Below, piece after piece: positions 1 to 64,000 of a DNA stretch of 64,000 nucleotides (within the stretch, counting starts at the first letter, position 1; every line of letters starts with the position of its first letter). The stretch comes from a bacterium (lineage in GTDB: Bacteria > 4484-113). The translations under genes and the position numbers were made by a program. The DNA is taken from positions 16,089 through 80,088 of the forward strand of contig JAGGTK010000099.1 of assembly GCA_021163765.1 (NCBI GenBank), read 5' to 3'. The notes under the pieces are model-generated. The model was given only the letters and a program-made list of their open reading frames with translations, did no database searches and was not told the origin of the DNA.

Positions 1-191
1 CACGATGCGTGCCAGATGGGAAGCTCGTTGCCATCCCAAACGGGAACACGGTCGGGCAAAGCGTAAGTGCTTAGCTTGCTGGAACGCCGTAGTTGGACTA
101 ATAAGAGGATGAAAGCAATGATAGTGACGAGCGCAGCGACAAACTTCAAAACGTGCTCGATGTCATCCCAGTTAACCGCGGCTAAACTCAT
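1..191 (-). CDS. hypothetical membrane protein, 5' part only (continues past window start)
   Basis: Minus-strand ATG at 191..189, preceded by GAGGAGA. It overlaps the stop of the upstream gene as ATGA. My own translation is MSLAAVNWDDIEHVLKFVAALVTIIAFILLLVQL..., with a hydrophobic helix. It is absent from the ORF track because it runs off the window. Confidence 0.35.
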   Translation of the reverse strand, partial: MSLAAVNWDDIEHVLKFVAALVTIIAFILLLVQLRRSSKLSTYALPDRVPVWDGNELPIWHAS

Positions 192-769
192 TGGCTGTTC
201 TCCTCTTTCGACTGCCAGATCTGCGATCGGCAGGATATCTCACGCGCCCATTCCTCGCTGACGTCCCGCCTGCGGGATACCTGTATGCCCGAGATCATGG
301 GCAACTCCTCGCGCCCCCAGGTTATGTGCAGCATATAGCCCGGAATGCGTTTGCCACCGAAGAAGCCGATACGCACATCAACTTTGTGGATGAGGGCGAA
401 AGGGATAACCAGCGGCTTGCGGGTGAAATAGCGGTGCAGCATCACCGCCTCTTCGGATAGCCAGACCTTGCCGCTCCCTTTTATGTGGTGTCCTTTCCCC
501 ATCACCGGCACGGGAAGCACACCGAACATTTTCTGCGCGGCGAAAATCGTACCGGCGTAATACGCACCCCGCTTGCCGAATGCAGGGTCATCAGGCGGCT
601 GCTCACCCGGCAGGAAGTCAGGCAGGGAGTATTTGCTCAGTTGCGTCCCGCGCCTGACAGTCAGCAGGAGCCCGACCATTACCGGAAGCAGCACAATCCC
701 GACAATAATGGGCAGGACAATATCTACCGTGCTCTGGGCGATAAAGGCAGGATAGATTTCAACATTCAT
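188..769 (-). CDS. hypothetical membrane-anchored protein
   Basis: 193 aa ORF with an N-terminal TM helix (IVLPIIVGIVLLPVMVGLLL) followed by a soluble domain. Translationally coupled to both neighbours. No family recognised. Confidence 0.5.
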   Translation of the reverse strand: MNVEIYPAFIAQSTVDIVLPIIVGIVLLPVMVGLLLTVRRGTQLSKYSLPDFLPGEQPPDDPAFGKRGAYYAGTIFAAQKMFGVLPVPVMGKGHHIKGSGKVWLSEEAVMLHRYFTRKPLVIPFALIHKVDVRIGFFGGKRIPGYMLHITWGREELPMISGIQVSRRRDVSEEWAREISCRSQIWQSKEENSQ

Positions 770-993
770 GCCATAGTCTCCTGATCAGCGGCAACGCCTT
801 GCCCCCGGGAATCATGCTCGGCCAGCAGCCGGACGAAGCGCTCAGCGACGTTATACTCAAGCCTGAACACGACCAAGCGCCTTTTGCCGATTTCGTAGTG
901 AACAACGAGCGATAGCGCGATTAGGACAAGCAATGGAATAGGTGCCCCGGCATACGAGAAGGCAGCCAGATTCAGCTCCATTGTGCTATTCAT
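766..993 (-). CDS. small hypothetical membrane protein
   Basis: 75 aa with one hydrophobic helix (APIPLLVLIALSLVV). Its stop overlaps the start of the 188..769 gene. Confidence 0.4.
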   Translation of the reverse strand: MNSTMELNLAAFSYAGAPIPLLVLIALSLVVHYEIGKRRLVVFRLEYNVAERFVRLLAEHDSRGQGVAADQETMA

Positions 994-1098
994 CTATTAC
1001 ATTATATCATTGGGCGGACCTGCCGTCAATCAACTGAGACGACCTTTATTCAGCACACGCTGAGTGCCAGCAGGGGATGGCGGGATATAATAGTCCAG

Positions 1099-1872
1099 AT
1101 GCGTGGCTTCTTTGCATTCGCTGAATCCGTTGAGCACATCCTCATGCGCCAGTTCGGCAACCGGTTGCTGTGGGTAATCGCTGGCACGGGCTTGTTCATT
1201 GTCGTATACCTCAACGAGATCCAGCGGGCGACGATGCGCTGGCCCACGGAACACCTGCTTGCGCTCCTGAACTTCGTGATTGAAGGGGTACTGCTAGCAT
1301 CGTTCGCTGTAGCGCTAATCTGGGAGAGCTATGCGCGGTCTCGCCATCCTCAGCCGGGCGGGGCGCACTTGCCCGGTGCGAAGGGCTACGCCATCAAGTT
1401 CCACCTGGCGATTGTGCTGTTGCTGCTGGTGGTGGCCGGGCTGCATCTGGCGCTGCTTAGCTACTTCCAGTACATCCATATCCTCACGGTCCTCCAGCGG
1501 GGATTCCTCATCTGGCTCACGGTCATTCTCGCGCCGACTGCTTATCTACTCGTCAACCCCAGGGCTCGCGGCGGATTTGCAGGCTTGGCAGCGTTTTTCG
1601 TCGCGCTGCTGGCGCTGGTCGCTGCCGAATGGGTGGTGGTGACGCTTTCGCTGGTCAGCCCGGCATGGGAGCGCCTGGGCGACGTTTATTACTGGAACCA
1701 GCTCTTTCCCCGGGTGGCGCAGGAACGCATCTGGCTCACCATCTATCAGCCGTATCTGGGGTGGTACTTCCTGGGATACCTCGGGGCGAACCTCGTTTTT
1801 TACCTTGCGCTGGTGCTCCGAATTAGCGCGCTAGCACGCGAGGACACGAAACACGAAGGTGGCGCGAGATGA
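1099..1872 (+). CDS. polytopic membrane protein, unknown function (start uncertain)
   Basis: 257 aa with several hydrophobic segments. The stop overlaps the acpS start (ATGA), implying co-transcription. Confidence 0.55.
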   Translation: MRGFFAFAESVEHILMRQFGNRLLWVIAGTGLFIVVYLNEIQRATMRWPTEHLLALLNFVIEGVLLASFAVALIWESYARSRHPQPGGAHLPGAKGYAIKFHLAIVLLLLVVAGLHLALLSYFQYIHILTVLQRGFLIWLTVILAPTAYLLVNPRARGGFAGLAAFFVALLALVAAEWVVVTLSLVSPAWERLGDVYYWNQLFPRVAQERIWLTIYQPYLGWYFLGYLGANLVFYLALVLRISALAREDTKHEGGAR

Positions 1873-2258
1873 TACTCGGTATCGGCGTGGATCTGGTGAA
1901 GGTCGAGCGGGTGCAGCAGAAAGCCGGCGAGAATCTGGATTCGCCGCTTGCGCGCGGCGCGTTCACCGAAAGCGAGCTGGCGTACGCGCGCAGCCGCGGC
2001 GTGGCTGCATTTCAGAGCCTCGCGGGTTTCTTTGCAGCGAAAGAGGCATTTTTCAAGGCCACGCAGACCTGGCCCGGCTTCCATGAGATCTGGGTGGAGC
2101 ATGAAGAAAGCGGGAAGCCTTACTTTGGCCTGAGCGAAAAAGCGAAAGCAAAGATGCTCGAGTTGGGGCTAGCCCCTGAGACCTGCAACATCCAGCTAAC
2201 CATCAGCCATGAGAAGGAATATGCTGTCGCGGTGGTGGTGGTTTGCGCATCGAGCTAG
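1869..2258 (+). CDS. acpS: holo-[acyl-carrier-protein] synthase (4'-phosphopantetheinyl transferase)
   Basis: 129 aa. The N-terminal GIGVDLVKVERV motif and the FAAKEAFFKA segment are typical of AcpS. Confidence 0.85.
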   Translation: MILGIGVDLVKVERVQQKAGENLDSPLARGAFTESELAYARSRGVAAFQSLAGFFAAKEAFFKATQTWPGFHEIWVEHEESGKPYFGLSEKAKAKMLELGLAPETCNIQLTISHEKEYAVAVVVVCASS

Positions 2259-2305
2259 AACATCCTATTGTGTTAGAATTGCCGTGCGTTTCTAAAGGGG
2301 CGACA

Positions 2306-3397
2306 ATGGACGACCAGGGCATAATGATCGAAGACAGGATAAAGAAGCTGTTCGACACCTGTCGCTCAGGGGGCTTTCAATCGTTCGCAAGCGAAGAGGC
2401 AGTGAAGCAGGGACTCATTCTACCTGTTTTGCAGATATTGGGGTGGAACGTATTCGACATTAATGAGGTCAGGCCCGAGTACTCCTCAGGCAGAGGACGC
2501 GTTGACTACGCGTTGCTGCTAGGTTCGCAGCCAGCAGTTTTCCTTGAAGCTAAGAACGCGCTTGCTACGCTTTCGGGGGAGCACCAAGAACAGCTACTGA
2601 ACTATGCTTTTCACGAAGGTGTCAAGCTCGCCGTACTCACAAACGGCGCAACCTGGGAGTTTTATTTACCGCTATTTAGCGGGAACTGGCAGCAACGAAA
2701 GGTCTACACGATTGATATCGAACAGCAGGATATAGGCGAAACCGCGTCTATCATTAATAACCTGCTCAACAAGTCCGCAGTCTCTTCTCAGGAGAATCAG
2801 GAGTATGCTAAAAAGCTGCACCAGAGTCGTCAGCGCAAAGCACGGATCTCGGACGCACTGCCTCAAGCGTGGCGTAGTTTGGTGGAGAAGCCGTCTGACG
2901 CGCTCATCAGCCTTTTAGCTGATGAGACCGAAGCTATCTGTGGATATAAGCCTGATGATGGCGCTGTGCGGGAATATCTTACAACAGCTTCTCTTCTTAG
3001 TGGCACGTCTGATGTCTCAGCCACACGTGCAATCGCTCGCGAACGAGGGAGGAGACCAGGCGTGCCAACCGGTCCCAGTGGCACGCGAGCTAGGTCCGTA
3101 ACGCTTCTGGGCAAGCGCAAGGAAGTAAACTCATGGGTTGGCGCTATAGGGTTTATCTGCCAAGTCATGAAAGACCGGCACGGGCAACGTTTTGAGGAAA
3201 CAATCCTGTCCATCAGAGCACCGAGGACGCCATTGTTCTCAAAGAACCCCTCAGACCTGCGTGCGCCGTCTGAGATAGCTGGCACCGGTTTTTACGTCGA
3301 GAACCAGCAGACGGCGCCTAAGAAACGAGAACTCTGTTATCGCATAGTCGAGGTTTTCGGCCACAGGCAATCCGAGCTCCAGATAGACTATCATTAA
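2306..3397 (+). CDS. HsdR_N-type (PD-(D/E)xK fold) restriction-endonuclease-like protein with unknown C-terminal half
   Basis: SEEAVKQGLILPVLQILGW...GRVDYALLLGSQPAVFLEAK...QLLNYA matches the N-terminal domain of type I restriction R subunits (D...ExK). I chose the ATG at 2306 (AAGGGG upstream) over the track's TTG at 2243, which overlaps acpS. The gene is visibly AT-richer than its neighbours. Confidence 0.6.
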   Translation: MDDQGIMIEDRIKKLFDTCRSGGFQSFASEEAVKQGLILPVLQILGWNVFDINEVRPEYSSGRGRVDYALLLGSQPAVFLEAKNALATLSGEHQEQLLNYAFHEGVKLAVLTNGATWEFYLPLFSGNWQQRKVYTIDIEQQDIGETASIINNLLNKSAVSSQENQEYAKKLHQSRQRKARISDALPQAWRSLVEKPSDALISLLADETEAICGYKPDDGAVREYLTTASLLSGTSDVSATRAIARERGRRPGVPTGPSGTRARSVTLLGKRKEVNSWVGAIGFICQVMKDRHGQRFEETILSIRAPRTPLFSKNPSDLRAPSEIAGTGFYVENQQTAPKKRELCYRIVEVFGHRQSELQIDYH

Positions 3398-3424
3398 CCC
3401 CGAGCACCTTCGCTGCGATGGCTT

Positions 3425-3979
3425 CTACACCTTCGCCCCTGTGATCCCATTCTGCGCCTGGTACTTACCTTTCTTATCGGCATAGGATGTGTCAGGCGGG
3501 GTGTCGGATTCGAAGAAGATGACCTGGCCGATGCCTTCGCCCCCGTAGATGCGAACCGGCACCGGCGCGGCGTTCACCACCGCCATCGTAATGAAGCCTT
3601 CCCACTCCGGCTCCAGCGGCGTGACGTTCAGGATGATGCCGCAGCGCGCATAAGTGCTCTTGCCGGTGACCAGAGCGAGAACATTACGCGGGATGCGGAA
3701 GTACTCCAGGCTGCGCGCGAGGACGTAGGAGTTCGCCGGGATTTCGCAGGTCGCGCCCTTCAGTTCGGCGAACGCGCCGTTATTGAAGTTCTTGGGATCA
3801 ATCACCGTGCCCAGTTTGAAACCAGAAGGGACGCGGAACTCATCGGCCACGCGCAAGTCGTATCCGTAGGCGGAAAGACCGTAGGAGACCTTGCCGTCCC
3901 GCACCTGCTCCGGCACGAACGGCTCTATCATACCGTGCTTTTGCGCCATCGCGCGTATCCAGCTATCGGGCTTGATCAT
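3425..3979 (-). CDS. dcd: dCTP deaminase
   Basis: 184 aa. MIKPDSWIR...IEPF...[16 protein letters not shown]...[10 protein letters not shown] is collinear with Dcd. Confidence 0.9.
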
Positions 3980-4235
3980 GATATCCAGGCACTAATACGC
4001 CGCTGTGGGCGCCGCTATTCTACGGCAAGCGCCCGTCAAGGGGAATGCTGTAGAGCCGGTTCAGGTTGTGGTCACTTCTGCTGCTTCCCGCGCATTAAAA
4101 CCAGCACGACAATGACGATAACCAATACGACGATAATTGCAATTTGCCAGATCTGCATCTGCGCCCCCCAAAATGAGTTCAGTGACCATAATTCTAGCAG
4201 AACGGCGGCGTTTTGTATTATCACGCGGCCTGATG

Positions 4236-5267
4236 TCACTCCTCATGCTCGCCCTCGCCCTCCCCGCTGCTTAGCTGCTCGTACTGCTCCAGCTTGAAAG
4301 CGAAGTCCTGGAAATGCTTACCGGCCTCGTCATATTTATTGGCGGCGTTGCGGATGTGGCGACCCAGCACATCGTAATCCTCCTGCGCAGCCTTAAGGTC
4401 CTGCGTCAGCGCGCCCAGTTGCTCGCGGATGACCTTGGCGTGCTCAGAAACTTTCAGGCCCCGCAAGCCATATGCCAGCGCCACCAGATAAGCGTAGAAC
4501 GTGAAGGGGCTGACCGGAATAACTTTGTGGGTGTAAGTGTAGTTCAGAAGGCTTTCGCCGCCAACCTCGGCGTTGACCGCTTCGTAGTAAACATTCTCCG
4601 CCGGGATATACATCAGCGCGAAGTCAACCGTGCCAAGTTCCGGCTTGATATACTTCGTTCGTATCTCATCCACTCGCGCCTTGACGTCCTTCATGAAATC
4701 TCGCCGCGCCCGGTTCCTGCCTTCCTCTGTTTCCTCACCGAGGATGCGCTCAAATGAAGGCAGCGGGAATTTGCTGTCTATGGGTACCAGACCGTCTGGC
4801 AACTTCACGATGGCGTCCACCCGGTCAGCGCCCAGGGAGTACTGGGTCTCATAGTGCTCCGGCGGCAGGACGTTGCCAAGCATCTGTTCCAGCATCACTT
4901 CGCCCAGGCCGCCTCGGGCTTTCGGAGCCTTCAGTAATTCCTTGAAGCTGACTACGTCCTTGGCGAGGTCCTCCACCCTCCTCTCCGCTTCAACCACTCG
5001 CGTCAACCCCTCAGCAACCTTGCCCAGCCTGCCTGATACGGAGTTCTCGCCGGTATGAAGGCTGGATTCCACGGAGCCTATCAGAGACTTGACGTTGCTG
5101 CTCAGCTCCTGAGCCGCCCCTTTTACCTGTCCCACCTCGCCCTTCAGGTCGCTGATGTCAATCGGGGGAGCCGGTGCGCTGCGCCGTGTCAGCAACACAG
5201 CGAGCACTGCAATCACTGCAACCAGTGTTAGAACAAGGAGAATTACGGATACAATTGCCATATTCAT
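4236..5267 (-). CDS. rmuC: DNA recombination protein RmuC family
   Basis: N-terminal TM helix, a coiled coil, then VDAIVKLPDGLVPIDSKFPL...MYIPAENVYYE, typical of RmuC. Start set at the internal Met (MNMAIVSV...). The track's longer ORF would overlap ispG. Confidence 0.8.
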   Translation of the reverse strand: MNMAIVSVILLVLTLVAVIAVLAVLLTRRSAPAPPIDISDLKGEVGQVKGAAQELSSNVKSLIGSVESSLHTGENSVSGRLGKVAEGLTRVVEAERRVEDLAKDVVSFKELLKAPKARGGLGEVMLEQMLGNVLPPEHYETQYSLGADRVDAIVKLPDGLVPIDSKFPLPSFERILGEETEEGRNRARRDFMKDVKARVDEIRTKYIKPELGTVDFALMYIPAENVYYEAVNAEVGGESLLNYTYTHKVIPVSPFTFYAYLVALAYGLRGLKVSEHAKVIREQLGALTQDLKAAQEDYDVLGRHIRNAANKYDEAGKHFQDFAFKLEQYEQLSSGEGEGEHEE

Positions 5268-5320
5268 AGCGTTTCCCCCGAAACCGGCGACGGCCTGCGC
5301 TAGGCTATAATACCAAAGCG

Positions 5321-6442
5321 ATGCCTTCCGCCGCAGAAGAGACGGTTTTCGCCCGCAGGAAACCCATCCCGCGCATGCCAAGCGCGTATCCACGCAGGCG
5401 CGAAGTCGCGATTGGCCCGGTCGTAATCGGCGGCGACAATCCCGTGACCATCCAGTCCATGACCAACACTCAGACGACTGATGTTAGCGCTACTGTCGCC
5501 CAGATCGGCCGCATGGCAGCACTCGGTTGCGACCTTGCGCGCGTGTCGGTGCCGGACGAGCAAAGCGCCGAAGCGCTCCGCGCAATCAAGCAGGAAATAA
5601 GCATTCCGCTCATCGCCGATATCCATTTCAACCCTGAGCTTGCATTGGCGGCTATTGATGCAGGCGTGGATAAAGTGCGCCTGAACCCTGGGAATATCAG
5701 CACCCGCGAACGCATAGCTCCGGTGGCAAAGGAGCTTGCGCGGAAGCGAATTCCGGTCCGCGTCGGCGTCAACGCGGCCAGCATAAGCCACGACCTGAGA
5801 CAGCTCCACCGCGAGGATCCAGTAAAGGCGATAGTGGAAAGCGCGCACCGCTATGTGGAAATCCTGCGGGGATTCGGCGTCCACGACGTTGTCGTAGCGT
5901 TGAAGAGCAGCGATGTGCTCAATACAATAAAGTGCTATCGCCGGTTCGCCACTGAAAGCGACCTGCCGCTGCACATAGGCATTACAGAGGCGGGACCCGG
6001 CCTTACGGGAGCAGCACGCAGCGCTGTGGGCATAGGAATACTGCTCGCGGAGGGCCTGGGAGACACCGTGCGAGCCAGCCTGCCAGGCGACGTTGAGGAT
6101 GAAATCATCGTATGCCGGGAGATACTCGCCAGCCTGGGCTTGCGGGAAGCGCCGCGACTCGTCGCATGCCCGACATGCGCCCGGGCGGAGTTTGACGTCG
6201 CGGCGATGGCTGATGAAATCCGACCGCGCGTGATGGCACTAAGCAAACCCGTTAGTGTGGCGATTATGGGGTGCGTGGTGAACGGCCCAGGCGAGGCGGA
6301 GCACGCCGACCTGGGGATAATCAGCGTTAGCGGCAAGTTTATGGTTTACCGCAGCGGCAGGGTTATTACCAAGGGGCTCGGCCAGGCAGCCGCCCTGAGC
6401 GCTCTCCTCTCGGAGCTTGAAGCCCTGGAGGCGGAGCCGTGA
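5321..6442 (+). CDS. ispG: 4-hydroxy-3-methylbut-2-en-1-yl diphosphate synthase (flavodoxin)
   Basis: VTIQSMTNTQTTDV, VRVGVNAAS and CPTCAR...GCVVNGPGEA motifs are collinear with bacterial IspG/GcpE. An alternative start at 5375 is possible. Confidence 0.9.
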   Translation: MPSAAEETVFARRKPIPRMPSAYPRRREVAIGPVVIGGDNPVTIQSMTNTQTTDVSATVAQIGRMAALGCDLARVSVPDEQSAEALRAIKQEISIPLIADIHFNPELALAAIDAGVDKVRLNPGNISTRERIAPVAKELARKRIPVRVGVNAASISHDLRQLHREDPVKAIVESAHRYVEILRGFGVHDVVVALKSSDVLNTIKCYRRFATESDLPLHIGITEAGPGLTGAARSAVGIGILLAEGLGDTVRASLPGDVEDEIIVCREILASLGLREAPRLVACPTCARAEFDVAAMADEIRPRVMALSKPVSVAIMGCVVNGPGEAEHADLGIISVSGKFMVYRSGRVITKGLGQAAALSALLSELEALEAEP

Positions 6443-7158
6443 GCTGGACGCCTAGAGTGTCGCTCATTATCCCCGCATACAACGAGGCCGGAACCGTCGG
6501 CGACGTGGTACGTGCCGCCGTGGAAGCGCGCATATTCAGCGAGATCATCCTGGTTGACGACGGCAGCGACGACGGCACAGGGGCAGCCTACGAGCGCGCG
6601 CGGAAATCTCTCCTATCCGGAGCAAAGCCAGGTGTGGTCCTGCCCCAGATGAAGCTGGTAGCACACGCCAGGAATCTGGGCAAGGCACTGGCAATGCGCG
6701 ATGGGTTGCAGCTCGCCACCGGCGAGGTTGTCATGTTTATTGACGCGGACCTCATCGGCCTCGAACCGTCGCACCTGCACAGCATGCTCGCCCCGCTTAC
6801 CGAAGGAAGCGGCTACAAGGCGAGCCTGGGCGTGTTCGTCGGCGGACGGCCTGTCACGACAATGGCGCAGAAGATCGCTCCATTTATCAGCGGGCAGCGC
6901 GCGTGTTTCCGCAAAGACCTCAAGGGTTTCACCGCCTGGGAGCGCGTCGGCTTCGGGGTGGAGACGGCACTGAACCGTTACCTGAACGAACAGGGCATAA
7001 AGGTCCGTGTCGTCGAGCTGACAGGCCTCACGCACAGGATGAAAGAAGAGAAACGAGGTTTCATTAAGGGCTTCCTTGCGCGTATGAGGATGTACCGTGA
7101 GATATTCAGCGCCTGGATGGGAAGCAAGTTCAAGCCGTATCCAGGGGAAAGGGAATGA
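6439..7158 (+). CDS. family 2 glycosyltransferase
   Basis: SLIIPAYNEAGTVGDVV...ILVDDGSDDGT...FIDADL are GT-A/GT2 signatures. The start overlaps the ispG stop. Confidence 0.75.
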   Translation: MSWTPRVSLIIPAYNEAGTVGDVVRAAVEARIFSEIILVDDGSDDGTGAAYERARKSLLSGAKPGVVLPQMKLVAHARNLGKALAMRDGLQLATGEVVMFIDADLIGLEPSHLHSMLAPLTEGSGYKASLGVFVGGRPVTTMAQKIAPFISGQRACFRKDLKGFTAWERVGFGVETALNRYLNEQGIKVRVVELTGLTHRMKEEKRGFIKGFLARMRMYREIFSAWMGSKFKPYPGERE

Positions 7159-8276
7159 AAAACTGCACGCTTTATCTGCTGCCGCTTCTTGTTGTATTCG
7201 CACTTAGCAGCGCCGTCCTGGCTGGAGAAACCTTCACCATCATCATTGAGAACCAGCGCGACGGGCGCATACTAGTGCAACGCGGTGCCGATGCCACCGA
7301 GGTGGGGCATGTGCTGGTGCCCTGCAACGCGGTAAACCACAATGGATTCACCGCCAGCGCGTGGGCGGCCGACGGCACCGTATGCGCAACAGCGGTAAAC
7401 GCGATACATATCAAAGTTGGAAACTCGACCGAGACGGGACGCGGCATTGTGTTTTCACTTCAACCGGCTGAGTTTCTGGATTTCGATCCGGCAGATTACG
7501 GAAGCTATTACTCCGAGAGCGCCTCTGTGTTCACCGACATCCCCGCCGGTACCGGCATTTTCGGCGGCCCGTTTGCGCCGCTCGTGGGAAGCCCGCTATC
7601 CGTGCTGGAAGAATCCGCCACAGACGAACTCGCGCAAGCAACGGAAGTGTCTCCCGAATACGTGCCACAGGCGGGCGACACATTGCTCATCGCTGTGTCG
7701 CGTTCGCCAGCGGCAGACTATATCGAGTTCGATAACGGCTTTGGCGGGCTGATTAGCTTGAAGCGCGCTGGCGAGGAACCCGAGGTTATCGGACAGGTGC
7801 TCAAGCCGGTCGCGGGAGTGGGGAGATTCGGCGGCTCCATCTATGCGGGCGTGGGGCGCATCCGCGCCAATCACCCCGGTGTTGTTTGCGTAAGCACTTC
7901 ACCCATTGGCGAGATTGGGGGCTTTCAGATAATCCCAAGCCACCACGCGATGAGCCCTGAGATGACATTTGCGCGAACGCTGACCCAGTGGATGGTTGTT
8001 GGGCCGCTTGACGCCCGCGAGCCAGGCTGGGAAGGCGCTGCGCCGCTTTTCTTCGGAAATCTGTACCCAAGTTACTTGCCACTCGTCAGCGACACGCCGG
8101 AACTAAAGAGCATAAGCGCTCTCAACCGGTTGCTGGGGCGGTTCCACGTTCTGGGCAGGATGCGCGGAAGCGATGAGTGGACTGCGCTGCCAACCGTAAC
8201 CGGGCGGGCTGACGACGCGCTGGTGGACCTTGCGGCCATCCGCATCTACTTCCCGATGCCTGTCGGGGCCAATTAA
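7155..8276 (+). CDS. secreted hypothetical protein
   Basis: 373 aa with a signal-peptide-like N-terminus (LLPLLVVFALSSAVLAGE). Coupled to the GT2 gene (ATGA). No family recognised. Confidence 0.5.
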   Translation: MKNCTLYLLPLLVVFALSSAVLAGETFTIIIENQRDGRILVQRGADATEVGHVLVPCNAVNHNGFTASAWAADGTVCATAVNAIHIKVGNSTETGRGIVFSLQPAEFLDFDPADYGSYYSESASVFTDIPAGTGIFGGPFAPLVGSPLSVLEESATDELAQATEVSPEYVPQAGDTLLIAVSRSPAADYIEFDNGFGGLISLKRAGEEPEVIGQVLKPVAGVGRFGGSIYAGVGRIRANHPGVVCVSTSPIGEIGGFQIIPSHHAMSPEMTFARTLTQWMVVGPLDAREPGWEGAAPLFFGNLYPSYLPLVSDTPELKSISALNRLLGRFHVLGRMRGSDEWTALPTVTGRADDALVDLAAIRIYFPMPVGAN

Positions 8277-8294
8277 CCCAAGAGCCGCTTGCTG

Positions 8295-9260
8295 TTACTC
8301 CAGGCGGCCGATATCACGAAGAAGGAGCCGGCGCGCGATGATTTCGAGCGCGGATGGCTGCTCCAGCCCGCGCAAAGGGCTTGGATAACCGACAGCCTCA
8401 GCACTCAGCATGTCGAAGATATCAAAGACGTTCCGCTTCTTCTCATATGCCACGACTTTCGCGTCTTCGGGGAGTCCGGCAAGCTCCCTGGCCTTTGCCT
8501 TGGCAGCTTCCAGGCCTCCCAGCTCGTCCACGAGCTTTAGCTCAAGCGCATTCTCGCCGGTATAGATCATCCCCGTAGCCAGCTTCCGCACGTCCTCCAC
8601 TTCCATTCCCCTGCCCGTGGCAACAGCGCTTATGAACTGATCGTGAACCTGGTCCAGCATCCTCTGTAGCATCGCGCGCTCGTTTTCCTTCATCTCGCGC
8701 GTTGCGCTGCCGATATCCTTAAACTCGCCCGCTTTCAGTGTTACGCTGCGAATCCCGTATTTCTCCAGCAGGCTTGAGTATTCTAGGCTGTCCCATATCA
8801 CCCCGATGCTGCCGGTCAGCGTGCTCGGGTTGGCGAAAACGTATCCGGCAGGGGACGAGATGTAATAGCCCCCGCTGGCGCACACGTCGCCCATACTGAC
8901 TACCACCGGCTTCTCGGCATTCACCTTTGCGACTTCCTCAAATATCTCGTGACTGGCGGCGGCGCTGCCGCCCGGGGAGTTGACGCGCAGAACGACGGCG
9001 CGAATGTCGTCGTCCTCGCGCGCTTTCTCGAGCATTTCAATCAGCTCTACGGAAGATACGTACGAACCGCCAAACAACGACCTACCAGACTCCGCATCTC
9101 CCGTTATCGCACCCTCGGCATACACAAGCGCAACACGGTCGCCGTGCCCGCCAAAGCCGTCCTTGCCGGTCATACCCACCATGAATTGCCTGCTCAGCAA
9201 TACTAGCGCGGCCACGAACAATAGGAAAATTACGAGACCTGTTGTGAATTTTCTGCTCAT
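8295..9260 (-). CDS. sppA: signal peptide peptidase SppA (36K type)
   Basis: N-terminal TM helix, then RVNSPGGSAAAS, CASGGYYISSPA and GSIGV, as in S49 peptidases. Confidence 0.85.
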   Translation of the reverse strand: MSRKFTTGLVIFLLFVAALVLLSRQFMVGMTGKDGFGGHGDRVALVYAEGAITGDAESGRSLFGGSYVSSVELIEMLEKAREDDDIRAVVLRVNSPGGSAAASHEIFEEVAKVNAEKPVVVSMGDVCASGGYYISSPAGYVFANPSTLTGSIGVIWDSLEYSSLLEKYGIRSVTLKAGEFKDIGSATREMKENERAMLQRMLDQVHDQFISAVATGRGMEVEDVRKLATGMIYTGENALELKLVDELGGLEAAKAKARELAGLPEDAKVVAYEKKRNVFDIFDMLSAEAVGYPSPLRGLEQPSALEIIARRLLLRDIGRLE

Positions 9261-9316
9261 ATTCCTCTCCGAAACACAGTCATTTTACCTTAGTTCCGCT
9301 CGCAGCACACAGGATA

Positions 9317-9345
9317 TTACCATCATCGCCCAACTCAGCTATAAT
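9317..9345 (+). promoter_or_regulatory. candidate sigma70-type promoter of the 9.4-17.1 kb operon
   Basis: TTACCA (9317-9322), a 17-nt spacer, then TATAAT (9340-9345), about 20 nt upstream of the GTG start at 9366. Confidence 0.3.
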
Positions 9346-9365
9346 CACGCGGCGGGGGCTGTAAC

Positions 9366-10910
9366 GTGGCCAAGCTGCTGGAACACAAAGCTAAAGAAAT
9401 ACTTGCCCGATTCGGAATCCCGGTGCCCCGGGGGGAGATTGCCGCCGATGCGGACGAAGCCGCAGCGGCAGCCGAGCGCATCGGATTCCCCGTTGTGCTT
9501 AAGGCTCAGGCATTCGTAACCGGCCGAGCGGGAAAAGGCCTGATACACTTCTGCGATAGCTCTGCCGAGGTGCGCGATGCCGCATCCGATGTGCTGGGGC
9601 GTACGGTCGGCGGCTTTCCCGTTGAAACCATCCTAATCGAGGAGAAGCTGCGCATAGCGTCAGAGCTCTTTGCAGCGTGCATGGTTACGGACGAAATACC
9701 GGGGCCGCTTGCCCTGCTCGCGGACCGTGGCGGCAGCGGCGTCGAGCAGATGGCGCGGGACGGCAAGGCCACGCTCGCAAGCCGCCCCTTTGACGCCACA
9801 ACGGGCCTGAAGCTCTACGAGGCCAGATCGCTGGCAGTTGAGTGCGGCATCACGGGAAAACAACTGTCCGCCGTGTCCGGCTTCCTGGTCAGGCTTGCGA
9901 AGGTGTTTCTCACCGAAGAAGCGAGGAGCCTTGAGGTCAACCCGCTCGTTATGACCGAGGGCGGGAAGGTTTTTGCGGCGGACTGCCATTTCTCAGTCGA
10001 CGACTACGCCGCAGGCCGCCACCCCGAGCTGGGAATCGAGATTGCGCGCGAAATCGGCCATCCCCCGACCGAGCTGGAGAAGATTGCCGCGGCATATGAG
10101 GCAACCGACCATCGCGGGACTTTCTACTTCCTGGAACTCAGCGCTGAAGGAGACCGGCCTGTGGGATTCCACGGTGCGGGCGGGGGTGGAAGCATGATGA
10201 GCATGGACGCGCTCGTCAGGCACGGCTTCACCGCCAAGAACTTCTGCGACACCAGCGGCAATCCCAGCGCAGCCAAAGTCTACCGCGCCTCCAAGCACAT
10301 CCTCGCGCAAGGCGGAATCGTCGGCTATTTCGCCAGCGGCAGCGGCGTTGCCAGCCAGGAGCAGTTCCACTCGGCCCGCGGCATGGTCAAGGCCTTCCGC
10401 GAGTGGCCGCTCAATGTCCCCGCGGTTATCCGGCTGGGCGGCAACAAGGAGGAGCTCGCCATTGAGATACTGGGGAAGTTCCTTTCCGACCTGCCGGTTC
10501 CCGTTGAAGCGTACGGGAAAGACGACAGCGCAGCGTTCTGCGCCGAGCGCCTGGACGCATTGGTCAAAGAGCATCCGCCGGTCGAGCCATACGACTGCAT
10601 TCCCACTGCCCGCACCGAGGTCGCAAAGGACGAATATGCATTCGATGTGCGCACCGGCACCATCAGTATCGACCACGCGATCTGCAGGAATTGTGAATCC
10701 AGGCCCTGCATCGAGAGCTGCCACGCCGAGATCCTGGAGATCGCTAACAGCGCCCCGCGTTTGAAGGAACCCGCTGAAGAATCAGCCCACCGCTGTACCG
10801 AGTGCCTGGCCTGTGAGCTTGCATGTTACGGGGCTGGAATGCGCTCAATCGCCATCAACCTTCCTATTCCCGGATTCGACGAGTATCTCGCAAAGCGGGG
10901 TGGGCAATGA
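9366..10910 (+). CDS. succinyl-CoA synthetase beta-like (ATP-grasp) ligase subunit fused to a C-terminal 2x[4Fe-4S]-type Cys domain; citryl-CoA-synthetase-like
   Basis: MAKLLEHKAKEILARFGIPVP...FPVVLKAQAFVTGRAGKG...GFHGAGGGGSMMSMDAL is collinear with SucC but divergent from it. The last ~80 aa carry CRNCESRPCIESC and CTECLACELAC. Confidence 0.65.
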   Translation: MAKLLEHKAKEILARFGIPVPRGEIAADADEAAAAAERIGFPVVLKAQAFVTGRAGKGLIHFCDSSAEVRDAASDVLGRTVGGFPVETILIEEKLRIASELFAACMVTDEIPGPLALLADRGGSGVEQMARDGKATLASRPFDATTGLKLYEARSLAVECGITGKQLSAVSGFLVRLAKVFLTEEARSLEVNPLVMTEGGKVFAADCHFSVDDYAAGRHPELGIEIAREIGHPPTELEKIAAAYEATDHRGTFYFLELSAEGDRPVGFHGAGGGGSMMSMDALVRHGFTAKNFCDTSGNPSAAKVYRASKHILAQGGIVGYFASGSGVASQEQFHSARGMVKAFREWPLNVPAVIRLGGNKEELAIEILGKFLSDLPVPVEAYGKDDSAAFCAERLDALVKEHPPVEPYDCIPTARTEVAKDEYAFDVRTGTISIDHAICRNCESRPCIESCHAEILEIANSAPRLKEPAEESAHRCTECLACELACYGAGMRSIAINLPIPGFDEYLAKRGGQ

Positions 10911-11815
10911 GCATCCTGGTAAACGAGAATACGCGGGTCATTGTGCAGGGGATTACCGGACGCGAAGGCCAGGTGAGGACGCGCCTTATGCAAGGCTATG
11001 GGCCGAGCGTCGCCGCGGGCGTCACACCGGGGCGAGGCGGCGAAGAAACGCTAGGGCTGCCCGTATTCGACACCGTCGCCGGCGCTGTGAATCAGGTGGG
11101 TGCGGTTGACGCAAGCGTGGTGTTCGTCCCGGCCACCTTAGCCGCAGACGCGGCAATGGAAGCTATGGACGCAGGCGTTAAGTTCGTCGTTATCGTGCCG
11201 GACCGGGTTCCGCTGCACGATGTGATGAAGCTCTGTAAGTTTGCCGAGGAGCACAATGCTCGGTTTCTCGGCCCAAATACACTTGGCTGCCTTTCGCCCG
11301 GCAAGGGAGTGCTGGGAATGATGGGCGGAAGCCCGGAGGCGGCGCGCGACTTCTTCGCGCCCGGCCGCGTTGGCGTGACCAGCCGCAGCGGCGGCATAAC
11401 ATCAAGCATCGCTTATTACCTGAAAAAAGCAGGCATCGGCACGAGCACAATAGTCCACGTCGGCGGAGACAGCATCGTCGGCCTGCCGCATCCAGAAATC
11501 CTCAGGCTGTTTGAGGAAGACGCAGAAACCGATGCTGTCGTGATGTTCGGCGAGATTGGGACGACGCAGGAAGAGCGCGTCGCTGAGATGATTAGGCGGG
11601 GGGATTTCACCAAACCGCTCGTTGCCTACATCGGGGGCAAGCAGGCTGAAGAAGGGACACGCTTCTCGCACGCCGGCGCCATCGTTGAAGGCGGCCGCGG
11701 TGACTACCAGAGCAAAGTCAGCGCGCTTGGCGATGCGGGAGCTGTCATCGTTGAGAGATTTGAGGATCTTCCGTCCGAAACCGCCAGAGTCCTTGCGGAG
11801 TTGAATGGAAAATGA
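10907..11815 (+). CDS. succinyl-CoA synthetase alpha-like (CoA-binding, phosphohistidine) subunit
   Basis: MSILVNENTRVIVQGITGREG...GVTPGRGG...TRFSHAGAIVEGG is collinear with SucD and retains the catalytic His loop. ATGA overlap with the upstream gene. Confidence 0.7.
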   Translation: MSILVNENTRVIVQGITGREGQVRTRLMQGYGPSVAAGVTPGRGGEETLGLPVFDTVAGAVNQVGAVDASVVFVPATLAADAAMEAMDAGVKFVVIVPDRVPLHDVMKLCKFAEEHNARFLGPNTLGCLSPGKGVLGMMGGSPEAARDFFAPGRVGVTSRSGGITSSIAYYLKKAGIGTSTIVHVGGDSIVGLPHPEILRLFEEDAETDAVVMFGEIGTTQEERVAEMIRRGDFTKPLVAYIGGKQAEEGTRFSHAGAIVEGGRGDYQSKVSALGDAGAVIVERFEDLPSETARVLAELNGK

Positions 11816-12597
11816 ACGATCAGACCTGGAAAACCGCCATCACGTCCATTGAGCCGAACGAGATTCGGCTGCGAGGATACCGCCTTGACGAGCTGCTTGG
11901 CAAAGCTAGCTTCGCGGGCGGCGTCTTTCTTCTCTTTCATGCGCGGCTGCCCGAACCCGCAGAAGAGAAGCTTTACGACTCCATGCTGCTTGCAAGCATT
12001 GACCACGGTATAACCCCGCCGTCGGCTCAGGCGGCAAGGCTTTCGGCCTCCACCGGAGCGCCGCTGAACGCTGCGCTCGCAGCAGGAATCCTGTCAATTA
12101 ACAAGTACCACGGAGCTGCAATCGAACCCGCGATGCGCGCACTCCTCGAACTGAAGGAGAAGCTCGATGCCTCCGGCCAGACGACCGGAGAGTTCGCCCG
12201 GGATTTCGTATCGCAAGCACTCGCGGAGAAGCGGCGCCTTTTCGGATACGGCCACCGCATCCATACGCAGGACCCGCGCACCCAGCGCCTGTTCGATCTT
12301 GCCGCGGCCGCAGGCAAGGACGGCGTTTATCTGAAGCTCGCTAGAGCTATCGGCGAGGAGCTGAGCAGCCAGAGCGGGCGCAAACTCCCGCTTAATGTTG
12401 ACGGCGCTATCGCGGCGCTGCTGTGCGAGCTGCAATTCCCCGTGGAGGTGTGCAACTTCTTTTTCATACTTCCCCGAGTCGCAGGCATGACGGCGCACTT
12501 CCTCGAAGAGGTTACGCGGGAAAAGCCTATGCGCCGGATTGATTCTGGCAAGGCTGAGTATGACGGGCCGACCGCAAGGCCGCTGGGGGGCGAGTGA
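11812..12597 (+). CDS. short citrate-synthase-family protein, citryl-CoA lyase-like
   Basis: At 261 aa it is much shorter than a citrate synthase. FGYGHRIHTQDPR and LPLNVDGAIAALL correspond to the catalytic His and Asp regions of the family. ATGA overlap upstream. Confidence 0.6.
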   Translation: MNDQTWKTAITSIEPNEIRLRGYRLDELLGKASFAGGVFLLFHARLPEPAEEKLYDSMLLASIDHGITPPSAQAARLSASTGAPLNAALAAGILSINKYHGAAIEPAMRALLELKEKLDASGQTTGEFARDFVSQALAEKRRLFGYGHRIHTQDPRTQRLFDLAAAAGKDGVYLKLARAIGEELSSQSGRKLPLNVDGAIAALLCELQFPVEVCNFFFILPRVAGMTAHFLEEVTREKPMRRIDSGKAEYDGPTARPLGGE

Positions 12598-13148
12598 TGA
12601 AAGACGAATTACTGGCAGCCATTCCTGAACTCCGCGAAATAGAGAACGAAATCCTGCGAGACCAGTGCGTGAGCGCTTTCCTGGACGCTATGCACATTGC
12701 AGGCAGGACGCCTGCCGAGCTGGCGGAGATGCCGTTTACGCTGCTCATCAGCCCGTGTTCCATCAGTTTCGTGGATCACACACGGCGCGTGACGCGCACC
12801 GCCCTGGCAATCGCTGAAGTTCTTGCGGATAACTGGCAGGGCGAGGACGCGATGGAGTTTGACCGTGATATTCTGCTCGCGACCGCGCTGCTCCATGACG
12901 TGGGCAAGATCCTCGAATACGAGCGCGAGCCCGGCGGCAACTGGCGCAAGAGCGAATGCGGCAAGCTCCTCCGGCACCCGGTGTCCGGCGCGGGGATATG
13001 CATGAAATGGGGCCTGCCCGACCGGGTTGTGCATGGCGTGATGTACCACAGCCATGAGGGCGACGGCAATCGCGCAACGCTGGAGGCGGTTATTGTCAAC
13101 CACGCCGACTTTCTGAATTTCGAACCACTGAAACTCAAGTATGGGTAA
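12594..13148 (+). CDS. HD-domain metal-dependent phosphohydrolase
   Basis: FVDHTRRV...TALLHDVGKILE...RHP...YHSHEGD...NHAD forms an H..HD..H..D pattern. Overlaps both neighbours. Confidence 0.7.
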   Translation: MMKDELLAAIPELREIENEILRDQCVSAFLDAMHIAGRTPAELAEMPFTLLISPCSISFVDHTRRVTRTALAIAEVLADNWQGEDAMEFDRDILLATALLHDVGKILEYEREPGGNWRKSECGKLLRHPVSGAGICMKWGLPDRVVHGVMYHSHEGDGNRATLEAVIVNHADFLNFEPLKLKYG

Positions 13149-14391
13149 AACGTTTTCCGAGAAGGTCTTCAGCAGCAAAGCGGGCAGGGACGTTAGCGCC
13201 GGCGAAATCGTCACGCTGGAGCCCGACTATATACTGACCCACGATAACACTGCCGCCATACTGAAGAAACTTCCGGAAATCGGCGCGGCAAGGCTAAAGT
13301 ATCCGGAACGCGCAGTCGTCGTGCTCGATCACGTTACGCCCGCCGCCGATAGCACGCATGCGGCAAACCACAAGTCAATACGCGCGTTCGTCGCCGAGCA
13401 GGGCATCAATAACTTCTACGATGTCGGGCGGGGAGTGTGCCACCAGATCATGGTGGAGGAGCATTACGCGTACCCGGGCAAGCTCATACTGGGCAGCGAC
13501 TCGCACACAACCACAGCGGGCGCCGTCGGAGCCTTCGCCGCGGGTATCGGGCGCACCGAAGCTGCTGGCATCTGGGTGACCGGCGAACTATGGCTGCGCT
13601 GCCCCGAAACGATGCGGATATCGCTCAGCGGCAAGCTGCGCAGCTATGCTTCGGCAAAGGACCTGGCGCTGACGCTCATCGGCCGCATCGGCGCGGATGG
13701 TGCCATATACCGCGCAGTTGAGTTCTCCTGCGAGAATGATGACCAGTTCTCGGTCTCCGACCGTATGGTCCTCTGCAACCTTGCAGCCGAGATGGGAGCG
13801 AAGAATGGGTACTTCGCCCCGGATGAAACTGTTGCGGAATACCTGGGTGAAACCGGCAGCGACTTCAGCCACCTGCGCTCTGACGCGGATGCTCATTACA
13901 TTGAGGAACTGGCTTTCAACCTTGCCGAGATTGAGCCGGTCGTTGCCGCCCCGCACGCTGTCGACAACGTTCATCCTGCTGTAGAGCTAGCTGGGAAACG
14001 CATCGACCAGGCCCTACTCGGAACGTGCACTAACGGACGCATTGAGGACTTGCGGACAGCGGCGATAGTCCTGGAAGGGCGAACAGTTTCCAGCCATGTC
14101 CGGCTACTCGTATTCCCCGCTTCCGCGAAAGTCTACCGCCAGGCGCTGGATGAAGGGATAGTGCGCACGCTGCTCGACGCGGGTGCTGTCTGGATGAACC
14201 CCGGATGCGGGCCGTGCCTGGGCGCACACGAAGGCGCGCTTGCGCCCGGCGAAGCCTGCATTTCCACCGCTAACCGCAACTTTAAGGGAAGAATGGGGCA
14301 TCCTGACTCGGAGATCTACCTTGCCAGCCCGGCTACGGTGGCCGCCAGCGCCATCGCAGGGGAAATCGCGCCACCGGAGGAGTACTTCTGA
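13141..14391 (+). CDS. aconitase-family dehydratase large subunit (LeuC/HacA type)
   Basis: 416 aa. LTHDNT, GSDSHTTTAGA, GTCTNGRIEDL, CGPCLG and NRNFKGRMG are the Fe-S ligand and substrate motifs of the 3-isopropylmalate/homoaconitate dehydratase family. Confidence 0.8.
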   Translation: MGKTFSEKVFSSKAGRDVSAGEIVTLEPDYILTHDNTAAILKKLPEIGAARLKYPERAVVVLDHVTPAADSTHAANHKSIRAFVAEQGINNFYDVGRGVCHQIMVEEHYAYPGKLILGSDSHTTTAGAVGAFAAGIGRTEAAGIWVTGELWLRCPETMRISLSGKLRSYASAKDLALTLIGRIGADGAIYRAVEFSCENDDQFSVSDRMVLCNLAAEMGAKNGYFAPDETVAEYLGETGSDFSHLRSDADAHYIEELAFNLAEIEPVVAAPHAVDNVHPAVELAGKRIDQALLGTCTNGRIEDLRTAAIVLEGRTVSSHVRLLVFPASAKVYRQALDEGIVRTLLDAGAVWMNPGCGPCLGAHEGALAPGEACISTANRNFKGRMGHPDSEIYLASPATVAASAIAGEIAPPEEYF

Positions 14392-14873
14392 TGGGCCGCG
14401 TCTTCAAGTATGGTGACGACGTGAACACCGATGTGCTGTTCCCCGGCAAACACACCTATACCGTCAGCGATCCCCTGGAGATGGCGCAACACGCCTTAGA
14501 AGACCTCGATCCGGCGTTTGCGAAAGAGGTGAAGCCCGGCGACATCATCGTGGCGGGGAGCAATTTCGGGTGCGGCAGCAGCCGCGAGCAGGCTGTCCTG
14601 GCACTGAAATACGCAGGAGTCACCGCAGTCATCGCAGAAAGCTTCGCCCGCATCTACTACCGCAACTGCATCAACAGCGGCCTGCCAGCACTGGCGCTGC
14701 CCGAAGCTGTTAGTGCGCTAAATGACGGAGACGAAGCAGAAGCAGATTTAGCGGCAGGCGTGGTCAAAACCAGCAAAGGCGATTTCTCATTTGCTCCCTT
14801 ACCGCCCGAGGTCCAGGCGATACTCGACGCGGGCGGGCTTATAGAATATTTGCGCAAACGGTTCGCCCGATGA
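14391..14873 (+). CDS. aconitase-family dehydratase small subunit (short LeuD/HacB type)
   Basis: 160 aa. [13 protein letters not shown]...[13 protein letters not shown]...[17 protein letters not shown] overlap with the large subunit. Confidence 0.8.
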
Positions 14874-14892
14874 ACCACCAGGAGGATTCTGC

Positions 14893-16017
14893 ATGGCCAA
14901 ATACCGCATAGCCTGGCTGCCAGGCGACGGAGTCGGAAGAGACGTAATGGAGGCTGCGGGCATAGTGCTCGATGCCATCAGACTCGATGCCGAGCGCATC
15001 CCCGCTGACGTCGGCTGGGAGTTCTGGTGCAACGAAGGCACTCCGCTGCCCGAACGCACGAAAGAAGTCCTGCGGCAGACGGATTGCGCCCTGTTCGGCG
15101 CCATCACCAGCAAGCCGCGTGATGAAGCCGTACACGAGCTAGCACCGGAGCTGCAAGACAAGGGCTACTCATATTTCTCGCCCATCGTGCAGATTCGCCA
15201 GGAGTTCAACCTTCACACTAATCTGCGGCCCTGCAAGGCTTTTCCGGGTAATCCGTTGAACTACCGGGACGACATAGACCTGGTTGTGTTCCGCGAGAAC
15301 ACTGAAGACCTCTATGCTGGCGTCGAGTGGTTCCCGCTGCCCGATGGCGTAAGAAAGGCCATAGACACGCACCCGAAGATGAAGCGCTTCGCCAGTGTTC
15401 CCAACGAGGAGATTGCGGTGAGCCTCCGTCTCAACACGGTGAAAGGATGCGAGAGCATTGCGCGGCAGGCCTTTGAATACGCCCGCAAGCACAACCGCAA
15501 GCGCGTGACCATTGTTGAGAAGCCGAACGTCATCCGCGAAACTAGCGGCCTGATGGTGAGATCTGCCAGGAAGGCCGCTGCTGACTATGCCGACATCCGC
15601 TTCGATGAAGCTAACATAGACGCGATGTGCATGTGGCTGGTTAAGAACCCGCAGGATTATGACGTCCTCATCGCTAGCAACATGTTTGGCGACATCATCA
15701 GCGACCTGGCGGGCCAGCTCGTTGGCGGGCTGGGCTTTGCCTGCAGCGGGAATCTGGGTGATGAATACGCGCTGTTTGAGCCTACGCACGGAAGCGCACC
15801 GAAATACGCCGGCCTGTACAAGGTCAACCCCATGGCTATGTTGCTTTCCGTGAAGCTGATGCTCGACTGGCTCGGCGAAACAGGAAGTGCAGGCCTATTG
15901 GAGCAGGCGATTGCAGCCGTGATTGCCGAAGGCAGGATTCGGACGTATGATATGGGTGGCAGTAACTCTACGCTTGATGTCGCGGAAGAAGTAGCACACA
16001 AAATTACGGGGGGATAG
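14893..16017 (+). CDS. isocitrate/isopropylmalate/homoisocitrate dehydrogenase family protein
   Basis: IAWLPGDGVGRDV, LRPCK, RENTEDLYAG, NMFGDIISDLAGQLVGGLG and EPTHGSAPKYAG. The substrate cannot be assigned from the sequence alone. Confidence 0.8.
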   Translation: MAKYRIAWLPGDGVGRDVMEAAGIVLDAIRLDAERIPADVGWEFWCNEGTPLPERTKEVLRQTDCALFGAITSKPRDEAVHELAPELQDKGYSYFSPIVQIRQEFNLHTNLRPCKAFPGNPLNYRDDIDLVVFRENTEDLYAGVEWFPLPDGVRKAIDTHPKMKRFASVPNEEIAVSLRLNTVKGCESIARQAFEYARKHNRKRVTIVEKPNVIRETSGLMVRSARKAAADYADIRFDEANIDAMCMWLVKNPQDYDVLIASNMFGDIISDLAGQLVGGLGFACSGNLGDEYALFEPTHGSAPKYAGLYKVNPMAMLLSVKLMLDWLGETGSAGLLEQAIAAVIAEGRIRTYDMGGSNSTLDVAEEVAHKITGG

Positions 16018-17148
16018 ATGAAGGCTATTGTTCTCGGTTGCGGCCTTGTGGGAAATGAGATTGCGCGCGACCTGGCGCGGGGCAACGATTTCGCCGTAAC
16101 AGCGGTCGACATCAATGCGGGCGCGCTGAGTGCACTGGGCGACGTGCCCGGCATCACCACTATTGAGGCGAATCTCGCTGAGAGAGATAATCTCATCCAG
16201 CTTGTCAAGGAACACGACATCGCAGCAGTTGCAGTCCCCGGCTTCATGGGGTATCAGACGCTTGAAGCTGTCATCGAGGCTGGGACACACGCTGTAGACA
16301 TCTCCTTTACGCCGGAGGACACGCTGGAGCTGCACGACCGCGCACTCAAAGCGGGTGTCATCGCCGTTGTAGACTGTGGTGTTGCTCCGGGGCTGTCCCA
16401 CGTCCTGGTTGCAGACGCATCCTCACAGCTTGATACCGTTGAGCTGGTAGCCATATACGCAGGGGGATTGCCCGCCAACCCGGAGCCACCCTGGAATTAC
16501 AAGGCGGTTTTCTCGCCGCTGGACGTAATCGAGGAGTACACACGGCCTGCGCGGATCGTCCAAGAGGGCGAGATTGTTACCGTAGACGCGCTATCGGAAG
16601 TGGAGTTCATCCAGCTCCCTGGCATCGGGACCCTTGAGGCTTTTGCCAGCGACGGTTTGCGCTCGCTGTTGACGACAATAAAGGCCGACCGGATGTTCGA
16701 GAAAACTCTGCGTTATCCCGGACATGCGGAGAAGATGCGCAGCCTTCGTGAAGCAGGAATGTTCGGCAAGGATGCCATAGAGGTAGGCGGCGTTGCCGTC
16801 AGGCCCATCGAGGTTATCAGCAAGCTGCTCTTCCCCAGCTGGAAGCTCCGCGAAGGCGATGAGGACATAACCGTCTTACGCGTCATCGTAGAAGGAATGA
16901 AGAACGGCCAGAAGCTCAGCTATACATATGATCTAGCTGACCATTACGACAGAGAGCATCAGATTACATCTATGGCGAGGTCGACGGGCTACATGGCCAC
17001 ATCAGTTGTAAGGCTCATACGCGATGGCGCTTTCACCCGCAAGGGCATCTCCCCACCGGAGTCCCTGGGCATGGAGGAGAGCTGCTATCGCACGCTAATG
17101 CAGTTGCTCGACGCACGCGGGGTCGTAGTCAAACAGCGCGCCGGTTGA
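16018..17148 (+). CDS. saccharopine dehydrogenase family NAD(P)-binding protein
   Basis: An N-terminal Rossmann motif VLGCGLVGNEIARDL and a ~376 aa layout (..VDCGVAPGLSH..RYPGH..) resemble the saccharopine/lysine dehydrogenase-like family. The start abuts the upstream stop. Confidence 0.65.
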   Translation: MKAIVLGCGLVGNEIARDLARGNDFAVTAVDINAGALSALGDVPGITTIEANLAERDNLIQLVKEHDIAAVAVPGFMGYQTLEAVIEAGTHAVDISFTPEDTLELHDRALKAGVIAVVDCGVAPGLSHVLVADASSQLDTVELVAIYAGGLPANPEPPWNYKAVFSPLDVIEEYTRPARIVQEGEIVTVDALSEVEFIQLPGIGTLEAFASDGLRSLLTTIKADRMFEKTLRYPGHAEKMRSLREAGMFGKDAIEVGGVAVRPIEVISKLLFPSWKLREGDEDITVLRVIVEGMKNGQKLSYTYDLADHYDREHQITSMARSTGYMATSVVRLIRDGAFTRKGISPPESLGMEESCYRTLMQLLDARGVVVKQRAG

Positions 17149-17213
17149 GTTTGCACTACCGCCAACTTCCACCCAGGCTATCTCCAAGTACGTGGGTGTG
17201 TCATAATAGAGCA

Positions 17214-17762
17214 CTAGGTTTCTTCCCAGGGAATAGCCTTAAGCCTATGCTTTGTTCGCCTGGCGTTGATTGCTTCTAGGTGGGATCGCGCTTTACTCCG
17301 ATTAAGCGCACCAGTTGCTATTAGCTTCTTCAAGCACCGCACTGTATTGAACATCTTAGACTGGTTAATTCCTACATCACGAGCAACTTTGCTCATGGGA
17401 GTATCCTCAAACAGCAGAATCATCCCTCTGCAATATGCTAACGCTACGACCTCCCTGTCTACTTCGCTCACCTCCTTTCCAAAAGCTCTCTTCTCAAAGA
17501 TGGCGGCACGGAAGCTCTCATCAATAGTGGGTTGAATGACACTAATAAGCCCCCGACGTTTTAAGTCCCCAACAAGCACACGCTGCTTAGGTCTTATTAT
17601 CTCTCTTTCAATCTGAGGAGTAATGGCTAAACCTCCAAATGCAACGGCTAATTGCTCCAGGCAGTTAATGTTGATGAAGCTAAAGAGGATGCTTGAATCG
17701 ACAAGAACACGAGCCGATAGAAACTCAGGCCGGTCGCTTCCCCCACTCGACCTGTCACGCAT
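17214..17762 (-). CDS. PIN-domain-like protein (putative toxin/RNase)
   Basis: VLVDSSILFSF...EVDREVVALA...LFEDTP gives the acidic-residue spacing of PIN domains. It overlaps the upstream XRE-ImmA gene by 8 nt and lies in an AT-richer segment. Confidence 0.5.
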   Translation of the reverse strand: MRDRSSGGSDRPEFLSARVLVDSSILFSFININCLEQLAVAFGGLAITPQIEREIIRPKQRVLVGDLKRRGLISVIQPTIDESFRAAIFEKRAFGKEVSEVDREVVALAYCRGMILLFEDTPMSKVARDVGINQSKMFNTVRCLKKLIATGALNRSKARSHLEAINARRTKHRLKAIPWEET

Positions 17763-18933
17763 TCTCAGCTCTGTTATACTCCATCAGGAATGAATTAAGC
17801 GCTTCGCGGTCGCACATCGCCAGTTCGCAGGCTCTACTGAACGTAATAAGGTCCTTCTCTAAAGCCTCGATGACCAAGCGTAACATCCTCGGAGTTGACT
17901 CTATTTTAGTCGCCCACATGTGAACAACTTCTGAGAGCTGTTCCGGGATGTGCTGCGAGGCTCGCATCTCGAGCTGGCTGTCTTTAATTTGAGCATAGTG
18001 CTTCCAAGTGATGAATCCAAGATGGGCAAGCGTTTTCGCTGCAGCCTGAAAGCTCACTTGAAAGTGCTTCGCCAAGCGAGAGATGTCTTCTGACCGTATT
18101 GGCCCCTTCAGCTGAAACCGCCCCTCAGCAAACTCACGAATAGACGACTCCGGCATAAGGAACACTCCGGCGAAGTGGTTTGCGCGCAGCTCCTTGTTGT
18201 CGTCTATAGTCCTGCCCCGCCTCTTGTCCTCTCCGTAGCTCCGGGTTAAAACCGCGTATTTCGCAGTGTCGACCAGAACGTGGGCCAACTCGTGAGCCAG
18301 CGTGAACCTCTGTCTCTGTTCATGCTCGCGAGCTTCCACGATTATGAAAGGCCTTCCGTTGTAGCGCAGAGTTAGGCCTGATACTCCTTCAGGCAAGTCC
18401 CAGGTTGTCCAAACGATCCCGTTGTCCTCCAGTTTCTGCTCGAAATATTCGACAGGCCCATCCCTTGCCCCGAGGACGTTACGCGCCCAGCCAGCTAGTT
18501 CTATAGCCTGTTCTCGTGCCCTTTCAGAAGACCTGTTCTGCGGGTAGCGCTTATCCAGCGACGGAAGCTGACTGGTAGGCTTGCGTCCGAGAGTCTCCTC
18601 TATCTCGCTAATCCGTTTCATCTGGCGTTGCGCTCTACGTACGACCCGAACCAGCTCTTCGTTATTCGCATCGTCACCGCGCAGACAGGCACCCGCAGTG
18701 ACCTGCAACGGGTCTGGCTCAAGCCCGAACAGCTCTGCGAGCGTACACTCCATCTTTTCGCAAAGAGCTTGTATCTCCGAACCACGCAGTTCTCGCTTAC
18801 CGTTCTCCAGCTCAGAAATGGCACGAGGGCTACGCAGGCCGATGGCTAGCGCCAATGCCGTCTGGCTGAGATTGCGCGCTTTCCTTAGAGCCTGGATGGA
18901 CTCGCCTAGTTGACGGTAATTATACGACCTCAT
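17755..18933 (-). CDS. XRE-family HTH fused to ImmA/IrrE (COG2856) zinc metallopeptidase domain
   Basis: An N-terminal HTH (LRKARNLSQTALALAIGLRSPRAISELENG), then HEXXH (LAHELAHVLVD) and ANHFAGVFLMPE, typical of ImmA/IrrE. Confidence 0.78.
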   Translation of the reverse strand: MRSYNYRQLGESIQALRKARNLSQTALALAIGLRSPRAISELENGKRELRGSEIQALCEKMECTLAELFGLEPDPLQVTAGACLRGDDANNEELVRVVRRAQRQMKRISEIEETLGRKPTSQLPSLDKRYPQNRSSERAREQAIELAGWARNVLGARDGPVEYFEQKLEDNGIVWTTWDLPEGVSGLTLRYNGRPFIIVEAREHEQRQRFTLAHELAHVLVDTAKYAVLTRSYGEDKRRGRTIDDNKELRANHFAGVFLMPESSIREFAEGRFQLKGPIRSEDISRLAKHFQVSFQAAAKTLAHLGFITWKHYAQIKDSQLEMRASQHIPEQLSEVVHMWATKIESTPRMLRLVIEALEKDLITFSRACELAMCDREALNSFLMEYNRAENA

Positions 18934-18992
18934 ACAACGATATTATACCATAATTTTCCGAATATCGGAAATATATAGGAAAAGTATTTTCT

Positions 18993-19499
18993 CTACTCCA
19001 TGCGCAGCAATCCGCCAGCCCGGTAGATCTCCACCTGCACGGAGGAGATGGGGGGCTCGGCTTGAAGCACGGTATTCGTTCGTTCATTGGTAAGCGTGCC
19101 AGCTTCCATATCCAGCGCCAGCACGTCGCCAGGCTCAACCGCTCCGGCCAGATCGGGTATCTGTGCAGCCGGCATTGCCGCGTTTATGGCGTTTCGTAAG
19201 TAAATTGGCGCCACGGATATGGCGATAACGCCAACACAGCCCAGGGCTTTGAAGCAGTCCACCGCCTGCTGGCGGCTGCTCCCTGCCCCGAAGTTGCGGC
19301 CGGCCACCACCCATGAGCCGGGCTTAACGCGCGCGGCGAAATCCTCGTAGCCCTCCAGATTCCCCAACGCGTGCTGCGCCATTTCAGAAAGCTCCGTGAT
19401 ATGCAGCCAGCGATTGTGGAAAATCATATCCGTGTCGATGTTGTCCAGCAGCGCGCCGCTTGCGTCCACGAGCGGGAATGCGCTGCCCGTTATCCGCAT
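18993..19499 (-). CDS. second aconitase-family dehydratase small subunit (LeuD/HacB-like, divergent)
   Basis: Start set at the internal Met (MRITGSAFPL...), just after the large-subunit stop. NIDTDMIF...GRNFGAGSSRQQA...APIYLRNAIN. Confidence 0.75.
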   Translation of the reverse strand: MRITGSAFPLVDASGALLDNIDTDMIFHNRWLHITELSEMAQHALGNLEGYEDFAARVKPGSWVVAGRNFGAGSSRQQAVDCFKALGCVGVIAISVAPIYLRNAINAAMPAAQIPDLAGAVEPGDVLALDMEAGTLTNERTNTVLQAEPPISSVQVEIYRAGGLLRME

Positions 19500-19504
19500 C
19501 CGGC

Positions 19505-20764
19505 TCACCGCTTTGCCTCCGGGACAGTGATACGACCCGCACGAACGCTGGCAGCCACGGTCGCCGGGCTTGCGAGATAGGTCCGGCCAGCGCCCTGCTT
19601 GCCTCGGAAGTTGCGATTGGACGTGCTCACCTGCACCTCTCCTTCGCCGGTCATTCCAACCTGGCCCGCGGCGCAACCTCCGCATCCCTGGTTGTGAATC
19701 AGCGCCCCAGCCTGGAAGAAGCCTTCAATCAGCCCTTCTGACAGTATCTGGCCGTAGACCTCGCGGGTCGCGGGGACGAGTTTCAAAGTTACACCCGCAG
19801 CAACGCCGCCATCCTCAAGCTGGGCATAACCCTCGTTGAAGTCCTCAAAGCGCCCGTTGGTGCAAGAACCGATAAACCCCGTATCTATTCGCACGCCCTC
19901 CTCTGCCACAATACGCACCGGACGGACGCTGGCGGGAGAATAGGGCTCGGCTATCATCGGCTCGATCACGCCAAGGTCCAGCGTCACTTCGTCGACATAT
20001 TTCGCATCAGGATCCGCAGTTATGGTCTCGACGGGAGAGTTCGTACGTCCGCCGAGCCAATCCAGGACCGAGGCTCCAGGCGGGATGATGGCGATTACGG
20101 CACTCATCTCGGTCGCCATCGAAGCCAGAGTGATACGCCCCGGTAAGTCAAGCGTTTCTACTACGTCACCATAAAACTCGACCGCCCGACCCAAAAGGCC
20201 GCCGCTGCCAAAATGGTGAACGATAGCCAGAGTCAGGTCTTTCGCGGATGCGTTCGGCGCGAGTTTACCGCTGACATTTACCCGCACCGTCGCCGGGACT
20301 TCGAACCACACCTGCCCGGTGTGGAACGCATAGGCGACATCCACATCACCCATTCCCTGGCCGAGAGCGCCCACCGCGCCCAGTATGTTGTAGTGGCTGT
20401 CAGTGCCTATCGCGGTAATCCCTGGGATCGCAAGGCCCTGCTCGATGAGCAGGTGGCTGCCGATTCCCGCATCCACGTCGTGAACCGTGATGCCGCGCCG
20501 TCTTGCAAAGTCACGGCATATCTGCTGGTTAGTTGCATAGCCGGCCGTATTCGCGGGAGCGTTGCAGTCAAACGTGAACCTTATCCCGTCCGCGTTGAAT
20601 ACGGCTGCGTCAGCACCATAGGCTGCAAGGAAGTTCTTGACAACATTGGCGCCGCCAAAGTCGCGCGCCGTAACAACGTCCTGAGGAAGCCAGACGACGT
20701 CACCGGCGGCGGCTGGGCTGCCCAGTTTCGCAGATACCAGCTTCTCGATTATTGTCTGTCCCAC
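19505..20764 (-). CDS. second aconitase-family dehydratase large subunit (LeuC/HacA-like, divergent)
   Basis: 419 aa with a GTG start. GTDSHYNILGA, GSCTNGRFEDF, CGGCAAG and NRNFRGKQG. Confidence 0.8.
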   Translation of the reverse strand: MGQTIIEKLVSAKLGSPAAAGDVVWLPQDVVTARDFGGANVVKNFLAAYGADAAVFNADGIRFTFDCNAPANTAGYATNQQICRDFARRRGITVHDVDAGIGSHLLIEQGLAIPGITAIGTDSHYNILGAVGALGQGMGDVDVAYAFHTGQVWFEVPATVRVNVSGKLAPNASAKDLTLAIVHHFGSGGLLGRAVEFYGDVVETLDLPGRITLASMATEMSAVIAIIPPGASVLDWLGGRTNSPVETITADPDAKYVDEVTLDLGVIEPMIAEPYSPASVRPVRIVAEEGVRIDTGFIGSCTNGRFEDFNEGYAQLEDGGVAAGVTLKLVPATREVYGQILSEGLIEGFFQAGALIHNQGCGGCAAGQVGMTGEGEVQVSTSNRNFRGKQGAGRTYLASPATVAASVRAGRITVPEAKR

Positions 20765-20808
20765 GGGCTTAACGATTCTACCACCGGTCTGCTGTTATAA
20801 TCGCGAGC

Positions 20809-21654
20809 GTGAAGATTACACTGGCGCACAGTCCGGATGCTGACGACGCTTTCATGTTCTATGCATTGGCCAAAGGCCTTATTGACACGGGGCGTTACAG
20901 CTTTGAGCACACGCTTTCCGACATCCAAACGCTAAATAGCCACGCCACAAAAGGCGTATTCGACGTGACAGCATTGAGCGTTGCCGCATATCCCCGCGTG
21001 GCCGACAGGTACCAGATTCTTTCTTGCGGCGCAAGTATGGGCGACGGCTACGGCCCGGTTGTCGTCTCAAGGGCACCCCTGAGCCGCGATGAGCTGGCTA
21101 CGGCGACCATCGCCATTCCCGGATTGGAGACGAGCGCCTATCTTGCATTGCGCCTGTATCTCCATCCCGATGAACCTGCTGTACACGCGGTGAATTTTGA
21201 CGAGATCGGGGCGCGTGTTCTCGCAGTCGACTACGACGCTGGGCTCCTGATACATGAGGGGCAGTTAACTTATACCAATGAGGGACTGAACCTCGTGGCC
21301 GACCTGGGTGTCTGGTGGAAGGAGGAAACAGGCCTTCCGCTCCCGCTGGGGATTAACGCAATAAAGCGTGATATGCCGGAAGAGGCGAAAAATGACGTGG
21401 CCAGATTGCTAAAAGAGAGTATCGCCTATGCGCTTAACAACCAGCGCGACGCGATCAAATATGCTATGTCCTTCGCGCGAGATCTCCCAGAAGCCAACGC
21501 GCAAAAGTTCGTCAATATGTACGTGAATGACCTTACACTGAACCTGGGCGATACTGGTCTACAGGCCATTAAACTATTTCTTGGTGGCAGCGATGCTTGG
21601 ACACCTGCGAAAAGCAAGACCTTGGACATTCTCGTAGCTAATAACAACTGCTAG
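20809..21654 (+). CDS. MqnA/MqnD-family (futalosine-pathway menaquinone biosynthesis, periplasmic-binding-protein fold) protein
   Basis: 281 aa. The N-terminal ITLAHSPDADDAFMFYAL...DIQTLN pattern is what I remember for this family. Whether it is MqnA or MqnD cannot be decided here. Confidence 0.55.
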   Translation: MKITLAHSPDADDAFMFYALAKGLIDTGRYSFEHTLSDIQTLNSHATKGVFDVTALSVAAYPRVADRYQILSCGASMGDGYGPVVVSRAPLSRDELATATIAIPGLETSAYLALRLYLHPDEPAVHAVNFDEIGARVLAVDYDAGLLIHEGQLTYTNEGLNLVADLGVWWKEETGLPLPLGINAIKRDMPEEAKNDVARLLKESIAYALNNQRDAIKYAMSFARDLPEANAQKFVNMYVNDLTLNLGDTGLQAIKLFLGGSDAWTPAKSKTLDILVANNNC

Positions 21655-22131
21655 GTCTTCTTTGACTTTCAGATAAAACTTAGCATTTATAAATCCAGAA
21701 GTCGTAGTAGTAATGGTGTTGATACGGTGGACACGGGAGCCAGACACATGCGTGGACTCAGTTCTGGTGCTAATTCAGAAGAGATAGTGGGGGCTCACAA
21801 GTGTGGCATAACGTGGCGCGCTTTATAACCGGCCAGGATCTTGTAGCGCTTTTCGTTGGTGTTTGAGGAAACGAATTGGATTCGGTGGACGACTTGCAGA
21901 ATGTGCAAACGGGCTGACAGCAGCCTGTCCACCGGTTGTCAATATACTATAAACACGCAGCTGATCAGGCAGAGCAACGTGTTCGTAGTGGAATCCAAGA
22001 CGGAAAGAAATCGCCGGTGGCCTTGGGCTGACCTACGATGGCGGCACTCCGATGTAGGAGATGGACGCGTGCCGCCGACGCAAGCGCAGGTAAGGCTGAG
22101 TGAACAGATGTGCCTTCGCTTCCGTCCCGGT

Positions 22132-22161
22132 TTGCGTCCCGCAAGCTCAATTTGCTAGAAT
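22132..22161 (+). promoter_or_regulatory. candidate promoter of the NlpC/P60 gene
   Basis: TTGCGT (22132-22137), an 18-nt spacer, then TAGAAT (22156-22161), about 38 nt upstream of the ATG at 22199. Confidence 0.25.
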
Positions 22162-22198
22162 CAGAGCCGCCTTCCCGGGAGGAAGGCCATTTCGGGTT

Positions 22199-23662
22199 AT
22201 GCTCAAACGGCGAGTTACAGTAGTGGTGCTGGTCGGGATTGTCCTGGCGCTGGCGCTGGGCAACCCCCGGGCTGAAGCTGCCACGCCGTCTTACCTGGCC
22301 CAGCGGGGCGTAAGACCGGGACCCGCCGCTGCGACTTCCAGTATTTCAGTCAGCACACTACAGATAGATATCTCCCATGCTGTAGTGAAAACCCTGAACG
22401 GGCGCCAGTATCTCGCCCTGCCATTGGAGAATGAAAGCGGCTGGGTGCTCAGCAAACTTGGGCCGCCGGGCAGGAGTGGGAATGGCGTCTCCAGCCCCGC
22501 CATTGGCGCGGCTGATGAAGAGGAGGAGACGAATCAGCAAGACGTTTCGGATGCAGTCGAGCCCGAGAATAAGGAAAGCAGTAAGGAGACTGAGCAGTCC
22601 GTAATACCTGAGCTTGACCCGGAGCGTGCGACGGAATACCAGCCGGAATGCGCGCCCATCGCGCTGATATCGGCTGATGACGTGAATATCCGTGAGAAGC
22701 CAGACCTCAGGGCTACGGTCCTGGACATACTGCCCCGCAGGACCAAGGTCTATATCATTTCTGTCTCTGGCCCCTGGTATTACGTAAGCGTTCCCTATAA
22801 CAACCTCAAGGGTTTTGTTTTCGGCTCTTTTATATACCAGCTAAAGGAAGTCATGGTTACCGCTGACGACGTGAACCTGCGGGAGGAGCCTTCTGTTGAA
22901 TCTGAGGTCTTAGTGGTGTTGGGCAGGGATGAGCGCTTCGTTATGCTCGGTGAAACAAGGGATTTCTACCGCGTCATTTCGCCTACAAAGGGTTTTGAAG
23001 GCTGGGTGGCAAAGGAGTACTCCGAGCTTGCGGAGCCAAAGCTTCCCAGGTATAAGGTTGTTGGCAACGGCGTGAACTTCCGACACACGCCCAACGTTGA
23101 CGCGGAGATTATCGGCCAGCTTGATGCAGGAACTGAGGTAGAAGCCCTTGGGCGCGACGAGAAGTGGTCTCTGGTAGACCACGAAGGGCAGCGCGGGTGG
23201 ATCTACAGCGAGTATCTGGTCTCCGCTGAAAAGTTCGGCATGGCAGCAGGCCGTGATATCGGCAGGCGGCTGGCTGCGCGGGGACTCGACCTGCGTGGAG
23301 TGCGCTACCGCTGGGGAGGCAGCAGCCCTTCCGGATTTGATTGCAGCGGATTCGTCTACTTCCTGCTGCGCGAGCAGTTCGGGCTGAAGAACCTGCCGCG
23401 TCGCGCCAGCGAGCAGTATTACCAGATGGGGACGCCCGTAGACAAGGAAGACCTGGAAGTAGGCGACCTGATCTTCTTCACAACCTACAAGGCGGGGCCG
23501 AGTCACGTCGGCGTCTATATCGGCGACGGCAACTTCGTTCACGCATCAAGTGCCGGCGGGAAAGTGCGGGTTAACTCATTGTCGGAAGGATACTACAAGC
23601 GGCGTTTCATCGGTGCGCGCCGCATCACCGGAGAGGACCTGGAGAAATACGGCGGGAAGTAA
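22199..23662 (+). CDS. secreted SH3b-repeat / NlpC-P60 peptidoglycan endopeptidase
   Basis: Start set at the Met before the signal-like helix (MLKRRVTVVVLVGIVLALALG; GGAAGG Shine-Dalgarno). It has an acidic linker and three repeats of the SH3b type (DDVNIREKP.., DDVNLREEP.., NGVNFRHTP..). The C-terminal catalytic region reads RYRWGGSSPSGFDCSGFVYFLL...SHVGVYIGDGNFVHAS. Confidence 0.8.
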   Translation: MLKRRVTVVVLVGIVLALALGNPRAEAATPSYLAQRGVRPGPAAATSSISVSTLQIDISHAVVKTLNGRQYLALPLENESGWVLSKLGPPGRSGNGVSSPAIGAADEEEETNQQDVSDAVEPENKESSKETEQSVIPELDPERATEYQPECAPIALISADDVNIREKPDLRATVLDILPRRTKVYIISVSGPWYYVSVPYNNLKGFVFGSFIYQLKEVMVTADDVNLREEPSVESEVLVVLGRDERFVMLGETRDFYRVISPTKGFEGWVAKEYSELAEPKLPRYKVVGNGVNFRHTPNVDAEIIGQLDAGTEVEALGRDEKWSLVDHEGQRGWIYSEYLVSAEKFGMAAGRDIGRRLAARGLDLRGVRYRWGGSSPSGFDCSGFVYFLLREQFGLKNLPRRASEQYYQMGTPVDKEDLEVGDLIFFTTYKAGPSHVGVYIGDGNFVHASSAGGKVRVNSLSEGYYKRRFIGARRITGEDLEKYGGK

Positions 23663-23750
23663 TGGCAGGGGCTAGCTGGAACGCTTACATACTAACGCTC
23701 TAAACTCACAGGTTGGTTCCTGCCGCAAGATAGCTCCGCTCACGTGCGGA

Positions 23751-24008
23751 CTAGAGGCCCTTTAGCCGCGCCCGAAGTTTCTGTTCGGCTCCCGCTTCTT
23801 CGAGCCGCGTGATCGTGGCAAGGTTGATGTTGGCGCGGTCACCGCGGAAAGCGCCCCCTGCACGTTCAGCGCCCGAGGCGGGTTCAACGACGATAAAGTC
23901 GTCGTACGCCTCTGTGATGAGCACGCTGTTGTAGTGGATGCCGGAGTTGCCCGTGATGTTGAGCACAGTTCCGTCGTCTCGATATTTGTCCACCAGCCTC
24001 ATAGCCAA
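23751..24008 (-). CDS. small hypothetical protein
   Basis: 85 aa with an AGGAGG Shine-Dalgarno upstream of the ATG. No family recognised. Confidence 0.4.
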   Translation of the reverse strand: MAMRLVDKYRDDGTVLNITGNSGIHYNSVLITEAYDDFIVVEPASGAERAGGAFRGDRANINLATITRLEEAGAEQKLRARLKGL

Positions 24009-24084
24009 GGGTGCCTCCTGAGCGGAATCGCTATGATATGATTATACTTGAAGATAGTGTGTCCGCGAAGGACCGGGGGGAATA

Positions 24085-24861
24085 ATGCCCAAGCTCTGGC
24101 TTGCAGCAAACTGGAAAATGAACAAGACGGTCAGTGAAGGCCAGGCGTTTGTCGGCCGACTCGTGGAACAGATCCCGGGCCTCATCAAGCCGGGGGCGGG
24201 AGAGGTTCAGGTGCTGATATTCCCTGGCCTTGTCAGCCTGCAATCGGTTGCCACAGCGGCGCGCGATACGACGATACGCGTCGGCGCTCAGGACTGCTAC
24301 TTTGAAGCACACGGGGCGTTCACCGGCGAAGTCAGCCTGCCCCAGATTAAGGATGCAGGCGGCAGTGCGGTAATCGTTGGGCATTCGGAGCGGCGGCATG
24401 TTATTGGGGAGGATAACCGGCTTGTTGCGGCCAAGCTCCGGGCGACGATAAACGCGGGCGTTCTTGCGGTCCTCTGCGTAGGGGAACTGGCTGAGGAACG
24501 TGACGCAGGTGGTGCATTCCGTGTTGTTGATGAACAGCTTGAAACCGCGCTGGCAGGCCTGGCCGGCGTCACGGAACGCACGCTGGCGGTTGCCTATGAG
24601 CCGGTATGGGCGATTGGTTCAGGCCGGAGTGCAACCGTCCCCGATGTTGAGGAGATGGCGATATTCATCAGGGAGCGGCTCGTGGAGCATATCGGCGAGG
24701 AACGGGGGAAAGATGTCGCAATTATGTATGGAGGCTCGGTAAAGCCGGGGAACCTCTCTGGATATATGAGCATCCGCGATATAACCGGCGCACTTGTTGG
24801 CGGCGCCAGCCTGGACGCAGACAGTTTTGCAGCGCTTTACCGCGAGATGGAGGGGCAGTAA
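24085..24861 (+). CDS. tpiA: triose-phosphate isomerase
   Basis: AANWKMNKT, VGHSERR and AYEPVWAIGSG are canonical TIM motifs. Confidence 0.9.
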   Translation: MPKLWLAANWKMNKTVSEGQAFVGRLVEQIPGLIKPGAGEVQVLIFPGLVSLQSVATAARDTTIRVGAQDCYFEAHGAFTGEVSLPQIKDAGGSAVIVGHSERRHVIGEDNRLVAAKLRATINAGVLAVLCVGELAEERDAGGAFRVVDEQLETALAGLAGVTERTLAVAYEPVWAIGSGRSATVPDVEEMAIFIRERLVEHIGEERGKDVAIMYGGSVKPGNLSGYMSIRDITGALVGGASLDADSFAALYREMEGQ

Positions 24862-24868
24862 GGCAACG

Positions 24869-25891
24869 ATGAGGACGCTTTTTGCCATCGTACTTATTCT
24901 GTTCGCGCTCACGGGTAGTGCCTGGGCCTGGGACGAGGGGTTCTACGACTTCCAGCACATCACGGCCGACGGGCTTGGGAGTGCTATGACCCTGAGCACG
25001 CTGCCGGAAAGCCCATCAGCTTTCCTTTACAATCCGGCGGCAATGTCTGGCAGCATGTTGCCGCGCATCTCGCATAACCATTCGGCGCGGCATTTCCCTG
25101 CGGCGGACGTAAGGCTGGAGATGGACCAGCTGGACAACGACTATGAGTCGGCGGTTTTTCCATTGGCGATTGGTTCGGTTGGCTGGGGATTCACGCTGGT
25201 TGATGAGCACGGCTATGACTATACAAACCACCCGAAAGGGGAGTTCCCGTATCCTCGTGAGCGCGTGAAGGGGGATGAAAGGTGCCTGGCTTATTCGCTC
25301 GGCTCCTACCCGCTCAGCGTGGGCACATCACTGCGGGAATTCCGGCGCGAGCACTATCCGGAGAGAAGGCCGGCATTCTCCATACCGGCAAGGCCAGCAC
25401 CGCAGTTTGCGGATTCGCTGGTCAACGGAGAGGATTACAGCGTCGGGGTTCTTGCAGGGCTTCCGTGGATACGCTACGCCCTGGTACGGCGGCAACTCGA
25501 TGCGCGAAAACTGCAATTGCCGGTCGGCACACAGCTCGTCTCAAGGCAGAAGGAGAGACGGCAGGGGTGGAGGTTCAACCCGGTGGCGTGGGTCAGCATT
25601 TCGGGGGAACAGGCGAAACTTGCGAAGTGGTCGTTTGCCGCGGAGGGCGCTCGTGCCGAGCCTGAAATCGAAGTCTCGCGCGGGCGCTCAATAACTGTGC
25701 GCCCGCTGGCGTTTCTCGAAGTGAGCTTCGGGGATGTTGACGGCGAGCGCGCATGGGGGTGCAAGCTGGTGCTGCCGGCCCTGACGGGGAAGTACGCTGA
25801 GATCAAGGGATTTCTCGGCAAGATCGTGGGTGGCACGGAACGTTTCTTCTCCGACTTGCACTATTACGGTTTCGATATCACCCTATGGTAA
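24869..25891 (+). CDS. secreted protein, possible outer-membrane beta-barrel
   Basis: Start at the Met before the signal peptide (MRTLFAIVLILFALTGSAWA). The C-terminus ..YYGFDITLW ends in an aromatic residue, as in OMP sorting signals. No family recognised. Confidence 0.45.
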   Translation: MRTLFAIVLILFALTGSAWAWDEGFYDFQHITADGLGSAMTLSTLPESPSAFLYNPAAMSGSMLPRISHNHSARHFPAADVRLEMDQLDNDYESAVFPLAIGSVGWGFTLVDEHGYDYTNHPKGEFPYPRERVKGDERCLAYSLGSYPLSVGTSLREFRREHYPERRPAFSIPARPAPQFADSLVNGEDYSVGVLAGLPWIRYALVRRQLDARKLQLPVGTQLVSRQKERRQGWRFNPVAWVSISGEQAKLAKWSFAAEGARAEPEIEVSRGRSITVRPLAFLEVSFGDVDGERAWGCKLVLPALTGKYAEIKGFLGKIVGGTERFFSDLHYYGFDITLW

Positions 25892-26737
<846 letters not shown>

Positions 26738-26781
26738 ACGCTTTGTTGAAACGGCGCAAATAACGCGTAACGGTTTTATGA

Positions 26782-26824
26782 TTGACAAAGACGATACGAA
26801 GATATAATATTTGACGTGTATAAT
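26782..26824 (+). promoter_or_regulatory. AT-rich promoter-like region upstream of the small XRE gene
   Basis: TTGACA (26782-26787) and TATAAT (26803-26808) with a short 15-nt spacer. A second TTGACG (26811-26816) is followed by TGTATAAT (26817-26824). Confidence 0.3.
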
Positions 26825-26842
26825 TTACAACACGTTATTAAT

Positions 26843-27052
26843 ATGAGGAGTCATTTGGCAGAAAGAAGGCGCATGGCTGGGGGGATGACCCAGCAGGACC
26901 TGGCGGGCTTGGCCGGGGTGTCGCGGCAGACCATTGTCGCTGTGGAACGGGGTCGTTATAACCCATCGGTCAAGCTGGCTTTGAAATTGGCACGGGCATT
27001 GCTTGTCCGGGTGGAGGATATATTCGAACTGACGGAGGAGGACGATGGATAG
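26843..27052 (+). CDS. small XRE-family HTH transcriptional regulator
   Basis: MTQQDLAGLAGVSRQTIVAVERGRYNPSVKLALKLARAL is a classic HTH_3. The start may be 26816, 26843 or 26873. Confidence 0.75.
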   Translation: MRSHLAERRRMAGGMTQQDLAGLAGVSRQTIVAVERGRYNPSVKLALKLARALLVRVEDIFELTEEDDG

Positions 27053-27797
27053 TGTGAAAGAAACGTGGAAGGAACAGGCGATGGGGCGGCTGCGCAGGAT
27101 GACGGCCTTTCACTGGACAATGGCGGGTATTTGCCTGGTTGCAGTGATTCTGGGCCTGGCGCTGCATCCTGCGTACCTGTTGCTGCTCGTGTTGCCGGCT
27201 TTTCTAGGGCCGCTCGTTCGGGAGATTGGGTTCGTAAAAGACCAGGATGAGCGTGTCCGCTTTATCTCGTATCGCAGCAGTCACATAGCTTTTTATCTCA
27301 CCCTGGCTGTGATAGCAGCGATATTCATCGCGCGGACCATCACCGCTGGCAGGTCAATCGAGCCCGAGTGGTTCATAATATTAATTACCCCGGTCGCTTA
27401 TAAGTTCTTTGCAGCCCTCGGGCTGACCTACGACACAAGGACGCTAGCCCTGGCAATTGGATATGTTGTAGGCGGCATCCTGGCAATCTACACGGCTTTC
27501 AGTGGCTATTTCTTCACCCCGCAAATATACATCCCGTTGCTGATTATACTTGTGACTGTTGTCGCTCACTGGCTGCCCAAACTAAGTGGTGGCCTCCTGT
27601 TGCTTCTTGGCGCGGGTTACCTCGTTATGATTACGAAGAACTGGGATCCCGATAACCCGCTGGGTTTAATACTCAGCGCTCTGCTGCTTGGGGTGCCGGT
27701 GCTGCTGGCGGGCCTTCTATTGCTCTTCCATCAGCGGATGGCCGGGGTAGCGTCCGAGGATTTTATCGAAGAGATTCCCGGCGAGACTGAGCATTAG
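27045..27797 (+). CDS. polytopic membrane protein coupled to the XRE regulator
   Basis: 250 aa with at least 5 hydrophobic helices. Overlaps the XRE gene by 8 nt. Confidence 0.55.
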   Translation: MDSVKETWKEQAMGRLRRMTAFHWTMAGICLVAVILGLALHPAYLLLLVLPAFLGPLVREIGFVKDQDERVRFISYRSSHIAFYLTLAVIAAIFIARTITAGRSIEPEWFIILITPVAYKFFAALGLTYDTRTLALAIGYVVGGILAIYTAFSGYFFTPQIYIPLLIILVTVVAHWLPKLSGGLLLLLGAGYLVMITKNWDPDNPLGLILSALLLGVPVLLAGLLLLFHQRMAGVASEDFIEEIPGETEH

Positions 27798-27804
27798 GAC
27801 GCGC

Positions 27805-28467
27805 CTAGGCGTGGAACCTGCGGCGGCTACCGTGTACGCGCGCGGCAAACAACACCGGGTCCTTCGCCTGGAAGAAGCCTTTGCCCGCGACTACCATATC
27901 GACTCCGAGCTGGCGCAGTGACTCGAGGTTCTCCTCGCACACCCCGCCGTCAACTTCAATGGTGAACATCAGCTCCCGGTCTTCGCGGTACGTGTGGAGC
28001 TTTTCTATCTTGTGGAACATCGTCTGGATGAGTTTCTGGCCGGCGAAGCCGGGGTCAACCGTCATCAGTAATACGTTATCCAGCAATGGCAGGATGTCCT
28101 CGATCTCTGTCAGCGGGGTCTGGGGATTGAGGGCGACGCTGGCCAGCATTCCGTGCTCCTGTATCCTGTGCATCAGGCGAGGGGCGGCCTTAATTGTTTC
28201 AATGTGGAAAGAGATTATCTCAACACCGAGTTCACTCAGCAGGTCGATGTAGTCGCCGGGGTTGGAAACCATGAGGTGCACGTCAAAAGGGATCTTTGTT
28301 AGATTGCGTGCGAGGGAGATAAGCGGCGGGCCGAATGTGAGATTAGGGACGAAGTGACCGTCCATTACATCAAAGTGCACGTATTCGCATCGTGCGTTCT
28401 CGATGAGCTTGAAAGCCTGCGCGAGGTTGGTGAAGTCCGCGGCTAGGATGGAGGGTGCAAGTCTCAA
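27805..28467 (-). CDS. rpe: ribulose-phosphate 3-epimerase
   Basis: APSILAADF...HFDVMDGHFVPNLTFG...VDGGV. Confidence 0.9.
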   Translation of the reverse strand: MRLAPSILAADFTNLAQAFKLIENARCEYVHFDVMDGHFVPNLTFGPPLISLARNLTKIPFDVHLMVSNPGDYIDLLSELGVEIISFHIETIKAAPRLMHRIQEHGMLASVALNPQTPLTEIEDILPLLDNVLLMTVDPGFAGQKLIQTMFHKIEKLHTYREDRELMFTIEVDGGVCEENLESLRQLGVDMVVAGKGFFQAKDPVLFAARVHGSRRRFHA

Positions 28468-29453
28468 ATCGTGTCCTCCCTTATAAGCGTGCCGTTAAAA
28501 TACACCATTATGCTTGCCCTGCCCTGGACAACGAGTATTTGCTCGACCGTTTCGCCTGCTTCAACTTCATCGCGGTACACTACAGCCTGACCCAGCTCGT
28601 CGTGCGCCACGAGCTTCAGCTCGCCGCCGGGCAGGCCGGAGGGCAGGCGAAATTTAAAGCGGAAGCGGTGGACAGCGCCTTCTGCAAGCTCACGTGGCAC
28701 ACTGACAGTTAGGTCCACTCCAGCGCCAAATCGAGCGGATGTCCCGGCTTCCAGGGATTGCGAGATTACTTCCCCTGGTTCGCCCTGTGGTGAAGCTATG
28801 TATGCCACGTTTCGGACTGCAAGGTTGGAGTTGCGCAGCAGTCTTTCGGCCACATAGAGGGGCCGGCCCACTACCTGAGGGACAGGGATGGCATAGTCGG
28901 CGTCGGTGCAGGCGACAGTGAGGTCCACTCTCACCGGAGAGTTAAACATCTTCCCAGGCTCTGGATTCTGCTTGACTACCACGCCCTGTCTGCGCTTCTT
29001 TAAGTAGACCTTCTGGACTGTTCCGACAGAGAGCTTCGACAGACTGAGTTTCTTCTGGGCATCCGCCAGCGTACTGCCGACAAGGTCGGGTACTTTCAGG
29101 CTTTGCTTGCCCAGACTGCGTACAACCCCAACTACTCTGCCCTCCCGCACCCTGGAGCCGCTGGGAGGTTGCTGCCTTAGGACGACGCCTGCGGGCTGTT
29201 CGTCAGAGAACGTGGAGTCCACCACCCGGAGGCCCAGGTTGAGTTCGTTTAAAGCGCGCTCAGCGTCTTCCACCGTCATTGAGAGCACGGAGGGAACTGT
29301 GACTTCCTGTGCTGCACCGGAGCCGCAGGAGCGCACGAAAACAACGGCTAGAACTACGATGACGCCAAGCGCCAGGAGGAAAAGCGTGACAAGAAAGCCA
29401 CCTAGAAGCCTGGTGGCTCTGCGGCGACGGTCGGTGTTGCGTTTGCTCATCAT
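28464..29453 (-). CDS. PASTA-domain membrane protein without a kinase or PBP domain
   Basis: Start at the internal Met (MMSKRNTDRRRR + TM helix). Three PASTA-like repeats begin VTVPSVL.., LKVPDLVG.. and IPVPQVVG.., each ~65 aa, followed by a short C-terminal domain. The stop overlaps the rpe start. Confidence 0.75.
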   Translation of the reverse strand: MMSKRNTDRRRRATRLLGGFLVTLFLLALGVIVVLAVVFVRSCGSGAAQEVTVPSVLSMTVEDAERALNELNLGLRVVDSTFSDEQPAGVVLRQQPPSGSRVREGRVVGVVRSLGKQSLKVPDLVGSTLADAQKKLSLSKLSVGTVQKVYLKKRRQGVVVKQNPEPGKMFNSPVRVDLTVACTDADYAIPVPQVVGRPLYVAERLLRNSNLAVRNVAYIASPQGEPGEVISQSLEAGTSARFGAGVDLTVSVPRELAEGAVHRFRFKFRLPSGLPGGELKLVAHDELGQAVVYRDEVEAGETVEQILVVQGRASIMVYFNGTLIREDTI

Positions 29454-29557
29454 CTGCGTGGTTTTCGATGCGGTGACTATTATACCGTAAGGATGTGAGG
29501 GAGCTTCAGTTACGCGGGGTTTGGCAGGCAAATGCCAAAGGGTATATACTCTGTGGG

Positions 29558-30739
29558 ATGAAAGGGTTTGTTGCCAGGGTTTTCTCCGCTCTGCTGGGCG
29601 GGCTTGTGGGGTTTGCGATCGCGCTCTACTCCTCCAGCCTGTTCGAGCCGCCGGTCCGAGCGTGGGAAGGGATACTGCGAGATTACGCGACTTCAATTCC
29701 CCCGGTATTCCTGGAAGGTGAAGGTGTTACTGACTTTCTGAAGTCCCTGGATAGATTCAACGGCTACGTGATCATAGCCTTTGTAGTGCTGGGCTACTTG
29801 ATGACGCCGTTTGTCGAGATAGGCCTCACGGCGCTGAGTGGTTTGGTGCAGAAGTTGCTTGCGGGGGTCACCCGCCAGCGTTTCATCGCAGGCGCGGTCG
29901 GCTTTCTGGGTGGAGTGCTGGTATCGTTCTTCCTGCTGAATGTTCCGCTTTTCTTCTACCTTAACAGCCTGTCAAAAGGTTTCTGGAATTCCGAGTTCGT
30001 GATTGTGTTGTTAAACGCGTTGGTGCTAATAAGCTTCGGTTACATCGGCGGTTTCATTACGACGAACATCTTTTACCCAACAAGCAGCCGTGAGTCGATC
30101 CTCTCGCTTTACGAAGTGGAAGCGAAGCCCAGGATACTGGACACTTCAGTGATAATAGACGGCCGCATTACAGAGATTGTGCGCAGTGGATTCGTCCCCG
30201 GGCTGCTTGTTGTCCCGAATTCCGTAATAAGAGAAATGCAATTGATAGCGGATTCTTCAGACCAGATAAAGCGGAACAAGGGGCGGCGGGGACTGGAGAT
30301 CCTCAAGAACCTCCAGGAGAGTGCGGCGAACCCGGTGCATATCTACGATGACAGCAAGTACGACCACGACCACGTAGCGGTCGACGAAAGACTAATACTG
30401 ATTGCAGACGAACTGGGCGGTGAAGTTGTTACAAACGACTACAATCTCAACCGCGTTGCAGGCATAAGAGACATCAGGGTCCTGAACATCAACGAGTTAG
30501 CTAATGCGGTGAAGCCGATGGTCATACCCGGCGAGACGCTGGTGGTCAGCGTGATCCGCGAGGGCAAAGAAACGGGACAGGGCGTGGGTTATCTAGATGA
30601 TGGCACGATGGTTGTCGTTGAACAGGGGATGCGCCATATCGGTAGCGTGTGTGAAGTGGAAGTGACTTCAATTATGCAGACTGTGGCCGGAAGGTTGATT
30701 TTTGGGCGGGTCCGCAAAGTGCTGAAAAGCCAGGTGTGA
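29558..30739 (+). CDS. PIN/TRAM-domain membrane protein, YacL-like
   Basis: N-terminal TM helices, then ILDTSVIIDGRI...TNDYNLNRVA (PIN) and a C-terminal TRAM-like GETLVVSVIREGKE..GVGYLDDGTMVVVE. It sits upstream of ispD-ispF, as yacL does in Bacillus. Confidence 0.75.
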   Translation: MKGFVARVFSALLGGLVGFAIALYSSSLFEPPVRAWEGILRDYATSIPPVFLEGEGVTDFLKSLDRFNGYVIIAFVVLGYLMTPFVEIGLTALSGLVQKLLAGVTRQRFIAGAVGFLGGVLVSFFLLNVPLFFYLNSLSKGFWNSEFVIVLLNALVLISFGYIGGFITTNIFYPTSSRESILSLYEVEAKPRILDTSVIIDGRITEIVRSGFVPGLLVVPNSVIREMQLIADSSDQIKRNKGRRGLEILKNLQESAANPVHIYDDSKYDHDHVAVDERLILIADELGGEVVTNDYNLNRVAGIRDIRVLNINELANAVKPMVIPGETLVVSVIREGKETGQGVGYLDDGTMVVVEQGMRHIGSVCEVEVTSIMQTVAGRLIFGRVRKVLKSQV

Positions 30740-30742
30740 TCA

Positions 30743-31465
30743 GTGGATAGTCAGCGAAGAGAGTGCGGGGTCAGCGTGATTCTTCTCGCCGGCGGCAGCG
30801 GCAGGCGCTTTGGCACGACCGTTCCGAAACTCCTTGCGAGCGTGAAGAGCAAACCGCTTATTGCATATCCCATAGAAATTGCGCTATCGCTGGAATTCGT
30901 GGATGAACTCGTGGTTGTGTGCCATCCCGGCATAAGAAGGCGAACGGACGAAATAGTCTCCGATATAAAAAGAGCGCCCGCGGGGTCGGTGGATAAGGTT
31001 TTGATCTGTGACGGGGGCGACAGCCGGGCCGCATCGGTTGAGGCCGGCCTGATGCACGCCTCCGGGCGGTGCGTGATGATACACGATGGCGACCGTCCTC
31101 TTGCGACGGCAGGGCTGTATCGTAGGGTCCTAGACGCGCTTAGGCCGGGTACCGGCGTGGTGCCGGCGATGAGGCCAGCGGACTCGGTTATTCAGGAGGA
31201 TCAGGCAGGACCCTCGATTGGCTACCTGCCACGACATAAAATGCTGCTGGCACAAACCCCCCAGGCGTTTTTCACCGAAGAATACCGCGCGGCACGCAAG
31301 GGAGTGCAGTCGCGCGGCGAGCAGCACACTGATGACGGAAGCGTTTTCGCTGCAAACGGCGGCAGTCTGGTGACCGTACCGGGCGAACAAAGCAACGTTA
31401 AAGTGACGTTCCCCGTGGACATACGCGTCGTTGAATTTTACCTGGATGCGATGAAGGATGAGTAG
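30743..31465 (+). CDS. ispD: 2-C-methyl-D-erythritol 4-phosphate cytidylyltransferase
   Basis: VILLAGGSGRRFG..PK...HDGDRP...TPQAF. The start may be a downstream GTG. Confidence 0.85.
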   Translation: MDSQRRECGVSVILLAGGSGRRFGTTVPKLLASVKSKPLIAYPIEIALSLEFVDELVVVCHPGIRRRTDEIVSDIKRAPAGSVDKVLICDGGDSRAASVEAGLMHASGRCVMIHDGDRPLATAGLYRRVLDALRPGTGVVPAMRPADSVIQEDQAGPSIGYLPRHKMLLAQTPQAFFTEEYRAARKGVQSRGEQHTDDGSVFAANGGSLVTVPGEQSNVKVTFPVDIRVVEFYLDAMKDE

Positions 31466-32444
31466 ACGGGTACGAAGGCGAATTGGCACCGGGTTCGATA
31501 TTCACCGCACAAAGCGGGGTGCGCCGCTGATGCTGGGTGGCGTGAATATCGAGTGTGATTTCGGGCTGGTCTCGGAGACCGACGGTGACGTAGTCCTGCA
31601 CGCGCTGGCGGACGCGGCCCTGGCGGCTGCTGGCGAACCCGATATCGGAATACTCTTTCCCGCCAAGGACCCGCGCCATGCAGGAATGGCCAGCAGCGAA
31701 CTCGTGGCGGCTGTTATGGTGAGAGTAACAGAACGGGGACTGGAGCTGGAACAGGTGGACGTGACGATACTTGCGGATCTGCCGCCGCTGTCCGGGCATT
31801 ATGGCGCTATGCGAGAAAAGATAGGTGAATTAACAGGGCTATCCAGGGAAGATGTATCGGTTAAGGCTCGCACCTGCGAGGGGCTGGGCGATATCGGAGC
31901 CGGTAAGGCGATTGCAGCCACAGTCATCGTGATGGGTGTCATTGTTGATGTGGAGGCTGGCTTGAGCGACTCGGACAGTAATGATGTGTTTGACGGCAAG
32001 TTCCCTCTGGAACACGTGGGCGAGATACCGCAAGGGGCAGTGGTCGTGAACGTTGACGGCGGCAGCAGAGGCAATCCCGGTCCCGCCGCAGCCGCGGCGG
32101 TTTGCCGCAATGCAAGCGGTGAAGAGCTGTTCTCGGATGCTAGATATCTGGGCAAGACGACCAATAACGTTGCAGAATACGAAGGAGTAAGGCTTGGTCT
32201 TTCGTTGCTCTCGGAACGGAACCTTCAAGATACGGAAATCGTGATATGCCTTGATTCTAGTCTAGTCTTCAATCAGCTTATAGGCAGGTATCGCATCAAG
32301 GATGCACGGCTGAGAGAGCTGGCGCGTAAGGCGCTAGGCGAACTTAAGCCGTTCACCAAATTGAGCCTGAAGCTGATTCCCCGTGAGGAAAACGATGTGG
32401 CTGACAGGGCAGCGAATCGCCTGCTTGACAACTATTCTAAGTAA
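31458..32444 (+). CDS. ispF: 2-C-methyl-D-erythritol 2,4-cyclodiphosphate synthase fused to a type-1 RNase H domain
   Basis: Residues ~7-165 read RIGTGFDIHR...TDGDVVLHAL...DIG.LFP...VDVTI (IspF). Residues ~197-325 read VNVDGGSRGNPGPAA...NNVAEYEG...CLDSSLV...NDVADRAAN (a complete RNase H DEDD set). It is a single uninterrupted ORF. Confidence 0.8.
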   Translation: MSRRVRRRIGTGFDIHRTKRGAPLMLGGVNIECDFGLVSETDGDVVLHALADAALAAAGEPDIGILFPAKDPRHAGMASSELVAAVMVRVTERGLELEQVDVTILADLPPLSGHYGAMREKIGELTGLSREDVSVKARTCEGLGDIGAGKAIAATVIVMGVIVDVEAGLSDSDSNDVFDGKFPLEHVGEIPQGAVVVNVDGGSRGNPGPAAAAAVCRNASGEELFSDARYLGKTTNNVAEYEGVRLGLSLLSERNLQDTEIVICLDSSLVFNQLIGRYRIKDARLRELARKALGELKPFTKLSLKLIPREENDVADRAANRLLDNYSK

Positions 32445-32680
32445 TCACGGGTTACCGTGAGGTTGTCATGCAGGGCTATCGCCTCGGGGTCACCAATGTT
32501 CCTGGCGATAGCTTTTCGCACCGACCTCAGCCGACGGCCCAGGCTTCGTGGCGTTACACCGATCATCCGGGCCAGGTCACGGCGGGACAGCCCCGTTAGG
32601 TAGACGGCTTCAAACAGAGCGAAGTCCTTTATTGAGTGCCGCAGATGTTCGAGGAGCCGCGCGAAATCAGGATGATACAA
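32432..32680 (-). CDS. small HTH protein resembling sigma-70 region 4
   Basis: 82 aa. LTGLSRRDLARMIGVTPRSLGRRLRSVRKAIARN. Divergent from the LexA-like gene. Confidence 0.4.
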   Translation of the reverse strand: MYHPDFARLLEHLRHSIKDFALFEAVYLTGLSRRDLARMIGVTPRSLGRRLRSVRKAIARNIGDPEAIALHDNLTVTRDYLE

Positions 32681-32744
32681 GGCAGTACACCTCCTGCGCC
32701 GCCGAAGGCCCGGTCGACGTTGTAGAGAGAAAACAGGACCAGAC

Positions 32745-32771
32745 TTGACAAACGGCGCACATCATTATAAC
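32745..32771 (+). promoter_or_regulatory. candidate promoter of the LexA-like gene
   Basis: TTGACA (32745-32750), a 15-nt spacer, then TATAAC (32766-32771). Flanked by the inverted copies ACGTTGTAG (32717-32725) and CTACAACCGT (32777-32786). Confidence 0.3.
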
Positions 32772-32803
32772 ATACCCTACAACCGTATAGTAACAGGTGC
32801 CAT

Positions 32804-33580
32804 ATGGACCTCAAAAGCATTGTGCGAAGGGGGCGGTTGGAACTGGGGTTGTCCGCTCGAGCGCTCGCGCAGACTATTGGCGTGTCGCATTCTTACATCT
32901 CGCAAATCGAAAGAGGCGTAATCAAACGTCCGTCGCCAATGGTCCTAAAGCGGCTTGCCGAAACACTCAAGGTAGTGCCGTATTGGGAGTTTCTGAGAGC
33001 GTGCGGTTACACGTACGGAACAGAGGGTGAAGAACGAGGGGAGAGCGCCATAGAATCGGTTGAGAGGCTTGGGGATAAAAGGAGACATACGCTAGCCAAA
33101 CGCCTGTGGGAGGTGGCGGCTGAGCTTGGCCATACTGACGCCATGCCTCCAGTCGCAGGCGCGAGTGCATATAGGCGGGTACCTGTGTTTACCACGATAC
33201 CGGCGTCGTTCGGTGCAGGATCACAGGCTGTCGTTCTTGAATACGACGAGGTTGAGACCACTAGAATCCACGAAAGCAAGCTGAATGGCGACAAGGAAGC
33301 GTTCGCGTTGCGAGTAAAAGGCGACTCTATGGTCGAGGCAGGGATTCTGGAGGGTGACCTGGTCGTTGTGAGTCCGAATACGCCGCACAGGAGCGGTGAT
33401 ATCTGCGTAGTGCGGATCAGTGGCGGCGAACACAGCATCAAGCGGATTGTGCTGCAGGATGATATGGTAATTTTGCAGCCGTGCAACAGCAACTACGAGC
33501 CAGTAGTGATTGAAGAAGGCAGCAAAGATGACCTGCATATATACGGCAAAGTCGTTCACGTAGAGCGCTCATTTCTCTAG
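32804..33580 (+). CDS. XRE-HTH / S24 peptidase repressor (LexA- or CI-like)
   Basis: An N-terminal HTH_3 (LSARALAQTIGVSHSYISQIERG) and a C-terminal S24 domain with VKGDSMVEAGI and a downstream IKRIV lysine. Confidence 0.75.
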   Translation: MDLKSIVRRGRLELGLSARALAQTIGVSHSYISQIERGVIKRPSPMVLKRLAETLKVVPYWEFLRACGYTYGTEGEERGESAIESVERLGDKRRHTLAKRLWEVAAELGHTDAMPPVAGASAYRRVPVFTTIPASFGAGSQAVVLEYDEVETTRIHESKLNGDKEAFALRVKGDSMVEAGILEGDLVVVSPNTPHRSGDICVVRISGGEHSIKRIVLQDDMVILQPCNSNYEPVVIEEGSKDDLHIYGKVVHVERSFL

Positions 33581-33630
33581 GCGGCGCAGGATGGTATCAT
33601 TGCCCTATGCCGCAGGCAAAAGAGTTTGTG

Positions 33631-34077
33631 ATGCGCCCCATAGGCCACGTTAGAAGCCCGCACGGCAAGCACACTGATGTGCCGAAGGGGCTGGGGGCCA
33701 GGCACGTGGCTGAAGGTAAAATTGTCGTAGAGCCGGAATATGAGCTGGGGCTGACGGATATAGAAGGAATGTCGCACCTGTATGTCATCTGGGTTTTCAG
33801 CGAAGCTAAGGGCTTCTCGCTGCAGGCGCGCCCGCCTTCAAGTAGCAGGCCGCACGGCGTGTTCGTAACACGGTCTCCGCGGCGCCCGAACCCGATAGGG
33901 CTAACTGTGGTAAAGCTGATTGCCCGGGAGGGTAACGTATTACATGTCAGCGGCGTGGACATGCTAGATCGGACACCGGTTCTGGACATCAAGCCTTACC
34001 TGTCCAGCGTGCCTTCTGAAGAACTGCGACGCGGCTGGCTGGATGAGGAGGAGGCGCGACAGGGGAGCGCGGAATGA
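33631..34077 (+). CDS. trmO: tRNA (N6-threonylcarbamoyladenosine(37)-N6)-methyltransferase TrmO (TsaA/YaeB family)
   Basis: MRPIGHVRSP...GMSHLYVIWVF...RSPRRPNPIGLT...GVDMLDRTPVLDIKPY. The track start at 33607 is also possible. Confidence 0.8.
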   Translation: MRPIGHVRSPHGKHTDVPKGLGARHVAEGKIVVEPEYELGLTDIEGMSHLYVIWVFSEAKGFSLQARPPSSSRPHGVFVTRSPRRPNPIGLTVVKLIAREGNVLHVSGVDMLDRTPVLDIKPYLSSVPSEELRRGWLDEEEARQGSAE

Positions 34078-34138
34078 ATGTTCCACGTGGAACAATCCGG
34101 CACTGCGAAAGGCTGCCTGGACGGCAAAGGAGCTGGCA

Positions 34139-35317
34139 ATGAAGCTAAGTAAACGGGTCACTGAGCAACCACCTTATCTATTTGCCGAGATCGACCGCGC
34201 ACGTGACAGGGCTATCGAACGGGGCCTGGATGTGGTATCGATGGGGATTGCCGACCCCGACCTGCCCCCGCCCGATTGGATGTACGAGCTGCTGGCCGAG
34301 GAAATCCGCCATCCGGGCTATCACCGGTATCCTGACTACAAGGGCTTGCCGGAATTTCTAAGTATGGTGGTTCAGTGGATGCAGGAGCGTTTTGGAGTGG
34401 CAGACCTGGATCCGCGCACGGACGTTATAACGCTACTTGGTGGCAAGGAGGGAGTGGCACACGCGGCCTGGGCGCTGTGTGACCCGGGCGACATAGCGCT
34501 GATTCCTGAACCGGCCTACCCCGTTTACAACACTAATTGCCTTTACGCTGGAGCTGAAGTTCACTTCATGGGGCTGACGCGGGAGAACGATTTCCTGCCC
34601 GATCTGGGTGCGGTGCCGGAGGATGTGGCGCGACGGGCAACGGTCATCTACGTAAACTACCCGAACAATCCGACCGGTGCGAGTGCTCCGCCCGAGTTCT
34701 ACAGAGACCTTCTGGATTTCGCGCGCAAGTACGATATAGCTGTGCTGGCGGATAATCCCTACTCTGAGGTTTACTTCGACGAAAGCAAGCGTCCCCACAG
34801 CATACTGGAGTTCGCTGGCGCCAAGGACATATGCTTGGAGTTCCACAGCTTCAGCAAGATGTTCAACATGACAGGTTGGCGAATCGGCTGGGCCGCAGGG
34901 AACCCGAGGCTCGTGAAGGCGTTGCTTACGGTGAAGAGCAATGTGGATTCCGGCCAGTTCAATGCCATCCAGCATGCAGTGGCCAGGGCGCTGAGTCATC
35001 CCGATCGCGACGCATTCCTGGAGGGTAACCGCAAACGCATCAAGGCACGTCGGGATTATGTTGCTTCTGCGCTTAATGAAATGGGCATCTGGCATCCGAA
35101 TCCCAAGGCGACACTGTATTTCTGGTGTCGCCTGCCGGAGGGACACGAGGATAGCATCCGATTCGCTGGTGACCTCCTACAACAGGAGGGCTTTGTTATC
35201 GGACCGGGCGTTGCCTACGGGCCTCATGGCAAGGAATACTTCCGGCTTTCGCTCACTACGCCGGATGAAGACATCCGGGAGGGGCTTGCCAGGCTAAAGC
35301 GGTTTCTGGGTAAATAG
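34139..35317 (+). CDS. class I/II pyridoxal-phosphate aminotransferase, LL-diaminopimelate aminotransferase-like
   Basis: Start at the ATG after AAAGGAG. PPYLFAEID...MGIADPDLPPP...YPNNPTG...SFSKMFNMTGWRIGW (PLP lysine). Confidence 0.7.
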   Translation: MKLSKRVTEQPPYLFAEIDRARDRAIERGLDVVSMGIADPDLPPPDWMYELLAEEIRHPGYHRYPDYKGLPEFLSMVVQWMQERFGVADLDPRTDVITLLGGKEGVAHAAWALCDPGDIALIPEPAYPVYNTNCLYAGAEVHFMGLTRENDFLPDLGAVPEDVARRATVIYVNYPNNPTGASAPPEFYRDLLDFARKYDIAVLADNPYSEVYFDESKRPHSILEFAGAKDICLEFHSFSKMFNMTGWRIGWAAGNPRLVKALLTVKSNVDSGQFNAIQHAVARALSHPDRDAFLEGNRKRIKARRDYVASALNEMGIWHPNPKATLYFWCRLPEGHEDSIRFAGDLLQQEGFVIGPGVAYGPHGKEYFRLSLTTPDEDIREGLARLKRFLGK

Positions 35318-35320
35318 GGA

Positions 35321-36259
35321 CTACATAGCTAGAAGGCGCGAAACTCGTTCCTCAATAGGAGGGTGGGTTGAGAACAGGTTCGTCAGCCAACTGCTGCGCT
35401 TCGGCTTCTTCAGAGGGTCATCAATGAACATATGCGCGGTTGCTTTGGATGCCCTGGCAACAGGCACTGGTGCCGCGGAGATCTTCTGAAGAGCCTTGGC
35501 GAGGCCCTCTGGATACCTGGTTAGCCTGGCTGATGTTGCGTCAGCGAGGAACTCCCGTTTGCGCGAGACTGCAAGCTGGATGAGCTGGGCTGCAATAGGG
35601 GCGAGAACGAGGAAGATTATGGCGATAGCCAGCATAACCAGCACCGCGGCGCCGCCACCGCCACCACCGCCGCCGCGCCTGCGTCCCCCGCCAAAATACC
35701 ACATCCAGCGCCAGAAGAAATGGCTGATCAGTATGACGGTGCCTACTAGCACGCTTATTAGCGTGGCCAGCAGGATGTCGTAGTTGAGAATGTGACCCAT
35801 CTCGTGGGCCAGCACACCTTCAAGCTCGTCGTTCTTGAGGATATCTATCAATCCGGTGGTCACAACGATAGCGGAATGGGATGGATTCCTGCCAGTAGCG
35901 AAGGCGTTCGGAGAGGGGTCATCCATAACGTAGAGCCTGGGGATCACAGGAAGTCCGGCTGCGAGCTGGAGCCCCTCAACCATGTCGTAAAGGCGCTTGT
36001 GTTGGACAGGGTCGGCCGGGCGTGCCCCGACTGAAGAGATAACAATCCTGTCCGAGTAGTAGTAACTTCCCCAGCTCGATAGCAGCGTAAACGCAAGGGC
36101 GCCAATGAGAAAGTAAGTCGCGATATCAGGATTGTCGTAATGGTAGCTGAAGAACCAGCCGAGTAGGTAAATCAGGACAGTAAAGAACACGACGAACCCG
36201 ATAACGAGAACCCATGTCCGGTTAATGTTACTGCGTATTTGATCCTCAAACATAGCCAA
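35321..36259 (-). CDS. htpX: M48 family zinc protease HtpX
   Basis: LAHEMGHILN, TM helices and a C-terminal ..STHPPIEERV. Contains an unusual GGGRRRGGGGGGG insert. Confidence 0.85.
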   Translation of the reverse strand: MAMFEDQIRSNINRTWVLVIGFVVFFTVLIYLLGWFFSYHYDNPDIATYFLIGALAFTLLSSWGSYYYSDRIVISSVGARPADPVQHKRLYDMVEGLQLAAGLPVIPRLYVMDDPSPNAFATGRNPSHSAIVVTTGLIDILKNDELEGVLAHEMGHILNYDILLATLISVLVGTVILISHFFWRWMWYFGGGRRRGGGGGGGGAAVLVMLAIAIIFLVLAPIAAQLIQLAVSRKREFLADATSARLTRYPEGLAKALQKISAAPVPVARASKATAHMFIDDPLKKPKRSSWLTNLFSTHPPIEERVSRLLAM

Positions 36260-36362
36260 TGCCCGAATAGAAGCTTAGGTGATTCTAGCAAGATTCTCCA
36301 GTGTATGTTGTGGAAGGTGCCACTTTGAGGTAAATTAGATAAGCAACACGGGGTGGAACACA

Positions 36363-36896
36363 TTGGAAGTAATACCAGGCAGGTTAACAATTCGAAAGGG
36401 CGACATATCACAATCCAAGACACAAGCTGTTGTTAACGCGGCTAATACAGAGTTGTGGATGGGTTCCGGGGTAGCGGGAGCGCTGAAGGAGCGTGGGGGA
36501 GATGCCATTGAGCGGGAGGCGATGGCTCAAGCCCCCATAAGGCCCGGTGGCAGCGTTATGACGCAAGGGGGCGAGCTGTACTCGGACTATGTGATTCATG
36601 TAGCCACGATGGAAGTGGGAGAGCCAGCCACCCAGAGGAGCGTCAGGATGGGCACGATGGGAGCTCTGGCGCTGGCGAAGGACAATGGTGTTGATACCAT
36701 TGCGTTCCCAGCTCTGGGTACCGGAGTCGGCGGGATTTCACTCGAGGAATGCGCCCACGCGATGCTGCCTGTTATATCGCGATGGCTAAGAGAAAATGAG
36801 CTGCCAGGCATGGTAGACGTATTGCTTTTTAGCGATGATGACCTGAACGCATTCCTGAAAGTATGGGAAGAGCTGAAGCTGGAAGGGGAGCTGTAG
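36363..36896 (+). CDS. macro-domain protein (ADP-ribose binding/hydrolase family)
   Basis: GDISQSKTQAVVNAANTELWMGSGVAGAL...IAFPALGTGVGG. TTG start. Confidence 0.8.
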   Translation: MEVIPGRLTIRKGDISQSKTQAVVNAANTELWMGSGVAGALKERGGDAIEREAMAQAPIRPGGSVMTQGGELYSDYVIHVATMEVGEPATQRSVRMGTMGALALAKDNGVDTIAFPALGTGVGGISLEECAHAMLPVISRWLRENELPGMVDVLLFSDDDLNAFLKVWEELKLEGEL

Positions 36897-37173
36897 GACG
36901 CGCCTGGCGAGTAGCTTGCGGTGTTTCGCTGAACTAAGAGCGCCTGAAAGTGAAGTGCACGAGGGCCCAAGTATCTCCAAGCAAGCATGATACATCGGGG
37001 CAGCTAGATTACGCGGCATTACTACACTGCTGTTACGGATGGCTGATGGGAATCGGCTTATTTCGATGCTATGAAACTATCTTATTGACATTCATTTTGA
37101 ACGACTATAAGCGAACTAAAGTTTTGCCCAGGCAACATTAGCGAAACGATATCGGCACATTGCTTTAGTTAGA

Positions 37174-37182
37174 TGGTATAAT
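37174..37182 (+). promoter_or_regulatory. extended -10 element (TGGTATAAT) immediately upstream of the Fic start
   Basis: TGnTATAAT at 37174-37182. Only 6 nt separate it from the GTG at 37189, and there is no Shine-Dalgarno. This suggests a leaderless or near-leaderless transcript. Confidence 0.35.
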
Positions 37183-37188
37183 TCCCGT

Positions 37189-38295
37189 GTGAAATTCGTT
37201 GAAATCGAGCATGGGTTAAAGGCCTGTATACCTGATATCAAGCTGGATACGATTCAGCTCCCTGCAGCAAGCGTAAACGAGCTTGCTGAGGCCGGACGGA
37301 TGCTAGGGAAGCTGGATGGGATAACTGAAAGGCTTCGTAAGGAGGGGATACTAGTCTATCCCTCACTGCTAAAAGAAGCAAGTGCTAGTACGCGCATAGA
37401 GGGAACGCGAGCTTCTTTCACAGATATTCTGGAGTATGAAGTGCAGCCTTCGCTGTTCAGGCCAGAGCATGAAGTCCGCGAGATATCTAACTACGTATGG
37501 GCAGCAAGAAACGGGTTCAGTCGGCTTAAAGAAGAACCGTTATCGCAGAGATTGCTGAAAGAACTACATCGAGATCTCTTACGAGATGTGAGGGGTAGGT
37601 ACCGTAGCCCAGGCAACTACAGGACATTGCAGGTTCACATCGGAAACGGGGAAGTTTCGAGCGCTCACTATGTTCCGCCACCTGCTCAACACGTCATTCC
37701 CCTGATGAGTGAGTGGGAGAAGTATCTTCACGGAGAGACAGGGCAGCACCCACTATTGAAGTGCGCGGTTTTACATGCGCAGTTCGAACTTATACATCCG
37801 TTCTTTGACGGTAACGGTAGAATCGGTCGCCTGCTGATTTCGTTTTATCTAGCGCATTCCGAAATTCTGAAGCATCCCGTTCTGGTCCTAAGCGAATGGT
37901 TAGAGGCGAGGAGGATGGAATACTACGACAGCTTGCGGCTAATAAGTTCAAAAGGCGATTGGGAGCATTGGATTGCTATGTTCCTGAAGGGTGTGCGGGA
38001 GCAATCGGTCAGACGAATCTCTATTGCTCAGAAGCAGCTTGAGCTATATAGCGATTATCGTGACATGTTGCAGAGCAAAACACGTAGTGCAAAGGCGTTG
38101 GGAGCGTTGGATAGTGTATTCGAGTCTGTAATGGTTAGCGCGAAATCCCTTAGCGCTGCGATAGGCGTATCTGAGGTATGGGCACTAAAGATAATAAAGA
38201 AGCTCGAAGCCTGTGGCGTTCTTAAGGAAACTGGGGTCAGGCAACGGCGTAAGGTGTTTGTCTGTGGTGAGCTTCTGCGACTCCTTGAGAGTTAG
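37189..38295 (+). CDS. Fic/DOC family protein (AMPylase-type), with an N-terminal inhibitory-helix motif
   Basis: The Fic motif HPFFDGNGRIGRLL. The N-terminal STRIEG matches the (S/T)xxxE(G/N) auto-inhibition motif. The C-terminal part looks like a winged helix. AT-richer gene. Confidence 0.85.
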   Translation: MKFVEIEHGLKACIPDIKLDTIQLPAASVNELAEAGRMLGKLDGITERLRKEGILVYPSLLKEASASTRIEGTRASFTDILEYEVQPSLFRPEHEVREISNYVWAARNGFSRLKEEPLSQRLLKELHRDLLRDVRGRYRSPGNYRTLQVHIGNGEVSSAHYVPPPAQHVIPLMSEWEKYLHGETGQHPLLKCAVLHAQFELIHPFFDGNGRIGRLLISFYLAHSEILKHPVLVLSEWLEARRMEYYDSLRLISSKGDWEHWIAMFLKGVREQSVRRISIAQKQLELYSDYRDMLQSKTRSAKALGALDSVFESVMVSAKSLSAAIGVSEVWALKIIKKLEACGVLKETGVRQRRKVFVCGELLRLLES

Positions 38296-38297
38296 GC

Positions 38298-39695
38298 TTA
38301 CTCCTCCAGGTCCCAGCTCGTAGCGCCGAGGGTCTTATCAGCTTTCTCGACCTCTCCCGAAGCGAGCAGATCTGCGGCGTTGGCGATCAGTGTTGCGTCC
38401 CCTTCACGTCCAGCCTGCATCAGGACTGTCTTCGCGCGGTCTATGATGACAGTGGCCGTGCCGGCATCCTCAGAAAGAAGCTGCTTTGCCCGGCTTATCT
38501 CGGCAACGACGTCTTTGACGCGCATCACCGAATCCACTTTGGCGTTGATGGAGTCGAGGATCCGCTGCCTGTTGGATGTGAACTGGACAACAGCTTCAGC
38601 GCTCATTGAGGTGCGCGTTGTCTGGCCGAGGTATTCGAACGACAGGGCTGTCTGAAGGATCCTGAAACGCGCGGCAGGATGAGAATCGAAAGCCAGCTTT
38701 AACAGCAGGTTTTGGGGGTCGCCCGCAATAATGTCGGGGAGTTCGACGGTGCTTGCGCCGTCTTCGGTTGTGACTTCACGCCCGTAGAACTTTTCCAGGC
38801 GTGCGCCCTTCGGGAGATCAACGGAAAGGCGTACGTTCTTGGCCACAACCTCAAATAGCGTCGCAAGTTCAGTTTCAAAAACTCGGGGTATTTCGCTGGC
38901 GGCATCTACATAGTAGTAATTGCCGATGGTATTTTTCGCGATACCGCGCATCAGCTCCTCGTTGTATTCAATCCCGACGCCTACACCCGAAATGCTGAAG
39001 CCGTCGCGGCGTATCTGTCGAGCCTTGGCGATGATTTCGCTGTATTCGGTAACCCCTTCGTTGGCCTCACCGTCGGTCAGCAGGATCACGCGCGCCAGAT
39101 GGGTTGGAGCTTTAACGGTGGCAAGCTGGTTGGCGCCGGCAACCATCCCGCCGTAAAGGTTGGTCGTGCCGCGTGGTCGTATGAGGTCAAGCTGAGTCTT
39201 TAGCGCTTCCTTTTTCGTTACAGGAGACTGTGCAAGCACCACGTCTACACTTTCCGCAAAGGTCACGATGGAGAGCGTGTCCACGGGGCCCAGCTTGTCT
39301 ATGAGCTGACGGCACGCTTCTTTGACGTACTCCAGCGGCTTACCTTCCATTGAGCCCGATTTATCGAGAACCACAGAAAGGTGAACCGGGGGACGGACTA
39401 GCCTCTGCCCCTTAAACGCTCCAGACAGCTCACAGAGCAAGTAGTTCTCGCTGCGGGCGTTCGCCAACGCGTAGGGATTGTGCAGCGCGAGGTTCAGCGT
39501 AACCTCTGGCTTGAGCTCCGCCAGATCCACTGTCTCAAGGGTATGACCAACAACCGTGGCATCTTCGTCGAGCAATCCGGGTGGCATGCCGGCGACTACG
39601 GTAGCGTCTCCGCTGCCTTGAGACACGATTGTGGCATCGCCACTGGTTTCGGGAGAAACGATGGTGGCATCATCAGTTTCTGCATTTCGGGCCAT
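38298..39695 (-). CDS. von Willebrand factor type A domain protein with N-terminal DAT[IV]V repeats
   Basis: VVLDKSGSMEG (MIDAS DxSxS)...TNLYGG...ILLTDGEAN. The N-terminus carries four copies of DAT(I/V)V. Confidence 0.75.
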   Translation of the reverse strand: MARNAETDDATIVSPETSGDATIVSQGSGDATVVAGMPPGLLDEDATVVGHTLETVDLAELKPEVTLNLALHNPYALANARSENYLLCELSGAFKGQRLVRPPVHLSVVLDKSGSMEGKPLEYVKEACRQLIDKLGPVDTLSIVTFAESVDVVLAQSPVTKKEALKTQLDLIRPRGTTNLYGGMVAGANQLATVKAPTHLARVILLTDGEANEGVTEYSEIIAKARQIRRDGFSISGVGVGIEYNEELMRGIAKNTIGNYYYVDAASEIPRVFETELATLFEVVAKNVRLSVDLPKGARLEKFYGREVTTEDGASTVELPDIIAGDPQNLLLKLAFDSHPAARFRILQTALSFEYLGQTTRTSMSAEAVVQFTSNRQRILDSINAKVDSVMRVKDVVAEISRAKQLLSEDAGTATVIIDRAKTVLMQAGREGDATLIANAADLLASGEVEKADKTLGATSWDLEE

Positions 39696-39809
39696 ATGTC
39701 AATTAGACTAGCATTTTGCGGCAAGGTTGTAAAAGAGGTGCCCCGGCCGGAAAGATGGATATCGAAAGAATAGTTGCTAAAGCTGGTGTGTCAGCCTAAG
39801 ATACTGGAT

Positions 39810-40562
39810 ATGCCCCGGCTGCTTATGGTGGATAACCTTGCACACACCTACCCCGACGGGACTCGGGCATTGCGCGGAGTTTCGCTTGCGCTGAATCGGG
39901 GGGAGATACTTTCGATAATCGGCCTGTCTGGAGCGGGGAAGTCCACTCTGCTTCGCTGTATCAACGGATTGGTGCGTCCGACGGAAGGCAGCGTCGAGTT
40001 TGACGGCAGGACTGTAGACTGGGATGCTGGGTCGCTGCGACATCTGCGCCGAATGATTGCGATGATATTCCAGCATTTCAACCTGATAGGCAACCTCTCG
40101 GTGCTGTCTAATGTTCTTATGGGACGGCTGAGCTATCAGTCATGCCTGATGCAGCCTTTCTATAGCTTCTCGAAGCGCGATCGCGAAATAGCGGCGGCTG
40201 CGCTGGATAAGATAGGCCTGCTGAATGAATGGGACAAGCGCGCAAGTGAACTTTCAGGCGGGCAGCAGCAGCGCGTTGGGGTTGCGCGTGCGCTTGCGCA
40301 GGAGCCGAGACTACTGCTTGCTGACGAGCCGGTGAGCAGCCTGGATCCGCTAACTGCGGATACTGTGCTGGGGCATTTCGTAAAGATAGTACGGAAAGAG
40401 AAGTTGGCAACATTGATGAATCTGCACGCAGTGGAGCTTGCGCGGAAGTACAGCGACCGCATACTGGGTGTCCGGGAAGGACAGTGCGTCTGGCAGGGGC
40501 TCCCTGACGAACTCACGACTGCAGTGCTGAAGAGCATCTACGGAGAAGAGTATGACGGCTGA
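39810..40562 (+). CDS. phnC: phosphonate ABC transporter ATP-binding protein
   Basis: GLSGAGKSTLLRC...LSGGQQQRVGVARAL...LLADEP is collinear with PhnC. Start at the ATG at 39810. Confidence 0.8.
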   Translation: MPRLLMVDNLAHTYPDGTRALRGVSLALNRGEILSIIGLSGAGKSTLLRCINGLVRPTEGSVEFDGRTVDWDAGSLRHLRRMIAMIFQHFNLIGNLSVLSNVLMGRLSYQSCLMQPFYSFSKRDREIAAAALDKIGLLNEWDKRASELSGGQQQRVGVARALAQEPRLLLADEPVSSLDPLTADTVLGHFVKIVRKEKLATLMNLHAVELARKYSDRILGVREGQCVWQGLPDELTTAVLKSIYGEEYDG

Positions 40563-41388
40563 GAAGGCTGCCGGCGTGGCATTGCCCGCAAGGGCGGAGA
40601 AGCCCTACGCCAGGGCTGTGAGCTTCGCTAAGTGGCTTATCGGTCTGGCTCTGGTTGCCTATACAGCGCTCGCAGTCGTCCATACGGAGTTTAATCCGCT
40701 CAAACTTCTTGCCGGAGCAGCGAGCGCAAAGGAAATCCTCAGCGAGATAGTGCATCCTGATTGGAGCGTCCTGCCGTCTCTTCTCAGGCTGATGAACGAA
40801 ACGGTAGAGATGGCGCTCATCGGCACGCTCCTGGCAATAATCATCAGTTTCCCGCTCTCGTTTCTCGCCGCGAAGAACTTGATGCTCGGATCGGCCGCGG
40901 GGCGCGTCGTCTATGCTGTGGTTCGGCTTATCTTCAATGTGCTCCGCGCCTTTGAGCCAATGCTGCTGGCCCTGCTTTTCGTCCTTATGGTTGGCATCGG
41001 GCCCTTCCCCGGCGTTCTCGCGCTCGGCTTGCACAGCGTGGGAATGCTGGGAAAGCTCTTCAGCGAGTCGATAGAGGCCATCGACCCAGGCCCTGTTGAG
41101 GCGATTCAGGCATGCGGCGGGAACAGATTCCAGGTGATATGGTACGGCGTTTTGCCGCAGGTCGCGCCGACGTTTCTGGCGTTCTCCATCTACCGATGGG
41201 ACATTAATATTCGCATGAGCATAATCCTGGGCATCGTGGGCGCAGGCGGAATCGGATATTTCCTGCTGCAATACCTCAGCTTGCTCCAATACAGCAAGGT
41301 TAGCACTGCGTTTATCCTTATACTTATTGTGGTAACAGCGCTTGATTCTGCAAGTGCCTGGCTGCGAACAAGACTGGGGCAGAAGTAA
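40552..41388 (+). CDS. phnE: phosphonate ABC transporter permease
   Basis: 278 aa polytopic protein. NETVEMALIGTLLAII...EAIDPGPVEAIQACG matches the PhnE pattern. Overlaps phnC. Confidence 0.75.
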   Translation: MTAEKAAGVALPARAEKPYARAVSFAKWLIGLALVAYTALAVVHTEFNPLKLLAGAASAKEILSEIVHPDWSVLPSLLRLMNETVEMALIGTLLAIIISFPLSFLAAKNLMLGSAAGRVVYAVVRLIFNVLRAFEPMLLALLFVLMVGIGPFPGVLALGLHSVGMLGKLFSESIEAIDPGPVEAIQACGGNRFQVIWYGVLPQVAPTFLAFSIYRWDINIRMSIILGIVGAGGIGYFLLQYLSLLQYSKVSTAFILILIVVTALDSASAWLRTRLGQK

Positions 41389-41448
41389 TAGCGCAGAGGG
41401 GATGCAACATCTGTTGCCGCCTGAGGGTTGCTGGTGTAGAATGAACCT

Positions 41449-42756
41449 GTGGCACTTCTCCGGTCAGGCTTTTGTCTGTTCTTCGCGGCGACACTTGCGA
41501 TTCTCCTTGCAGGGATGCACGCCTGGGCTGATGAGGCTTCACCTGATCCCGAAATGGTCAACTTCATTGCAGGAGAACTGGCGCCGGACAACGAAGCTCC
41601 AGTGGATAACGGGGCTGTGAGCGAGGAGACAGAGCCGGGGCAGGAGGAGTCGACAGAAGAAGACGCGGCGTTGGAGTCGACTAACGAGCACTATAGCGAT
41701 ACAGCGACAACAGAAGAACCAGCGGCTGAAGCAGTGCTTTCAGAAGACATCGCCCAGGAGCCGGAGCAGGAAGTTTCAGAGGGCCTGGCGATTCTGAAGG
41801 ACCAGGAGCCGGAAGAGGTTGCCGGGGAGCCTCGTGAACTGGAGGTGGCCCGCTTTTTCGGCCCGCTGCCCACGCGGAACCAGCACCCGCTGCATCTCAT
41901 GTTCTACAACTTCCCTGCTGAACGAGCGCAGGTGCTCTGTGACGGGGACCGGGAGTTCGTGTTCCGCTTTGAGGGGTCCAGCGATATCGTGAAGAAGGCA
42001 GAAGCAGGGACGATTGTAGACCTGGACCTGGAATGCTGGTATTACACGCTGGAGTATCGGCGGGGCACGCCCTGGGGTGAGCTGTCAGTGCAGGTACCCG
42101 TCAGGGACAACACGCACGGTTTTATGGACAACATAATTGACGGATGGCACGGCCTGCTGGGGCTGCCGCGCGGAGACAGGCCGGACTATCCGGCGAATGA
42201 TTACCACTTCTTCGTTCGAAACAGTGATGGCGGTGTGTTGAATTTCCCTTCGGACAGATTCGGACTGGCTGATGTGTCGCTGGCGTGGAAGGGAGAGATC
42301 AGCAGAAGCCCCGGGAGCACGCTGGCTTACCGGGCGGCGGTGAAGCTGCCGACAGGCGACCCGGACGACGGCCTTGGCTCTGGCGGGGCAGACTTTGGCG
42401 TCGGTCTTGCTTACGAGAGAGTGGCGTATCGCTGGGCGGGCTATGCGAATCTCAACTACATCATCATTGGAGACCCGGACTTTGCGGGCTTTGAGGCTAA
42501 CAATATCTGGACCGGGTCTGTTGCGTGCGAATACAGATTGCGTCCGACGTGGTGGCTGGTTGGCCAGGTTAACTTCGCACAGTATCCGCTGTCGACGGGC
42601 ACAGGGACTCTCGACCGGGACTCCAACGAGCTGTTGTTCGGCTTTCATAAGCTTCTAGGAAAGCGGCTCCTGTTCAGCGGGGGTTTTACTGAAGACATGC
42701 GGACCGACACCGCGCCGGACTTCGGCATCATTGGTGAGCTTAGGTGGCGCTTCTGA
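41449..42756 (+). CDS. secreted protein with an acidic low-complexity N-region, possible outer-membrane beta-barrel
   Basis: A signal-like N-terminus, an E/P/A-rich stretch, and alternating-pattern C-terminal strands ending ..GELRWRF. Confidence 0.4.
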   Translation: MALLRSGFCLFFAATLAILLAGMHAWADEASPDPEMVNFIAGELAPDNEAPVDNGAVSEETEPGQEESTEEDAALESTNEHYSDTATTEEPAAEAVLSEDIAQEPEQEVSEGLAILKDQEPEEVAGEPRELEVARFFGPLPTRNQHPLHLMFYNFPAERAQVLCDGDREFVFRFEGSSDIVKKAEAGTIVDLDLECWYYTLEYRRGTPWGELSVQVPVRDNTHGFMDNIIDGWHGLLGLPRGDRPDYPANDYHFFVRNSDGGVLNFPSDRFGLADVSLAWKGEISRSPGSTLAYRAAVKLPTGDPDDGLGSGGADFGVGLAYERVAYRWAGYANLNYIIIGDPDFAGFEANNIWTGSVACEYRLRPTWWLVGQVNFAQYPLSTGTGTLDRDSNELLFGFHKLLGKRLLFSGGFTEDMRTDTAPDFGIIGELRWRF

Positions 42757-42792
42757 TTGTGAACAAAGACACCGGCCAGCCGTCATAATTAT

Positions 42793-43419
42793 GTGATGGC
42801 TCTGGTGCTTTCGGCTGAGCTGATGGCTGATCGCGACGCAGCGAGTGCGGCTACGCCCCTGCCCATTGAGGCAGAGCTGGTGGCGCGCACAAAACGGGGC
42901 GACGACGCGGCTTTTGCCGAGCTGGTTGAGCTGTTCCAGAACCGCATCTTCAATTTCGTGCTTGCGCGGGTGCGCCACCGCCAGCTCGCGGAGGATGTGA
43001 CACAAGAGGTCCTGGTGAAGGCGTATTTCAGCCTGAACAAGCTTCGAGAGCCGGCAAAGTTCAAGTCGTGGCTGTTCAGCATTGCGCACAATCACCTGCG
43101 TGACCTGTTGCGGAAACGCAAGCTGGAGACCACGGATGTGGAAGAATGCCACACAGAGCACTATGTGGATCCGGATACACCGGAGAAAGAGCTGAAGCGG
43201 CAGCAAACGCGTGAGGCAGTTTGGAACGCGCTGGTACAACTGAAGCCGGAGCAGCGTGAAATATTGGTGTTATGCGATATCGAGGGGCTGAGCTACAGGG
43301 AAATCGCGGATATTATGCGGGTGCCACTGGGTACTGTGCAGTCTCGAATATTCTATGCGCGAAGGAAACTGAGAGTAATACTCTCTGGGGAGTTTTCCTA
43401 TATGGGTGAGGAACTATGA
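42793..43419 (+). CDS. ECF-type RNA polymerase sigma factor
   Basis: Region 2 (FAELVELFQNRIFNF...DVTQEVLVKAY) and region 4 (LSYREIADIMRVPLGTVQSRIFYARRKL). Confidence 0.85.
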   Translation: MMALVLSAELMADRDAASAATPLPIEAELVARTKRGDDAAFAELVELFQNRIFNFVLARVRHRQLAEDVTQEVLVKAYFSLNKLREPAKFKSWLFSIAHNHLRDLLRKRKLETTDVEECHTEHYVDPDTPEKELKRQQTREAVWNALVQLKPEQREILVLCDIEGLSYREIADIMRVPLGTVQSRIFYARRKLRVILSGEFSYMGEEL

Positions 43420-44018
43420 ATTGCGCCGAAGTGAGAACCTTGTTATCTGCGTTGGCGGACGGCGAGATTGCCGATGACCGCTTGCGCGAGAAAGTGCAGT
43501 CGCATATGGATAACTGTGAGGCGTGTCGCCAGGAATATGCTTTGCAGCTGGACATAAAGTCTAAGCTGTCGGAACTTGAACCTGAAGAAGCCTCGGTTTT
43601 TCTGGCAACGCGGGTAACGGCTGAGATCAAGCAGCTTCGCCGAAGGCGCTCGGCCTGGAGATGGAGCTACGCCTACGCCGGAGCGGCGGCTGTGATTGCC
43701 CTGGTGGTTATGTTAGGCGGGGGTCTGCTTGTCCACCCGTCGGCGCAGGGCGTTTATAAGAGCTTGCCCGATGTCGCGCCGGCTACTGTAGCATTGCCGC
43801 GCTCATCAAATGGGGATGGTTACGGCAGCTTCACGGAGCTCGTGGTAGGGCGGCATGAAGAGGCGCGCGAATTGCTGAAGGTGCGGGAGGAATGGGCGCC
43901 GGAATTCGAGCAGATCGTTCAGCGTCTTGGTGGTGAAGAGGACGATGAGTCGCTGTATAAGGAGCTGCCCAAGGAGAACACAGAAGACGAGGAGGAGCTT
44001 GCAGCAGAGGAAGAGTAG
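43416..44018 (+). CDS. anti-sigma factor (zf-HC2 type), single-pass membrane
   Basis: HMDNCEACRQEY (an Hx3Cx2C motif), a central TM helix and an acidic tail. ATGA overlap with the sigma gene. Confidence 0.7.
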   Translation: MNCAEVRTLLSALADGEIADDRLREKVQSHMDNCEACRQEYALQLDIKSKLSELEPEEASVFLATRVTAEIKQLRRRRSAWRWSYAYAGAAAVIALVVMLGGGLLVHPSAQGVYKSLPDVAPATVALPRSSNGDGYGSFTELVVGRHEEARELLKVREEWAPEFEQIVQRLGGEEDDESLYKELPKENTEDEEELAAEEE

Positions 44019-44045
44019 GCCAGAAGGCGCATACTGGTAGAATCC

Positions 44046-45179
44046 TTGAGAGTCATGAAGGAAAACTGGCTGAAACTGCTTCCAGCAGCGCTGTTCACAC
44101 TGCTTGTGTTCGCACAGCCTGCGGCTGCGGTTGCCGATGATGCAACCGAGACGGCCAACAGCCTGTTGCGTACGTTTCTGGAGACCAGCTTCAAGGCTGA
44201 CGTAGTCTTCACGGTTGTCGGGAAGGAGAGCCAGGGCCTTAGCGGTCGTCTTTACAGGCAGCCGCCCAACCATTTCAGGTTGGAGTATTACGAGGGCGAG
44301 GAGCTCGTGGGCTACTACTTGGAGGATGGGAGGACCAGCGCGCGCGTGTTCCCGCGCGAGAGAAAGGCAGTACTCATGATGCGACAGAGACTCTCTCCCA
44401 TCTTTGCTTTGATCGCCGGCTGCCTGGAACGTGCGGCAAAGGAGAACGAACTGGCTCTCACGGAAGAGTATCGGGAGGGGCGAGAGTCGTACGTTTTCAG
44501 CGGTTTTGCAGGAGCAGGAGCTTTCTCTGCTGTGTTTGACGCCGAAGATAAGCTGCTTAGAGTGTTCAAGGCGGACGGGCAGAAGGGGGACCTGGGATTC
44601 AATATGGTATTGAGTAATGTGGAAGCCGTAGCACCGGGAGGGTTTGCAGCGGGGTTCTTCTCGGCGCCGCCCGATTTTCAGGTTTTCGGTCCCGCAGCGC
44701 GGGTAGCCGAAGGCGAGCGTAAGCGGTTAAGGACATTCCAGAGGCGGTTGCCCCAGCAACAGCATCATCCTAAAGCGCTGGAGGAGTCCCTCAATGCAGA
44801 AGAAAGCAGCAATGAGGATTTCCTTCCGGCGCTGCCCACCCAGCTTCCCAAGGGCTTCGTTATAGAATCGGTTACGCCGCTGTTCTTTTCGGGGCGTCTG
44901 CTTTATCACATTGAACTGGTTAACGTGGCGGATGTGCAACTGGTCTCGGTCTTTGAGACCCGGCATGAGGAGTTCCGTAAGGAATTTCAGAGAACATGGC
45001 GCAAAGATGGGAAGCGCTTTCTTGACCTTCCTCTAGGGGATAGCGGTATCTACGTGATTCTCATCTCGGAAGACATAGCGGAAGACGCGCTCCGGGCGAT
45101 CTATGACTCCATGGAATTCCAGCCGGACCTGGCGGTTCAGCTTATAGATAAGGCGCTTGCTAGCATACTGTCTGAATGA
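44046..45179 (+). CDS. secreted protein, possibly LolA/RseB-like fold
   Basis: A signal peptide (LLPAALFTLLVFAQPAAA) and a position directly after the sigma/anti-sigma pair. The fold assignment is a guess from context. Confidence 0.4.
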   Translation: MRVMKENWLKLLPAALFTLLVFAQPAAAVADDATETANSLLRTFLETSFKADVVFTVVGKESQGLSGRLYRQPPNHFRLEYYEGEELVGYYLEDGRTSARVFPRERKAVLMMRQRLSPIFALIAGCLERAAKENELALTEEYREGRESYVFSGFAGAGAFSAVFDAEDKLLRVFKADGQKGDLGFNMVLSNVEAVAPGGFAAGFFSAPPDFQVFGPAARVAEGERKRLRTFQRRLPQQQHHPKALEESLNAEESSNEDFLPALPTQLPKGFVIESVTPLFFSGRLLYHIELVNVADVQLVSVFETRHEEFRKEFQRTWRKDGKRFLDLPLGDSGIYVILISEDIAEDALRAIYDSMEFQPDLAVQLIDKALASILSE

Positions 45180-45217
45180 GCACCGCGTCAGCACGTCCTG
45201 AGCTATAATTCTTTAAC

Positions 45218-46348
45218 GTGGAGCACGAACGAATCGCGCATTTCGAGCTGTTGGAACTCATCGGGCGGGGCTCGATGGGCAAGGTGTACCGTGCCCGGGA
45301 TGTGCGCAACGAAGAAATCGTTGCCCTGAAAGCCTTCTATCCAGACACAAGCCTATCCGATCAGCAGCGCGACGAACTGCTCGCTCGCTTCCAGAAAGAG
45401 GCAAACATACTAACGACGATCGAGGATACAAACGTCGTTGGAATTCGCGAGGTAGGCACCCACGAGGGCCAGGAATACATCGCGATGGAGTTTCTCGATG
45501 GCCCGAACCTGAAAGAACTGCTCGCGATGGGCGTATCGTTTACGATTGAGGATATAGTCGACGTAGGAGTCCAGGTTCTCGCGGGGCTTGAGGCGTGCCA
45601 TAGAGCGGGCATTGTTCACCGGGACATTAAGCCCGCTAACATCGTGAAGCTGCCTTCAGGGACGGTCAAACTTGCAGACTTTGGAATAGCCCGCATCCTG
45701 ACCGACGCCACCATCAGCCGCACCGGAACAGTTGTAGGCACGCCGAACTACATGTCCCCTGAGCAGGTAAGCGGGGGCGAGGTAACACCACGCTCAGACC
45801 TGTTCTCTTTGGGCGTAGTGCTCTACGAGCTTACGACGAAACACAAGCCCTTTGACGGTGAGAGCATTACGGCAATTATGTACAACGTGGTGAATCTCAC
45901 GCCGCCAGCGGCATCGCACTATACGGAGGAAGTACCTGAAGCTATGGACCAGGTGCTGGCGCGGGCTATGCACAAGCGGCCGGAGCAGCGTTACCAGGAT
46001 GCGCATAGCTTTCAGAAAGACCTGCTGGCAGTGGAAGCAAAAGTGCCGGTTGCGGAGAGCACAATGGCATCTGCTGCCAGGCAAGACCGGGACGCAGCTG
46101 CGCCGGTTCAGGGGATGGGCGATACCTGTTACTGCGTTGACTGCGGGACTCCAAACAATCCCAAGAACCTCATCTGTGTGAAGTGCCACCGCCCGCTTCT
46201 GAAGCGCGAGATGGCCATGCGCTTTGCGGACAGGGTTTTTCGCGTTAGCCCGGAACTGCGGCTGGATAGAACACTAACGGCTGTGCTGAACTTCATCCTT
46301 GCACTGCTGGTTGTGTTGTTGATCTACTTCTTCTTCAGAAGCGGATAG
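45218..46348 (+). CDS. Ser/Thr protein kinase with C-terminal zinc ribbon and TM anchor
   Basis: GRGSMGKVY, VALK, HRDIKPANI, DFGIAR and GTPNYMSPE. A later CVDCG...CVKCH is followed by a terminal hydrophobic helix. Confidence 0.85.
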   Translation: MEHERIAHFELLELIGRGSMGKVYRARDVRNEEIVALKAFYPDTSLSDQQRDELLARFQKEANILTTIEDTNVVGIREVGTHEGQEYIAMEFLDGPNLKELLAMGVSFTIEDIVDVGVQVLAGLEACHRAGIVHRDIKPANIVKLPSGTVKLADFGIARILTDATISRTGTVVGTPNYMSPEQVSGGEVTPRSDLFSLGVVLYELTTKHKPFDGESITAIMYNVVNLTPPAASHYTEEVPEAMDQVLARAMHKRPEQRYQDAHSFQKDLLAVEAKVPVAESTMASAARQDRDAAAPVQGMGDTCYCVDCGTPNNPKNLICVKCHRPLLKREMAMRFADRVFRVSPELRLDRTLTAVLNFILALLVVLLIYFFFRSG

Positions 46349-46384
46349 CCCGTATCGGTTGCCGTTAGCTGGCTCCCGTAAGCC

Positions 46385-47326
46385 TTATGCCTCTTGGGAA
46401 ACTTCGGCTGCGCGCGGACGGTACTTGAGAAACGACACCATATTGCCTCGCTCATTGAAGTTAACCTCATCCATCAGGCTTTTGATGAGGAAAAGCCCGC
46501 GCCCGTAGGTTTTCATAAAGGATTCCGGATCGATATGCTCGCTTATAGCGGAGTGGTCGAAGCCGGATCCTTCGTCAAGCACCCGGACTTCAGCGCGGAG
46601 CGGGTCGATCGAGACGAAGACGGTAATGGTTTTTTTCTTGTTCTCCTCTTCAGCCATCTGCTCGAGCAGGTATTTGCGGTAAACGCTATGGCCAAGGATC
46701 AGGGAGCTTTCCTTCACGCGCTTGTCTACCTGAAGGTTGCCGTGCTCAAAGGCGTTCAGCAGGGCCTCGTAAAGCGCCACCTTGATGTCGTTGAGCTGGC
46801 CTCCCTCCATTTCCCAGCAGTCACGAACGGAAGCGAAGACGTAATTGATGACCTTTGAAAGGTACACATAGTTGGTGGGGATGCGTATGGTGAAGCTCTG
46901 GCTGCGGACAAACGGGACGATTTCCTGTACGTCCGCCGCTTCCTGATGCACGGTGAAGATATTTTCGATGAGCGATATGACCTCATTTATGTCAAACGGT
47001 TTCTTAATGAAGCTCTTCGCACCAAGCCGGATGGCCGAAATCGCATCTTCCATCGTGCCGTAGCCCGTCAGGATAATCACAGGCACATTCAGGCGGCGTT
47101 TGCGTATCTCTCCAAGCAACTCGATTCCGCTCATTTCGGGCATCTTGATGTCGGTGACAATAAGGTCAGGAATGGCTTTCTCGACGTGTTTGAGGGCTTC
47201 GACCCCGTTTCCCGCTTCAACAACCTCATATCCGAGTGCTTTCTGAATCTTATTGGAGATGACGTCGCGGATTATCTCTTCGTCGTCCACAACCAGTATG
47301 CGTTTGGGCAGGAGAGCGAAATCCAT
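46385..47326 (-). CDS. response-regulator receiver fused to an HATPase (RsbW/SpoIIAB-like) domain
   Basis: ILVVDDEEIIRD...TDIKMPEMSG...K (REC). The C-terminal half reads ..ALLNAFEHGN...RVLDEGSGFD...GRGLFLIKSLMDEV (GHKL ATPase). Confidence 0.75.
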   Translation of the reverse strand: MDFALLPKRILVVDDEEIIRDVISNKIQKALGYEVVEAGNGVEALKHVEKAIPDLIVTDIKMPEMSGIELLGEIRKRRLNVPVIILTGYGTMEDAISAIRLGAKSFIKKPFDINEVISLIENIFTVHQEAADVQEIVPFVRSQSFTIRIPTNYVYLSKVINYVFASVRDCWEMEGGQLNDIKVALYEALLNAFEHGNLQVDKRVKESSLILGHSVYRKYLLEQMAEEENKKKTITVFVSIDPLRAEVRVLDEGSGFDHSAISEHIDPESFMKTYGRGLFLIKSLMDEVNFNERGNMVSFLKYRPRAAEVSQEA

Positions 47327-47525
47327 AGCGGGTCAATGTTAACGATGAGACGGGTAACAGTCAATGTGCTGCCCTGATTGAACTTATCGGCAGCTGGAAC
47401 GAAATTGCCATTATTTAGCGAAAGTAGCCAAATAGGTGTCCCCTTTTCGTAAATACCTGCTATAATGTAAATAGGCGGCGTGATCCGTCGGGTGGGATGG
47501 TTGGGTACAGAATGACCGTATAGCG

Positions 47526-48899
47526 ATGATGCTTATGCAACAATTTCGAAGAGTCTCCGATACTGGCCAGCCGAAAGGCTACATTGACACGGCGGCTGGG
47601 CGCGAAGAGCGGCAATCGCGGAACGCGAAGTTGAGCTTATACGCCCGCTACTATAGCGGAGATGTCTACCGGCATCCAGCAGAATGGGCGAGTGGAAACG
47701 GCTATGCGACAAGCGTTTCGCCGCCTGACATCTACATCAACTATGCGCGTTTCCTTATTGACCGGCTGGCTTCGTTTAGCTTCGACCGTGCGGTCGGCGT
47801 GAGAATGCGGCCCAACGGTGAAGTGGTGAGTGAGGACTCAGAGACTGTGTCGGAACGCTTCCTCGCAGATTTCATTCGTACTTCCCGATTTCTGTCAAGG
47901 CTGACTCCCGTAGCCAGGGAGGCTCTGTTGTTCGGGGATGTCCTGCTGAAATTGCAGCACAATGCGGGCGGCGTCTTTCCACTAACGTTTGCGGTAATCC
48001 CCGCTGAGGAATTCGATTTTGAGCACAGCCCCCGCGACCTGGCGGAAGTCCGCTTCATCCGGGAGGAGTTTACATACTACGATGACGCGGGTGCGCGCGC
48101 GATCCATCGAGAGGAGCTGCATTCCGATCGCGTGGTTTACTACCGCGATGAAGCCCTGTCAGAACCAGCGGGGAAGCGGCTATGGCCTGCGCTGCTGTCG
48201 CACGTGCTTGCAGAGCGAACCCCGTTGCTCGCAGTCGAGCGGGAAGTGGCGCATCCGTTCGGGCGGATTCCGGCGGTACACGTCAGGAACAGGCCGCAAC
48301 TCGGCGCTAAGTTTGGCGTAAGCGAGCTGGCGGACCTTACGCCGCTGCTTGACGACGTGAACTGGAAGATGGCCCAGCGTTCGCGCAACATCTCTCGCAC
48401 GATGAACGCCATCCTCAAGAACATAAACGGGCGGCTCGTTAACGATCAGCTTGACGACACACAGATAGTCAGCGTCATCGGCGACAACGCGGAGCTGGAG
48501 TACCTAATCAACGACAGCGATCTGTCGCCGGTACAGGCGCACATCAGCGAACTTAAGCAGGCGCTCACTGACCTGACGGGTGTCGTGATGCTCAGTCCGG
48601 ATAAGCTGACCAGCGTTGGCGCAATGTCGGGGTTCGCGCTGTCGATACTCTATGAGCCGCTGCTGAACGCTGCTCGGGCGAAAAGGCAGGAGATAGGGCG
48701 CTCGGTGGAGGACTTCCTGGAACTCGTGCTTGACGCCGGCGTCAAGCTGGGGCTCGTCCCGGAGCAAGAAGTGCAAGCCGCCAGGCCATGCCTGACGTAT
48801 GCACCCGATCTACAGTTCACGGAGCAGGAGAAGCTTACGCGCCTGCGCAGAGAACTGCTGGCGGCAGAGTCTGGCCGGACTGAGCTCGACGAACACTAG
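47526..48899 (+). CDS. phage portal protein (SPP1 gp6-like)
   Basis: 457 aa, first gene of the block. The size and pattern (..YINYARFLIDRL..., GVSELADLTPLLDDVNWKMAQRSRNI, ..AMSGFALSILYEPL..) resemble the SPP1-type portal family as I remember it. Confidence 0.7.
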   Translation: MMLMQQFRRVSDTGQPKGYIDTAAGREERQSRNAKLSLYARYYSGDVYRHPAEWASGNGYATSVSPPDIYINYARFLIDRLASFSFDRAVGVRMRPNGEVVSEDSETVSERFLADFIRTSRFLSRLTPVAREALLFGDVLLKLQHNAGGVFPLTFAVIPAEEFDFEHSPRDLAEVRFIREEFTYYDDAGARAIHREELHSDRVVYYRDEALSEPAGKRLWPALLSHVLAERTPLLAVEREVAHPFGRIPAVHVRNRPQLGAKFGVSELADLTPLLDDVNWKMAQRSRNISRTMNAILKNINGRLVNDQLDDTQIVSVIGDNAELEYLINDSDLSPVQAHISELKQALTDLTGVVMLSPDKLTSVGAMSGFALSILYEPLLNAARAKRQEIGRSVEDFLELVLDAGVKLGLVPEQEVQAARPCLTYAPDLQFTEQEKLTRLRRELLAAESGRTELDEH

Positions 48900-48908
48900 G
48901 AGGCCGAG

Positions 48909-49193
48909 ATGGAGGAAACAACGAAGATCAACGAGAAACCGGAAGAAAACAAAACAGATACAGGCGCACACCAGGAGCCGCCAGGTGAAGCTCCCACCGA
49001 AGAGACTGAACCGGAGCGGGATTCCCCGACGGACCCTACGATCGCGGAACTCGTTCGGAGTGAAGTCGAGAAGCGCGTGGCCGAAGCATTTCCCGCGCGC
49101 CGGGAGAGCCCAAGGGTGGAGGCCGGTCGGACGCACCTCTCCGCTAACGACTATCTGCGGCTTGGCTATGGTGTGCGCTCACCCCACACTTAG
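48909..49193 (+). CDS. acidic/proline-rich small protein in the scaffold position
   Basis: 94 aa with a GGAGG Shine-Dalgarno, lying between portal and capsid. The function is positional only. Confidence 0.3.
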   Translation: MEETTKINEKPEENKTDTGAHQEPPGEAPTEETEPERDSPTDPTIAELVRSEVEKRVAEAFPARRESPRVEAGRTHLSANDYLRLGYGVRSPHT

Positions 49194-49207
49194 GAGGGTA
49201 GGGAAAA

Positions 49208-50119
49208 ATGGCATTGACACTGGCTGAAGCAGCCAAACTGGAAACCGACTACTTGCGCCGTGGCGTCATTGAAACGTTCGGCGAGTACTCTCCAGTCCTG
49301 GAAGACCTTCCGTTTATGGATGTACAGGGAAACTCGTACCGCTATAACCTGGAAGGCACATTGCCCGACGTGGAGTTCCGCGCCGTGAACTCGGGTTACA
49401 CTGAGAGCACGGGCACGGTCACCGATGCCAGCGAATCGCTGGTCATTTTCGGTGGCGTCGTGGACGTGGACCGGTACCTGCAGCAGGTGCGAGGCTCGAT
49501 AAACGACCTGCGCGCACTTCAGACTCGCCTGAAGGTCAAGTCGCTTGCGCTGGCCTTCACCCGGGAGTTTTTCGAGGGTGACAGCTCTGTCGACCCGAAC
49601 TCGTTTGACGGCCTTCAGAAGCGGCTCTCCGGCGCTCAGGTTATCACTGCTGACAGCGGCGGCGGCAACGGTGATGTGCTCTCGCTTGAGTACGTTGACC
49701 AGCTAATCGATTCAGTCTGGGGAGGCCCGGACGTGATCTTCCTTAGCAAGGCTAACCGGCGCAAGCTGGTGCAGCTTGGCCGCGAAACCGAGCTTATCGC
49801 TGTCGAGATGGACGGTGCGAACAAGGTTAACACGTACTACGACGGCATCCCCGTTAAGGTTGTGGACAAGGACAACAACGACGAGGACATCCTGGGCTTC
49901 GACGAGACGGTGGGCACGGAGACGGAGTGCTCGAGCATCTATGCTGTGCGGTTCGGCGCTGACGAGTTTCTCTGCGGCTTGAGCAACGGCGGTATCCAGG
50001 TTGAGGACCTGGGGCTCATCGCGAATCCGCCCGTCTATCGCACTCTGATCGAGTGGTATGTCGGGCTCGCCGTCTTCAACCCGAAGTCCGCCGCGCGGCT
50101 GCGGGGCATTCACCAGTAG
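49208..50119 (+). CDS. putative major capsid protein
   Basis: 303 aa with a strong Shine-Dalgarno (GGAGGG). Positioned after portal and scaffold. The N-terminal MALTLAEAAKL..DYLRRGVIE...LPFMDVQGNSYRYN pattern recalls capsid proteins of tailed phages without a delta domain. Confidence 0.55.
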   Translation: MALTLAEAAKLETDYLRRGVIETFGEYSPVLEDLPFMDVQGNSYRYNLEGTLPDVEFRAVNSGYTESTGTVTDASESLVIFGGVVDVDRYLQQVRGSINDLRALQTRLKVKSLALAFTREFFEGDSSVDPNSFDGLQKRLSGAQVITADSGGGNGDVLSLEYVDQLIDSVWGGPDVIFLSKANRRKLVQLGRETELIAVEMDGANKVNTYYDGIPVKVVDKDNNDEDILGFDETVGTETECSSIYAVRFGADEFLCGLSNGGIQVEDLGLIANPPVYRTLIEWYVGLAVFNPKSAARLRGIHQ

Positions 50120-50126
50120 TGAGGCG

Positions 50127-50414
50127 ATGAGCATGGAGCGTACCCGCGGCTACGTGCGCCTGGCATGCATGGTTGTCGGACATTCCAAGGCGGAAAGCCA
50201 GCAGATGTTCACGGAAATCATGGATGCTATGGACCTGGACGGAAGCGTTTTTGAAGTGACGCTGGGAAACCGTCGCTACACCGGCCCGCAAATGGGGCAC
50301 TGGTTCGAGAACGGCGTGGCCCAGGTCGGCGCTGTAGCCGCGGCGCGCTTTGCTGCCGAGGGTTACGAAGTGCGCAAACTCGCCCCATCGTACTGTGAGC
50401 AGGTAGAACCATGA
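50127..50414 (+). CDS. phage-like small protein (head-tail connector position)
   Basis: 95 aa. Position and size only. Confidence 0.35.
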   Translation: MSMERTRGYVRLACMVVGHSKAESQQMFTEIMDAMDLDGSVFEVTLGNRRYTGPQMGHWFENGVAQVGAVAAARFAAEGYEVRKLAPSYCEQVEP

Positions 50415-50995
50415 ACACCAACCTTGATTACATCCGGGTATTTTGCGGTGAGCGCGACGAGGCGGATCCGCTATTCTCGGACGAGGAACTGAAAGCGCTA
50501 CTGTCGATTCACGCTCACCACGAGGTCACACAGCGCCTTGCGCGGCACCTCGCTGAGAACAGCGTGGATTATCAGGAGCTGGACGCAGGTCTTCTCCGGA
50601 TACGCCTGAGGAGATTGGCTAATGTCGAAGGCGCGTATTACGCGGGTGTCGGGAACTGGCTTGACGACGCTTATGCGCTGGCGATTGACGGCGTGGGCTA
50701 TACACCTTCGCCGGACGACATTGTGGATACGTACGGCGGTCGCGTGGTCTTCGCGACGCCACCGGCGGAAGACGCAACGGTGATAGTAGAGACGTATCTG
50801 ATAGACCTGCGGTCGGTACTCGTTGAACTCCTCAGCTTGGTCCGGGCTGCCCGGTCCCGCCTGGCGCTGCGCACGAACCTCTCAGGAATGAGCGTAGACC
50901 TGACGAAGGTCTGCGAACGTCTGCAAGCGGAGATTGACCAACTGTCCAGCGGCTACAGGATGCCTGTGGCGCCAATGGAAGACTATCCACACTGA
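50411..50995 (+). CDS. phage-like protein (head-tail adaptor/connector position)
   Basis: 194 aa with an ATGA overlap upstream. Position only. Confidence 0.35.
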   Translation: MNTNLDYIRVFCGERDEADPLFSDEELKALLSIHAHHEVTQRLARHLAENSVDYQELDAGLLRIRLRRLANVEGAYYAGVGNWLDDAYALAIDGVGYTPSPDDIVDTYGGRVVFATPPAEDATVIVETYLIDLRSVLVELLSLVRAARSRLALRTNLSGMSVDLTKVCERLQAEIDQLSSGYRMPVAPMEDYPH

Positions 50996-50996
50996 G

Positions 50997-51392
50997 ATGG
51001 GCAAGCAAGAATTATCAAGGGTATTCAGTGAGCTGTTGCGGCATCTTGGCGGGAGCCGTTCGCCGGTCTTCCTGCGGACGCGCCAGCTCTCCGGCGGCCT
51101 GCCGGCAGCGGGTGAGCCACCCAGCGGGCCTTATGAGGATACGGAACTTGTGCCTATGCCGCTTGTGCTCGATGCAGGCAACAACAGAGGGGAGGGGCTT
51201 CGTGAGGTTATCGCGAACCACAGGGAGAGAGTCGGCCTTAAGAAGCTCGTCCTTCACGGCAGCAACCCGGTGGAGATTGGCAGCCGCCTTTTCTTTGAAG
51301 GCGCCGAATGGGAGGTCGTGCGGATGCAGTCCCCGCTGGTCTTTGGCCTGGAGCCGCTCAAACTCGTGCTGGCCAGGAGGCTGATCACGTGA
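50997..51392 (+). CDS. phage-like protein (head closure / neck position)
   Basis: 131 aa. The ATG lies 1 nt after the upstream stop. Position only. Confidence 0.35.
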   Translation: MGKQELSRVFSELLRHLGGSRSPVFLRTRQLSGGLPAAGEPPSGPYEDTELVPMPLVLDAGNNRGEGLREVIANHRERVGLKKLVLHGSNPVEIGSRLFFEGAEWEVVRMQSPLVFGLEPLKLVLARRLIT

Positions 51393-51826
51393 TCCTCTAC
51401 ACCATATACAGTGTTAACCTCTGGCTCGCTGACAAGCTCGCCGGTTATGGCGAGATAGCGTTCACAGAGGAGCAGGACGCAGCTTTTCCGTGCTTCCGCG
51501 TCGTATGGGGAGAGCAGCGGGAAGCGAGCGTGCGGCCCAAAGGAGTGCTTAGCGGCGCGCGCTTCACAATCTACTGCCTGGCATCAGGCGATATGAGCCA
51601 TCTTGCGCGTCGGATGGCAACGGTGGCGCTAACAACGCTGCGTTCAGCCGGCCCGGGCTTCACGATTCCCCGATACTTTTATCCGCGCGAGCCTTCTGAT
51701 GAGCCGATTGACTATATCGCTTTGCGCGACATCACGAGCCGGGAGTTGCACCTGCAAGACCAACCCGAACTGGCGGTGCACGTCGTGCAGGCCACCGCGC
51801 TCGCATTGAATCTGCCTGTGAGTTGA
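51389..51826 (+). CDS. phage-like protein (tail completion position)
   Basis: The GTG at 51389 has AGGAGG 8 nt upstream and a GTGA overlap with the upstream stop. 145 aa. Confidence 0.35.
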   Translation: MILYTIYSVNLWLADKLAGYGEIAFTEEQDAAFPCFRVVWGEQREASVRPKGVLSGARFTIYCLASGDMSHLARRMATVALTTLRSAGPGFTIPRYFYPREPSDEPIDYIALRDITSRELHLQDQPELAVHVVQATALALNLPVS

Positions 51827-51835
51827 GGAGGAGCT

Positions 51836-52591
51836 ATGTCAACTAACTACTATGCGCTCACACTCGGCGACTCTGAGATCTACCTGAATGACCAGCATAT
51901 GGGTCTCGCAGTCGGGCTTACGCTGCACAAGGTGGTCGAGCGCCTGGTCGTGGAGCAGCCCGTGGCCGGGGAGCTGGCGGCACGACACCTTGTGCCCCTT
52001 CGTCGTGCTCTCACGCTGGAGGTGCGCTTCAAAGAGCTGAGCCCGGCCGCGGTATCCTTCTTTGCGGGCGGGACCAATACTCGCTTCGACGCCGCAAACC
52101 TTGGGGTGACCGATTACATTCGGCTTTATGAGCAGCGGCCGTCGCAAATCCGCTTTGTCCCCCACAGCGCGCCAATTGTGAAAAGCGCGGACGGTTCCAT
52201 CCTCTACACGGACGAGGTTGACTACAGCTCGGACTGGGGGAACAGGCAGTTCTCCCTCGTCTCAAGCGGCAGCATTGAGCCGGGTCAGTTGCTAAAGGTT
52301 CTGTATGCGACCGACTATCCTGAAGGGCGCGAGGTGCCGCTGGCGCACTCAAGCGCTGCCACTGCGAAGCTGGAAGCTGTCCATCGCTATCCCGACGGCC
52401 AGAGCTTTATGGTCCTTCTTCTAAGGCGGGTAGAGCTGGATGCCTCAGGCGTACTGGCCACGGGGACAGAAGACTTGGTTGACGTGCCACTAATCGGCAG
52501 ATGCCTGGCGGATGACACACACCCCGACTCGCCCTTCGGATATGTCCGGTTCTACGGCGAGATGATGTCAAGGATGGAGAACCGCCCATGA
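51836..52591 (+). CDS. putative major tail (tube) protein
   Basis: 251 aa with a GAGGAGG Shine-Dalgarno. It immediately precedes two small ORFs and a tape-measure-like ORF, the canonical siphovirus order. Confidence 0.35.
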   Translation: MSTNYYALTLGDSEIYLNDQHMGLAVGLTLHKVVERLVVEQPVAGELAARHLVPLRRALTLEVRFKELSPAAVSFFAGGTNTRFDAANLGVTDYIRLYEQRPSQIRFVPHSAPIVKSADGSILYTDEVDYSSDWGNRQFSLVSSGSIEPGQLLKVLYATDYPEGREVPLAHSSAATAKLEAVHRYPDGQSFMVLLLRRVELDASGVLATGTEDLVDVPLIGRCLADDTHPDSPFGYVRFYGEMMSRMENRP

Positions 52592-53007
52592 GCATACTAG
52601 TAGGCGATGTCCTAAGGCGGATCAGGCAGCGGTTATCTCATCTCCCGCTGGCGGGTCCCGGCGCGCGGATTGCCCTGCGCTCCGGGCGCATCGTTCGCGT
52701 GCGGCCGCTGAACCTTCACCGCGCCCTGTTACTGCTTGACCTTGCCGGCGGGATGATAGAACGCGTCGGATGGGATCACCTCAGGCGACTGCCGCTGGTT
52801 CCCGCGCTGTTCAAGGTTATCAGGGGGAGTCCTGAGGAACTGGCTGAAGCGCTTTCGTTGCTGACAGGTGAATCGCCGGACGTGGTGCTCTCCGAGTTTG
52901 CGCCGGCGGATGCAGTGCAAGTCTTGCTCAAGGCCTGGGAGCAGGAGTTCTTGCGGCTGCCTGCACAGAAACTCAAGCCCTGGATTGACGGGGTGAGCGA
53001 TGTCTGA
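52588..53007 (+). CDS. tail assembly chaperone-position protein
   Basis: 139 aa with an ATGA overlap. Position only. Confidence 0.3.
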   Translation: MSILVGDVLRRIRQRLSHLPLAGPGARIALRSGRIVRVRPLNLHRALLLLDLAGGMIERVGWDHLRRLPLVPALFKVIRGSPEELAEALSLLTGESPDVVLSEFAPADAVQVLLKAWEQEFLRLPAQKLKPWIDGVSDV

Positions 53008-53245
53008 ACTGGCGCTTGCCGGCTGGGGTCTGCTGCTGAAAGACGAGTTCCCGAGGCTTGTCGCAAAGCTGGCGCTCGCCCTGGGGATGACTCCGGCGGA
53101 AGTTATGCGCCGTCTTACGCCCACCGATGCTGCGATGCTGCTCGACGAACTCAACCAAAGCGCGAAAGATAGCGAGGCTGAAGAGCGGCTTGGCGAATCG
53201 CCGAATCGCGACGCAGCGCTGTTCTCGCGGATGTTTGGTGACTGA
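53000..53245 (+). CDS. second tail assembly chaperone-position protein
   Basis: 81 aa. Overlaps the previous ORF by 8 nt in another frame. Confidence 0.3.
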   Translation: MSELALAGWGLLLKDEFPRLVAKLALALGMTPAEVMRRLTPTDAAMLLDELNQSAKDSEAEERLGESPNRDAALFSRMFGD

Positions 53246-53246
53246 T

Positions 53247-53807
53247 ATGTCGTTGCTGTTCAAAGATAACACGCAAGAGGAGCTGGATGATCTGGCGCTG
53301 CGCGTCGAAGAACTCTCACAGCGCCTGGGCGAGTTGTGGGCTCGGATCACTGGAAGCTCTGGGGAAGCCTCACGCTCAGGTGGTGCGCGCGGATCCGGCA
53401 TTGACTCCCTGTTCGGCATAAGCCTTGAATCGCTGGCGCGCAGAACGGGCTACCAGATTGCGGGCGGCGAGAGCCTGGACGTCGTGGTGCGCACAGCGGT
53501 GCGGCAGGTGGAGCGGGCTGCGGGCCGCCGCCTGGAAAGGCTGCTCGCCGGCAAACTGGGTTATGGCTTGCTGGCCAGCCTCGCAGGGGGCGGAGCGCTG
53601 GCACTGCTGGACGCAGGTTTTGCTGCCATCACCCGGCTCTTCAAAAAGCGCAGGCTCGATCTGCCCAGGTTGGAGGAGCGTCCGTACGGAGGCTTCCCCC
53701 GTTTCGCCGAGCGCACGCGTCTCATTCCGCCCGGTGCAGAGCGCGATGACCGGCTTGAGCGGGAGCTTGTGGGAATGCTGGCGCGTTCGATCGCGGAGGA
53801 GAAGTAG
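53247..53807 (+). CDS. very short tape-measure-like protein
   Basis: 186 aa. It has a helical, charged N-terminus, a Gly/Ala-rich hydrophobic centre (LLASLAGGGALALLDAGFAAI) and lies after the chaperone-position ORFs. Confidence 0.35.
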   Translation: MSLLFKDNTQEELDDLALRVEELSQRLGELWARITGSSGEASRSGGARGSGIDSLFGISLESLARRTGYQIAGGESLDVVVRTAVRQVERAAGRRLERLLAGKLGYGLLASLAGGGALALLDAGFAAITRLFKKRRLDLPRLEERPYGGFPRFAERTRLIPPGAERDDRLERELVGMLARSIAEEK

Positions 53808-54260
53808 ATGCTGAGACTATGGTTCGGTCCATCAGTTGACGACACGATAGATGTGTCTCCGCTGGCGCTGGAGACGGAGCATGGCGTGGGTTTCGCAGTC
53901 GCCACCGATCTCGCGGGAAATGTGCACAAGGTGAATTTCGCAAGCGGGCGCTATCCGGTAATGGCGCTCATTACTCTTCCCCCGGCGCAGCTTGGGGTGA
54001 CCGGCGTCAATGTGGGAACGCTCCGGGAACGGCTTTTAGACTGCCTCGAGTCCGGCAGTAACATAACGGCGTTCGTTGAGAGCACAGGGCTGGCCTACAG
54101 CCTGGTTCTCACAGAAGCCTCGCCCGCGCTTCTTGCGGACGAGGACCTGAGTGAGATGGCAGCGCGGGAGACCATCAGGATTGCCGCGCTGGTTCTCGAC
54201 GACGGCGTTTTCAGTGATTACGCGCAGCTCGGCAGCGTTATCTGGCGGGGGAGGAACTGA
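53808..54260 (+). CDS. distal-tail-position protein
   Basis: 150 aa. Abuts the upstream stop. Position only. Confidence 0.3.
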   Translation: MLRLWFGPSVDDTIDVSPLALETEHGVGFAVATDLAGNVHKVNFASGRYPVMALITLPPAQLGVTGVNVGTLRERLLDCLESGSNITAFVESTGLAYSLVLTEASPALLADEDLSEMAARETIRIAALVLDDGVFSDYAQLGSVIWRGRN

Positions 54261-56173
54261 TGGGTTTCACTGAGACTGCCCGCCAGCACCTTCAGCAGCT
54301 TGACAAGCGGGTCTGCTACACGCTCCTTGCGCGCAATTCGCATCCTGAAGGAAGCGATTGGGTTGAGCTGAAACTGGCCAGCGCCGGCTTCGTGCTGGTC
54401 AGCGACCGGACCGAGTTTGCGGCGTCACTTGAGTTCACGATCCCCGCTAGCGACAGCGCGTGCTTCGCCGAGCTTGACCCCGGAAACGTCCTGGCGCTGT
54501 TTTCAGAAGTCAAGCTCGTATGTGAGGTGGCCGGGGAGAGCGAGATTCTCTTTCGCGGGTTTGTAACAGAAATCCGTGAGGAAGGCGCACATATCCGCGT
54601 GTTTGCGCGCGACCACGCACTAAAGCTCTCGCGTACCATCTGTGCTGTGGAGATAGAAGGCGACAGGACAGACGAGATTGAGAACGCACCGCTTATCGCT
54701 CTTGCTGGTGAGTTCGACGACCACACGTATGGATTTGACCCCAACGTCACGCCTTTGGGTTTCTCCAGTGAAGGGAAAAGGCGTGCCTGGAAGCCGGGAG
54801 ACATCAGAATATATGAAAACGGCGAAGAAGCTTCTCCTGACTTCTACCGCGTCTATCCGATGAGCGGCGTGGTGAAATTCCTTGACCCGCTACCCGCGTC
54901 GCCCACGGTAAGCGGCGTTCGCTGTTATATCGAGGCTACGAGTGACGCGGCGAAGGCTGTGGCTGAAGCGCTTCAGCATCCTGAAGATGATGGCGGTATA
55001 GGCGCAGCATCCGGCGAGCTGGATTTGCCAGACATCGGGATAGGCCTGCACCTGCTTGAGTGGAAGCGCGGGGATGGGCATACCTCGGACTGCGTTTCCA
55101 GGATCGCCGACAGGCTGCCACGCAACTACTTTTTCCACTATGACAGTGAAGCCGGCAAGTACACGCACGGGTTGCTGGAGCAGAAGGAGACGCCAGCGCG
55201 GCCACTCATCAACGTTTCGTCGTTTGCGCGTATCCGCACAAGAGAACGCATCTACACGCGGGTCGTTGTGCATGGCGCACGAACAAATCCGCCTAACCTC
55301 GCTCTCAACGCGACGGTGGCAGACCTGCAGGCTGGAGTCGGCGAGAAATACGAATGGAACGGCAACGAGAAGCACTTCGGCGAAGGCTCGGTTGCACTGA
55401 CCTGCGATGGCGACAGCAACCGGGGATTCGGGCGCCACGACGCGCCATACTCGTACGAGTTCTACGACTTTGCCAAGTATGACCTGGGGCTGGACGGGAA
55501 CGGGCAGCCACCACGGGTCAGCGCCGTAGGCATCGTCGCTGCCAATTCCAAGAACGTTAACAGCCAGAAGTCTGCCAACAGCAAGTTCAGCTACGGCTAT
55601 GAGATTCTGGGAAGCACCGACGATATAAGTTACGAGCGGGTCTCGCCTGATGCGCACTTGCTGCTCCCGCCGCTGGCAGAAGCGCTGCTGACTAATCTGA
55701 CAATGCGGAGGATGCGCTACGTTAAGGTTCGCGTGAAGCCGGCCAAGGACGGCGTGAGCAACGAAAGCGATCCTGGCCTGGCGCTAAACGAGATACGCAT
55801 CTTCGGTGAAGGCGATTTCGTTGTGGAAGCGGCTGTGCAGGCGACAGACCCCGGTGAGCCTTACTACTATCCGGAGCTGCTCGAGAAGACGGACGGCGCG
55901 GGGCCGCAAGTGCTCACGGTTGAAGTTGGTGATGAGCTGCCGGAAAGCGAGGCATTGAAGCTCGCAAGGGACCTGCTGGAAGAGTCGCTTTACGCTTACT
56001 TTGGCTACGAAGCCGTGTGTATCGCCGATCCCACAGTTCGTGTTGGCGACACGGTGTCCTGCACCCATCCTGTTACGGGCAACGCTCAGGCGTTCCTCGT
56101 GGAGCGCGTGGAACTTGCGCCGGCGCGCACGCGCGTTTTCGGAACAGACTACAACGCGGAGGTTCTGCGATGA
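54260..56173 (+). CDS. large tail tip/baseplate-type protein with a discoidin (F5/8 type C, galactose-binding-like) domain
   Basis: 637 aa, the largest ORF of the block. The segment ..MRRMRYVKVRVKPAKDGVSNESDPGLALNEIRIFGEG has the typical ending of discoidin-type carbohydrate-binding domains. Confidence 0.5.
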   Translation: MGFTETARQHLQQLDKRVCYTLLARNSHPEGSDWVELKLASAGFVLVSDRTEFAASLEFTIPASDSACFAELDPGNVLALFSEVKLVCEVAGESEILFRGFVTEIREEGAHIRVFARDHALKLSRTICAVEIEGDRTDEIENAPLIALAGEFDDHTYGFDPNVTPLGFSSEGKRRAWKPGDIRIYENGEEASPDFYRVYPMSGVVKFLDPLPASPTVSGVRCYIEATSDAAKAVAEALQHPEDDGGIGAASGELDLPDIGIGLHLLEWKRGDGHTSDCVSRIADRLPRNYFFHYDSEAGKYTHGLLEQKETPARPLINVSSFARIRTRERIYTRVVVHGARTNPPNLALNATVADLQAGVGEKYEWNGNEKHFGEGSVALTCDGDSNRGFGRHDAPYSYEFYDFAKYDLGLDGNGQPPRVSAVGIVAANSKNVNSQKSANSKFSYGYEILGSTDDISYERVSPDAHLLLPPLAEALLTNLTMRRMRYVKVRVKPAKDGVSNESDPGLALNEIRIFGEGDFVVEAAVQATDPGEPYYYPELLEKTDGAGPQVLTVEVGDELPESEALKLARDLLEESLYAYFGYEAVCIADPTVRVGDTVSCTHPVTGNAQAFLVERVELAPARTRVFGTDYNAEVLR

Positions 56174-56967
56174 CCAGGAATGCAAGCCTTCCGCAGGCCC
56201 TGAAGTCACTGGTGGACGAGCGCCTTGAAGCGCAGAAGAAGCGCATCACCGGCATGGGCAGCGAGCTGAAACCGCGCGCGCCCTACTTCGGGGGGCCGGG
56301 CGGCGGCGACGACTTCGAACTCGGGGGAGTGAGCAGCCTTTCGGTACCCGGCGAAGATGGCATAGAAGGGGATGTTGAAATTGCCGGGGGAGAGGGGCTT
56401 GTGGCCAGCCAGTCCACCGACACTATTACGCTGGCTGCTCCGCGCATCAGGCACTGTCCAAATCCGCGAACTCCGCTTGCCCTCGCAACTGCGGCTTCGT
56501 TGATAGGGAGTCGCATCTATTTGCATCCGACAGAGCTGCCGGGGAGTATGCAGGTTGCGGCGTATTTCCTTCAGATAGAACGCGCCGGCGACCCGGACGA
56601 TCAGGTGTCGCTCATCGAAGTTGCGATATACAAGCGCAACGTAAGTGACGACGGCTTCACGCGAGAGGCTCACTTCGGAGCGCCCTGTTTCAATGATTTC
56701 AGCCAGGTTGCCACGGGAAACGTCTACAGGTCCGCTCTGGGTTCGAGTGTCCTCATTCCGATGGGGCAGCATTTCCTGGCGTTTCTATACAAGTACTCGG
56801 GTGTGGACGGTTACAGGTTTGGAGTGTGTGAAGCCCCCGGCGCCCACTATCCGGGCTCAGGCATCTACCAGGACGGAAGCGCCACAGAGCTTCCCGCGTC
56901 GATACCCGACTCGGATCTTTGCGCAGGGTGCACCGCTATTGTCTGGACTGAACTTGCGGCAGACTAG
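56170..56967 (+). CDS. tail fibre/receptor-binding-position protein
   Basis: 265 aa with an ATGA overlap. A Gly/Asp-rich N-terminal region is followed by a globular C-terminal part. Confidence 0.35.
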   Translation: MTRNASLPQALKSLVDERLEAQKKRITGMGSELKPRAPYFGGPGGGDDFELGGVSSLSVPGEDGIEGDVEIAGGEGLVASQSTDTITLAAPRIRHCPNPRTPLALATAASLIGSRIYLHPTELPGSMQVAAYFLQIERAGDPDDQVSLIEVAIYKRNVSDDGFTREAHFGAPCFNDFSQVATGNVYRSALGSSVLIPMGQHFLAFLYKYSGVDGYRFGVCEAPGAHYPGSGIYQDGSATELPASIPDSDLCAGCTAIVWTELAAD

Positions 56968-56990
56968 CCGCCATTAACAAGGAGGAGAGT

Positions 56991-57233
56991 GTGGATCTCA
57001 AGAGAATCGGCAGGAAAATACTCGTGTTTGTACTCAATCTGCTTTTCGCCATTTACGAGGTGGAATCTGAACTCGTTATGGCCATAGTCGCCGAAGTGCG
57101 CGCCGAGGGTCTGGCCGGCGATGAAGCCCGCCGCGAAGTGTTCAGGCGCTTCCGTGAGCGCTACAAGGACGAGCTGCGGGACAGCGTGCTCAATCTTTTA
57201 ATAGAAGCAGCGGTTGTCGTGGGCAAGCCCTAG
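56991..57233 (+). CDS. small membrane protein (holin-position)
   Basis: 80 aa with a GTG start after AAGGAGGAG. One hydrophobic helix (ILVFVLNLLFAIY). Confidence 0.3.
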   Translation: MDLKRIGRKILVFVLNLLFAIYEVESELVMAIVAEVRAEGLAGDEARREVFRRFRERYKDELRDSVLNLLIEAAVVVGKP

Positions 57234-57235
57234 CG

Positions 57236-57547
57236 ATGGAGCAGTGGCCAATCACCATCGGGAACCTCGGCATAGGCGGAGGCTTGGCGTTCTTCTTCGC
57301 GTGGTATCTGGTGCGGGTAGTTATACCCTCGCTGACCAGGGAAAACGGTAAGCAGCGGCAGGCGTTCCTTGCAGAACTAAAGGAGCAAAGGCGCGAGTTC
57401 ATCGCAGCGCTGCACGAATTGAAGGAGAGCGGTGAGCAGTCAGCTAAATGCGTCTCGCGGGAGCTTTCAGGCCTGGGAACGGCGATACAACGCAACAGTG
57501 AGCTGATTGTGCAGTTTAATCGCGGGCGCGAGGTCGGCGGAAGGTGA
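57236..57547 (+). CDS. holin-like single-pass membrane protein
   Basis: 103 aa. A TM helix (IGNLGIGGGLAFFFAWYLVRVVI) and a charged coiled tail. It directly precedes the endolysin. Confidence 0.35.
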   Translation: MEQWPITIGNLGIGGGLAFFFAWYLVRVVIPSLTRENGKQRQAFLAELKEQRREFIAALHELKESGEQSAKCVSRELSGLGTAIQRNSELIVQFNRGREVGGR

Positions 57548-57551
57548 GTGG

Positions 57552-58010
57552 ATGCGAATTATCGACATCCGTGAGGACCTCGCACGCAGCCGTTCAAGGA
57601 AGTACGCAACAAGGCCGCTGCGCAAAATCGAGAAGCTCGTGGTGCATCATTCGGGCACGCGCGGTGGCACACCTAAGTCTTTTGCCTGGTATCATGTCCA
57701 CGCGCGTGGGTGGCCGGGCATCGGCTACCACTACGTGATTTCGCCCGACGGCGTGGTCTTCAAGACTAATGCGCTCACGACAGTAAGCTACCACGCGAGG
57801 GGAGCGAACCTCGGCGGTGTGGGCATCTGTCTGGTGGGCGACTTCAACCGGTCTGAGCCAACTGATGCCCAGATGGAGGCGCTCACCGAGCTGCTCGGCT
57901 TATTGCTCCACCACCATCCAGGGGCTGAAATCGTGCTGCACCGCGAAGTGAAGGGCTCACGCACAAGCTGTCCGGGGCTGAAGTTTCCGGCCGAGGGGCT
58001 TCCGCGCTAG
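57552..58010 (+). CDS. N-acetylmuramoyl-L-alanine amidase (Amidase_2 / T7 lysozyme / PGRP family) endolysin
   Basis: KLVVHHSGT...GWPGIGYHYVISPDG...SYHARGAN..GVGICLVGDF...LHREV...SCPG is collinear with T7 lysozyme, including the Zn ligand positions. Confidence 0.85.
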   Translation: MRIIDIREDLARSRSRKYATRPLRKIEKLVVHHSGTRGGTPKSFAWYHVHARGWPGIGYHYVISPDGVVFKTNALTTVSYHARGANLGGVGICLVGDFNRSEPTDAQMEALTELLGLLLHHHPGAEIVLHREVKGSRTSCPGLKFPAEGLPR

Positions 58011-58873
58011 ATGGGGGCCAGCCCCAATCGCTCCAGCAGGCCATTGACGTATTCCTGCGGCATCTTCCAGCCTGAATAGGGTCCGCCGGAGAAGCCGTGA
58101 AAGTCGCTGCCGCCCGTAACGACGAGCCCGCGTGCTCTGGCGAGCCGGAGCAGTTCATCTTTCATCGATTCCTGGCCTTTATAAAAAGTCTCAACGCCGT
58201 CAATGTCGGCGGAGAGGGCGGCTTCTCTCACCTTTGAGGACACGATTTTGCCTGGATGGGCGACAACCGCCAGCGCGCCGTGGCGCCTTATCCAGGTGAT
58301 TCCTTCAGTAAAAGGCAATGGCGGAGGCAAATACGCCTTGCCGCCGGGCCCGTATGTTTCCTCCTCGAAACGGTCGAACCAGCGCCTGACGCTGCCGGTA
58401 GCCAGGCCTATGGCCGACCACAGAGGGCGTCTAAGCAGATAGTCCCGGACGAAATGGGCAACCATAACCGGATCCGGTTCCGCTTTCCGCTGCAGCCGTT
58501 CAAAGTCGAAGTCATAGCCTTCTGCGCGCAGCCTTTCGCAAATCCTCGCCTGCAACTCGTTTCGCTGCCGCTTAATCTGCTCAAGCCCGTGTGCAAGCTC
58601 CTCGTCAGCACGCAGTCCCATCGCCAGAACGTGGACCTCTTCGCCTGCGCCGTCGGCTTCGAGCCAAGTGGTCAGTTCGAGCGCAGGAATCGTGACAATG
58701 CCAAGGTGGAACGCCTTCTCGGAAAACTCCAGGCTCCCGCCAAATGTGTCGTGGTCGGTCAGGGCGGCGACGCGAACACCGCGCTTTTTCAGGAGGCGTG
58801 CCAACTGCGGGGGGCTGTAACGTCCGTCTGAATGCGTGGAATGAAAGTGCAGATCGCAGGTTATATCAGACAT
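58007..58873 (-). CDS. PHP-domain metal-dependent phosphoesterase (TrpH/YciV-like)
   Basis: DLHFHSTHSDG...ALTDHDT...AHP...GSDFHG. Confidence 0.8.
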   Translation of the reverse strand: MSDITCDLHFHSTHSDGRYSPPQLARLLKKRGVRVAALTDHDTFGGSLEFSEKAFHLGIVTIPALELTTWLEADGAGEEVHVLAMGLRADEELAHGLEQIKRQRNELQARICERLRAEGYDFDFERLQRKAEPDPVMVAHFVRDYLLRRPLWSAIGLATGSVRRWFDRFEEETYGPGGKAYLPPPLPFTEGITWIRRHGALAVVAHPGKIVSSKVREAALSADIDGVETFYKGQESMKDELLRLARARGLVVTGGSDFHGFSGGPYSGWKMPQEYVNGLLERLGLAPI

Positions 58874-58891
58874 GTCGGCTCGCCAATTATA

Positions 58892-59287
58892 TCAGCGAAA
58901 CCCGGATAAAGCGGACAAAAGGAAAGGAAGATAGATTGTCACAAGCGCGATGATCAGGATAAGCACCACGAGTGCAATTAGCAGGCCAATTGCAGCGCCG
59001 GGCTCAAAGGGTGCTCTTTGAATGTAATAGGTTACCGAGTGGGTTACGGTTGGGCGTTCGGCCCATCGCTTTTCCAGATGCGCCCTCCACTCGCGGATGA
59101 ATCGCTCGTTTTCTTCCTTGCGGCCAGGCATCTGCATGTACAGGTGGTATGCGGCGGCGAATACCGCGCCGAAGACCACGACCGTGACCAGCGCCGGGAT
59201 GAAGAAACCAATCAGGAGGAAGCCGAAAAAGAGCGCGAAAAAGGTGGCGAACCAGGCAACGACTACTCTTGGTTCAAAAACCATCAT
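58892..59287 (-). CDS. hypothetical membrane protein
   Basis: 131 aa with hydrophobic helices at both ends and a charged centre. Confidence 0.45.
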   Translation of the reverse strand: MMVFEPRVVVAWFATFFALFFGFLLIGFFIPALVTVVVFGAVFAAAYHLYMQMPGRKEENERFIREWRAHLEKRWAERPTVTHSVTYYIQRAPFEPGAAIGLLIALVVLILIIALVTIYLPFLLSALSGFR

Positions 59288-59306
59288 ATGGGCTTCCTCT
59301 GTATGA

Positions 59307-60761
59307 TTATACCTTCCCTAAGCCCTCGGCGGCGTATTGCCGCACGAAAGCGTCAGCTTCGTCCACATCCTGCACCGTTCCCTCAACCTGCGCTTCGAGC
59401 AGCGCTTCCTTCAAACGTCCTATGTCGGGACCTTCCGGCAGACCGGTCACCTCCATTATCTGATCGCCCGTAAGCAGCGGTATCGGCTCCACCGTTTCTT
59501 CGCTGAAGTAGTGGTGCCAGAGTATCGCGTTGACCACCTCTTCGTGCTTCGCAAGGAATTCCTCGCCGGCATCCGGGCCGCGCGTCGCTCTGGCATCCGC
59601 CAGCGCATGAATGCAGCTCATTGTGGCAGCGTCGCCGAGCTTGCGGTGAAAACGGTAAATGAGCTTGTTCGTGAGCTGCGGCTCATTGCAGTAAAAGCCC
59701 ACCCGGAGGTGCTCTTCAATGAGCAGGAGCAGCACATTACGCTCCCAGTTTGACAGGCGCAGCCTTTCGAGTATCGGCTCGGCGATCTCGCGGCCTGCCT
59801 GCTGGTGGCCGTAAAAAGTGAGCTTACCGTTTTCCTGCACTTGCGCGGTCTGGGGTTTGCCGACATCGTGGAAGAGTAAAGCGAGTTTAACCAGTGATGC
59901 CCGCGTGGCCGGTGGCGAGACAACCTCGCGCATCTCCGCAAGCACCGTGTCGCGCACGTCATCAGCCAGTCCTTCCCCGGCAGAGAGGATATGCTCCAGC
60001 TCCCGGATCGCTTCAAGGCTGTGTGCCAGCACAGGCAGATGGTGGAAGTCGTTTTGCCTGAAGTGCCGCATCGGCTCGATTTCCGGGAAGAGCGCTGTCA
60101 GCACGCCCGCCTTGTCGAGCGCCGCCAGCCCGGCGTGTGCACGAGGCTGTCGCAGCATCAAGAACAGCTCTTCGCGGATCCTCTCGCCGGCGGCTTGATT
60201 GACTGCGTCCGCGTGAAGCCCAAGCAAAGACGCCGTGACTTCCTCTATCTCGAATCCCAGCTGGACCGCAAACCTGTAGGCTCGCAGGATGCGCAGAGGA
60301 TCCGCCAGGAGGTTGTTCTCAGCTACGGCAACGATCCGGTGCTGCGCCAGGTCTGACAGTCCATCAGCAGGATCGATTAGCGCACCGGCTATGTCTTTGT
60401 CACCAAGGCGGCCAAAAGGAAGCCCGATTGCATTGACCGTAAAGTCCCGCCGCAGAAGATCCTCTTCCCAGCCACTGCCTTCCAAAGGCGTTATGTCAAG
60501 TGTCCCGTGGAATAGCGTAAAACGGCGCGTCTGAAACCGGTCGCCCAGGGCGAAAGCATCCTCGCCCAGAGCCTCTGCGATTGCCGAAACGCCAGAGTCG
60601 TAATCCCCACTCAGGACGATATCTATATCAGTGGGGGTCCGGCCGAGCAACGCATCCCTTATGAAGCCCCCGACAAGGAGGGCGTCCAATCCGAGCCCGC
60701 TAATCTCCGCGATAACGGGATGGTGCCGGAGGACACGTGAAAGGTTCGCGACATCAGGCAT
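59307..60761 (-). CDS. cca: tRNA nucleotidyltransferase / poly(A) polymerase family protein with HD domain (CCA-adding type)
   Basis: LVGGFIRDALLG..TDIDIV (the nucleotidyltransferase head), RDFTVNA, and later LLFHDVGK (HD). Confidence 0.8.
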   Translation of the reverse strand: MPDVANLSRVLRHHPVIAEISGLGLDALLVGGFIRDALLGRTPTDIDIVLSGDYDSGVSAIAEALGEDAFALGDRFQTRRFTLFHGTLDITPLEGSGWEEDLLRRDFTVNAIGLPFGRLGDKDIAGALIDPADGLSDLAQHRIVAVAENNLLADPLRILRAYRFAVQLGFEIEEVTASLLGLHADAVNQAAGERIREELFLMLRQPRAHAGLAALDKAGVLTALFPEIEPMRHFRQNDFHHLPVLAHSLEAIRELEHILSAGEGLADDVRDTVLAEMREVVSPPATRASLVKLALLFHDVGKPQTAQVQENGKLTFYGHQQAGREIAEPILERLRLSNWERNVLLLLIEEHLRVGFYCNEPQLTNKLIYRFHRKLGDAATMSCIHALADARATRGPDAGEEFLAKHEEVVNAILWHHYFSEETVEPIPLLTGDQIMEVTGLPEGPDIGRLKEALLEAQVEGTVQDVDEADAFVRQYAAEGLGKV

Positions 60762-60858
60762 AAGCTGATATTAGCACAAGGCATTGACGGCTACTTATGC
60801 GCCCTGGCTCTGACGCAGCGCCCCTGGCAGCGTGCCGGTTATGCCCGTTTCCGGCTGC

Positions 60859-61881
60859 CTAGGTGCCAGGGAAGAGCGGCGTCCTGCGGCTCTCAGTCTT
60901 CAGTCCCTGCACTTCCTCTCGGAGTTTCCCGCGTTCTATAGGGTCAGCGCCAACGTAGGCGGCGTAAAAACCCTCAGCAATGACTTGAGTCTCGCCATAT
61001 ATGCGGTAGTACATAAAGTAAGTGTCCTGGCGAGGGAATTTCGTCTGTTTCTTCTCGGGCAATTGCAGCCAGAGCTGGTCCACGACTGCATCCTCGTTGA
61101 TAAGGCGGAAATACCCGTTTCCCGGCGAAAACTCCTCGTGCCAGGGCTCGAAAATGCGGTTTGTAATGGGGCTGGTGTATTCGCACATCCATCTCTGGAC
61201 CCAGCGCTCCCATTCCTTGCCCTTCATGCGCCTTCGCGGGTCGAGCAGATAGCGCATATCGTAATAGTCGATAAAGAGCTGGTCGGTGCGTTCAAGGACC
61301 GTCTTGCTGTGGTTCTTCCAGTAATTGCGCATGAGAGCTGCGAACACAGTGAACAGCGTGTCGCTTTCCCAGTACTGGAGGTCGTCTCCGGGGAGAACAT
61401 TGAAGGGGTAATAGCGTTTCAAAAGGAGCCTCTCGTTATCGGTAAGGGTTTCGTACCGCTTGCACCGTCCACAGTACTTCACTCCGGGAATCCGGATCTT
61501 GCGGATATAGGTGGGGGGGCCCTGGGTGCGCGTATAGACGTTCATAATCGCGGCCCGGATCTTCTCTTTGTACTCCTCCTCGGTCCACCAGTTCTTGCGC
61601 TCAGTAACCATAGGAATGAACTCTTCTGCCGGCAGGCATTCATCCCAGAAGTCCGGGGGCATCTCAAACGACTGCATGATCTTCGTAACCGCAGCCTTGG
61701 CCTGCTCGTCGGACAGCGACCTTGCGTAGACGGGCTTATCGTGGTACCAGGGGCGCTCTTTCTTCACGTGGACCGGTCCTACGTCAGCTACCGGCAGATA
61801 ACTCGGGCGCTCCGTCTCACTGCAAGCGCAAGTTATCGCTCCGGCGAGAATCGCTATGATAAATGTAATCCCAAACTTCAT
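60859..61881 (-). CDS. putative lipoprotein, Trp/Tyr-rich, unknown function
   Basis: 340 aa with a signal/lipobox-like N-terminus (IIAILAGAITCAC) and normal protein-like composition. Preferred over the antisense frame of the 719-aa plus-strand track ORF. Confidence 0.55.
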   Translation of the reverse strand: MKFGITFIIAILAGAITCACSETERPSYLPVADVGPVHVKKERPWYHDKPVYARSLSDEQAKAAVTKIMQSFEMPPDFWDECLPAEEFIPMVTERKNWWTEEEYKEKIRAAIMNVYTRTQGPPTYIRKIRIPGVKYCGRCKRYETLTDNERLLLKRYYPFNVLPGDDLQYWESDTLFTVFAALMRNYWKNHSKTVLERTDQLFIDYYDMRYLLDPRRRMKGKEWERWVQRWMCEYTSPITNRIFEPWHEEFSPGNGYFRLINEDAVVDQLWLQLPEKKQTKFPRQDTYFMYYRIYGETQVIAEGFYAAYVGADPIERGKLREEVQGLKTESRRTPLFPGT

Positions 61882-61968
61882 TACGCCTTACCTCACGTAA
61901 GCGTGATTGGCTGGACTGCAATCCATTATACCGCAATGCACGGGCACCCGGGATGGGCAAAGCGGCGA

Positions 61969-62991
61969 ATGATAGAATCGTTCAGGGTTATGGCGAAGGT
62001 AACGCAATTGCTGGACGTGCGAGATCTGGTTAAGCACTTCCCGTACGTCCAGCGGCGAGGTTGCTTTCCCAAGAAGGTGGCGCTCAGGGCCGTTGATGGC
62101 GTGAGCTTCTCGCTGGCTCGAAAAGAAGTGCTGGGTCTTGTAGGCGAGTCCGGTTGCGGCAAGACAACCACAGGGAAGATGATTGCCGGCCTGCTAAATC
62201 CGACCGATGGCGAGATACTGTTTGAGGGTGAAAACCTCACGGGCTTGTCTTCGGGTAAAAAGCGCTTGCTCCGCCGCCGGATACAGATGATCTTCCAGGA
62301 CACAGTATCTTCCCTGAATCCCCGGATGAAAGTCGGAGCCATTCTCCAGGAGCCGTTGCTGGTGAACCGCATCGGGACGGCAAAGGAGCGGCGTGAGCGG
62401 CTGGCGGAGATACTGGATGAAGTAGGCCTGCCGCCGGATTCGGCGGGGCGTTATCCCCACGAGTTCTCCGGTGGCCAGAGGCAGCGCATAGGCATCGGTC
62501 GCGCATTGATGCTGCACCCGGACCTGGTCATTGCAGACGAGCCGGTCTCTGCGCTTGACGTTTCCATCCAGGCGCAGATAATAAACCTGCTGCTGGAGCT
62601 GCAAGACACATACGAGCTTTCGATGCTTTTCATCGCACACGATCTTTCGGTAGTTCGCGCGGTATGTGAACGTGTGGCGATAATGTACCTTGGGCGCATC
62701 GTGGAAACGGGAGATACCGAGAGCATTTTCGCTCACCCGCTGCACCCATACACGCGGGCGCTTCTATCGGCGGTGCCGGTGCCGGACCCGGCGGTGAAAC
62801 TGTCGGTGCCGCCGACCAGCGACGAAGCTTCCTCGCCTGTGAACCTGCCTTCGGGCTGCCGGTTTGCCACGCGATGCCCCCAGGCTATGCCGCTCTGCCA
62901 CCAGAAGGAGCCCGGGCTGATACCTGACCGCGCTGAGCCGTCGCATTCCGTGGCCTGTTTCCTGTATGATAATAATGGAGATGGCATATGA
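61969..62991 (+). CDS. oligopeptide/dipeptide-type ABC transporter ATP-binding protein (OppF/DppF-like), no cognate permease or binding protein adjacent
   Basis: GESGCGKTTTG, FSGGQRQRIGIGRAL, IADEPVSALD and a C-terminal HPYTRALLSAVP..GCRFATRCP extension. The start is at 61969 or 61990. The upstream 1.1 kb of the track ORF is rejected. Confidence 0.8.
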   Translation: MIESFRVMAKVTQLLDVRDLVKHFPYVQRRGCFPKKVALRAVDGVSFSLARKEVLGLVGESGCGKTTTGKMIAGLLNPTDGEILFEGENLTGLSSGKKRLLRRRIQMIFQDTVSSLNPRMKVGAILQEPLLVNRIGTAKERRERLAEILDEVGLPPDSAGRYPHEFSGGQRQRIGIGRALMLHPDLVIADEPVSALDVSIQAQIINLLLELQDTYELSMLFIAHDLSVVRAVCERVAIMYLGRIVETGDTESIFAHPLHPYTRALLSAVPVPDPAVKLSVPPTSDEASSPVNLPSGCRFATRCPQAMPLCHQKEPGLIPDRAEPSHSVACFLYDNNGDGI

Positions 62992-63416
62992 GTGAGATCT
63001 ATGAGAGGAATCGATACCTGCGGCTGGCGGTGAACATCGCCCTGGTCGCGCTGTATGTTGTAATCGCGACATGGCAACTGGGGCTGCTGCGCGCCGAAGA
63101 GCGGGAGATCAGCACGCTTGACGGCCAGATACCTATTCTGGAAAAAGACGTTGTCCTGAAGGAGCAGAACTTCCTCACCGAGCAGACGCTCCTGGAGATG
63201 ACACGGGAGAGGCTCACGCCTCAGGAGGCGGTGAAACAGTCCCAGGAGCTTCAGGAGCTGAGAGACAGGCTTGAAGGCAGCCGCAGTCAGCTGACCGCCA
63301 AGCGCGAGGCGCGGGATGAACTGCAAAAGCGCAGGCGAAGCCATAACATTATCCTGATTGTGGGTCTTGTAGTACTGGCGGTACTGCTCTGGGTAAACTG
63401 GGTGATTAACTACTGA
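62988..63416 (+). CDS. coiled-coil protein with N- and C-terminal TM helices
   Basis: 142 aa with an ATGA overlap with the ABC ATPase gene. Confidence 0.45.
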   Translation: MSEIYERNRYLRLAVNIALVALYVVIATWQLGLLRAEEREISTLDGQIPILEKDVVLKEQNFLTEQTLLEMTRERLTPQEAVKQSQELQELRDRLEGSRSQLTAKREARDELQKRRRSHNIILIVGLVVLAVLLWVNWVINY

Positions 63417-64000
63417 GCCGCTTTGGCTTCGTCGAGCCGCTTGAGTACAGCGGAAACGAATCTGGGCGCGAAACCGGCACGCTTTATCTTGCTGGGCGTT
63501 AGCTTCTTCTCCTTGCGCAGATAAAGGATTTTATCCACTTCCCGAATGACTTCGCGTGGCTCCGAGCCTTCGGCGGGATTGCGCCAGAGTTCAAAGCTCG
63601 GCTGGCGGATACGGATTTGCTCGGGAAGGTCCAGGTAGTCGGCGATTTCGAAGATGTGTGTCTTGTAGAGTTCCGCGAGCGGCTGAGGAACAGGCGAGAA
63701 AGTGCCGCACAGCAGGCCCAGGCCCAGCAAGCGCTCGGTGAGATTCAACGCGGACAGGTGGGCCATGCCTTCCTGTCCCGCGATATCCAGCACCAGCATC
63801 GTGCGCAGGCGGTCCATTATCTGGTATCTCCGCAGAGCGGCCTCTTCGCCGTGGAAAGGAACCCGGAGCATCTCCGCCAGCGTCTCAACAGGAGTGGTTA
63901 TATCGATCATGCGCATTCGGATGCGAAGCTGGCGTGCCAGGATTGCCCCATCCTTAACCTGCAGCTCCTCGTCATACGAATGTACGAGCTGCAGGCCGTA
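63410..64000 (-). CDS. NAD synthetase (NadE)-like protein, C-terminal part only (ORF stays open to the window end)
   Basis: ..PLAELYKTHIFEIADYLDLPEQIRIRQPSFELW.. parallels the NadE segment ..P.GDLYK..V..LA..LG.P..I...PSA.LW. The frame upstream of the listed Met has no stop through position 64000 (my translation: YGLQLVHSYDEELQVKDGAILARQLRIR...). Confidence 0.4.
   Translation of the reverse strand, partial: YGLQLVHSYDEELQVKDGAILARQLRIRMRMIDITTPVETLAEMLRVPFHGEEAALRRYQIMDRLRTMLVLDIAGQEGMAHLSALNLTERLLGLGLLCGTFSPVPQPLAELYKTHIFEIADYLDLPEQIRIRQPSFELWRNPAEGSEPREVIREVDKILYLRKEKKLTPSKIKRAGFAPRFVSAVLKRLDEAKAAQ

Follow-up and report, generated by a model that had tools for sequence, protein, structure and literature searches.

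The eight genes at positions 9366-17148 of the window, the 64,000-nucleotide stretch of bacterial DNA that was analysed, belong to a real operon that is common to hundreds of uncultured anaerobic bacteria. The unit is composed of a conserved seven-gene core (P1 to P7), a second dehydratase, and a lineage-specific eighth gene (P8), which amends the eight-gene view of the preliminary description. Judged from sequence and gene context, it is best, if tentatively, explained by homocitryl-CoA, homocitrate, homoisocitrate, and 2-oxoadipate chemistry, with the net reaction probably being the interconversion of 2-oxoadipate and CO2 with 2-oxoglutarate and acetyl-CoA. The steps could plausibly form a linear four-step pathway that resembles the citrate-cleavage arm of the reductive TCA cycle but is one carbon longer. 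No published description of the operon or of such a route was found.

All eight open reading frames are co-directional on the + strand, and Pfam and NCBIfam searches uphold the domains originally assigned to them. Neighbouring genes overlap by 1-8 nt or abut, as proposed, except for a 19-nt gap ahead of the dehydrogenase gene P7, and six of the seven junctions show translational coupling. The promoter-like site noticed earlier, TTACCA-17 nt-TATAAT (9317..9345, +), located 21 nt upstream of the first start codon, is the best in 8900-17600, with 10 of 12 consensus matches, as a pattern match only; nothing resembling a + strand terminator was found within 9366-17148. The identical operon is carried by four independent metagenome contigs, and the order P1-P7 recurs at approximately 50% protein identity in metagenome-assembled genomes (MAGs) of Aminicenantes, Anaerolineae, Calditrichota, Hydrothermota, and Planctomycetota. 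A chance juxtaposition of unrelated genes or a contig mis-assembly, in favour of which nothing was found, is practically negligible in view of these contigs, the gene order kept over several phyla, and the coupled junctions. The preliminary description had named a lack of synteny in any relative as grounds for abandoning its proposal, and the conserved synteny removes those grounds. Among complete genomes, CP070750.1 carries the operon, and LS998015.1 has CitDEF-type relatives.

P1 (9366..10910, +; 514 aa; Pfam ATP-grasp_2, 2e-36) is the beta subunit of an ADP-forming acid-CoA ligase of the SucC/CcsA-like type, and P2 (10907..11815, +; 302 aa; Pfam CoA_binding and Ligase_CoA) is its SucD-like alpha subunit, in which the phosphohistidine motif SHAGAI claimed earlier is present. 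The separation of this pair from orthodox SucCD holds in that both subunits fall below the NCBIfam cut-offs (198 bits against 370 for SucC and 298 against 353 for SucD), but not for the solved relatives of the alpha subunit, which is nearer to archaeal SucD (1e-81) than to CcsB (2e-48) and ACL alpha (6e-36). The C-terminal half of P1 is nearest to H. thermophilus CcsA, the two having the motifs PPTE, DHRG, GGGGS, and GNPxAxKxY in common, whereas IRLGGN occupies the position of CcsA VRRNGP. Across 78 relatives, IRLGGN and GVASQEQ[FY]HSAR hardly vary. Human ACLY presumably carries VRRGGP, the second Arg of which (R379) binds citrate. A feature absent from the preliminary description is the ferredoxin-like C-terminal extension of P1, detected by Pfam search as a 4Fe-4S dicluster (2x[4Fe-4S]-type) domain (approximately aa 415-490; 10608..10835, +; Fer4_9 match and a weak OGOR delta subunit match), with eight Cys (C440, C443, C448, C452, C477, C480, C483, and C487) invariant in 17 diverse homologues. 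The SucC/CcsA structure chains matched by P1 are only 385-429 aa long and thus lack this eight-Cys domain, which would not fit in them.

P3 (11812..12597, +; 261 aa; Pfam Citrate_synt, C-terminal part only), fused to P2 in three genomes (L035, L077, and L080), is a short citrate-synthase-family acyl-CoA lyase resembling citryl-CoA lyase (CCL). It exceeds the cut-off of the NCBIfam citryl-CoA lyase subfamily model (238 bits, cut-off 212) without reaching the equivalog models. Among solved structures, H. thermophilus citryl-CoA lyase 6hxp is the closest (7e-55), consistent with the proposed analogy to citryl-CoA synthetase (CCS) and CCL; citrate synthases match at 3e-18 or weaker, so P3 is not a truncated ordinary citrate synthase. 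The motifs IDHG, GYGHR, DPR, NVDG, and PRVAG are retained, including the GYGHRIH and NVDG reported before, and, compared with CCL and citrate synthase, the His-to-Arg loop GHRxHTxDPR is short by one residue. P3 has the full set of three substrate-binding Arg known from these enzymes, which is also expected with another dicarboxylic 2-oxoacid. To our knowledge, every citrate-synthase-family enzyme characterised so far uses oxaloacetate, which counts against homocitrate as the substrate.

P5 (13141..14391, +; 416 aa; Pfam Aconitase) and P6 (14391..14873, +; 160 aa; Pfam Aconitase_C; LEUD_arch, 191 bits) are the large and small subunits of a LeuC/HacA-type Fe-S (de)hydratase. P5 scores 541 bits on hacA_fam (cut-off 386) and does not reach the LEU2 and HacA_Meth equivalog cut-offs. 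The specificity loop of P6, FPGKHTYT, is kept as FPGK[YH]TY in approximately 40 orthologues and is unlike the loops of M. jannaschii HacB (YLRT) and LeuD (YLVY); the missing Arg of the methanogen homoaconitase loop YLRT counts against the homocitrate reading. In relatives, the split P5/P6 can be replaced by a fused enzyme scoring 881 and 902 bits on the NCBI equivalog TIGR00139 (cut-off 530), a family that NCBI names homoaconitase. The fused enzymes of L033 and L091 contain GKYTY (YPGKYTY), as in the conserved P6 loop, and we take yeast LYS4 to carry GIYPGKYTY. They are nearer to P5/P6 than to the second pair, P5'/P6' (35-38% identity for P5 vs 27-31% for P5').

This second, divergent LeuCD-type (de)hydratase consists of P6' (18993..19508, -; loop FHNRWLH; LEUD_arch, 117 bits) and P5' (19505..20764, -; 419 aa; 383 vs 385, below all NCBIfam cut-offs), the latter 37% identical to P5. 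In other phyla, the pair lies within the operon, either after P7, as a LeuCD-type pair does in many genomes, or between P4 and P5. The second dehydratase is encoded in 27 of 28 complete loci, by P5'/P6' in some and by a PrpD-family gene in others, with no locus having both, and P5' and a MmgE/PrpD-family gene never occur together at the same position. The MmgE/PrpD-family genes here reach 64-92 bits on 2-methylcitrate dehydratase models, far below the cut-offs. An additional dehydratase resembles the situation in the fungal aminoadipate pathway, in which two enzymes are reported to be needed to convert homocitrate to homoisocitrate (PMC3556520). Weighing against the homocitrate reading, 14 of the 35 loci centred on P5'/P6' have this pair alone.

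P7 (14893..16017, +; 374 aa; Pfam Iso_dh, 3e-83) belongs to the IDH/IPMDH/HICDH family of beta-decarboxylating dehydrogenases. The family models that it matches best are those of homoisocitrate dehydrogenases, headed in NCBIfam by methanogen AksF2 (325 bits vs a cut-off of 540), and Thermus HICDH is among its top solved relatives, where IDH and HICDH match at 1e-64 to 1e-60 vs 1e-48 for IPMDH. The loop FSPIVQIR has Ile in place of the Asn of the IDH S-x-N motif, and yeast LYS12 presumably carries SSPIVALR. Arg85 of Thermus HICDH is missing, a point against homoisocitrate. Between phyla, P7 is 66-72% identical and the SPIV loop is conserved.

The stand-alone HD (HDIG) metalloprotein P4 (12594/12597..13148, +; 183-184 aa; Pfam HD, 2e-14), for which no solved relative was found by sequence, contains the conserved motifs PFTLL, HD..GK, RHP, EGD, and HAD. 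Rather than the oddity it was taken for, P4 is a core component co-conserved with nearly every variant. Of the 45 loci in which sufficient sequence follows P1, 36 have P4 (44 have P2, 40 have P3, and 31 have P5/P6/P7), and P4 and P7 persist while other modules swap. The ligase/lyase module, for example, is replaceable by a CitDEF-type lyase, as in L124 (CitDE-CitF-P4-P5-P6-P7-P5'-P6') and L091, where the order is dehydrogenase (54% identity to P7), HD protein (41% to P4), fused aconitase-family protein, PrpD-like protein, CitD/E, and CitF. The route had also been supposed to end at the saccharopine-dehydrogenase-family enzyme P8 (16018..17148, +; 376 aa; Pfam Sacchrp_dh_NADP and Sacchrp_dh_C, the latter 5e-47), the start of which abuts the P7 stop. 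This saccharopine-reductase/lysine-6-dehydrogenase-family oxidoreductase was found only in L007-L010 and L098, all of one Planctomycetales clade, so P8 is not the usual end point of the pathway. Among solved structures, it is most similar to P. horikoshii PH1688 (8e-70), which we take to be L-lysine 6-dehydrogenase.

Of the two readings offered originally, the one in which a 2-oxoacid is lengthened or shortened by way of a CoA ester suits the data better than a citrate/isocitrate module, since the P6 loop is that of NCBI-defined homoaconitases, a second dehydratase is hardly ever missing, and the enzymes lack the Arg and Asn with which ACLY/CcsA and IDH bind the additional carboxylate of citrate or isocitrate. 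A module in which P1/P2 act as citryl-CoA synthetase, P3 as citryl-CoA lyase, P5/P6 as a LeuCD-type aconitase, and P7 as an unusual isocitrate dehydrogenase is therefore unlikely, as is its operation as the citrate-cleaving arm of the reductive TCA cycle or, in reverse, as an ATP-yielding citrate synthase supplying 2-oxoglutarate for glutamate. The catalytic and Arg residues of P3 and its CCL match, the CcsA-type motifs of P1, weak Citrate_bind and ACL ATP-grasp matches in homologues, and a gene content parallel to citrate synthase, aconitase, and IDH would suit it, and prochiral citrate poses no stereochemical problem; Thiel et al. 2017 (PMC5459899) gave related Planctomycetes genes this interpretation. 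Three independent carboxylate-recognition elements are nevertheless missing (P1 RR to RL, the P6 loop without Arg, and P7 Asn to Ile), one aconitase would suffice for citrate, and the interchangeable fused enzyme is an NCBI homoaconitase rather than an aconitase. An autotrophic reductive TCA cycle is improbable in most carriers, which come from lineages usually regarded as fermenting heterotrophs.

Another tertiary hydroxy-acid as substrate for the same enzymology, such as a 2-methylcitrate-type compound or a longer (homo)n-citrate, the latter akin to iterative elongation to 2-oxopimelate and 2-oxosuberate in methanogen coenzyme B synthesis, is rather improbable. The PrpD family includes known 2-methylcitrate dehydratases (with the low scores given above), AksF2 has a broad range, and all components fall below equivalog cut-offs, so the range of possible substrates is wide; yet we know of no pathway that oxidatively decarboxylates 2-methylisocitrate, and no downstream coenzyme B or biotin genes are linked. 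Still more doubtful is a branched-chain route in which P3 with P1/P2 replaces citramalate or isopropylmalate synthase through citramalyl-CoA or 2-isopropylmalyl-CoA with recovery of ATP, and similarly doubtful is its continuation through P5/P6 and P5'/P6' as isomerases and P7 as LeuB to 2-oxobutyrate or 2-oxoisocaproate. The hydrophobic S-P-I-V loop of P7 resembles T-G-L-L of IPMDH, the P6 loop has no Arg, P1 is without the citrate-binding Arg, P5/P6 score highly on archaeal-type LeuC/LeuD models, and a second LeuCD-type pair often follows P7. However, a LYS4-type homoaconitase bearing the P6 loop takes the place of P5/P6 in variant clusters, P3 keeps the three Arg holding a dicarboxylic 2-oxoacid, P7 is nearer to IDH/HICDH, and leuA, ilv, or other Leu/Ile genes do not recur nearby. 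Moreover, the product of a Si-type condensation would be (S)-citramalate or (2R)-isopropylmalate, neither of which is the enantiomer that known LeuCD handle.

The putative homocitrate specificity is called from a few loop residues and HMM names. P5/P6 and P7 lie below every equivalog cut-off, and the lyase modules look citrate-specific to current models, as P3 passes the CCL subfamily cut-off and the CitF of L091 just passes citF (505 vs 501). No aminoadipate aminotransferase, semialdehyde dehydrogenase, or LysW-type genes were found near the operon. The DapL-like gene at 34 kb, raised as a counter-argument, is just below the NCBI cut-off and gives no argument against a catabolic role.

In the homocitrate scheme, P7 would interconvert 2-oxoadipate, CO2, and NAD(P)H with homoisocitrate, and homoaconitase-like P5/P6 would interconvert the latter with cis-homoaconitate. 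The second dehydratase (here P5'/P6', 18993-20764, -; in other lineages a MmgE/PrpD-family protein) would lead on to homocitrate, P1/P2 would form homocitryl-CoA from homocitrate, ATP, and CoA via a phosphohistidine, as in SCS/CCS, and P3 would release acetyl-CoA and 2-oxoglutarate. For both alternative lyase modules, citrate-synthase-family and CitE, the known members have pro-3S (Si) stereochemistry. P3 or CitE-type modules would therefore handle the enantiomer opposite to the (R)-homocitrate made by LeuA/NifV, which would explain a dedicated extra dehydratase, comparable to the PrpD needed for Si-type 2-methylcitrate. All steps would be reversible in principle, and the reverse run would serve as an ATP-conserving substitute for homocitrate synthase. 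We lean towards the cleavage direction, namely catabolism of 2-oxoadipate or lysine with consumption of NADH and CO2, and in the Planctomycetales clade P8 would tie lysine and aminoadipate semialdehyde to this route.

The eight open reading frames at 9366-17148 (+) are co-directional, with six of the seven junctions overlapping or abutting and the remaining one a 19-nt gap, and the region's best sigma-70-like promoter match lies at 9317-9345 (+), 21 nt upstream of the first of them. Both the layout and the promoter-like site agree with the preliminary description of this DNA, and a pattern scan found no terminator-like site on the + strand within the operon. The proteins are numbered here in gene order: P1 and P2 are the beta and alpha subunits of a SucCD-like ligase, P3 is a citrate-synthase-family lyase, P4 an HD protein, P5/P6 a LeuCD/HacAB-type (de)hydratase, P7 a dehydrogenase of the IDH/IPMDH/HICDH family and P8 an oxidoreductase of the saccharopine-reductase family. 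All of the domains already named for these proteins were confirmed with Pfam and NCBIfam, and a ferredoxin-like domain at the C-terminus of P1, absent from the earlier account, is added here. The identical operon occurs on four independent metagenome contigs, and the nearest genomes by P1, among the matches listed, are Planctomycetales MAGs (69-89% identity).

A second, divergent LeuCD-type pair, P5'/P6', is encoded at 18993-20764 (-). The stretch between P8 and P6', 17214-18933 (-), holds a gene of HTH_3/Peptidase_M78 type (IrrE-like) together with one for DUF3368, and the two look like a small mobile insertion of toxin-antitoxin type; they are missing from the closest related locus, L007, where P8 runs to 17780 and P6' begins at 17990 in its own coordinates. 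The locus is flanked by genes for MqnA of futalosine-route menaquinone synthesis (20809-21654 (+)) and GcpE/IspG (5321-6442 (+)), an ordinary housekeeping context for an anaerobic Planctomycete. Farther along, at about 25.9-56 kb, are genes for an SPP1-type phage portal protein (47526-48899 (+)), an N6/N4 DNA methylase (25901-26737), a repressor of LexA-like S24/HTH type (32804-33580) and a Fic protein (37189-38295), a combination that points to prophage or mobile DNA in the window's second half. The 328-aa ORF at 31458-32444 (+) is an unusual fusion, in which an IspF (YgbB, MEcPP synthase) domain is followed by an RNase H-like (RVT_3) domain at the C-terminus. The DapL assignment of the aminotransferase at 34043-35317 (+) is not secure, its scores being 495 bits against a cut-off of 507 for the LL-diaminopimelate aminotransferase subfamily model and 477 against 593 for the equivalog. 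No aminoadipate-related genes were found within the 64-kb window, and CitDEF-type genes are likewise not present in it.

Scanning with a P1 alignment, with one genome per species, listed at least 600 stretches, at least 537 of which encode a P1 relative; the best 80 of these loci all belong to uncultured Planctomycetota, Aminicenantes/Acidobacteriota, WOR-3, Anaerolineae, Calditrichota, Hydrothermota, Gemmatimonadota and Desulfobacterota. Gene content was assessed by tblastn of the eight window proteins against the best P1 loci and counted over the 45 loci in which 5.6 kb or more follows P1. P2 is present in 44 of the 45 and P3 follows it in 40, P4 occurs in 36, P5/P6 and P7 in 31 each, the second pair P5'/P6' (~36% identical to P5/P6) in 23, a MmgE/PrpD-family gene in six and P8 in four, in every case within a Planctomycetales clade. 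On these counts the unit consists of a seven-gene core, a second dehydratase and a lineage-specific eighth gene, so that the eight-gene order whose conservation was to be checked recurs in relatives as far as the core is concerned, with P8 confined to the Planctomycetales clade. The HD protein, previously taken as a misfit, belongs to that core. The P1-P2 pair also occurs without the lyase in one Anaerolineae and one Planctomycetia genome (L034 and L043, ~10000-12500), and P1 alone adjoins a carboxyl-transferase gene in a Cloacimonetes genome (L005:10001-11572); because of these occurrences, the P1-type ligase may have a second role.

The ligase subunits carry the SucCD-type Pfam domains ATP-grasp_2, CoA_binding and Ligase_CoA, and the reported retention of the ATP-grasp and phosphohistidine motifs holds, with SHAGA present in 60 of 61 P2 orthologues. 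The NCBIfam cut-offs for SucCD are not reached (198 bits vs 370 for the beta subunit, 298 vs 353 for the alpha subunit). P1 owes its length of 514 aa to the ferredoxin-like domain, whose eight Cys are invariant in 17 homologues that are ~50% identical overall, and the matched SucC, CcsA and ATP-citrate lyase (ACL) structure chains, of 385-429 aa, have no counterpart of it. In its acid-binding half, P1 comes closest to CcsA of the H. thermophilus citryl-CoA synthetase (CCS), with which it has the motifs PPTE, DHRG, GGGGS and GNPxAxKxY in common; the citrate-binding motifs of CcsA are missing, VRRNGP being replaced by IRLGGN and GGTANNTRID by GVASQEQ[FY]HSAR, and the replacing motifs IRLGGN and GVASQEQ are near-invariant in the P1 family. 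The citrate-binding residues of human ACLY we take to be N346, T348 and R379, with R379 as the second Arg of the motif that matches IRLGGN; it is not conserved in P1.

P3, with 261 aa, matches the Citrate_synt profile at positions 162-355 only, the N-terminal half being absent, and the motifs IDHG, GYGHR and NVDG are conserved. It is about half identical to the citryl-CoA lyase (CCL) of H. thermophilus and retains the His/His/Asp catalytic residues and all three oxoacid-site Arg, but its His-to-Arg loop, GHRxHTxDPR, has one residue fewer than that of CCL and citrate synthases. One NCBIfam citryl-CoA lyase subfamily model is passed (238 vs 212), while another subfamily model and all equivalog models remain under their cut-offs (e.g., 202 vs 261). 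Ligase and lyase are coupled genetically, by the position of P3 after P2 and by P2-P3 fusions of 565-614 aa in three genomes (L035:11534-13303, L077:4288-5985 and L080:11412-13256), which independently recreate the architecture of the ACL alpha subunit within this family.

The H. thermophilus CcsAB and Ccl system (6hxq, 6hxp) is comparable in its two-subunit, SucCD-like, ADP-forming ligase followed by a ~260-aa citrate-synthase-family lyase, which P3 matches at 7e-55. It differs in the absence of the eight-Cys domain and in CcsB, as P2 is nearer to SucD, and also in setting, since the genes described here lie among HD, homoaconitase-like and HICDH-like genes in carriers that are not Aquificae-type autotrophs. 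ACL (AclAB/ACLY) performs the chemistry of CCS plus CCL and resembles the three fused proteins in architecture, but its similarity is weak (7e-26 for AclB, 6e-36 for ACL alpha).

Among the dehydratases, P5/P6 score above family cut-offs (hacA_fam 541 vs 386, LEUD_arch 191 vs 109) without reaching the homoaconitase equivalog cut-offs. The small-subunit specificity loop is an accepted determinant of specificity in the LeuCD/homoaconitase family (PMC7308503). It reads FPGK[YH]TY in P6 orthologues, YLRT in M. jannaschii homoaconitase and YLVY in M. jannaschii isopropylmalate isomerase. The P6 loop differs from the experimentally studied methanogen YLRT and is that of the fused TIGR00139 proteins found here (GKYTY), both of which read YPGKYTY. 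One of them, a 652-aa aconitase-family protein, is a divergent neighbour of P1-P4 in a Calditrichaceae MAG (L033) and scores 881 bits on the NCBI equivalog homoaconitase model TIGR00139, with a cut-off of 530. This fused family, named homoaconitase by NCBI, occurs widely in Calditrichota, Zixibacteria, KSB1 and Ignavibacteriales, and the fused proteins described here have higher identity with P5/P6 (35-41%) than with P5'/P6' (27-32%). In two Zixibacteria loci (L090, L092), an MFS transporter gene comes after the fused gene, which hints at uptake of an external acid, and in L092 a PrpD-like gene comes next.

The best family models for P7 are methanogen homoisocitrate dehydrogenases (AksF/AksF2), all under their cut-offs (AksF2, 325 bits vs 540), and its top solved relatives include the homoisocitrate dehydrogenase of Thermus. 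Its substrate loop reads S-P-I-V, compared with S-V/I-N-V in NAD-isocitrate dehydrogenases (S-V-N in 6lky, S-I-N in 6m3s) and G-A-I-R in the Thermus enzyme; with this loop, the IDH-type Asn for the gamma-carboxylate of isocitrate is absent. A Val occupies the position of Thermus Arg85, and most orthologues have an Arg one position later (SPIVRLR). Solitary orthologues of P7 (71-74% identity) occur in Thermoplasmatota and elsewhere, and in three genomes no operon context was found around them. P8 carries both family domains, Sacchrp_dh_NADP and Sacchrp_dh_C, at full length, as does its best solved relative, P. horikoshii PH1688 (PDB 3abi; 8e-70, full length), which we take to be an NAD-dependent L-lysine 6-dehydrogenase; what sets P8 apart from PH1688 is its restriction to one Planctomycetales clade and a new coupling, to the present operon. 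In an archaeal MAG (L087), a gene of the saccharopine-dehydrogenase family lies near a P7 orthologue; being only 31% identical to P8, it was rejected as an orthologue of P8. For P4, sequence searches found no solved relative and two weak PHROG matches without function annotation, and a single-sequence AlphaFold model has a pLDDT of 45; one may speculate, by analogy with PrpF in the AcnD route, that it could isomerise an alkene between the two dehydratases.

In L091 (Ignavibacteriales MAG, 8023-16859), the order is dehydrogenase (54% identical to P7), HD protein (41% to P4), fused homoaconitase (902 bits), PrpD-like protein, CitD/CitE fusion and CitF, and in L124, a metagenome contig, it is CitDE-CitF-P4-P5-P6-P7-P5'-P6'. 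A CitD/CitE fusion and CitF stand in place of P1-P3 in these two loci and in L120, adjoining the HD, dehydratase and dehydrogenase genes; unlike CitDEF citrate lyase, the variant has its CitE fused to the acyl carrier protein, and this CitE scores 301, well short of the citE cut-off of 443. Operon genes adjoin P5' in 21 of the 35 long loci of a P5'-centred scan, with the pair placed between P4 and P5 in several, and no recurrent neighbours of the stand-alone P5'/P6' loci were found in that scan. P5'/P6' and the PrpD-like gene never occur together in the surveyed loci, and the PrpD-like proteins score far under PrpD cut-offs. Three positions therefore have interchangeable occupants, namely CCS/CCL- or CitDEF-like, split or fused homoaconitase-like, and LeuCD- or PrpD-like, and the HD protein and the dehydrogenase are present with nearly all variants. 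Such module swapping, with these two proteins nearly always retained, is strong comparative evidence for what would be one linear pathway, in which a C-C lyase for a citrate-like acid works with two (de)hydratases and a beta-decarboxylating dehydrogenase. Genes for E1 alpha/beta 2-oxoacid dehydrogenase after the PrpD-like gene were considered as a downstream step and set aside, since they occur in two loci only (L082, L085) and complex I genes follow.

As to the acid, the best-supported reading, which has somewhat less than an even chance, judging from sequence comparison, is that the operon interconverts 2-oxoadipate, CO2 and NAD(P)H with 2-oxoglutarate and acetyl-CoA via homocitrate. The intermediates would be homoisocitrate, cis-homoaconitate, homocitrate and homocitryl-CoA, and the ligase step would be the one coupled to ATP. 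The alpha-aminoadipate and 2-oxoacid elongation pathways (LYS20/4/12, LysS/T/U/Hicdh, AksA/D/E/F) similarly combine an aconitase-family isomerase with a beta-decarboxylating dehydrogenase, and the NCBI-defined homoaconitases (LYS4-type) among the fused proteins described here have the loop of P6; in contrast, the present genes lack a LeuA/NifV-family synthase, add an HD protein and, as proposed, make or break the C-C bond through an ATP-coupled CoA (or ACP) thioester with a citrate-synthase-family or CitE-type lyase. Facial specificity is the same in citrate-synthase-family enzymes and in citrate (pro-3S)-lyase and is opposite to that of LeuA/NifV-type synthases, and the stereochemistry is probably opposite to that of the LeuA/NifV-based aminoadipate pathway. 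With a non-symmetric oxoacid, the lyase would handle the enantiomer that ordinary homoaconitases and LeuCD cannot dehydrate, which would explain a dedicated second dehydratase. The methylcitrate cycle offers a parallel in its PrpC-PrpD-aconitase sequence, where a PrpD-family enzyme dehydrates the product of a Si-type citrate-synthase-family enzyme and an aconitase-family enzyme rehydrates it; L042, L082, L091 and L092 show these families paired as well, although the next enzyme here is a dehydrogenase rather than the PrpB lyase. In the fungal aminoadipate pathway, too, isomerisation needs two enzymes (PMC3556520). A citrate/isocitrate module, to which the likeness of P1 and P3 to the H. thermophilus enzymes could point, is unlikely, given that prochiral citrate would make a second dehydratase unnecessary. 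A citramalate or isopropylmalate (Leu/Ile) route was initially favoured because P7, P6 and P1 lack carboxylate-binding residues, and was demoted to very unlikely after the LYS4-type homoaconitase and CitDEF variants were found; the equivalog cut-offs of the 3-isopropylmalate enzymes are not reached either (LEU2 453 vs 611, leud 180 vs 246, leuB 196 vs 353). That another acid is the substrate is quite unlikely.

For the homocitrate reading, three observations favour the cleavage direction without settling it: characterised CCS/CCL/ACL and CitDEF enzymes run in this direction, the CitDEF variant has no ATP coupling, and the best match of P8, PH1688, would fit a flow from lysine through aminoadipate semialdehyde to 2-oxoadipate. 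In the synthesis direction, an ATP-conserving homocitrate synthase would suit energy-limited anaerobes. A full 'reverse aminoadipate' route in anaerobes, from lysine or 2-oxoadipate through homoisocitrate and (S)-homocitrate to acetyl-CoA and 2-oxoglutarate with the HD protein as obligatory partner, is conceivable and rather doubtful. It would begin with reductive carboxylation of 2-oxoadipate to homoisocitrate, which two dedicated dehydratases would isomerise to (S)-homocitrate; cleavage would then fall to an ATP-dependent homocitrate lyase, made up of the Fe-S-domain CCS-like ligase and a citrate-synthase-family homocitryl-CoA lyase, or alternatively to a CitDEF-type homocitrate lyase.

The enzyme families involved are all known, and there is a real chance that the pathway is new. 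Literature searches on the operon, on homocitryl-CoA and citramalyl-CoA-type routes and on PrpD/homoaconitase clusters returned nothing relevant beyond Thiel et al. 2017; no paper was found that deals with the setting of these genes in an operon, the fusion to the Fe-S domain, the HD protein as partner or the modular variants, and peptide strings attributed to yeast LYS12 and LYS4 gave no match. Thiel et al. 2017, for a hot-spring Planctomycete, described SucCD-like and citrate-synthase-like genes that they positioned between Aquificae CCS/CCL and type II ACL, and interpreted them as coding for enzymes of the reductive TCA cycle (PMC5459899). Carriers of the operon number at least several hundred species-level genomes, from abundant, uncultured phyla of sediments and the subsurface; current pipelines name its products 'succinyl-CoA synthetase', 'citryl-CoA lyase' and 'isocitrate/isopropylmalate dehydrogenase family', and metabolic reconstructions may take the genes as reductive TCA cycle markers, as for the hot-spring Planctomycete. 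The swapped modules (CCS/CCL vs CitDEF, split vs fused homoaconitase, LeuCD-like vs PrpD-like) provide a clear set of enzymes for testing. If homocitrate rather than citrate is the true substrate, such carbon-fixation assignments would have to be reconsidered, a new class of substrate would be added to the citrate-synthase/ACL superfamily, and anaerobic amino-acid metabolism would include an ATP-coupled route that connects the C6 (2-oxoadipate) and C5 (2-oxoglutarate) pools by way of a C-C lyase.

Follow-up and report, generated by a model that had tools for sequence, protein, structure and literature searches.

The window, by which we mean the whole 64-kb stretch of DNA that was analysed, encodes a protein (P0001) in which IspF, the MEcPP synthase, continues in the same frame into a type-1 RNase H. 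We consider it probable that P0001 is an ancient and working bifunctional IspF-RNase HI and, with less assurance, that its IspF body is in addition a platform for the RNase H. An earlier note, made from the letters of this DNA, had described a single ORF whose start is overlapped by the ispD stop in a yacL-ispD-ispF arrangement, and this description held. The ispD stop is the TAG at 31463-31465, in a different frame from the fusion, and the ORF upstream of ispD encodes a YacL-like membrane PIN-TRAM protein in a conserved gene order. The motifs quoted for the two domains were all found at the places given for them, the catalytic residues of RNase H follow one another in the order claimed, and the acidic linker lies directly after IspF. 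The YacL-like product scored slightly below the Pfam cut-offs for both TRAM (20.8 bits) and PIN (17.3 bits); its orthologue in genome G011, at an unchanged position, scored above the cut-off for TRAM (27.2 bits) and slightly below it for PIN. The IspD of the window has the P-loop GGSGRRFG and the lysines, and scored 164 bits on NCBIfam TIGR00453, below the cut-off of 181. From the arrangement of the letters, the overlap would couple translation of the fusion to that of ispD. Rfam gave no match at the gathering score in the window, and one tRNA only across 13 related loci; an rnpB neighbour of the fusion was accordingly rejected for this lineage.

Table 1 Features of the fusion locus (positions in the window)
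Feature	Position	Strand	Basis
yacL-like gene, membrane PIN-TRAM protein	29495..30739	+	ORF; first of the conserved yacL-ispD-ispF order
ispD, MEP cytidylyltransferase, separate ORF	30743..31465	+	Pfam IspD, E 5.6e-38
ispF-rnhA fusion ORF (P0001)	31458..32444	+	328 aa, ATG start; Pfam and NCBIfam matches
Overlap of ispD stop and fusion start, ATGAGTAG, 8 nt	31458..31465	+	ORF ends
IspF (MEcPP synthase) domain, residues 8-159	31479..31934	+	Pfam, NCBIfam, AF2, Foldseek
Linker, residues 160-193	31935..32036	+	Acidic, predicted disordered at 165-182
Type-1 RNase H domain without basic protrusion, residues 194-326	32037..32435	+	RVT_3 and RNase_H matches

Judged by its score, zinc ligands and predicted fold, the N-terminal domain of P0001 is a full member of the IspF family. 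The Pfam YgbB/IspF profile (PF02542) matched residues 8-159 with an E-value of 4.5e-46 and 157.4 bits, above the cut-off of 26.7, and NCBIfam TIGR00151 (ispF) gave 144.8 bits, above its cut-off of 116.45. The motifs GTGFDIH, TDGDVVLHAL and DIGILFP were located at residues 10-16, 41-50 and 62-68. We take the Asp-His-His zinc triad of IspF to be D8, H10 and H42 in E. coli numbering, with a conserved Glu near the C-terminus; the zinc ligands of P0001 are D14, H16 and H48, and these three residues and E141 are invariant across 15 MEP-type fusion sequences. The domain was modelled by AF2 with pLDDT of about 90, and the model was superposed by Foldseek on IspF crystal structures with TM 0.93-0.96 and rmsd of 1.0-1.4 Å. 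These structures included 5b8f, 2pmp and 1gx1, at TM 0.95 and rmsd 1.2 Å. P0001 shares both the fold and the zinc ligands of IspF from E. coli (1gx1/1jy8) and P. aeruginosa (5b8f). In addition, IspG is encoded in the same genome (G000, C1:21487-22509) and ispD adjoins the fusion, which places the domain in a MEP pathway context.

The C-terminal half is, by sequence features and model, a type-1 RNase H of the subfamily without the basic protrusion, with a complete DEDD tetrad. Pfam RVT_3 (PF13456) matched residues 198-321 (E 6e-18, 65.4 bits, above the cut-off of 21.6) and Pfam RNase_H (PF00075) matched residues 194-275 (29.1 bits, above the cut-off of 25.8). The motifs VDGGS (199-203), NNVAEYEG (236-243), CLDSSLV (264-270) and NDVADRAAN (312-320) supply D200, E240, D266 and D316, which aligned with their acidic counterparts in 3hst and 3u3g and are unchanged in 45 of 45 fusion sequences. 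In the model, three strands are followed in turn by a helix, a strand, two helices, a strand and a helix. No alphaC 'handle' helix is present: the PF00075 match stops at position 76 of 141, and in its place the model shows no more than a short loop (residues 275-282). Sequence matches in the PDB were 3hst (the N-domain of Rv2228c, E 4e-22), 3u3g/4h8k (LC11-RNase H1) and 4e19. Stand-alone RNases HI without basic protrusion (LC11 3u3g and 4h8k, Halobacterium 4e19, Sulfolobus tokodaii 2ehg and 3aly) were recovered at E-values from 5e-22 to 6e-9, and the model of the G011 orthologue resembled them in fold at TM 0.89-0.95, with 0.95 to 4e19. The inactivating D-to-N change of 4h8k relative to 3u3g aligned with D266 of P0001. 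Such proteins have a single domain, or one with a short extension at the N-terminus, whereas the RNase H of P0001 is attached to an IspF body. Only weak activity was reported for RNases HI that lack the basic protrusion (Kochiwa et al., PMC1950709). A single branch (support 75) separates the RNase H domains of the fusions from 44 outside sequences. In the 138-column tree the backbone was unresolved, and the RNase H donor is therefore not nameable.

The linker contains EAGLSDSDSNDVFDG at residues 165-179, and AF2 gave pLDDT below 50 at residues 165-182. Its length and sequence differ between families, and the full-length AF2 prediction showed no fixed packing between the two domains (pTM 0.52).

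The fusion was examined in 24 species genomes of one phylum, probably GTDB 4484-113. Both domains lie in one stop-free frame in all 24, down to approximately 24-40% identity, and in none of them are IspF and RNase H split. The fusion family tree agrees with the taxonomy. These results date the fusion to the base of the phylum or earlier and show that every sampled genome has kept it. The earlier note had offered, as one alternative, that loss of a stop had merged two genes; for any recent time-scale this, like an assembly error, is refuted by the conserved frame. To a chimeric assembly, or a sequencing error erasing a stop or start between ispF and a separate rnhA, we assign a vanishingly small probability: apart from the a priori possibility of such an error in a MAG, nothing speaks for it, and the two domains are read through without a break in 24 independent assemblies and in some 45 protein clusters, with no in-frame start in a ribosome-binding context between the domains. 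Since the frame is conserved, this explanation is already refuted. The multi-stretch matches of the profile search (P0134, P0135, P0139 and others) were rejected as candidates for reversed or otherwise arranged IspF-RNase H proteins, because they carry no IspF but RVT_3 domains in tandem, two or three per protein and in some cases together with a SAP domain. Adjacency of ispF and rnhA elsewhere was likewise rejected as a precursor state; in 17 outgroup genomes the matches were far apart or on different contigs.

Each of the 24 genomes has one YgbB match and one RNase_H match, always in the fusion gene, and a second type-1 RNase H was found in none of them. A separate RNase HII (rnhB) is encoded in 23; it is missing solely from G000, the genome of the window, a gap that fits an assembly 78.6% complete. 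Consequently, the idea that the fusion is the cell's sole RNase H of any type was rejected. In the genus of the window, dN/dS was about equal in the two domains (0.096 in IspF, 0.10 in RNase H) and higher in the linker (0.42); these values come from few within-genus pairs of GC-rich genomes, counted by the simple Nei-Gojobori method. The conserved frames, the similar constraint on each half and the full set of catalytic residues argue, at the level of sequence, for the other alternative of the earlier note, a genuine bifunctional protein.

Of the 24 genomes, 16 were found to have IspG, and those with HMG-CoA reductase are precisely the 8 that lack it. In all four members of this eight-genome clade that were examined, IspH, Dxr, IspE and true Dxs are absent and mevalonate kinase is present; HMG-CoA synthase gave weak matches in the clade and none in genus g7. 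By gene content, the mevalonate pathway has taken the place of the MEP pathway in this clade. One of the four examined genomes is a single 4.1-Mb contig. Fusions of this clade have D14, H16, H48 and E141 replaced, and K136 is lost as well, with the DEDD tetrad of RNase H invariant. Loss of the zinc ligands maps to a single change on the fusion tree, with clade support of 98. The dead IspF domain still scored 50-104 bits on Pfam YgbB, and the G011 orthologue reached 47.7 bits on TIGR00151, below the cut-off of 116.45. The dead domain was modelled with the IspF fold at TM 0.84-0.90, the input alignment for the G011 model having included live IspF sequences. Within-genus pairs gave a dN/dS of about 0.2, and the dead part can be aligned throughout three genera and at least 15 sequence clusters, none of which shows a truncation. 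In 11 columns of the alignment, residues are conserved in live and dead clades alike. Upstream of the fusion a dead IspD-like gene is also retained, with dN/dS of 0.15-0.22; it has lost the lysine equivalent to K27 and, in G016, the P-loop too. The residues that replace the lost ones in both proteins vary by genus, which has the look of relaxed selection on the active site and not of a new conserved site. These findings suggest that the RNase H has come to depend on the IspF body. They also show that coupling of two activities by co-expression, as the earlier note had proposed, is too weak an explanation, because a clade devoid of the MEP pathway retains an IspF domain that is dead, joined to an RNase H that is live.

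In the explanation that we favour, the N-terminal half would be the cell's only IspF, serving as MEcPP synthase of the MEP pathway, and the C-terminal half, on a disordered acidic tether of about 30 residues, its only type-1 RNase H, with the whole translated from the yacL-ispD-ispF operon in step with ispD. The IspF family is established as obligately homotrimeric, and each assembly may therefore present three flexibly tethered copies of the RNase H. The IspF body, possibly together with IspD, could act as an oligomeric platform that gives the RNase H avidity, stability or placement; the idea derives from the mevalonate clade, in which a dead and still-selected IspF is kept on an intact RNase H next to a dead IspD-like neighbour. 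It is possible, although we lean slightly against it, that the sole type-1 RNase H of the phylum is structurally dependent on the IspF trimer, perhaps with IspD dimers as bridges, the arrangement of IspDF, and such dependence would be the reason why IspF and IspD were kept as selected pseudoenzymes after the pathway swap.

A neutral 'Rosetta-stone' fusion of two unrelated housekeeping genes, joined once and fixed by drift with independent domains, would account for the disordered and fast-evolving linker in the family of the window and for the lack of inter-domain packing in the AF2 prediction, and the RNase H subfamily is promiscuously fused to many enzymes; the analogue MSMEG_4305/Rv2228c behaves in this way (PMC7466739). 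On this account the dead IspF would be kept by a constraint of translation start, folding or solubility, with no positive function. We regard it as rather unlikely, since a passenger of 160 residues remains alignable and foldable under a dN/dS of about 0.2 in three genera and at least 15 clusters with zero truncations, and the two domains were never split in any genome of the phylum. The dead IspD-like gene, which is unfused, was kept as well (dN/dS 0.15-0.22), and a start-codon or folding constraint of the RNase H does not explain its upkeep.

The dead IspF-like and IspD-like pair could also be maintained for a role unrelated to RNase H. Re-use of both proteins in the mevalonate clade for a small-molecule or regulatory role, with the RNase H a mere passenger and the fusion of the window two independent enzymes, is consistent with the purifying selection on both after loss of the pathway and with the tail KK.KD.KYGGLGW, conserved at the C-terminus of all IspD and IspD-like proteins of family f2. 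We nevertheless judge it improbable, because the residues lost are the ones required for nucleotide and zinc chemistry and the replacements are genus-specific, as expected of relaxed selection on the active site.

Among known systems, the bifunctional IspF-RNase HI that we propose can be set beside two kinds of fusion. In IspDF, IspF trimers are able to serve as the hub of a larger assembly. P0001 was rejected as a member of this family (NF006899, 157 bits against a cut-off of 417): unlike IspDF of C. jejuni (1w55) and H. pylori (8xhu), here IspD is encoded by a separate ORF in another frame, and the added domain is a C-terminal nuclease and not an N-terminal IspD. The closest relatives of its RNase H are often fused to other metabolic enzymes, and mycobacterial RnhC (Rv2228c/MSMEG_4305; 3hst, NF005567), an RNase HI joined to a CobC-like acid phosphatase, belongs to the same RNase H subfamily. 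The two fusions have in common a lineage-wide union of RNase HI with a metabolic enzyme, a variable linker and purifying selection on both halves (PMC7466739). They differ in that the partner of P0001 is IspF and not a histidine phosphatase, and in that the domains stand in the opposite order, RNase H being at the C-terminus. Membership of P0001 in NF005567 was rejected, the likeness being one of outline: the profile gave 113.6 bits against a cut-off of 326 over positions 4-134 of 378 only, the RNase H part, and the histidine-phosphatase (CobC-like) domain PF00300 had no match in P0001. In the mycobacterial protein, removal of the partner domain made hardly any difference, and drift was the explanation for its fixation that the authors preferred (PMC7466739). 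RNase HI fusions of mycobacteria were already known and, according to their best study, are probably accidents. The phylum differs from that case, for its fusion is the only type-1 RNase H and it provides a natural example of a dead yet retained partner. It offers a cleaner natural test: the partner is live in 16 genomes, whereas in 8 it is dead but still under selection, and the value of the partner to the RNase H is therefore directly testable with two natural proteins. If dependence on the partner were true of other handle-less RNases HI fused to oligomeric metabolic enzymes, it would amount to a general rule for them. The mevalonate clade further provides a dated example of IspF-like and IspD-like pseudoenzymes outliving the loss of their pathway.

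The earlier impression that no fusion of IspF and RNase H had been described agrees with a full-text literature search, the reach of which excluded most subscription journals and in which no paper on such a protein was found. At least 45 such sequences are nevertheless present in databases, where they are named only 'IspF' or 'ribonuclease HI'. Naming by 'IspF' alone hides the sole RNase HI of the lineage, and in the mevalonate clade it falsely implies a MEP enzyme. Approximately 45 fusion protein clusters were drawn from NCBI, JGI, ENA and Logan; some metagenomic ones share 35-43% identity with the proteins of the phylum, and distant metagenomic fusions are represented by clusters P0137, P0131 and P0274.

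All IspF and RNase H motifs quoted in the earlier note were found in the fusion ORF, and the IspF half exceeded the NCBI ispF equivalog-domain cut-off (144.8 vs 116.45 bits). The overlap between the ispD stop and the fusion start was confirmed as well; it measures 8 nt and lies within ATGAGTAG, which contains the fusion start. This pattern is typical of translational coupling, and from the layout of the ORFs the fusion is read as probably coupled to ispD. A scan for promoters and terminators between ispD and the fusion found none. A small HTH protein gene (32432-32680, -) overlaps the fusion stop from the opposite strand and faces an XRE-HTH + S24 peptidase (LexA/CI-like) repressor gene (32804-33580, +), with a promoter-like site, TTGACA-17-TAACAT, between them at 32745-32773. 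An Rfam search of the whole window (1-64000) at gathering score returned zero families, not even a tRNA.

Features of the fusion gene, its operon neighbours and the IspD-like gene of the mevalonate clade
Feature	Location	Strand	Remarks
ispF-RNase H fusion ORF	31458-32444	+	328 aa, ATG start
YgbB/IspF domain	residues 8-159 of fusion		Pfam E 4.5e-46
RVT_3 domain	residues 198-321 of fusion		Pfam E 6e-18
RNase_H domain	residues 194-275 of fusion		Pfam
ispD ORF	30743-31465		separate ORF; end lies within ATGAGTAG
YacL-like gene (membrane PIN-TRAM)	upstream of ispD-fusion pair		Pfam scan
IspD-like gene	G011 L017:2350-3231	+	upstream of dead-IspF fusion; same position in G010, G013-G018

Whole-genome searches detected the fusion protein in 24 of 24 species genomes of the phylum, and six-frame analysis placed both domains within one stop-free frame in every one of them, the gene of genome G007 being cut by contig ends only. 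The search of relatives proposed in the earlier note thus found the same uninterrupted architecture throughout the phylum, which rules out, for any recent time-scale, the alternative raised there of two genes joined by stop loss, and an assembly artefact as well. A protein search gave 29 clusters at 90% identity, drawn from NCBI, JGI, ENA and Logan, that share the two-domain make-up down to 43% identity; the fusion protein of G004, a genome of the phylum, was 100% identical to an NCBI entry from 'Planctomycetales bacterium 4484_113', which makes the GTDB placeholder 4484-113 the probable identity of the phylum. In the 17 genomes compared from other phyla, ispF and rnhA matches were separate and unlinked. 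When 1.84 billion representative proteins were searched with a profile, ~25 clusters (50% identity) proved to hold the full-length fusion, and other IspF arrangements among the multi-stretch profile matches were ruled out, these being tandem RNase H proteins. Phylogenies built from the RNase H domain, or from the two domains jointly, recovered the taxonomic families with support of 92-100. The RNase H domains of the phylum fell on one side of a branch (support 75) against 44 outside sequences, which agrees with a single origin, short of proof; some metagenomic fusion clusters were only 35-43% identical to the proteins of the phylum. At the level of sequence comparison, the fusion is shown to date back to the root of the phylum and to have been passed on ever since.

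Each of the 24 genomes contained exactly one YgbB match and exactly one RNase_H match, always in the fusion gene, and RNase HII was a separate gene in 23 of them; it was not found in the window's own assembly (78.6% complete) but is present in the two other genomes of the genus. These counts indicate that the cell has no IspF and no type-1 RNase H other than the fusion, although the fusion is not its only RNase H. The earlier question of another rnhA or rnhB is therefore answered in two parts, with no second type-1 enzyme and with RNase HII nearly throughout. Pairwise Nei-Gojobori counts, the source of all dN/dS figures here and based on few unsaturated pairs, gave 0.096 and 0.10 for the two domains in the window's genus and 0.42 for the linker, the domains being equally constrained.

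An AlphaFold2 model built with 15 homologues in the alignment (mean pLDDT 87.6) showed two well-folded domains and disorder at residues 165-182, and its pTM of 0.52 means that no fixed mutual domain orientation is predicted. The predicted IspF half superimposed on crystal IspF structures with TM 0.93-0.96 and rmsd 1.0-1.4 A, and it retains the zinc ligands D14, H16 and H48 together with E141. The RNase H half matched the N-domain of M. tuberculosis Rv2228c (3hst, E 4e-22) and, further, LC11-RNase H1 (3u3g/4h8k), Halobacterium RNase H1 (4e19) and Sulfolobus RNase HI. D200, E240, D266 and D316 line up with acidic residues of the matched RNases H, and 3u3g differs from the substrate complex 4h8k at a single position, D to N, which is the residue aligned with D266. 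In the window's genome, IspF-RNase HI looks like a working bifunctional protein, and we hold it to be almost certain that the fusion is a genuine conserved bifunctional gene. The helix of the basic protrusion is absent from the RNase H half, where the PF00075 (E. coli-type) match stops at 76/141 and the AlphaFold2 model has a short loop. Kochiwa et al. (PMC1950709) ascribe no more than weak RNase H activity to enzymes without a basic protrusion.

Alignment of the 24 fusion proteins revealed that the zinc ligands and E141 are replaced (for example by S/Q/Q/D, E/G/R/H or A/G/Q/A) in eight genomes of one family, comprising genera g7, g8 and g9, while the RNase H tetrad is unchanged in all eight. 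Exactly these eight are the genomes in which IspG was not found and HMG-CoA reductase was. In the four tested further, one of them a single 4.1-Mb contig, no IspH, Dxr, IspE or true Dxs was found, and a mevalonate kinase above the curated cut-off lay beside the reductase in all four; genus g6, the sister group, retains the MEP genes and lacks a mevalonate kinase. These results indicate that the g7-g9 clade switched from the MEP to the mevalonate route. The reductase and kinase matches share one ~790-890-aa open frame (G011:C1:684811-686934, -; equivalents in G010, G013 and G016), which may encode a fused HMGR-mevalonate kinase heading a mevalonate cluster with further GHMP kinases. With metagenomic clusters included, the triad was lost in 15 of 45 fusion sequences. 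The tree places this loss in a single change (clade support 98), and P0133, which branches off first, shows an intermediate state, D-E-H. The dead domain still scored 50-104 bits against Pfam YgbB, fell short of the cut-off of the NCBI ispF model (47.7 vs 116.45 bits, G011 orthologue), and was modelled as an IspF fold (TM 0.84-0.90, 20-25% identity) from an alignment that contained live IspFs. None of the genomes has shed it. Within g7, dN/dS was ~0.2 for the dead domain vs 0.05-0.07 for the RNase H half, and between-genus identity in the clade was 30-46% and 58-67%, respectively, whereas in MEP lineages both halves diverge equally (e.g. 39% vs 35%). In family f2 the linker (L016, L018, L017, L019, L021) is ~100 residues long, with a conserved, partly helical (by prediction) motif, LP.RA..FE.A..S.LPPLP, immediately before the RNase H domain; in g7 its dN/dS of 0.11-0.14 reflects tighter constraint than on the dead domain.

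The mevalonate clade has also retained the ispD homologue 5' of the fusion, in G011 still preceded by a yacL-like gene. The product of this homologue scored 72 bits against an ispD cut-off of 181 and lacks the K27-equivalent lysine in 8/8 genomes, and in G016 the P-loop as well, yet its dN/dS of 0.15-0.22 equals that of live IspD. All family f2 IspD(-like) proteins, live or dead, share a conserved C-terminal tail, KK.KD.KYGGLGW. IspF forms obligate homotrimers, and in IspDF these act as the hub of a larger complex, so that with a flexible C-terminal tether the RNase H would be trivalent. Such display could make up for the absent substrate-binding handle, and dead IspF with dead IspD would form a scaffold that the nuclease needs; their retention under selection after pathway loss is what such a scaffold would lead one to expect. 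The idea that the RNase H half gains in some way from the IspF body is a tentative proposal, which we place somewhat short of an even chance. Its main rival is that drift plus passive constraint would explain the retention, as concluded for mycobacterial MSMEG_4305, which was hardly affected when its CobC domain was removed (PMC7466739). A second rival, that the dead pair took on a new role independent of RNase H, would account for the same constraint, but the active-site residues are replaced differently in each genus, which argues for loss rather than a new site. The fusion would be of greater interest if the IspF trimer does serve the nuclease as an oligomeric platform.

No account of an IspF-RNase H protein turned up in a literature search. 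Among described systems, RnhC (RNase HI-CobC) comes closest: it is of the same RNase H subfamily and likewise a lineage-wide joining of RNase HI to a metabolic enzyme, but with a different partner, domain order and outcome. Membership of the RnhC family was rejected for want of a phosphatase domain, and an IspDF assignment because ispD is a separate ORF. The closest RNase H relatives (P0033-P0121) are very often joined to other metabolic enzymes, among them tryptophan 2,3-dioxygenase (PF03301, dozens of clusters), histidine phosphatase (PF00300), 6-pyruvoyl-tetrahydropterin synthase (PF01242), glyoxalase-type domains (PF00903) and an FAD oxidase (PF01565); several such partner enzymes form oligomers. 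The metagenomic proteins P0134, P0136, P0139 and P0142 have RVT_3 RNase H domains repeated in tandem, two or three per protein, an alternative route to multivalent RNase HI, and some tandem proteins bear an N-terminal SAP DNA-binding domain.

Follow-up and report, generated by a model that had tools for sequence, protein, structure and literature searches.

Genes of the block and their predicted products

The window, i.e. the entire 64-kb stretch of DNA that was analysed, carries between positions 47526 and 58010 a block of 17 co-directional, tightly packed ORFs on the forward strand that together form a phage head-tail-lysis set. Their order is portal, acidic scaffold candidate, capsid, four connector-sized genes, tube, two chaperone-position genes and a tape-measure-position gene, after which come the genes for a 150-aa protein, the 637-aa hub, a fibre-position protein, a pair of small membrane proteins and the Amidase_2 lysin; the canonical siphovirus order that the original prediction saw in these 17 same-strand ORFs was upheld by a check of the gene structure. 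With five starts and one frame corrected using the gene calls of orthologues, coding sequence accounts for 99.5% of the block span. Neighbouring ORFs overlap by 1-8 nt or are 0-14 nt apart, besides a single 23-nt gap. As originally described, 199 bp separate the portal gene from the divergent response-regulator gene and the block overlaps the convergent PHP gene, by 4 nt. The scaffold, tape-measure, distal-tail and fibre labels are putative designations drawn solely from position, size and composition. The features of the region are:

41449..46348, forward: co-conserved upstream cassette of five genes (Pfam/NCBIfam families)
46385..47326, reverse: divergent fusion of a receiver domain and an RsbW-like HATPase_c_2 kinase (PF00072 + PF13581)
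47458..47471, forward: conserved promoter-like element TGCTATAATGTAAA, extended -10, sigma-70 type, ~55 nt upstream of the portal ATG
47526..48899, forward: g01, portal protein, SPP1 gp6 type, 457 aa (PF05133, E=3e-16; phrog_64, E=2e-27)
48909..49193, forward: g02, acidic scaffold-position protein, 94 aa, pI 4.9 (role from position)
49208..50119, forward: g03, major capsid protein, epsilon15 gp7 / BPP-1 type, 303 aa (phrog_212, E=3e-81)
50133..50414, forward: g04, connector-sized protein, 93 aa (start reset from the gene calls of orthologues)
50411..50995, forward: g05, connector-position protein, 194 aa
50997..51392, forward: g06, connector-position protein, 131 aa (frame corrected relative to the first ORF list)
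51389..51826, forward: g07, probable tail-completion protein, 145 aa, GTG start (dN/dS 0.07-0.08)
51836..52591, forward: g08, possible major tail (tube) protein, 251 aa (phrog_807, 8e-5)
52588..53007, forward: g09, tail assembly chaperone candidate, 139 aa (phrog_1442, E=2e-4)
53000..53245, forward: g10, second chaperone-position protein, 81 aa
53247..53807, forward: g11, tape-measure-position protein, 186 aa (label from its place between g10 and g12)
53808..54260, forward: g12, distal-tail-position protein, 150 aa (putative role from position)
54260..56173, forward: g13, baseplate hub / tail-tip protein with an inserted carbohydrate-binding-like domain, 637 aa (AF2 pLDDT 82.4)
56170..56967, forward: g14, fibre / receptor-binding-position protein, 265 aa (role by position)
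56991..57233, forward: g15, small membrane protein, holin-like, 80 aa (one hydrophobic segment, KD19 1.68)
57236..57547, forward: g16, small membrane protein, holin-like, 103 aa (one hydrophobic segment, KD19 1.73)
57552..58010, forward: g17, N-acetylmuramoyl-L-alanine amidase, endolysin, 152 aa (PF01510, E=3e-21; phrog_822, E=5e-27)

The portal and capsid assignments, both made earlier from the sequence, are borne out by HMM matches (PF05133 and phrog_64 for the former, phrog_212 and NCBIfam MCP_gp7_epsi_15 for the latter). The portal has 21 homologue clusters and a dN/dS of 0.09. The capsid protein scores 238 bits against MCP_gp7_epsi_15 (cut-off 75), matches PDB 3j4u with E=1e-6 and, at 81-94% identity within the clade, is encoded by the most conserved gene of the region; however, its family evolves slowly by nature (52-57% identity to capsids of Firmicutes phages), and its strong conservation is therefore weaker evidence than it appears. 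The conserved part of g02 is its C-terminal ~50 aa, with distant orthologues aligning at residues 44-94 only, and searches of Pfam and PHROGs gave no match. Among the connector-sized proteins, g04 (orthologue conservation 31-87%; dN/dS 0.15) found no family match, g05 gave none in PHROG and PDB searches and has orthologues in every block-type locus, including the distant L016, L022 and L024, and g06 has orthologues at 36-84% with a dN/dS of 0.13-0.16. The protein at the position of g07 in L022 belongs to PF11367, Tail_completion_gp17 (SPP1 gp17; 25.4 bits, threshold 24.5); BLASTP found no link between it and g07 of the window.

The phrog_807 match of g08, its similarity to NCBIfam tail_tube_6XGR (8e-6, under the cut-off) and a full-length profile match to the JBD30 major tail protein in the PDB (E=0.02) weakly suggest that it is the tube; tblastn of 50,697 phage genomes gave no match. 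The phrog_1442 match likewise hints at a chaperone role for g09. The g10 gene starts at an ATG of its own and is read in the +1 frame with respect to g09, so the pair does not follow the classical -1 frameshift arrangement; its sequence is poorly conserved, but a gene of 74-88 aa always occupies this place, apart from L010 and L011, where g09 and g10 are both missing. Applying a threshold of KD 1.6, a single hydrophobic segment is found in each of g11, g15 and g16, that of g11 being Gly-rich (residues 108-126, KD 1.61). The size of g11 is 159-208 aa across block-type loci as against 849-1320 aa in related true phages, and its AF2 model from a single sequence is uninformative (pLDDT 39). Every main-clade locus has a g12 protein of exactly 150 aa, as against 141-148 aa in the distant lineages; a PDB sequence search with it gave no match.

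The AF2 model of g13 displays the hub fold of gp27, Mu gp44 and T5 pb3. Foldseek searches of the PDB with it recover hub/central-spike proteins of contractile injection systems, T5 pb3, Mu gp44 and VgrG (E 4e-10 to 1e-6), and also sialidase 1eut, in its large (68 kDa) form with galactose (1.5e-6), the matched part of which we take to be the galactose-binding domain; matches in BFVD are siphovirus tail proteins. The discoidin domain proposed earlier for this protein is thus plausible by the structural match to 1eut, although Pfam gives no call. This protein is exactly 637 aa long in all main-clade loci, with 120 representatives among 1.84 billion proteins and no match in the search of phage genomes. 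The g14 protein, for which no family match was found, is 38-88% conserved inside the main clade and is replaced in L022 by an unrelated 466-aa protein. Conservation of the holin-like proteins is 50-91% (g15) and 41-92% (g16), and a CHAP-like protein takes the place of the amidase in L022.

Promoter-like element and neighbouring host genes

The exact TGCTATAATGTAAA element occurs once in the window and is predicted to act as a promoter. Of 11 aligned intergenic regions between the response-regulator and portal genes, 9 contain TGCTATAAT, and 8 of these have the entire 14-mer; the element of L006 diverges after TATAAT, and L010 and L011 have TATACT. In all main-clade loci the portal gene has the receiver/HATPase_c_2 gene as its neighbour; this gene is a candidate regulator of the block. 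The cassette beyond it encodes a DUF3187 outer-membrane-like protein, an ECF sigma factor, a zf-HC2 anti-sigma factor, a secreted unknown protein and a Ser/Thr kinase, and its order is identical upstream of the block in L001, L002, L003, L004, L006, L007, L008, L010, L011 and L013; it is absent beside the distant blocks L016, L022 and L024. As the conserved promoter is of the housekeeping rather than the ECF type, a tie between the block and the neighbouring ECF sigma factor is unsupported.

Inheritance, selection and base composition

The hosts are uncultured and represented by MAGs, mostly labelled 'Planctomycetales bacterium' by NCBI, and their lineage includes the name-giving MAG of the GTDB candidate phylum 4484-113. 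In at least eight of these MAGs a divergent full-length block lies at the same site, between the receiver/HATPase_c_2 gene and the PHP gene (L001, L002, L006, L007, L008, L010, L011 and L013), and the partial loci L004, L005, L009, L012 and L014 agree. Independent assemblies, with contigs of 80-274 kb, show the same boundaries with host genes on either side. Among same-site loci, the portal is 51% to 92% identical to that of the window, with the eight full-length loci differing by 41-49%, and the intactness of all frames noted in the window extends to these eight.

The 17 genes have been inherited vertically along with the neighbouring host genes. Protein distances of the concatenated block (13 proteins, 3081 columns) and flank (6 proteins, 2004 columns) are strongly correlated (Pearson r=0.955, Mantel p=0.0004, slope 0.90), and their unrooted NJ trees have identical topologies. 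All 17 genes are under purifying selection, with NG86 dN/dS values of 0.056-0.23 against L008 and 0.03-0.34 against L004; the flanks show 0.02-0.27 with dS similar to the block. The conserved synteny at one chromosomal position with dN/dS <1 that the original prediction had named as support for domestication was thereby found at eight loci and for all 17 genes. Maintenance is not universal, since L010 and L011 lack the chaperone-position pair and GCA_037441675.1 carries a decayed copy, with frameshifts in portal, g13 and g14, a truncated capsid gene and intact flanks, a picture of the block once selection has lapsed.

The base composition of the block follows each host genome. Its GC tracks that of the flanks from 0.49 to 0.65 and lies above the flank value in all 10 loci compared as well as the window, where it is 0.600 as against 0.571 for the rest; hence the block is GC-rich as had been claimed, but slightly above its flanks rather than equal to them. 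GC3, too, follows that of the flanks over the range 0.54-0.80, and all of the 8 loci compared have a higher GC2 in the block. Elevated GC1 and GC2 are known from RcGTA regions (PMC7360931).

The flank proteins in the co-divergence comparison are those of immediately adjacent genes, and a cassette and block moving jointly as an island would likewise give congruent trees. Against such joint movement, there are no mobility genes and GC3 tracks each genome.

Affinities and nature of the block

As originally predicted, no terminase, integrase, repressor or replication gene was found in or next to the block, or among the large ORFs of the 64-kb window, by Pfam and PHROGs, and tblastn with TerL, TerS, minor-capsid and integrase proteins of related phages gave no match at E<=1 in 478 kb (window and loci). 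The window has no tRNA. A terminase or lysogeny module just beyond the block edge was likewise not found, either within 47 kb upstream and 6 kb downstream or in the 10-kb flanks of all block-type loci; nor were att-like or bracketing repeats around the block, which favours a maintained locus. The missing prohead protease is uninformative because true-phage relatives of this capsid type also lack one.

Blocks of the same architecture, also devoid of a terminase, occur in four other chromosomal contexts (L016, L022/L023, L024 and L028), and the block-type capsids form one clade of 26 with the phage-type capsids outside. L025 and L027, the nearest outgroups, represent true phages; they carry TerS, TerL (Terminase_6C) and Phage_min_cap2, and their scaffold and tape measure are 212-215 aa and 849-1320 aa long, respectively. 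IMG/VR yielded portals at 24-25% identity only, and the 50,697 phage genomes a good match for the capsid protein only (~52%).

Taken together, the block is probably a domesticated, miniaturised phage-derived particle operon, a GTA-like 'viriform' fixed in the chromosome of the host lineage, and a strong candidate for a new gene-transfer-agent-like particle. Transcription of the operon would be driven by the conserved extended -10 promoter that lies 55 nt ahead of the portal gene, and the co-conserved signalling genes next to the block (receiver/RsbW-like kinase, Ser/Thr kinase and ECF sigma/anti-sigma pair) would probably control it. Its products would assemble into a small siphovirus-like particle from portal, shortened scaffold, epsilon15-gp7-type capsid, connectors and tube, with a very short tail set in length by the 186-aa tape measure and a tip formed by the fibre and the hub with its sugar-binding-like domain; the holin-like proteins and the amidase of the block may bring about its release. 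On the model of BhGTA/VSH-1, a terminase whose gene lies at another genomic site would probably load host DNA into the head, DNA packaging being an assumption because no terminase was found in the window and loci searched. The RcGTA-type comparison made originally points to the wrong family: the closest precedent in architecture is BhGTA/VSH-1, with terL outside its 16.3-kb head-tail-lysis cluster (PMC9662315).

In tailed phages, portal and connector/head-completion proteins serve DNA entry and retention, and the purifying selection on the portal and four genes at connector/head-completion positions thus argues against a headed, tailed particle that is never filled by a terminase and acts in killing, lysis-coupled adhesion, protein delivery or a structural role. 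Such a DNA-free particle would accord with the lack of a terminase in or near ~13 block-type loci in five chromosomal contexts, with the absence of the small terminase and SPP1 gp7-like minor head protein of related phages, and with the sugar-binding-like domain of the hub. Nevertheless, to our knowledge all characterised headed phage-derived particles package DNA, and terL of BhGTA is simply unlinked from its cluster; we consider this reading unlikely.

Capsid genes without a terminase, and the differing chromosomal contexts of the family in distant lineages, might also be expected of a phage satellite or helper-dependent island (PICI or capsid-forming-PICI-like) using the terminase of a helper phage. 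This is very improbable given the absence of an integrase, att repeats, replication/primase genes and a small terminase, the fixed chromosomal site and co-divergence with the flanks in the main clade, and the absence of the block from IMG/VR; moreover, known satellites usually borrow tail and lysis modules, whereas the block encodes both completely. Slimmer still is the chance that the block is half of a functional prophage, split from its packaging and lysogeny modules by rearrangement or an assembly break. The window extends only 6 kb downstream and MAG assemblies are fragmented, but the recurrent boundaries on long contigs from independent assemblies, the conserved promoter and divergent host gene preceding the portal gene, and the miniaturised tape measure and scaffold relative to functional relatives speak against such a split. 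Least probable is a cryptic prophage remnant in neutral decay, intact by chance, for although remnants too lack terminase, integrase and lysogeny modules and one genome does show decay, this is already contradicted by 17 of 17 intact frames in at least eight genomes with 40-50% protein difference, dN/dS of 0.03-0.34 for every gene, lengths fixed to the residue (303, 150 and 637 aa) and GC fully ameliorated across hosts from 0.49 to 0.65.

The original view of a maintained locus rather than a decaying prophage is supported by the shared site, intact frames, dN/dS and lack of att repeats. For the GTA-like particle, the 186 aa of the tape-measure-position protein are near the ~216 aa of the RcGTA tape measure, which accompanies a 49-nm tail (PMC7296036).

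Gene content of the operon

The block (window 47526-58010) consists of 17 genes, g01-g17, all on the + strand. The 17 co-directional ORFs of the original prediction stood once five starts and one frame of the mechanical ORF list had been corrected by means of orthologue gene calls and start codons, which gave the following models:

50133-50414, + strand, g04, connector-sized
50997-51392, + strand, g06, connector position (131 aa in every orthologue call)
51389-51826, + strand, g07, connector-sized
53247-53807, + strand, g11, tape-measure position
56170-56967, + strand, g14, fibre position
57552-58010, + strand, g17, amidase

With these models coding sequence makes up 99.5% of the block span, and of the junctions seven overlap by 1-8 nt and eight leave 0-14 nt between the genes. 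The widest gap, of 23 nt, precedes the lysis genes and contains a strong Shine-Dalgarno sequence. A classical -1 frameshift between the two chaperone-position genes, g09 and g10, was rejected, given that g10 starts at an ATG of its own in the +1 frame.

Homology support is solid for the portal g01 (PF05133 and phrog_64), the capsid protein g03 (49208-50119; phrog_212 at E=3e-81, and the NCBIfam model MCP_gp7_epsi_15 at 238 bits against a cut-off of 75) and g17 (Amidase_2). The solved structure closest to the capsid by sequence is PDB 3j4u, which we take to be the capsid of Bordetella phage BPP-1. In profile searches of the PDB the portal reached a best match of only E=0.006, and the connector-position protein g05 and the distal-tail-position protein g12 found no significant match. 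The tube protein g08 shows weak but concordant homology matches, and one of the chaperone candidates a weak match. Indirect support for g07 comes from the protein in the same position of L022, a distant block locus, which Pfam places above threshold in the tail-completion family of SPP1 gp17.

An AlphaFold model of g13 built from 21 homologues (pLDDT 82.4) has matches at E=4e-10 to 1e-6 among baseplate hub and central-spike proteins, including Mu gp44, T5 pb3, the hubs of contractile injection systems, and VgrG. A further match of the same model is to a bacterial sialidase in its large (68 kDa) form, crystallised with galactose (1eut), and the part matched is presumably a galactose-binding domain. 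On the basis of these fold matches g13 is predicted to be a tail-tip hub carrying a sugar-binding-like insertion, in agreement with the discoidin element originally proposed for this 637-aa tail protein. The scaffold (g02), tape-measure (g11), distal-tail (g12) and fibre (g14) proteins are candidates for these roles by position, size and composition. No significant similarity links g02 to the 212-aa scaffold of L027, a prophage relative, and a single-sequence AlphaFold prediction for g11, though mostly helical, is unusable as a model (pLDDT 38.9). One hydrophobic segment each is found in g11 and in the small membrane proteins g15 and g16; many tape measures contain such a segment. With portal, capsid, tail-completion, tube and hub proteins recognised by HMM or fold, the block represents a chromosomal tailed-phage-like head-tail cluster, and the operon encodes, besides its own lysis genes, every structural class that a small siphovirus-like particle needs.

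Inheritance at a fixed chromosomal site

Homologues of the portal are scarce (21 clusters among 5.8 billion proteins), and the comparison loci were gathered from the contigs bearing them and from a scan of one genome per species. All hosts are MAGs, and the comparison contigs, none longer than 274 kb, come from independent assemblies. NCBI names these contigs 'Planctomycetales bacterium', 'Candidatus Riflebacteria bacterium RBG_13_59_9', 'Chloroflexi bacterium' or simply 'bacterium'; one of them, L012, is 'Planctomycetales bacterium 4484_113', a name matching the GTDB candidate phylum 4484-113.

Domestication, it had been argued, would be marked by synteny at one chromosomal position and by dN/dS below 1, and both were found. 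The same gene order is seen in the full-length loci (L001, L002, L006, L007, L008, L010, L011 and L013) and in the partial ones (L004, L005, L009, L012 and L014), so that the block is kept at the same chromosomal site in at least eight genomes. In this main clade, genes for a DUF3187 outer-membrane-like protein, an ECF sigma factor, a zf-HC2 anti-sigma factor, a secreted 377-aa unknown protein and a Ser/Thr kinase lie on one strand, followed by a divergent gene for a receiver plus RsbW-like HATPase_c_2 protein, the block from portal to lysin, and a convergent PHP gene. Protein lengths are often identical to the residue across loci, as in the capsid (303 aa), g12 (150 aa) and g13 (637 aa). Both chaperone-position genes are missing from two species-level MAGs (L010:14254-15560 and L011:14276-15576); in these the tape-measure-position gene starts ~3-10 nt after the tube gene, and all other block genes are intact. 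Either the chaperones are dispensable for so short a tape measure or they have been relocated elsewhere.

The loci rank identically by per-gene identity for the block genes and for the flanking host genes. Kimura distances over 13 concatenated block proteins and six concatenated flank proteins are strongly correlated (r=0.955, Mantel p=0.0004), and the block and flank neighbour-joining trees have the same unrooted topology. The block-versus-flank slope of 0.90 implies that the block evolves slightly slower than its neighbours. By Nei-Gojobori pairwise approximations against the two closest relatives, for which dS is unsaturated (0.2-1.1), dN/dS is 0.03-0.34 for each of the 17 block genes and 0.02-0.27 for the flanks, with similar dS.

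In each genome block GC tracks that of the flanks, over a range of 0.49 to 0.65, and GC3 does so over 0.54 to 0.80. The block is slightly richer in GC than its flank in all ten loci compared (0.600 against 0.571 in the window), and GC2 is higher in the block in 8/8 loci. By eye the block had seemed as GC-rich as its flanks; it exceeds its surroundings by a small margin. The flanks used in the congruence test are the immediately adjacent genes, and an island on which block and flanks had been transferred together would likewise give congruent trees; there is, however, no sign of mobility, and at synonymous sites the composition matches each host. The shared site, the distance correlation, the dN/dS values and the GC content jointly display the vertical inheritance and host co-evolution under purifying selection that are expected of a gene transfer agent (GTA). 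The block is a chromosomal operon that is vertically inherited and selectively maintained.

One genome departs from this pattern. In GCA_037441675.1 the block is divided over two contig ends (L003:10001-14317 and L026:1-6867), with frameshifts in the portal gene, g13 and g14, and with about ten intact flanking genes. Its capsid gene ends at residue 174, where it abuts reversed genes, including a Peptidase_M15_4 (VanY-like) gene, and the contig end; this break could reflect the insertion of another element into the capsid gene. Coverage of this MAG is low (6.9x), which bears on the reliability of the frameshifts; taken at face value, it holds a decaying copy confined to one lineage, showing what the other copies would look like without selection.

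The intergenic region between the response-regulator gene and the portal gene contains a promoter-like element, TGCTATAATGTAAA, with an extended -10 motif. Its TGCTATAAT portion is present in nine of the 11 aligned loci, eight of which have the full 14-mer, the remaining one (L006) deviating after TATAAT; L010 and L011 read TATACT in the same element. Distant block lineages have TTGACAAAT-N6-TATAAT (or TATGAT) at the equivalent site upstream of the portal, with TTGACA just 9 nt from the -10 box. The elements are:

47458-47471, window, promoter-like element TGCTATAATGTAAA, 55 nt before the portal ATG
L016:~9750-9800, TTGACAAAT-N6-TATAAT/TATGAT site
L017:~430-460, TTGACAAAT-N6-TATAAT/TATGAT site
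L022:~8380-8400, TTGACAAAT-N6-TATAAT/TATGAT site

The presence of an equivalent element in distant lineages implies that it travels with the block, and this promoter- or operator-like element seems to belong to the block itself. An ECF-type promoter before the portal was rejected, the conserved element being an extended -10 of the housekeeping type. An Rfam search at E<=0.1 over 41-61 kb found no leader RNA, the single sub-threshold match lying within the DUF3187 gene. The six genes from DUF3187 to the receiver/HATPase_c_2 gene (41449-47326) form a signalling cassette that is strictly co-conserved beside the main-clade block and absent beside the distant blocks, and it is plausible that this cassette regulates the block. 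A reading of the cassette as a defence system on the strength of PADLOC matches was rejected, given that the resemblance of the Ser/Thr kinase to PD-T4-6 and mad6 amounts to generic kinase-domain similarity.

Phage relatives and the wider terminase-less family

As originally proposed, terminase, integrase, repressor and replication genes are missing: none of the large ORFs of the 64-kb window matches these families, and the rest of the window is housekeeping in character (IspG, aconitase-family proteins, isopropylmalate/isocitrate dehydrogenase, an aminotransferase, the CCA-adding enzyme and ABC transporters) and contains no tRNA. Integrase/excisionase, replication and lysogeny-control genes are likewise absent from the block, the window and the 10-kb flanks of the orthologous loci, and tblastn with phage TerL, TerS, minor-capsid and integrase queries returned nothing at E<=1 in the window and the block-type loci (478 kb in total). 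The region 46.3-59.4 kb contains just short chance repeats within genes; no att-like pair brackets the block, which speaks against a recent prophage insertion. With its self-propagation genes missing, the block, like a GTA, has no means of propagating itself. The missing prohead protease is uninformative, because true phages with this capsid type encode portal, minor capsid protein, scaffold and capsid, and likewise no protease.

The capsid protein has thousands of homologues, and a neighbour-joining tree of the best 119 places the 26 closest in a single clade. All five contexts sampled within this clade show the same block architecture, with host genes directly upstream of the portal:

Main clade, at its own site: host genes upstream of the portal
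L016: seryl-tRNA synthetase, a restriction-modification pair and a radical SAM gene upstream
L022/L023: ribH, tpiA and hicA upstream
L024: FTR1, a SurA-like gene and HU upstream
L028: runs from the capsid gene to a host GGDEF gene

Across these lineages the lysis module has proved exchangeable. The lysis end of L022 (L022:19252-19791) encodes a weak CHAP-like protein as against the Amidase_2 of the main clade, and in L028 the host GGDEF gene directly follows the fibre-position gene, with no lysis genes (L028:7913-8778). The fibre-position gene of L022 is also swapped, for one encoding an unrelated 466-aa protein.

Immediately outside the clade two contexts were sampled, L025 and L027; both proved to be ordinary genomes of siphophages or prophages, with capsids 55-57% identical to that of the block. 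Each encodes an HTH TerS-like protein, a Terminase_6C TerL (577-590 aa), Phage_min_cap2, a 212-215-aa scaffold, a short tube protein of 136-174 aa and an 849-1320-aa tape measure. In L027 the tube is of the Phage_tail_2 type, a Dit of the SPP1 type and a 1206-aa Tal can also be recognised, and there is an integrase. The TerS, TerL and minor head protein of these nearest phages have been lost from the block family, whose tape measure has shrunk to 159-208 aa and whose scaffold candidate is only partly shorter (94-183 aa).

Among the block proteins only the capsid has good phage matches, and searches of 50,697 phage genomes detected no relatives of the tube or the hub. An IMG/VR scan with the portal profile returned four short contigs at 24-25% identity, indicating that there are no close free-phage relatives. 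The Paenibacillus larvae phages Unity, Halcyone and Tripp, together with the uncultured L025 and L027, have capsids 52-57% identical to that of the block and share with it an SPP1-type portal, the portal-scaffold-capsid order and the lack of a prohead protease; their genomes are 50-56 kb, they carry the TerS-like and TerL genes, Phage_min_cap2, scaffold, short tube and long tape measure just described, and their portals are only ~24% identical to that of the block. Such capsid identity between a planctomycete-like locus and phages of Bacillales marks an unusually slow-evolving family. This slow capsid, set against the distant portals and the unrelated tails, suggests that module mosaicism was involved when the block arose.

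Nature of the particle

BhGTA (VSH-1) of Brachyspira hyodysenteriae (Brachygtaviriformidae) is a head-tail-lysis cluster without a terminase, the only terL of the genome lying elsewhere; almost none of its genes has relatives among sequenced phages, and it has co-diversified with its hosts (PMC9662315). The block resembles it in being a terminase-less chromosomal cluster whose only good phage match is the capsid. The gene order of the 16.3-kb BhGTA varies among Brachyspira species, whereas the 10.5-kb block is strictly syntenic; particles and gene transfer have been shown experimentally for BhGTA, and the block is known from its genes alone. Of the known systems BhGTA is the closest to the block in architecture, and the likeness is one of architecture only.

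RcGTA is controlled by host regulators, and its cluster starts with TerS and TerL and encodes a prohead protease and an HK97-gp5-type capsid, the lysis genes lying elsewhere. In this GTA of Rhodobacter capsulatus (Rhodogtaviriformidae), TerL is the product of g2 (PMC9662315), GC exceeds that of the host (PMC7360931), and a tape measure of ~216 aa accompanies a 49-nm tail (PMC7296036). RcGTA and the block share a compact head-tail cluster, vertical inheritance, elevated GC and a very short tape measure. Unlike RcGTA, the block lacks a terminase and a protease, its capsid is of the epsilon15-gp7 type with a scaffold candidate encoded separately, and its lysis genes lie within it. Profiles of the tube, g05 and g12 found no significant match among the RcGTA chains in the PDB (best E=0.52). 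Membership in the RcGTA family was rejected on these grounds, namely the other capsid type, the missing terminase and protease, and the lack of an RcGTA match for the three profiles tried. The block parallels RcGTA in miniaturisation and composition bias.

In the proposed mode of action the conserved promoter would drive the operon under stress or in part of the population, and the head would be built on the portal with a short scaffold. As a rule of thumb a tail measures ~0.15 nm per tape-measure residue, and the 186 residues of g11 would give a very short tail of about 28 nm; the short scaffold and this tape measure suggest a small particle. It would attach by means of the sugar-binding-like domain of the hub and the g14 fibre, and would be released by the holin-like proteins and the amidase.

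Purifying selection on the portal and head-completion-position genes argues that something is packaged and retained. By the precedent of BhGTA, the most likely source of packaging is an unlinked terminase, and we consider this quite probable; if such a terminase is found elsewhere in the genome, the block would provide a second test case for the unlinking of packaging and particle genes. A DNA-free particle appears unlikely. It is about as doubtful that the clade has no terminase at all, in which case the conserved operon would make particles with a head and a short tail, either empty or filled by a non-terminase mechanism, that would be released by regulated self-lysis under the kinase/response-regulator/ECF cassette. 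A particle of this kind would be something new, a functional class of domesticated phage particle apart from GTAs and tailocins.

Other mobile or phage-derived elements fit the gene content poorly. F-type tailocins are chromosomal, phage-derived, non-replicating elements with siphovirus-type tail genes and a lysis cassette, and tailocins are not known to have portal, scaffold, capsid or head-completion genes; the block was not assigned to them, its portal, scaffold-position gene, capsid and connectors being present, conserved and under purifying selection. A phage satellite (PICI or capsid-forming PICI) was rejected for want of integrase, att sites and replication/primase genes in the window, and is further countered by the complete tail and lysis module and by the fixed site in the main clade. 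A functional temperate prophage was dismissed, given that integrase, repressor/antirepressor, replication module, TerS/TerL and att sites were not found in the window. The true prophage relative L027 shows what the missing prophage genes would look like.

Nearly all described domesticated phage-particle systems came from cultured organisms, and the block would add another independent origin in a deep uncultured lineage. Few such independently domesticated systems have been described, namely the RcGTA-like elements, BaGTA, BhGTA, Dd1, VTA, the PBSX-like elements and recently FpGTA (PMC12946183). Literature searches for a Planctomycetes gene transfer agent, or for an earlier description of such a locus, returned nothing relevant. 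Provisionally, we place the block among the domesticated phage particles (GTA-like viriforms) as an independently derived, previously undescribed member. It offers an unusually clean comparative case for domestication, combining a fixed site, co-divergence with its neighbours, purifying selection on every gene and a composition that follows the host, with the decayed copy in one genome as a natural control. RcGTA-like miniaturisation (a tape measure of ~190 aa) would have arisen here in a different phage ancestry, and the terminase-less cluster, until now known from BhGTA, recurs. The comparative approach also provides a concrete recipe for finding such loci in MAGs.

Elsewhere in the window, the three AT-richer islets noticed at the outset (2243-3397, 17214-18933 and 36900-38295) are real, with GC of 0.48-0.54. 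Among them they encode an HSDR_N-like type I restriction protein, an HTH_3 plus Peptidase_M78 protein (ImmA/IrrE-like) accompanied by a small partner, and a Fic/DOC protein, and they look like acquired islets of the defence or toxin type that are unrelated to the block.
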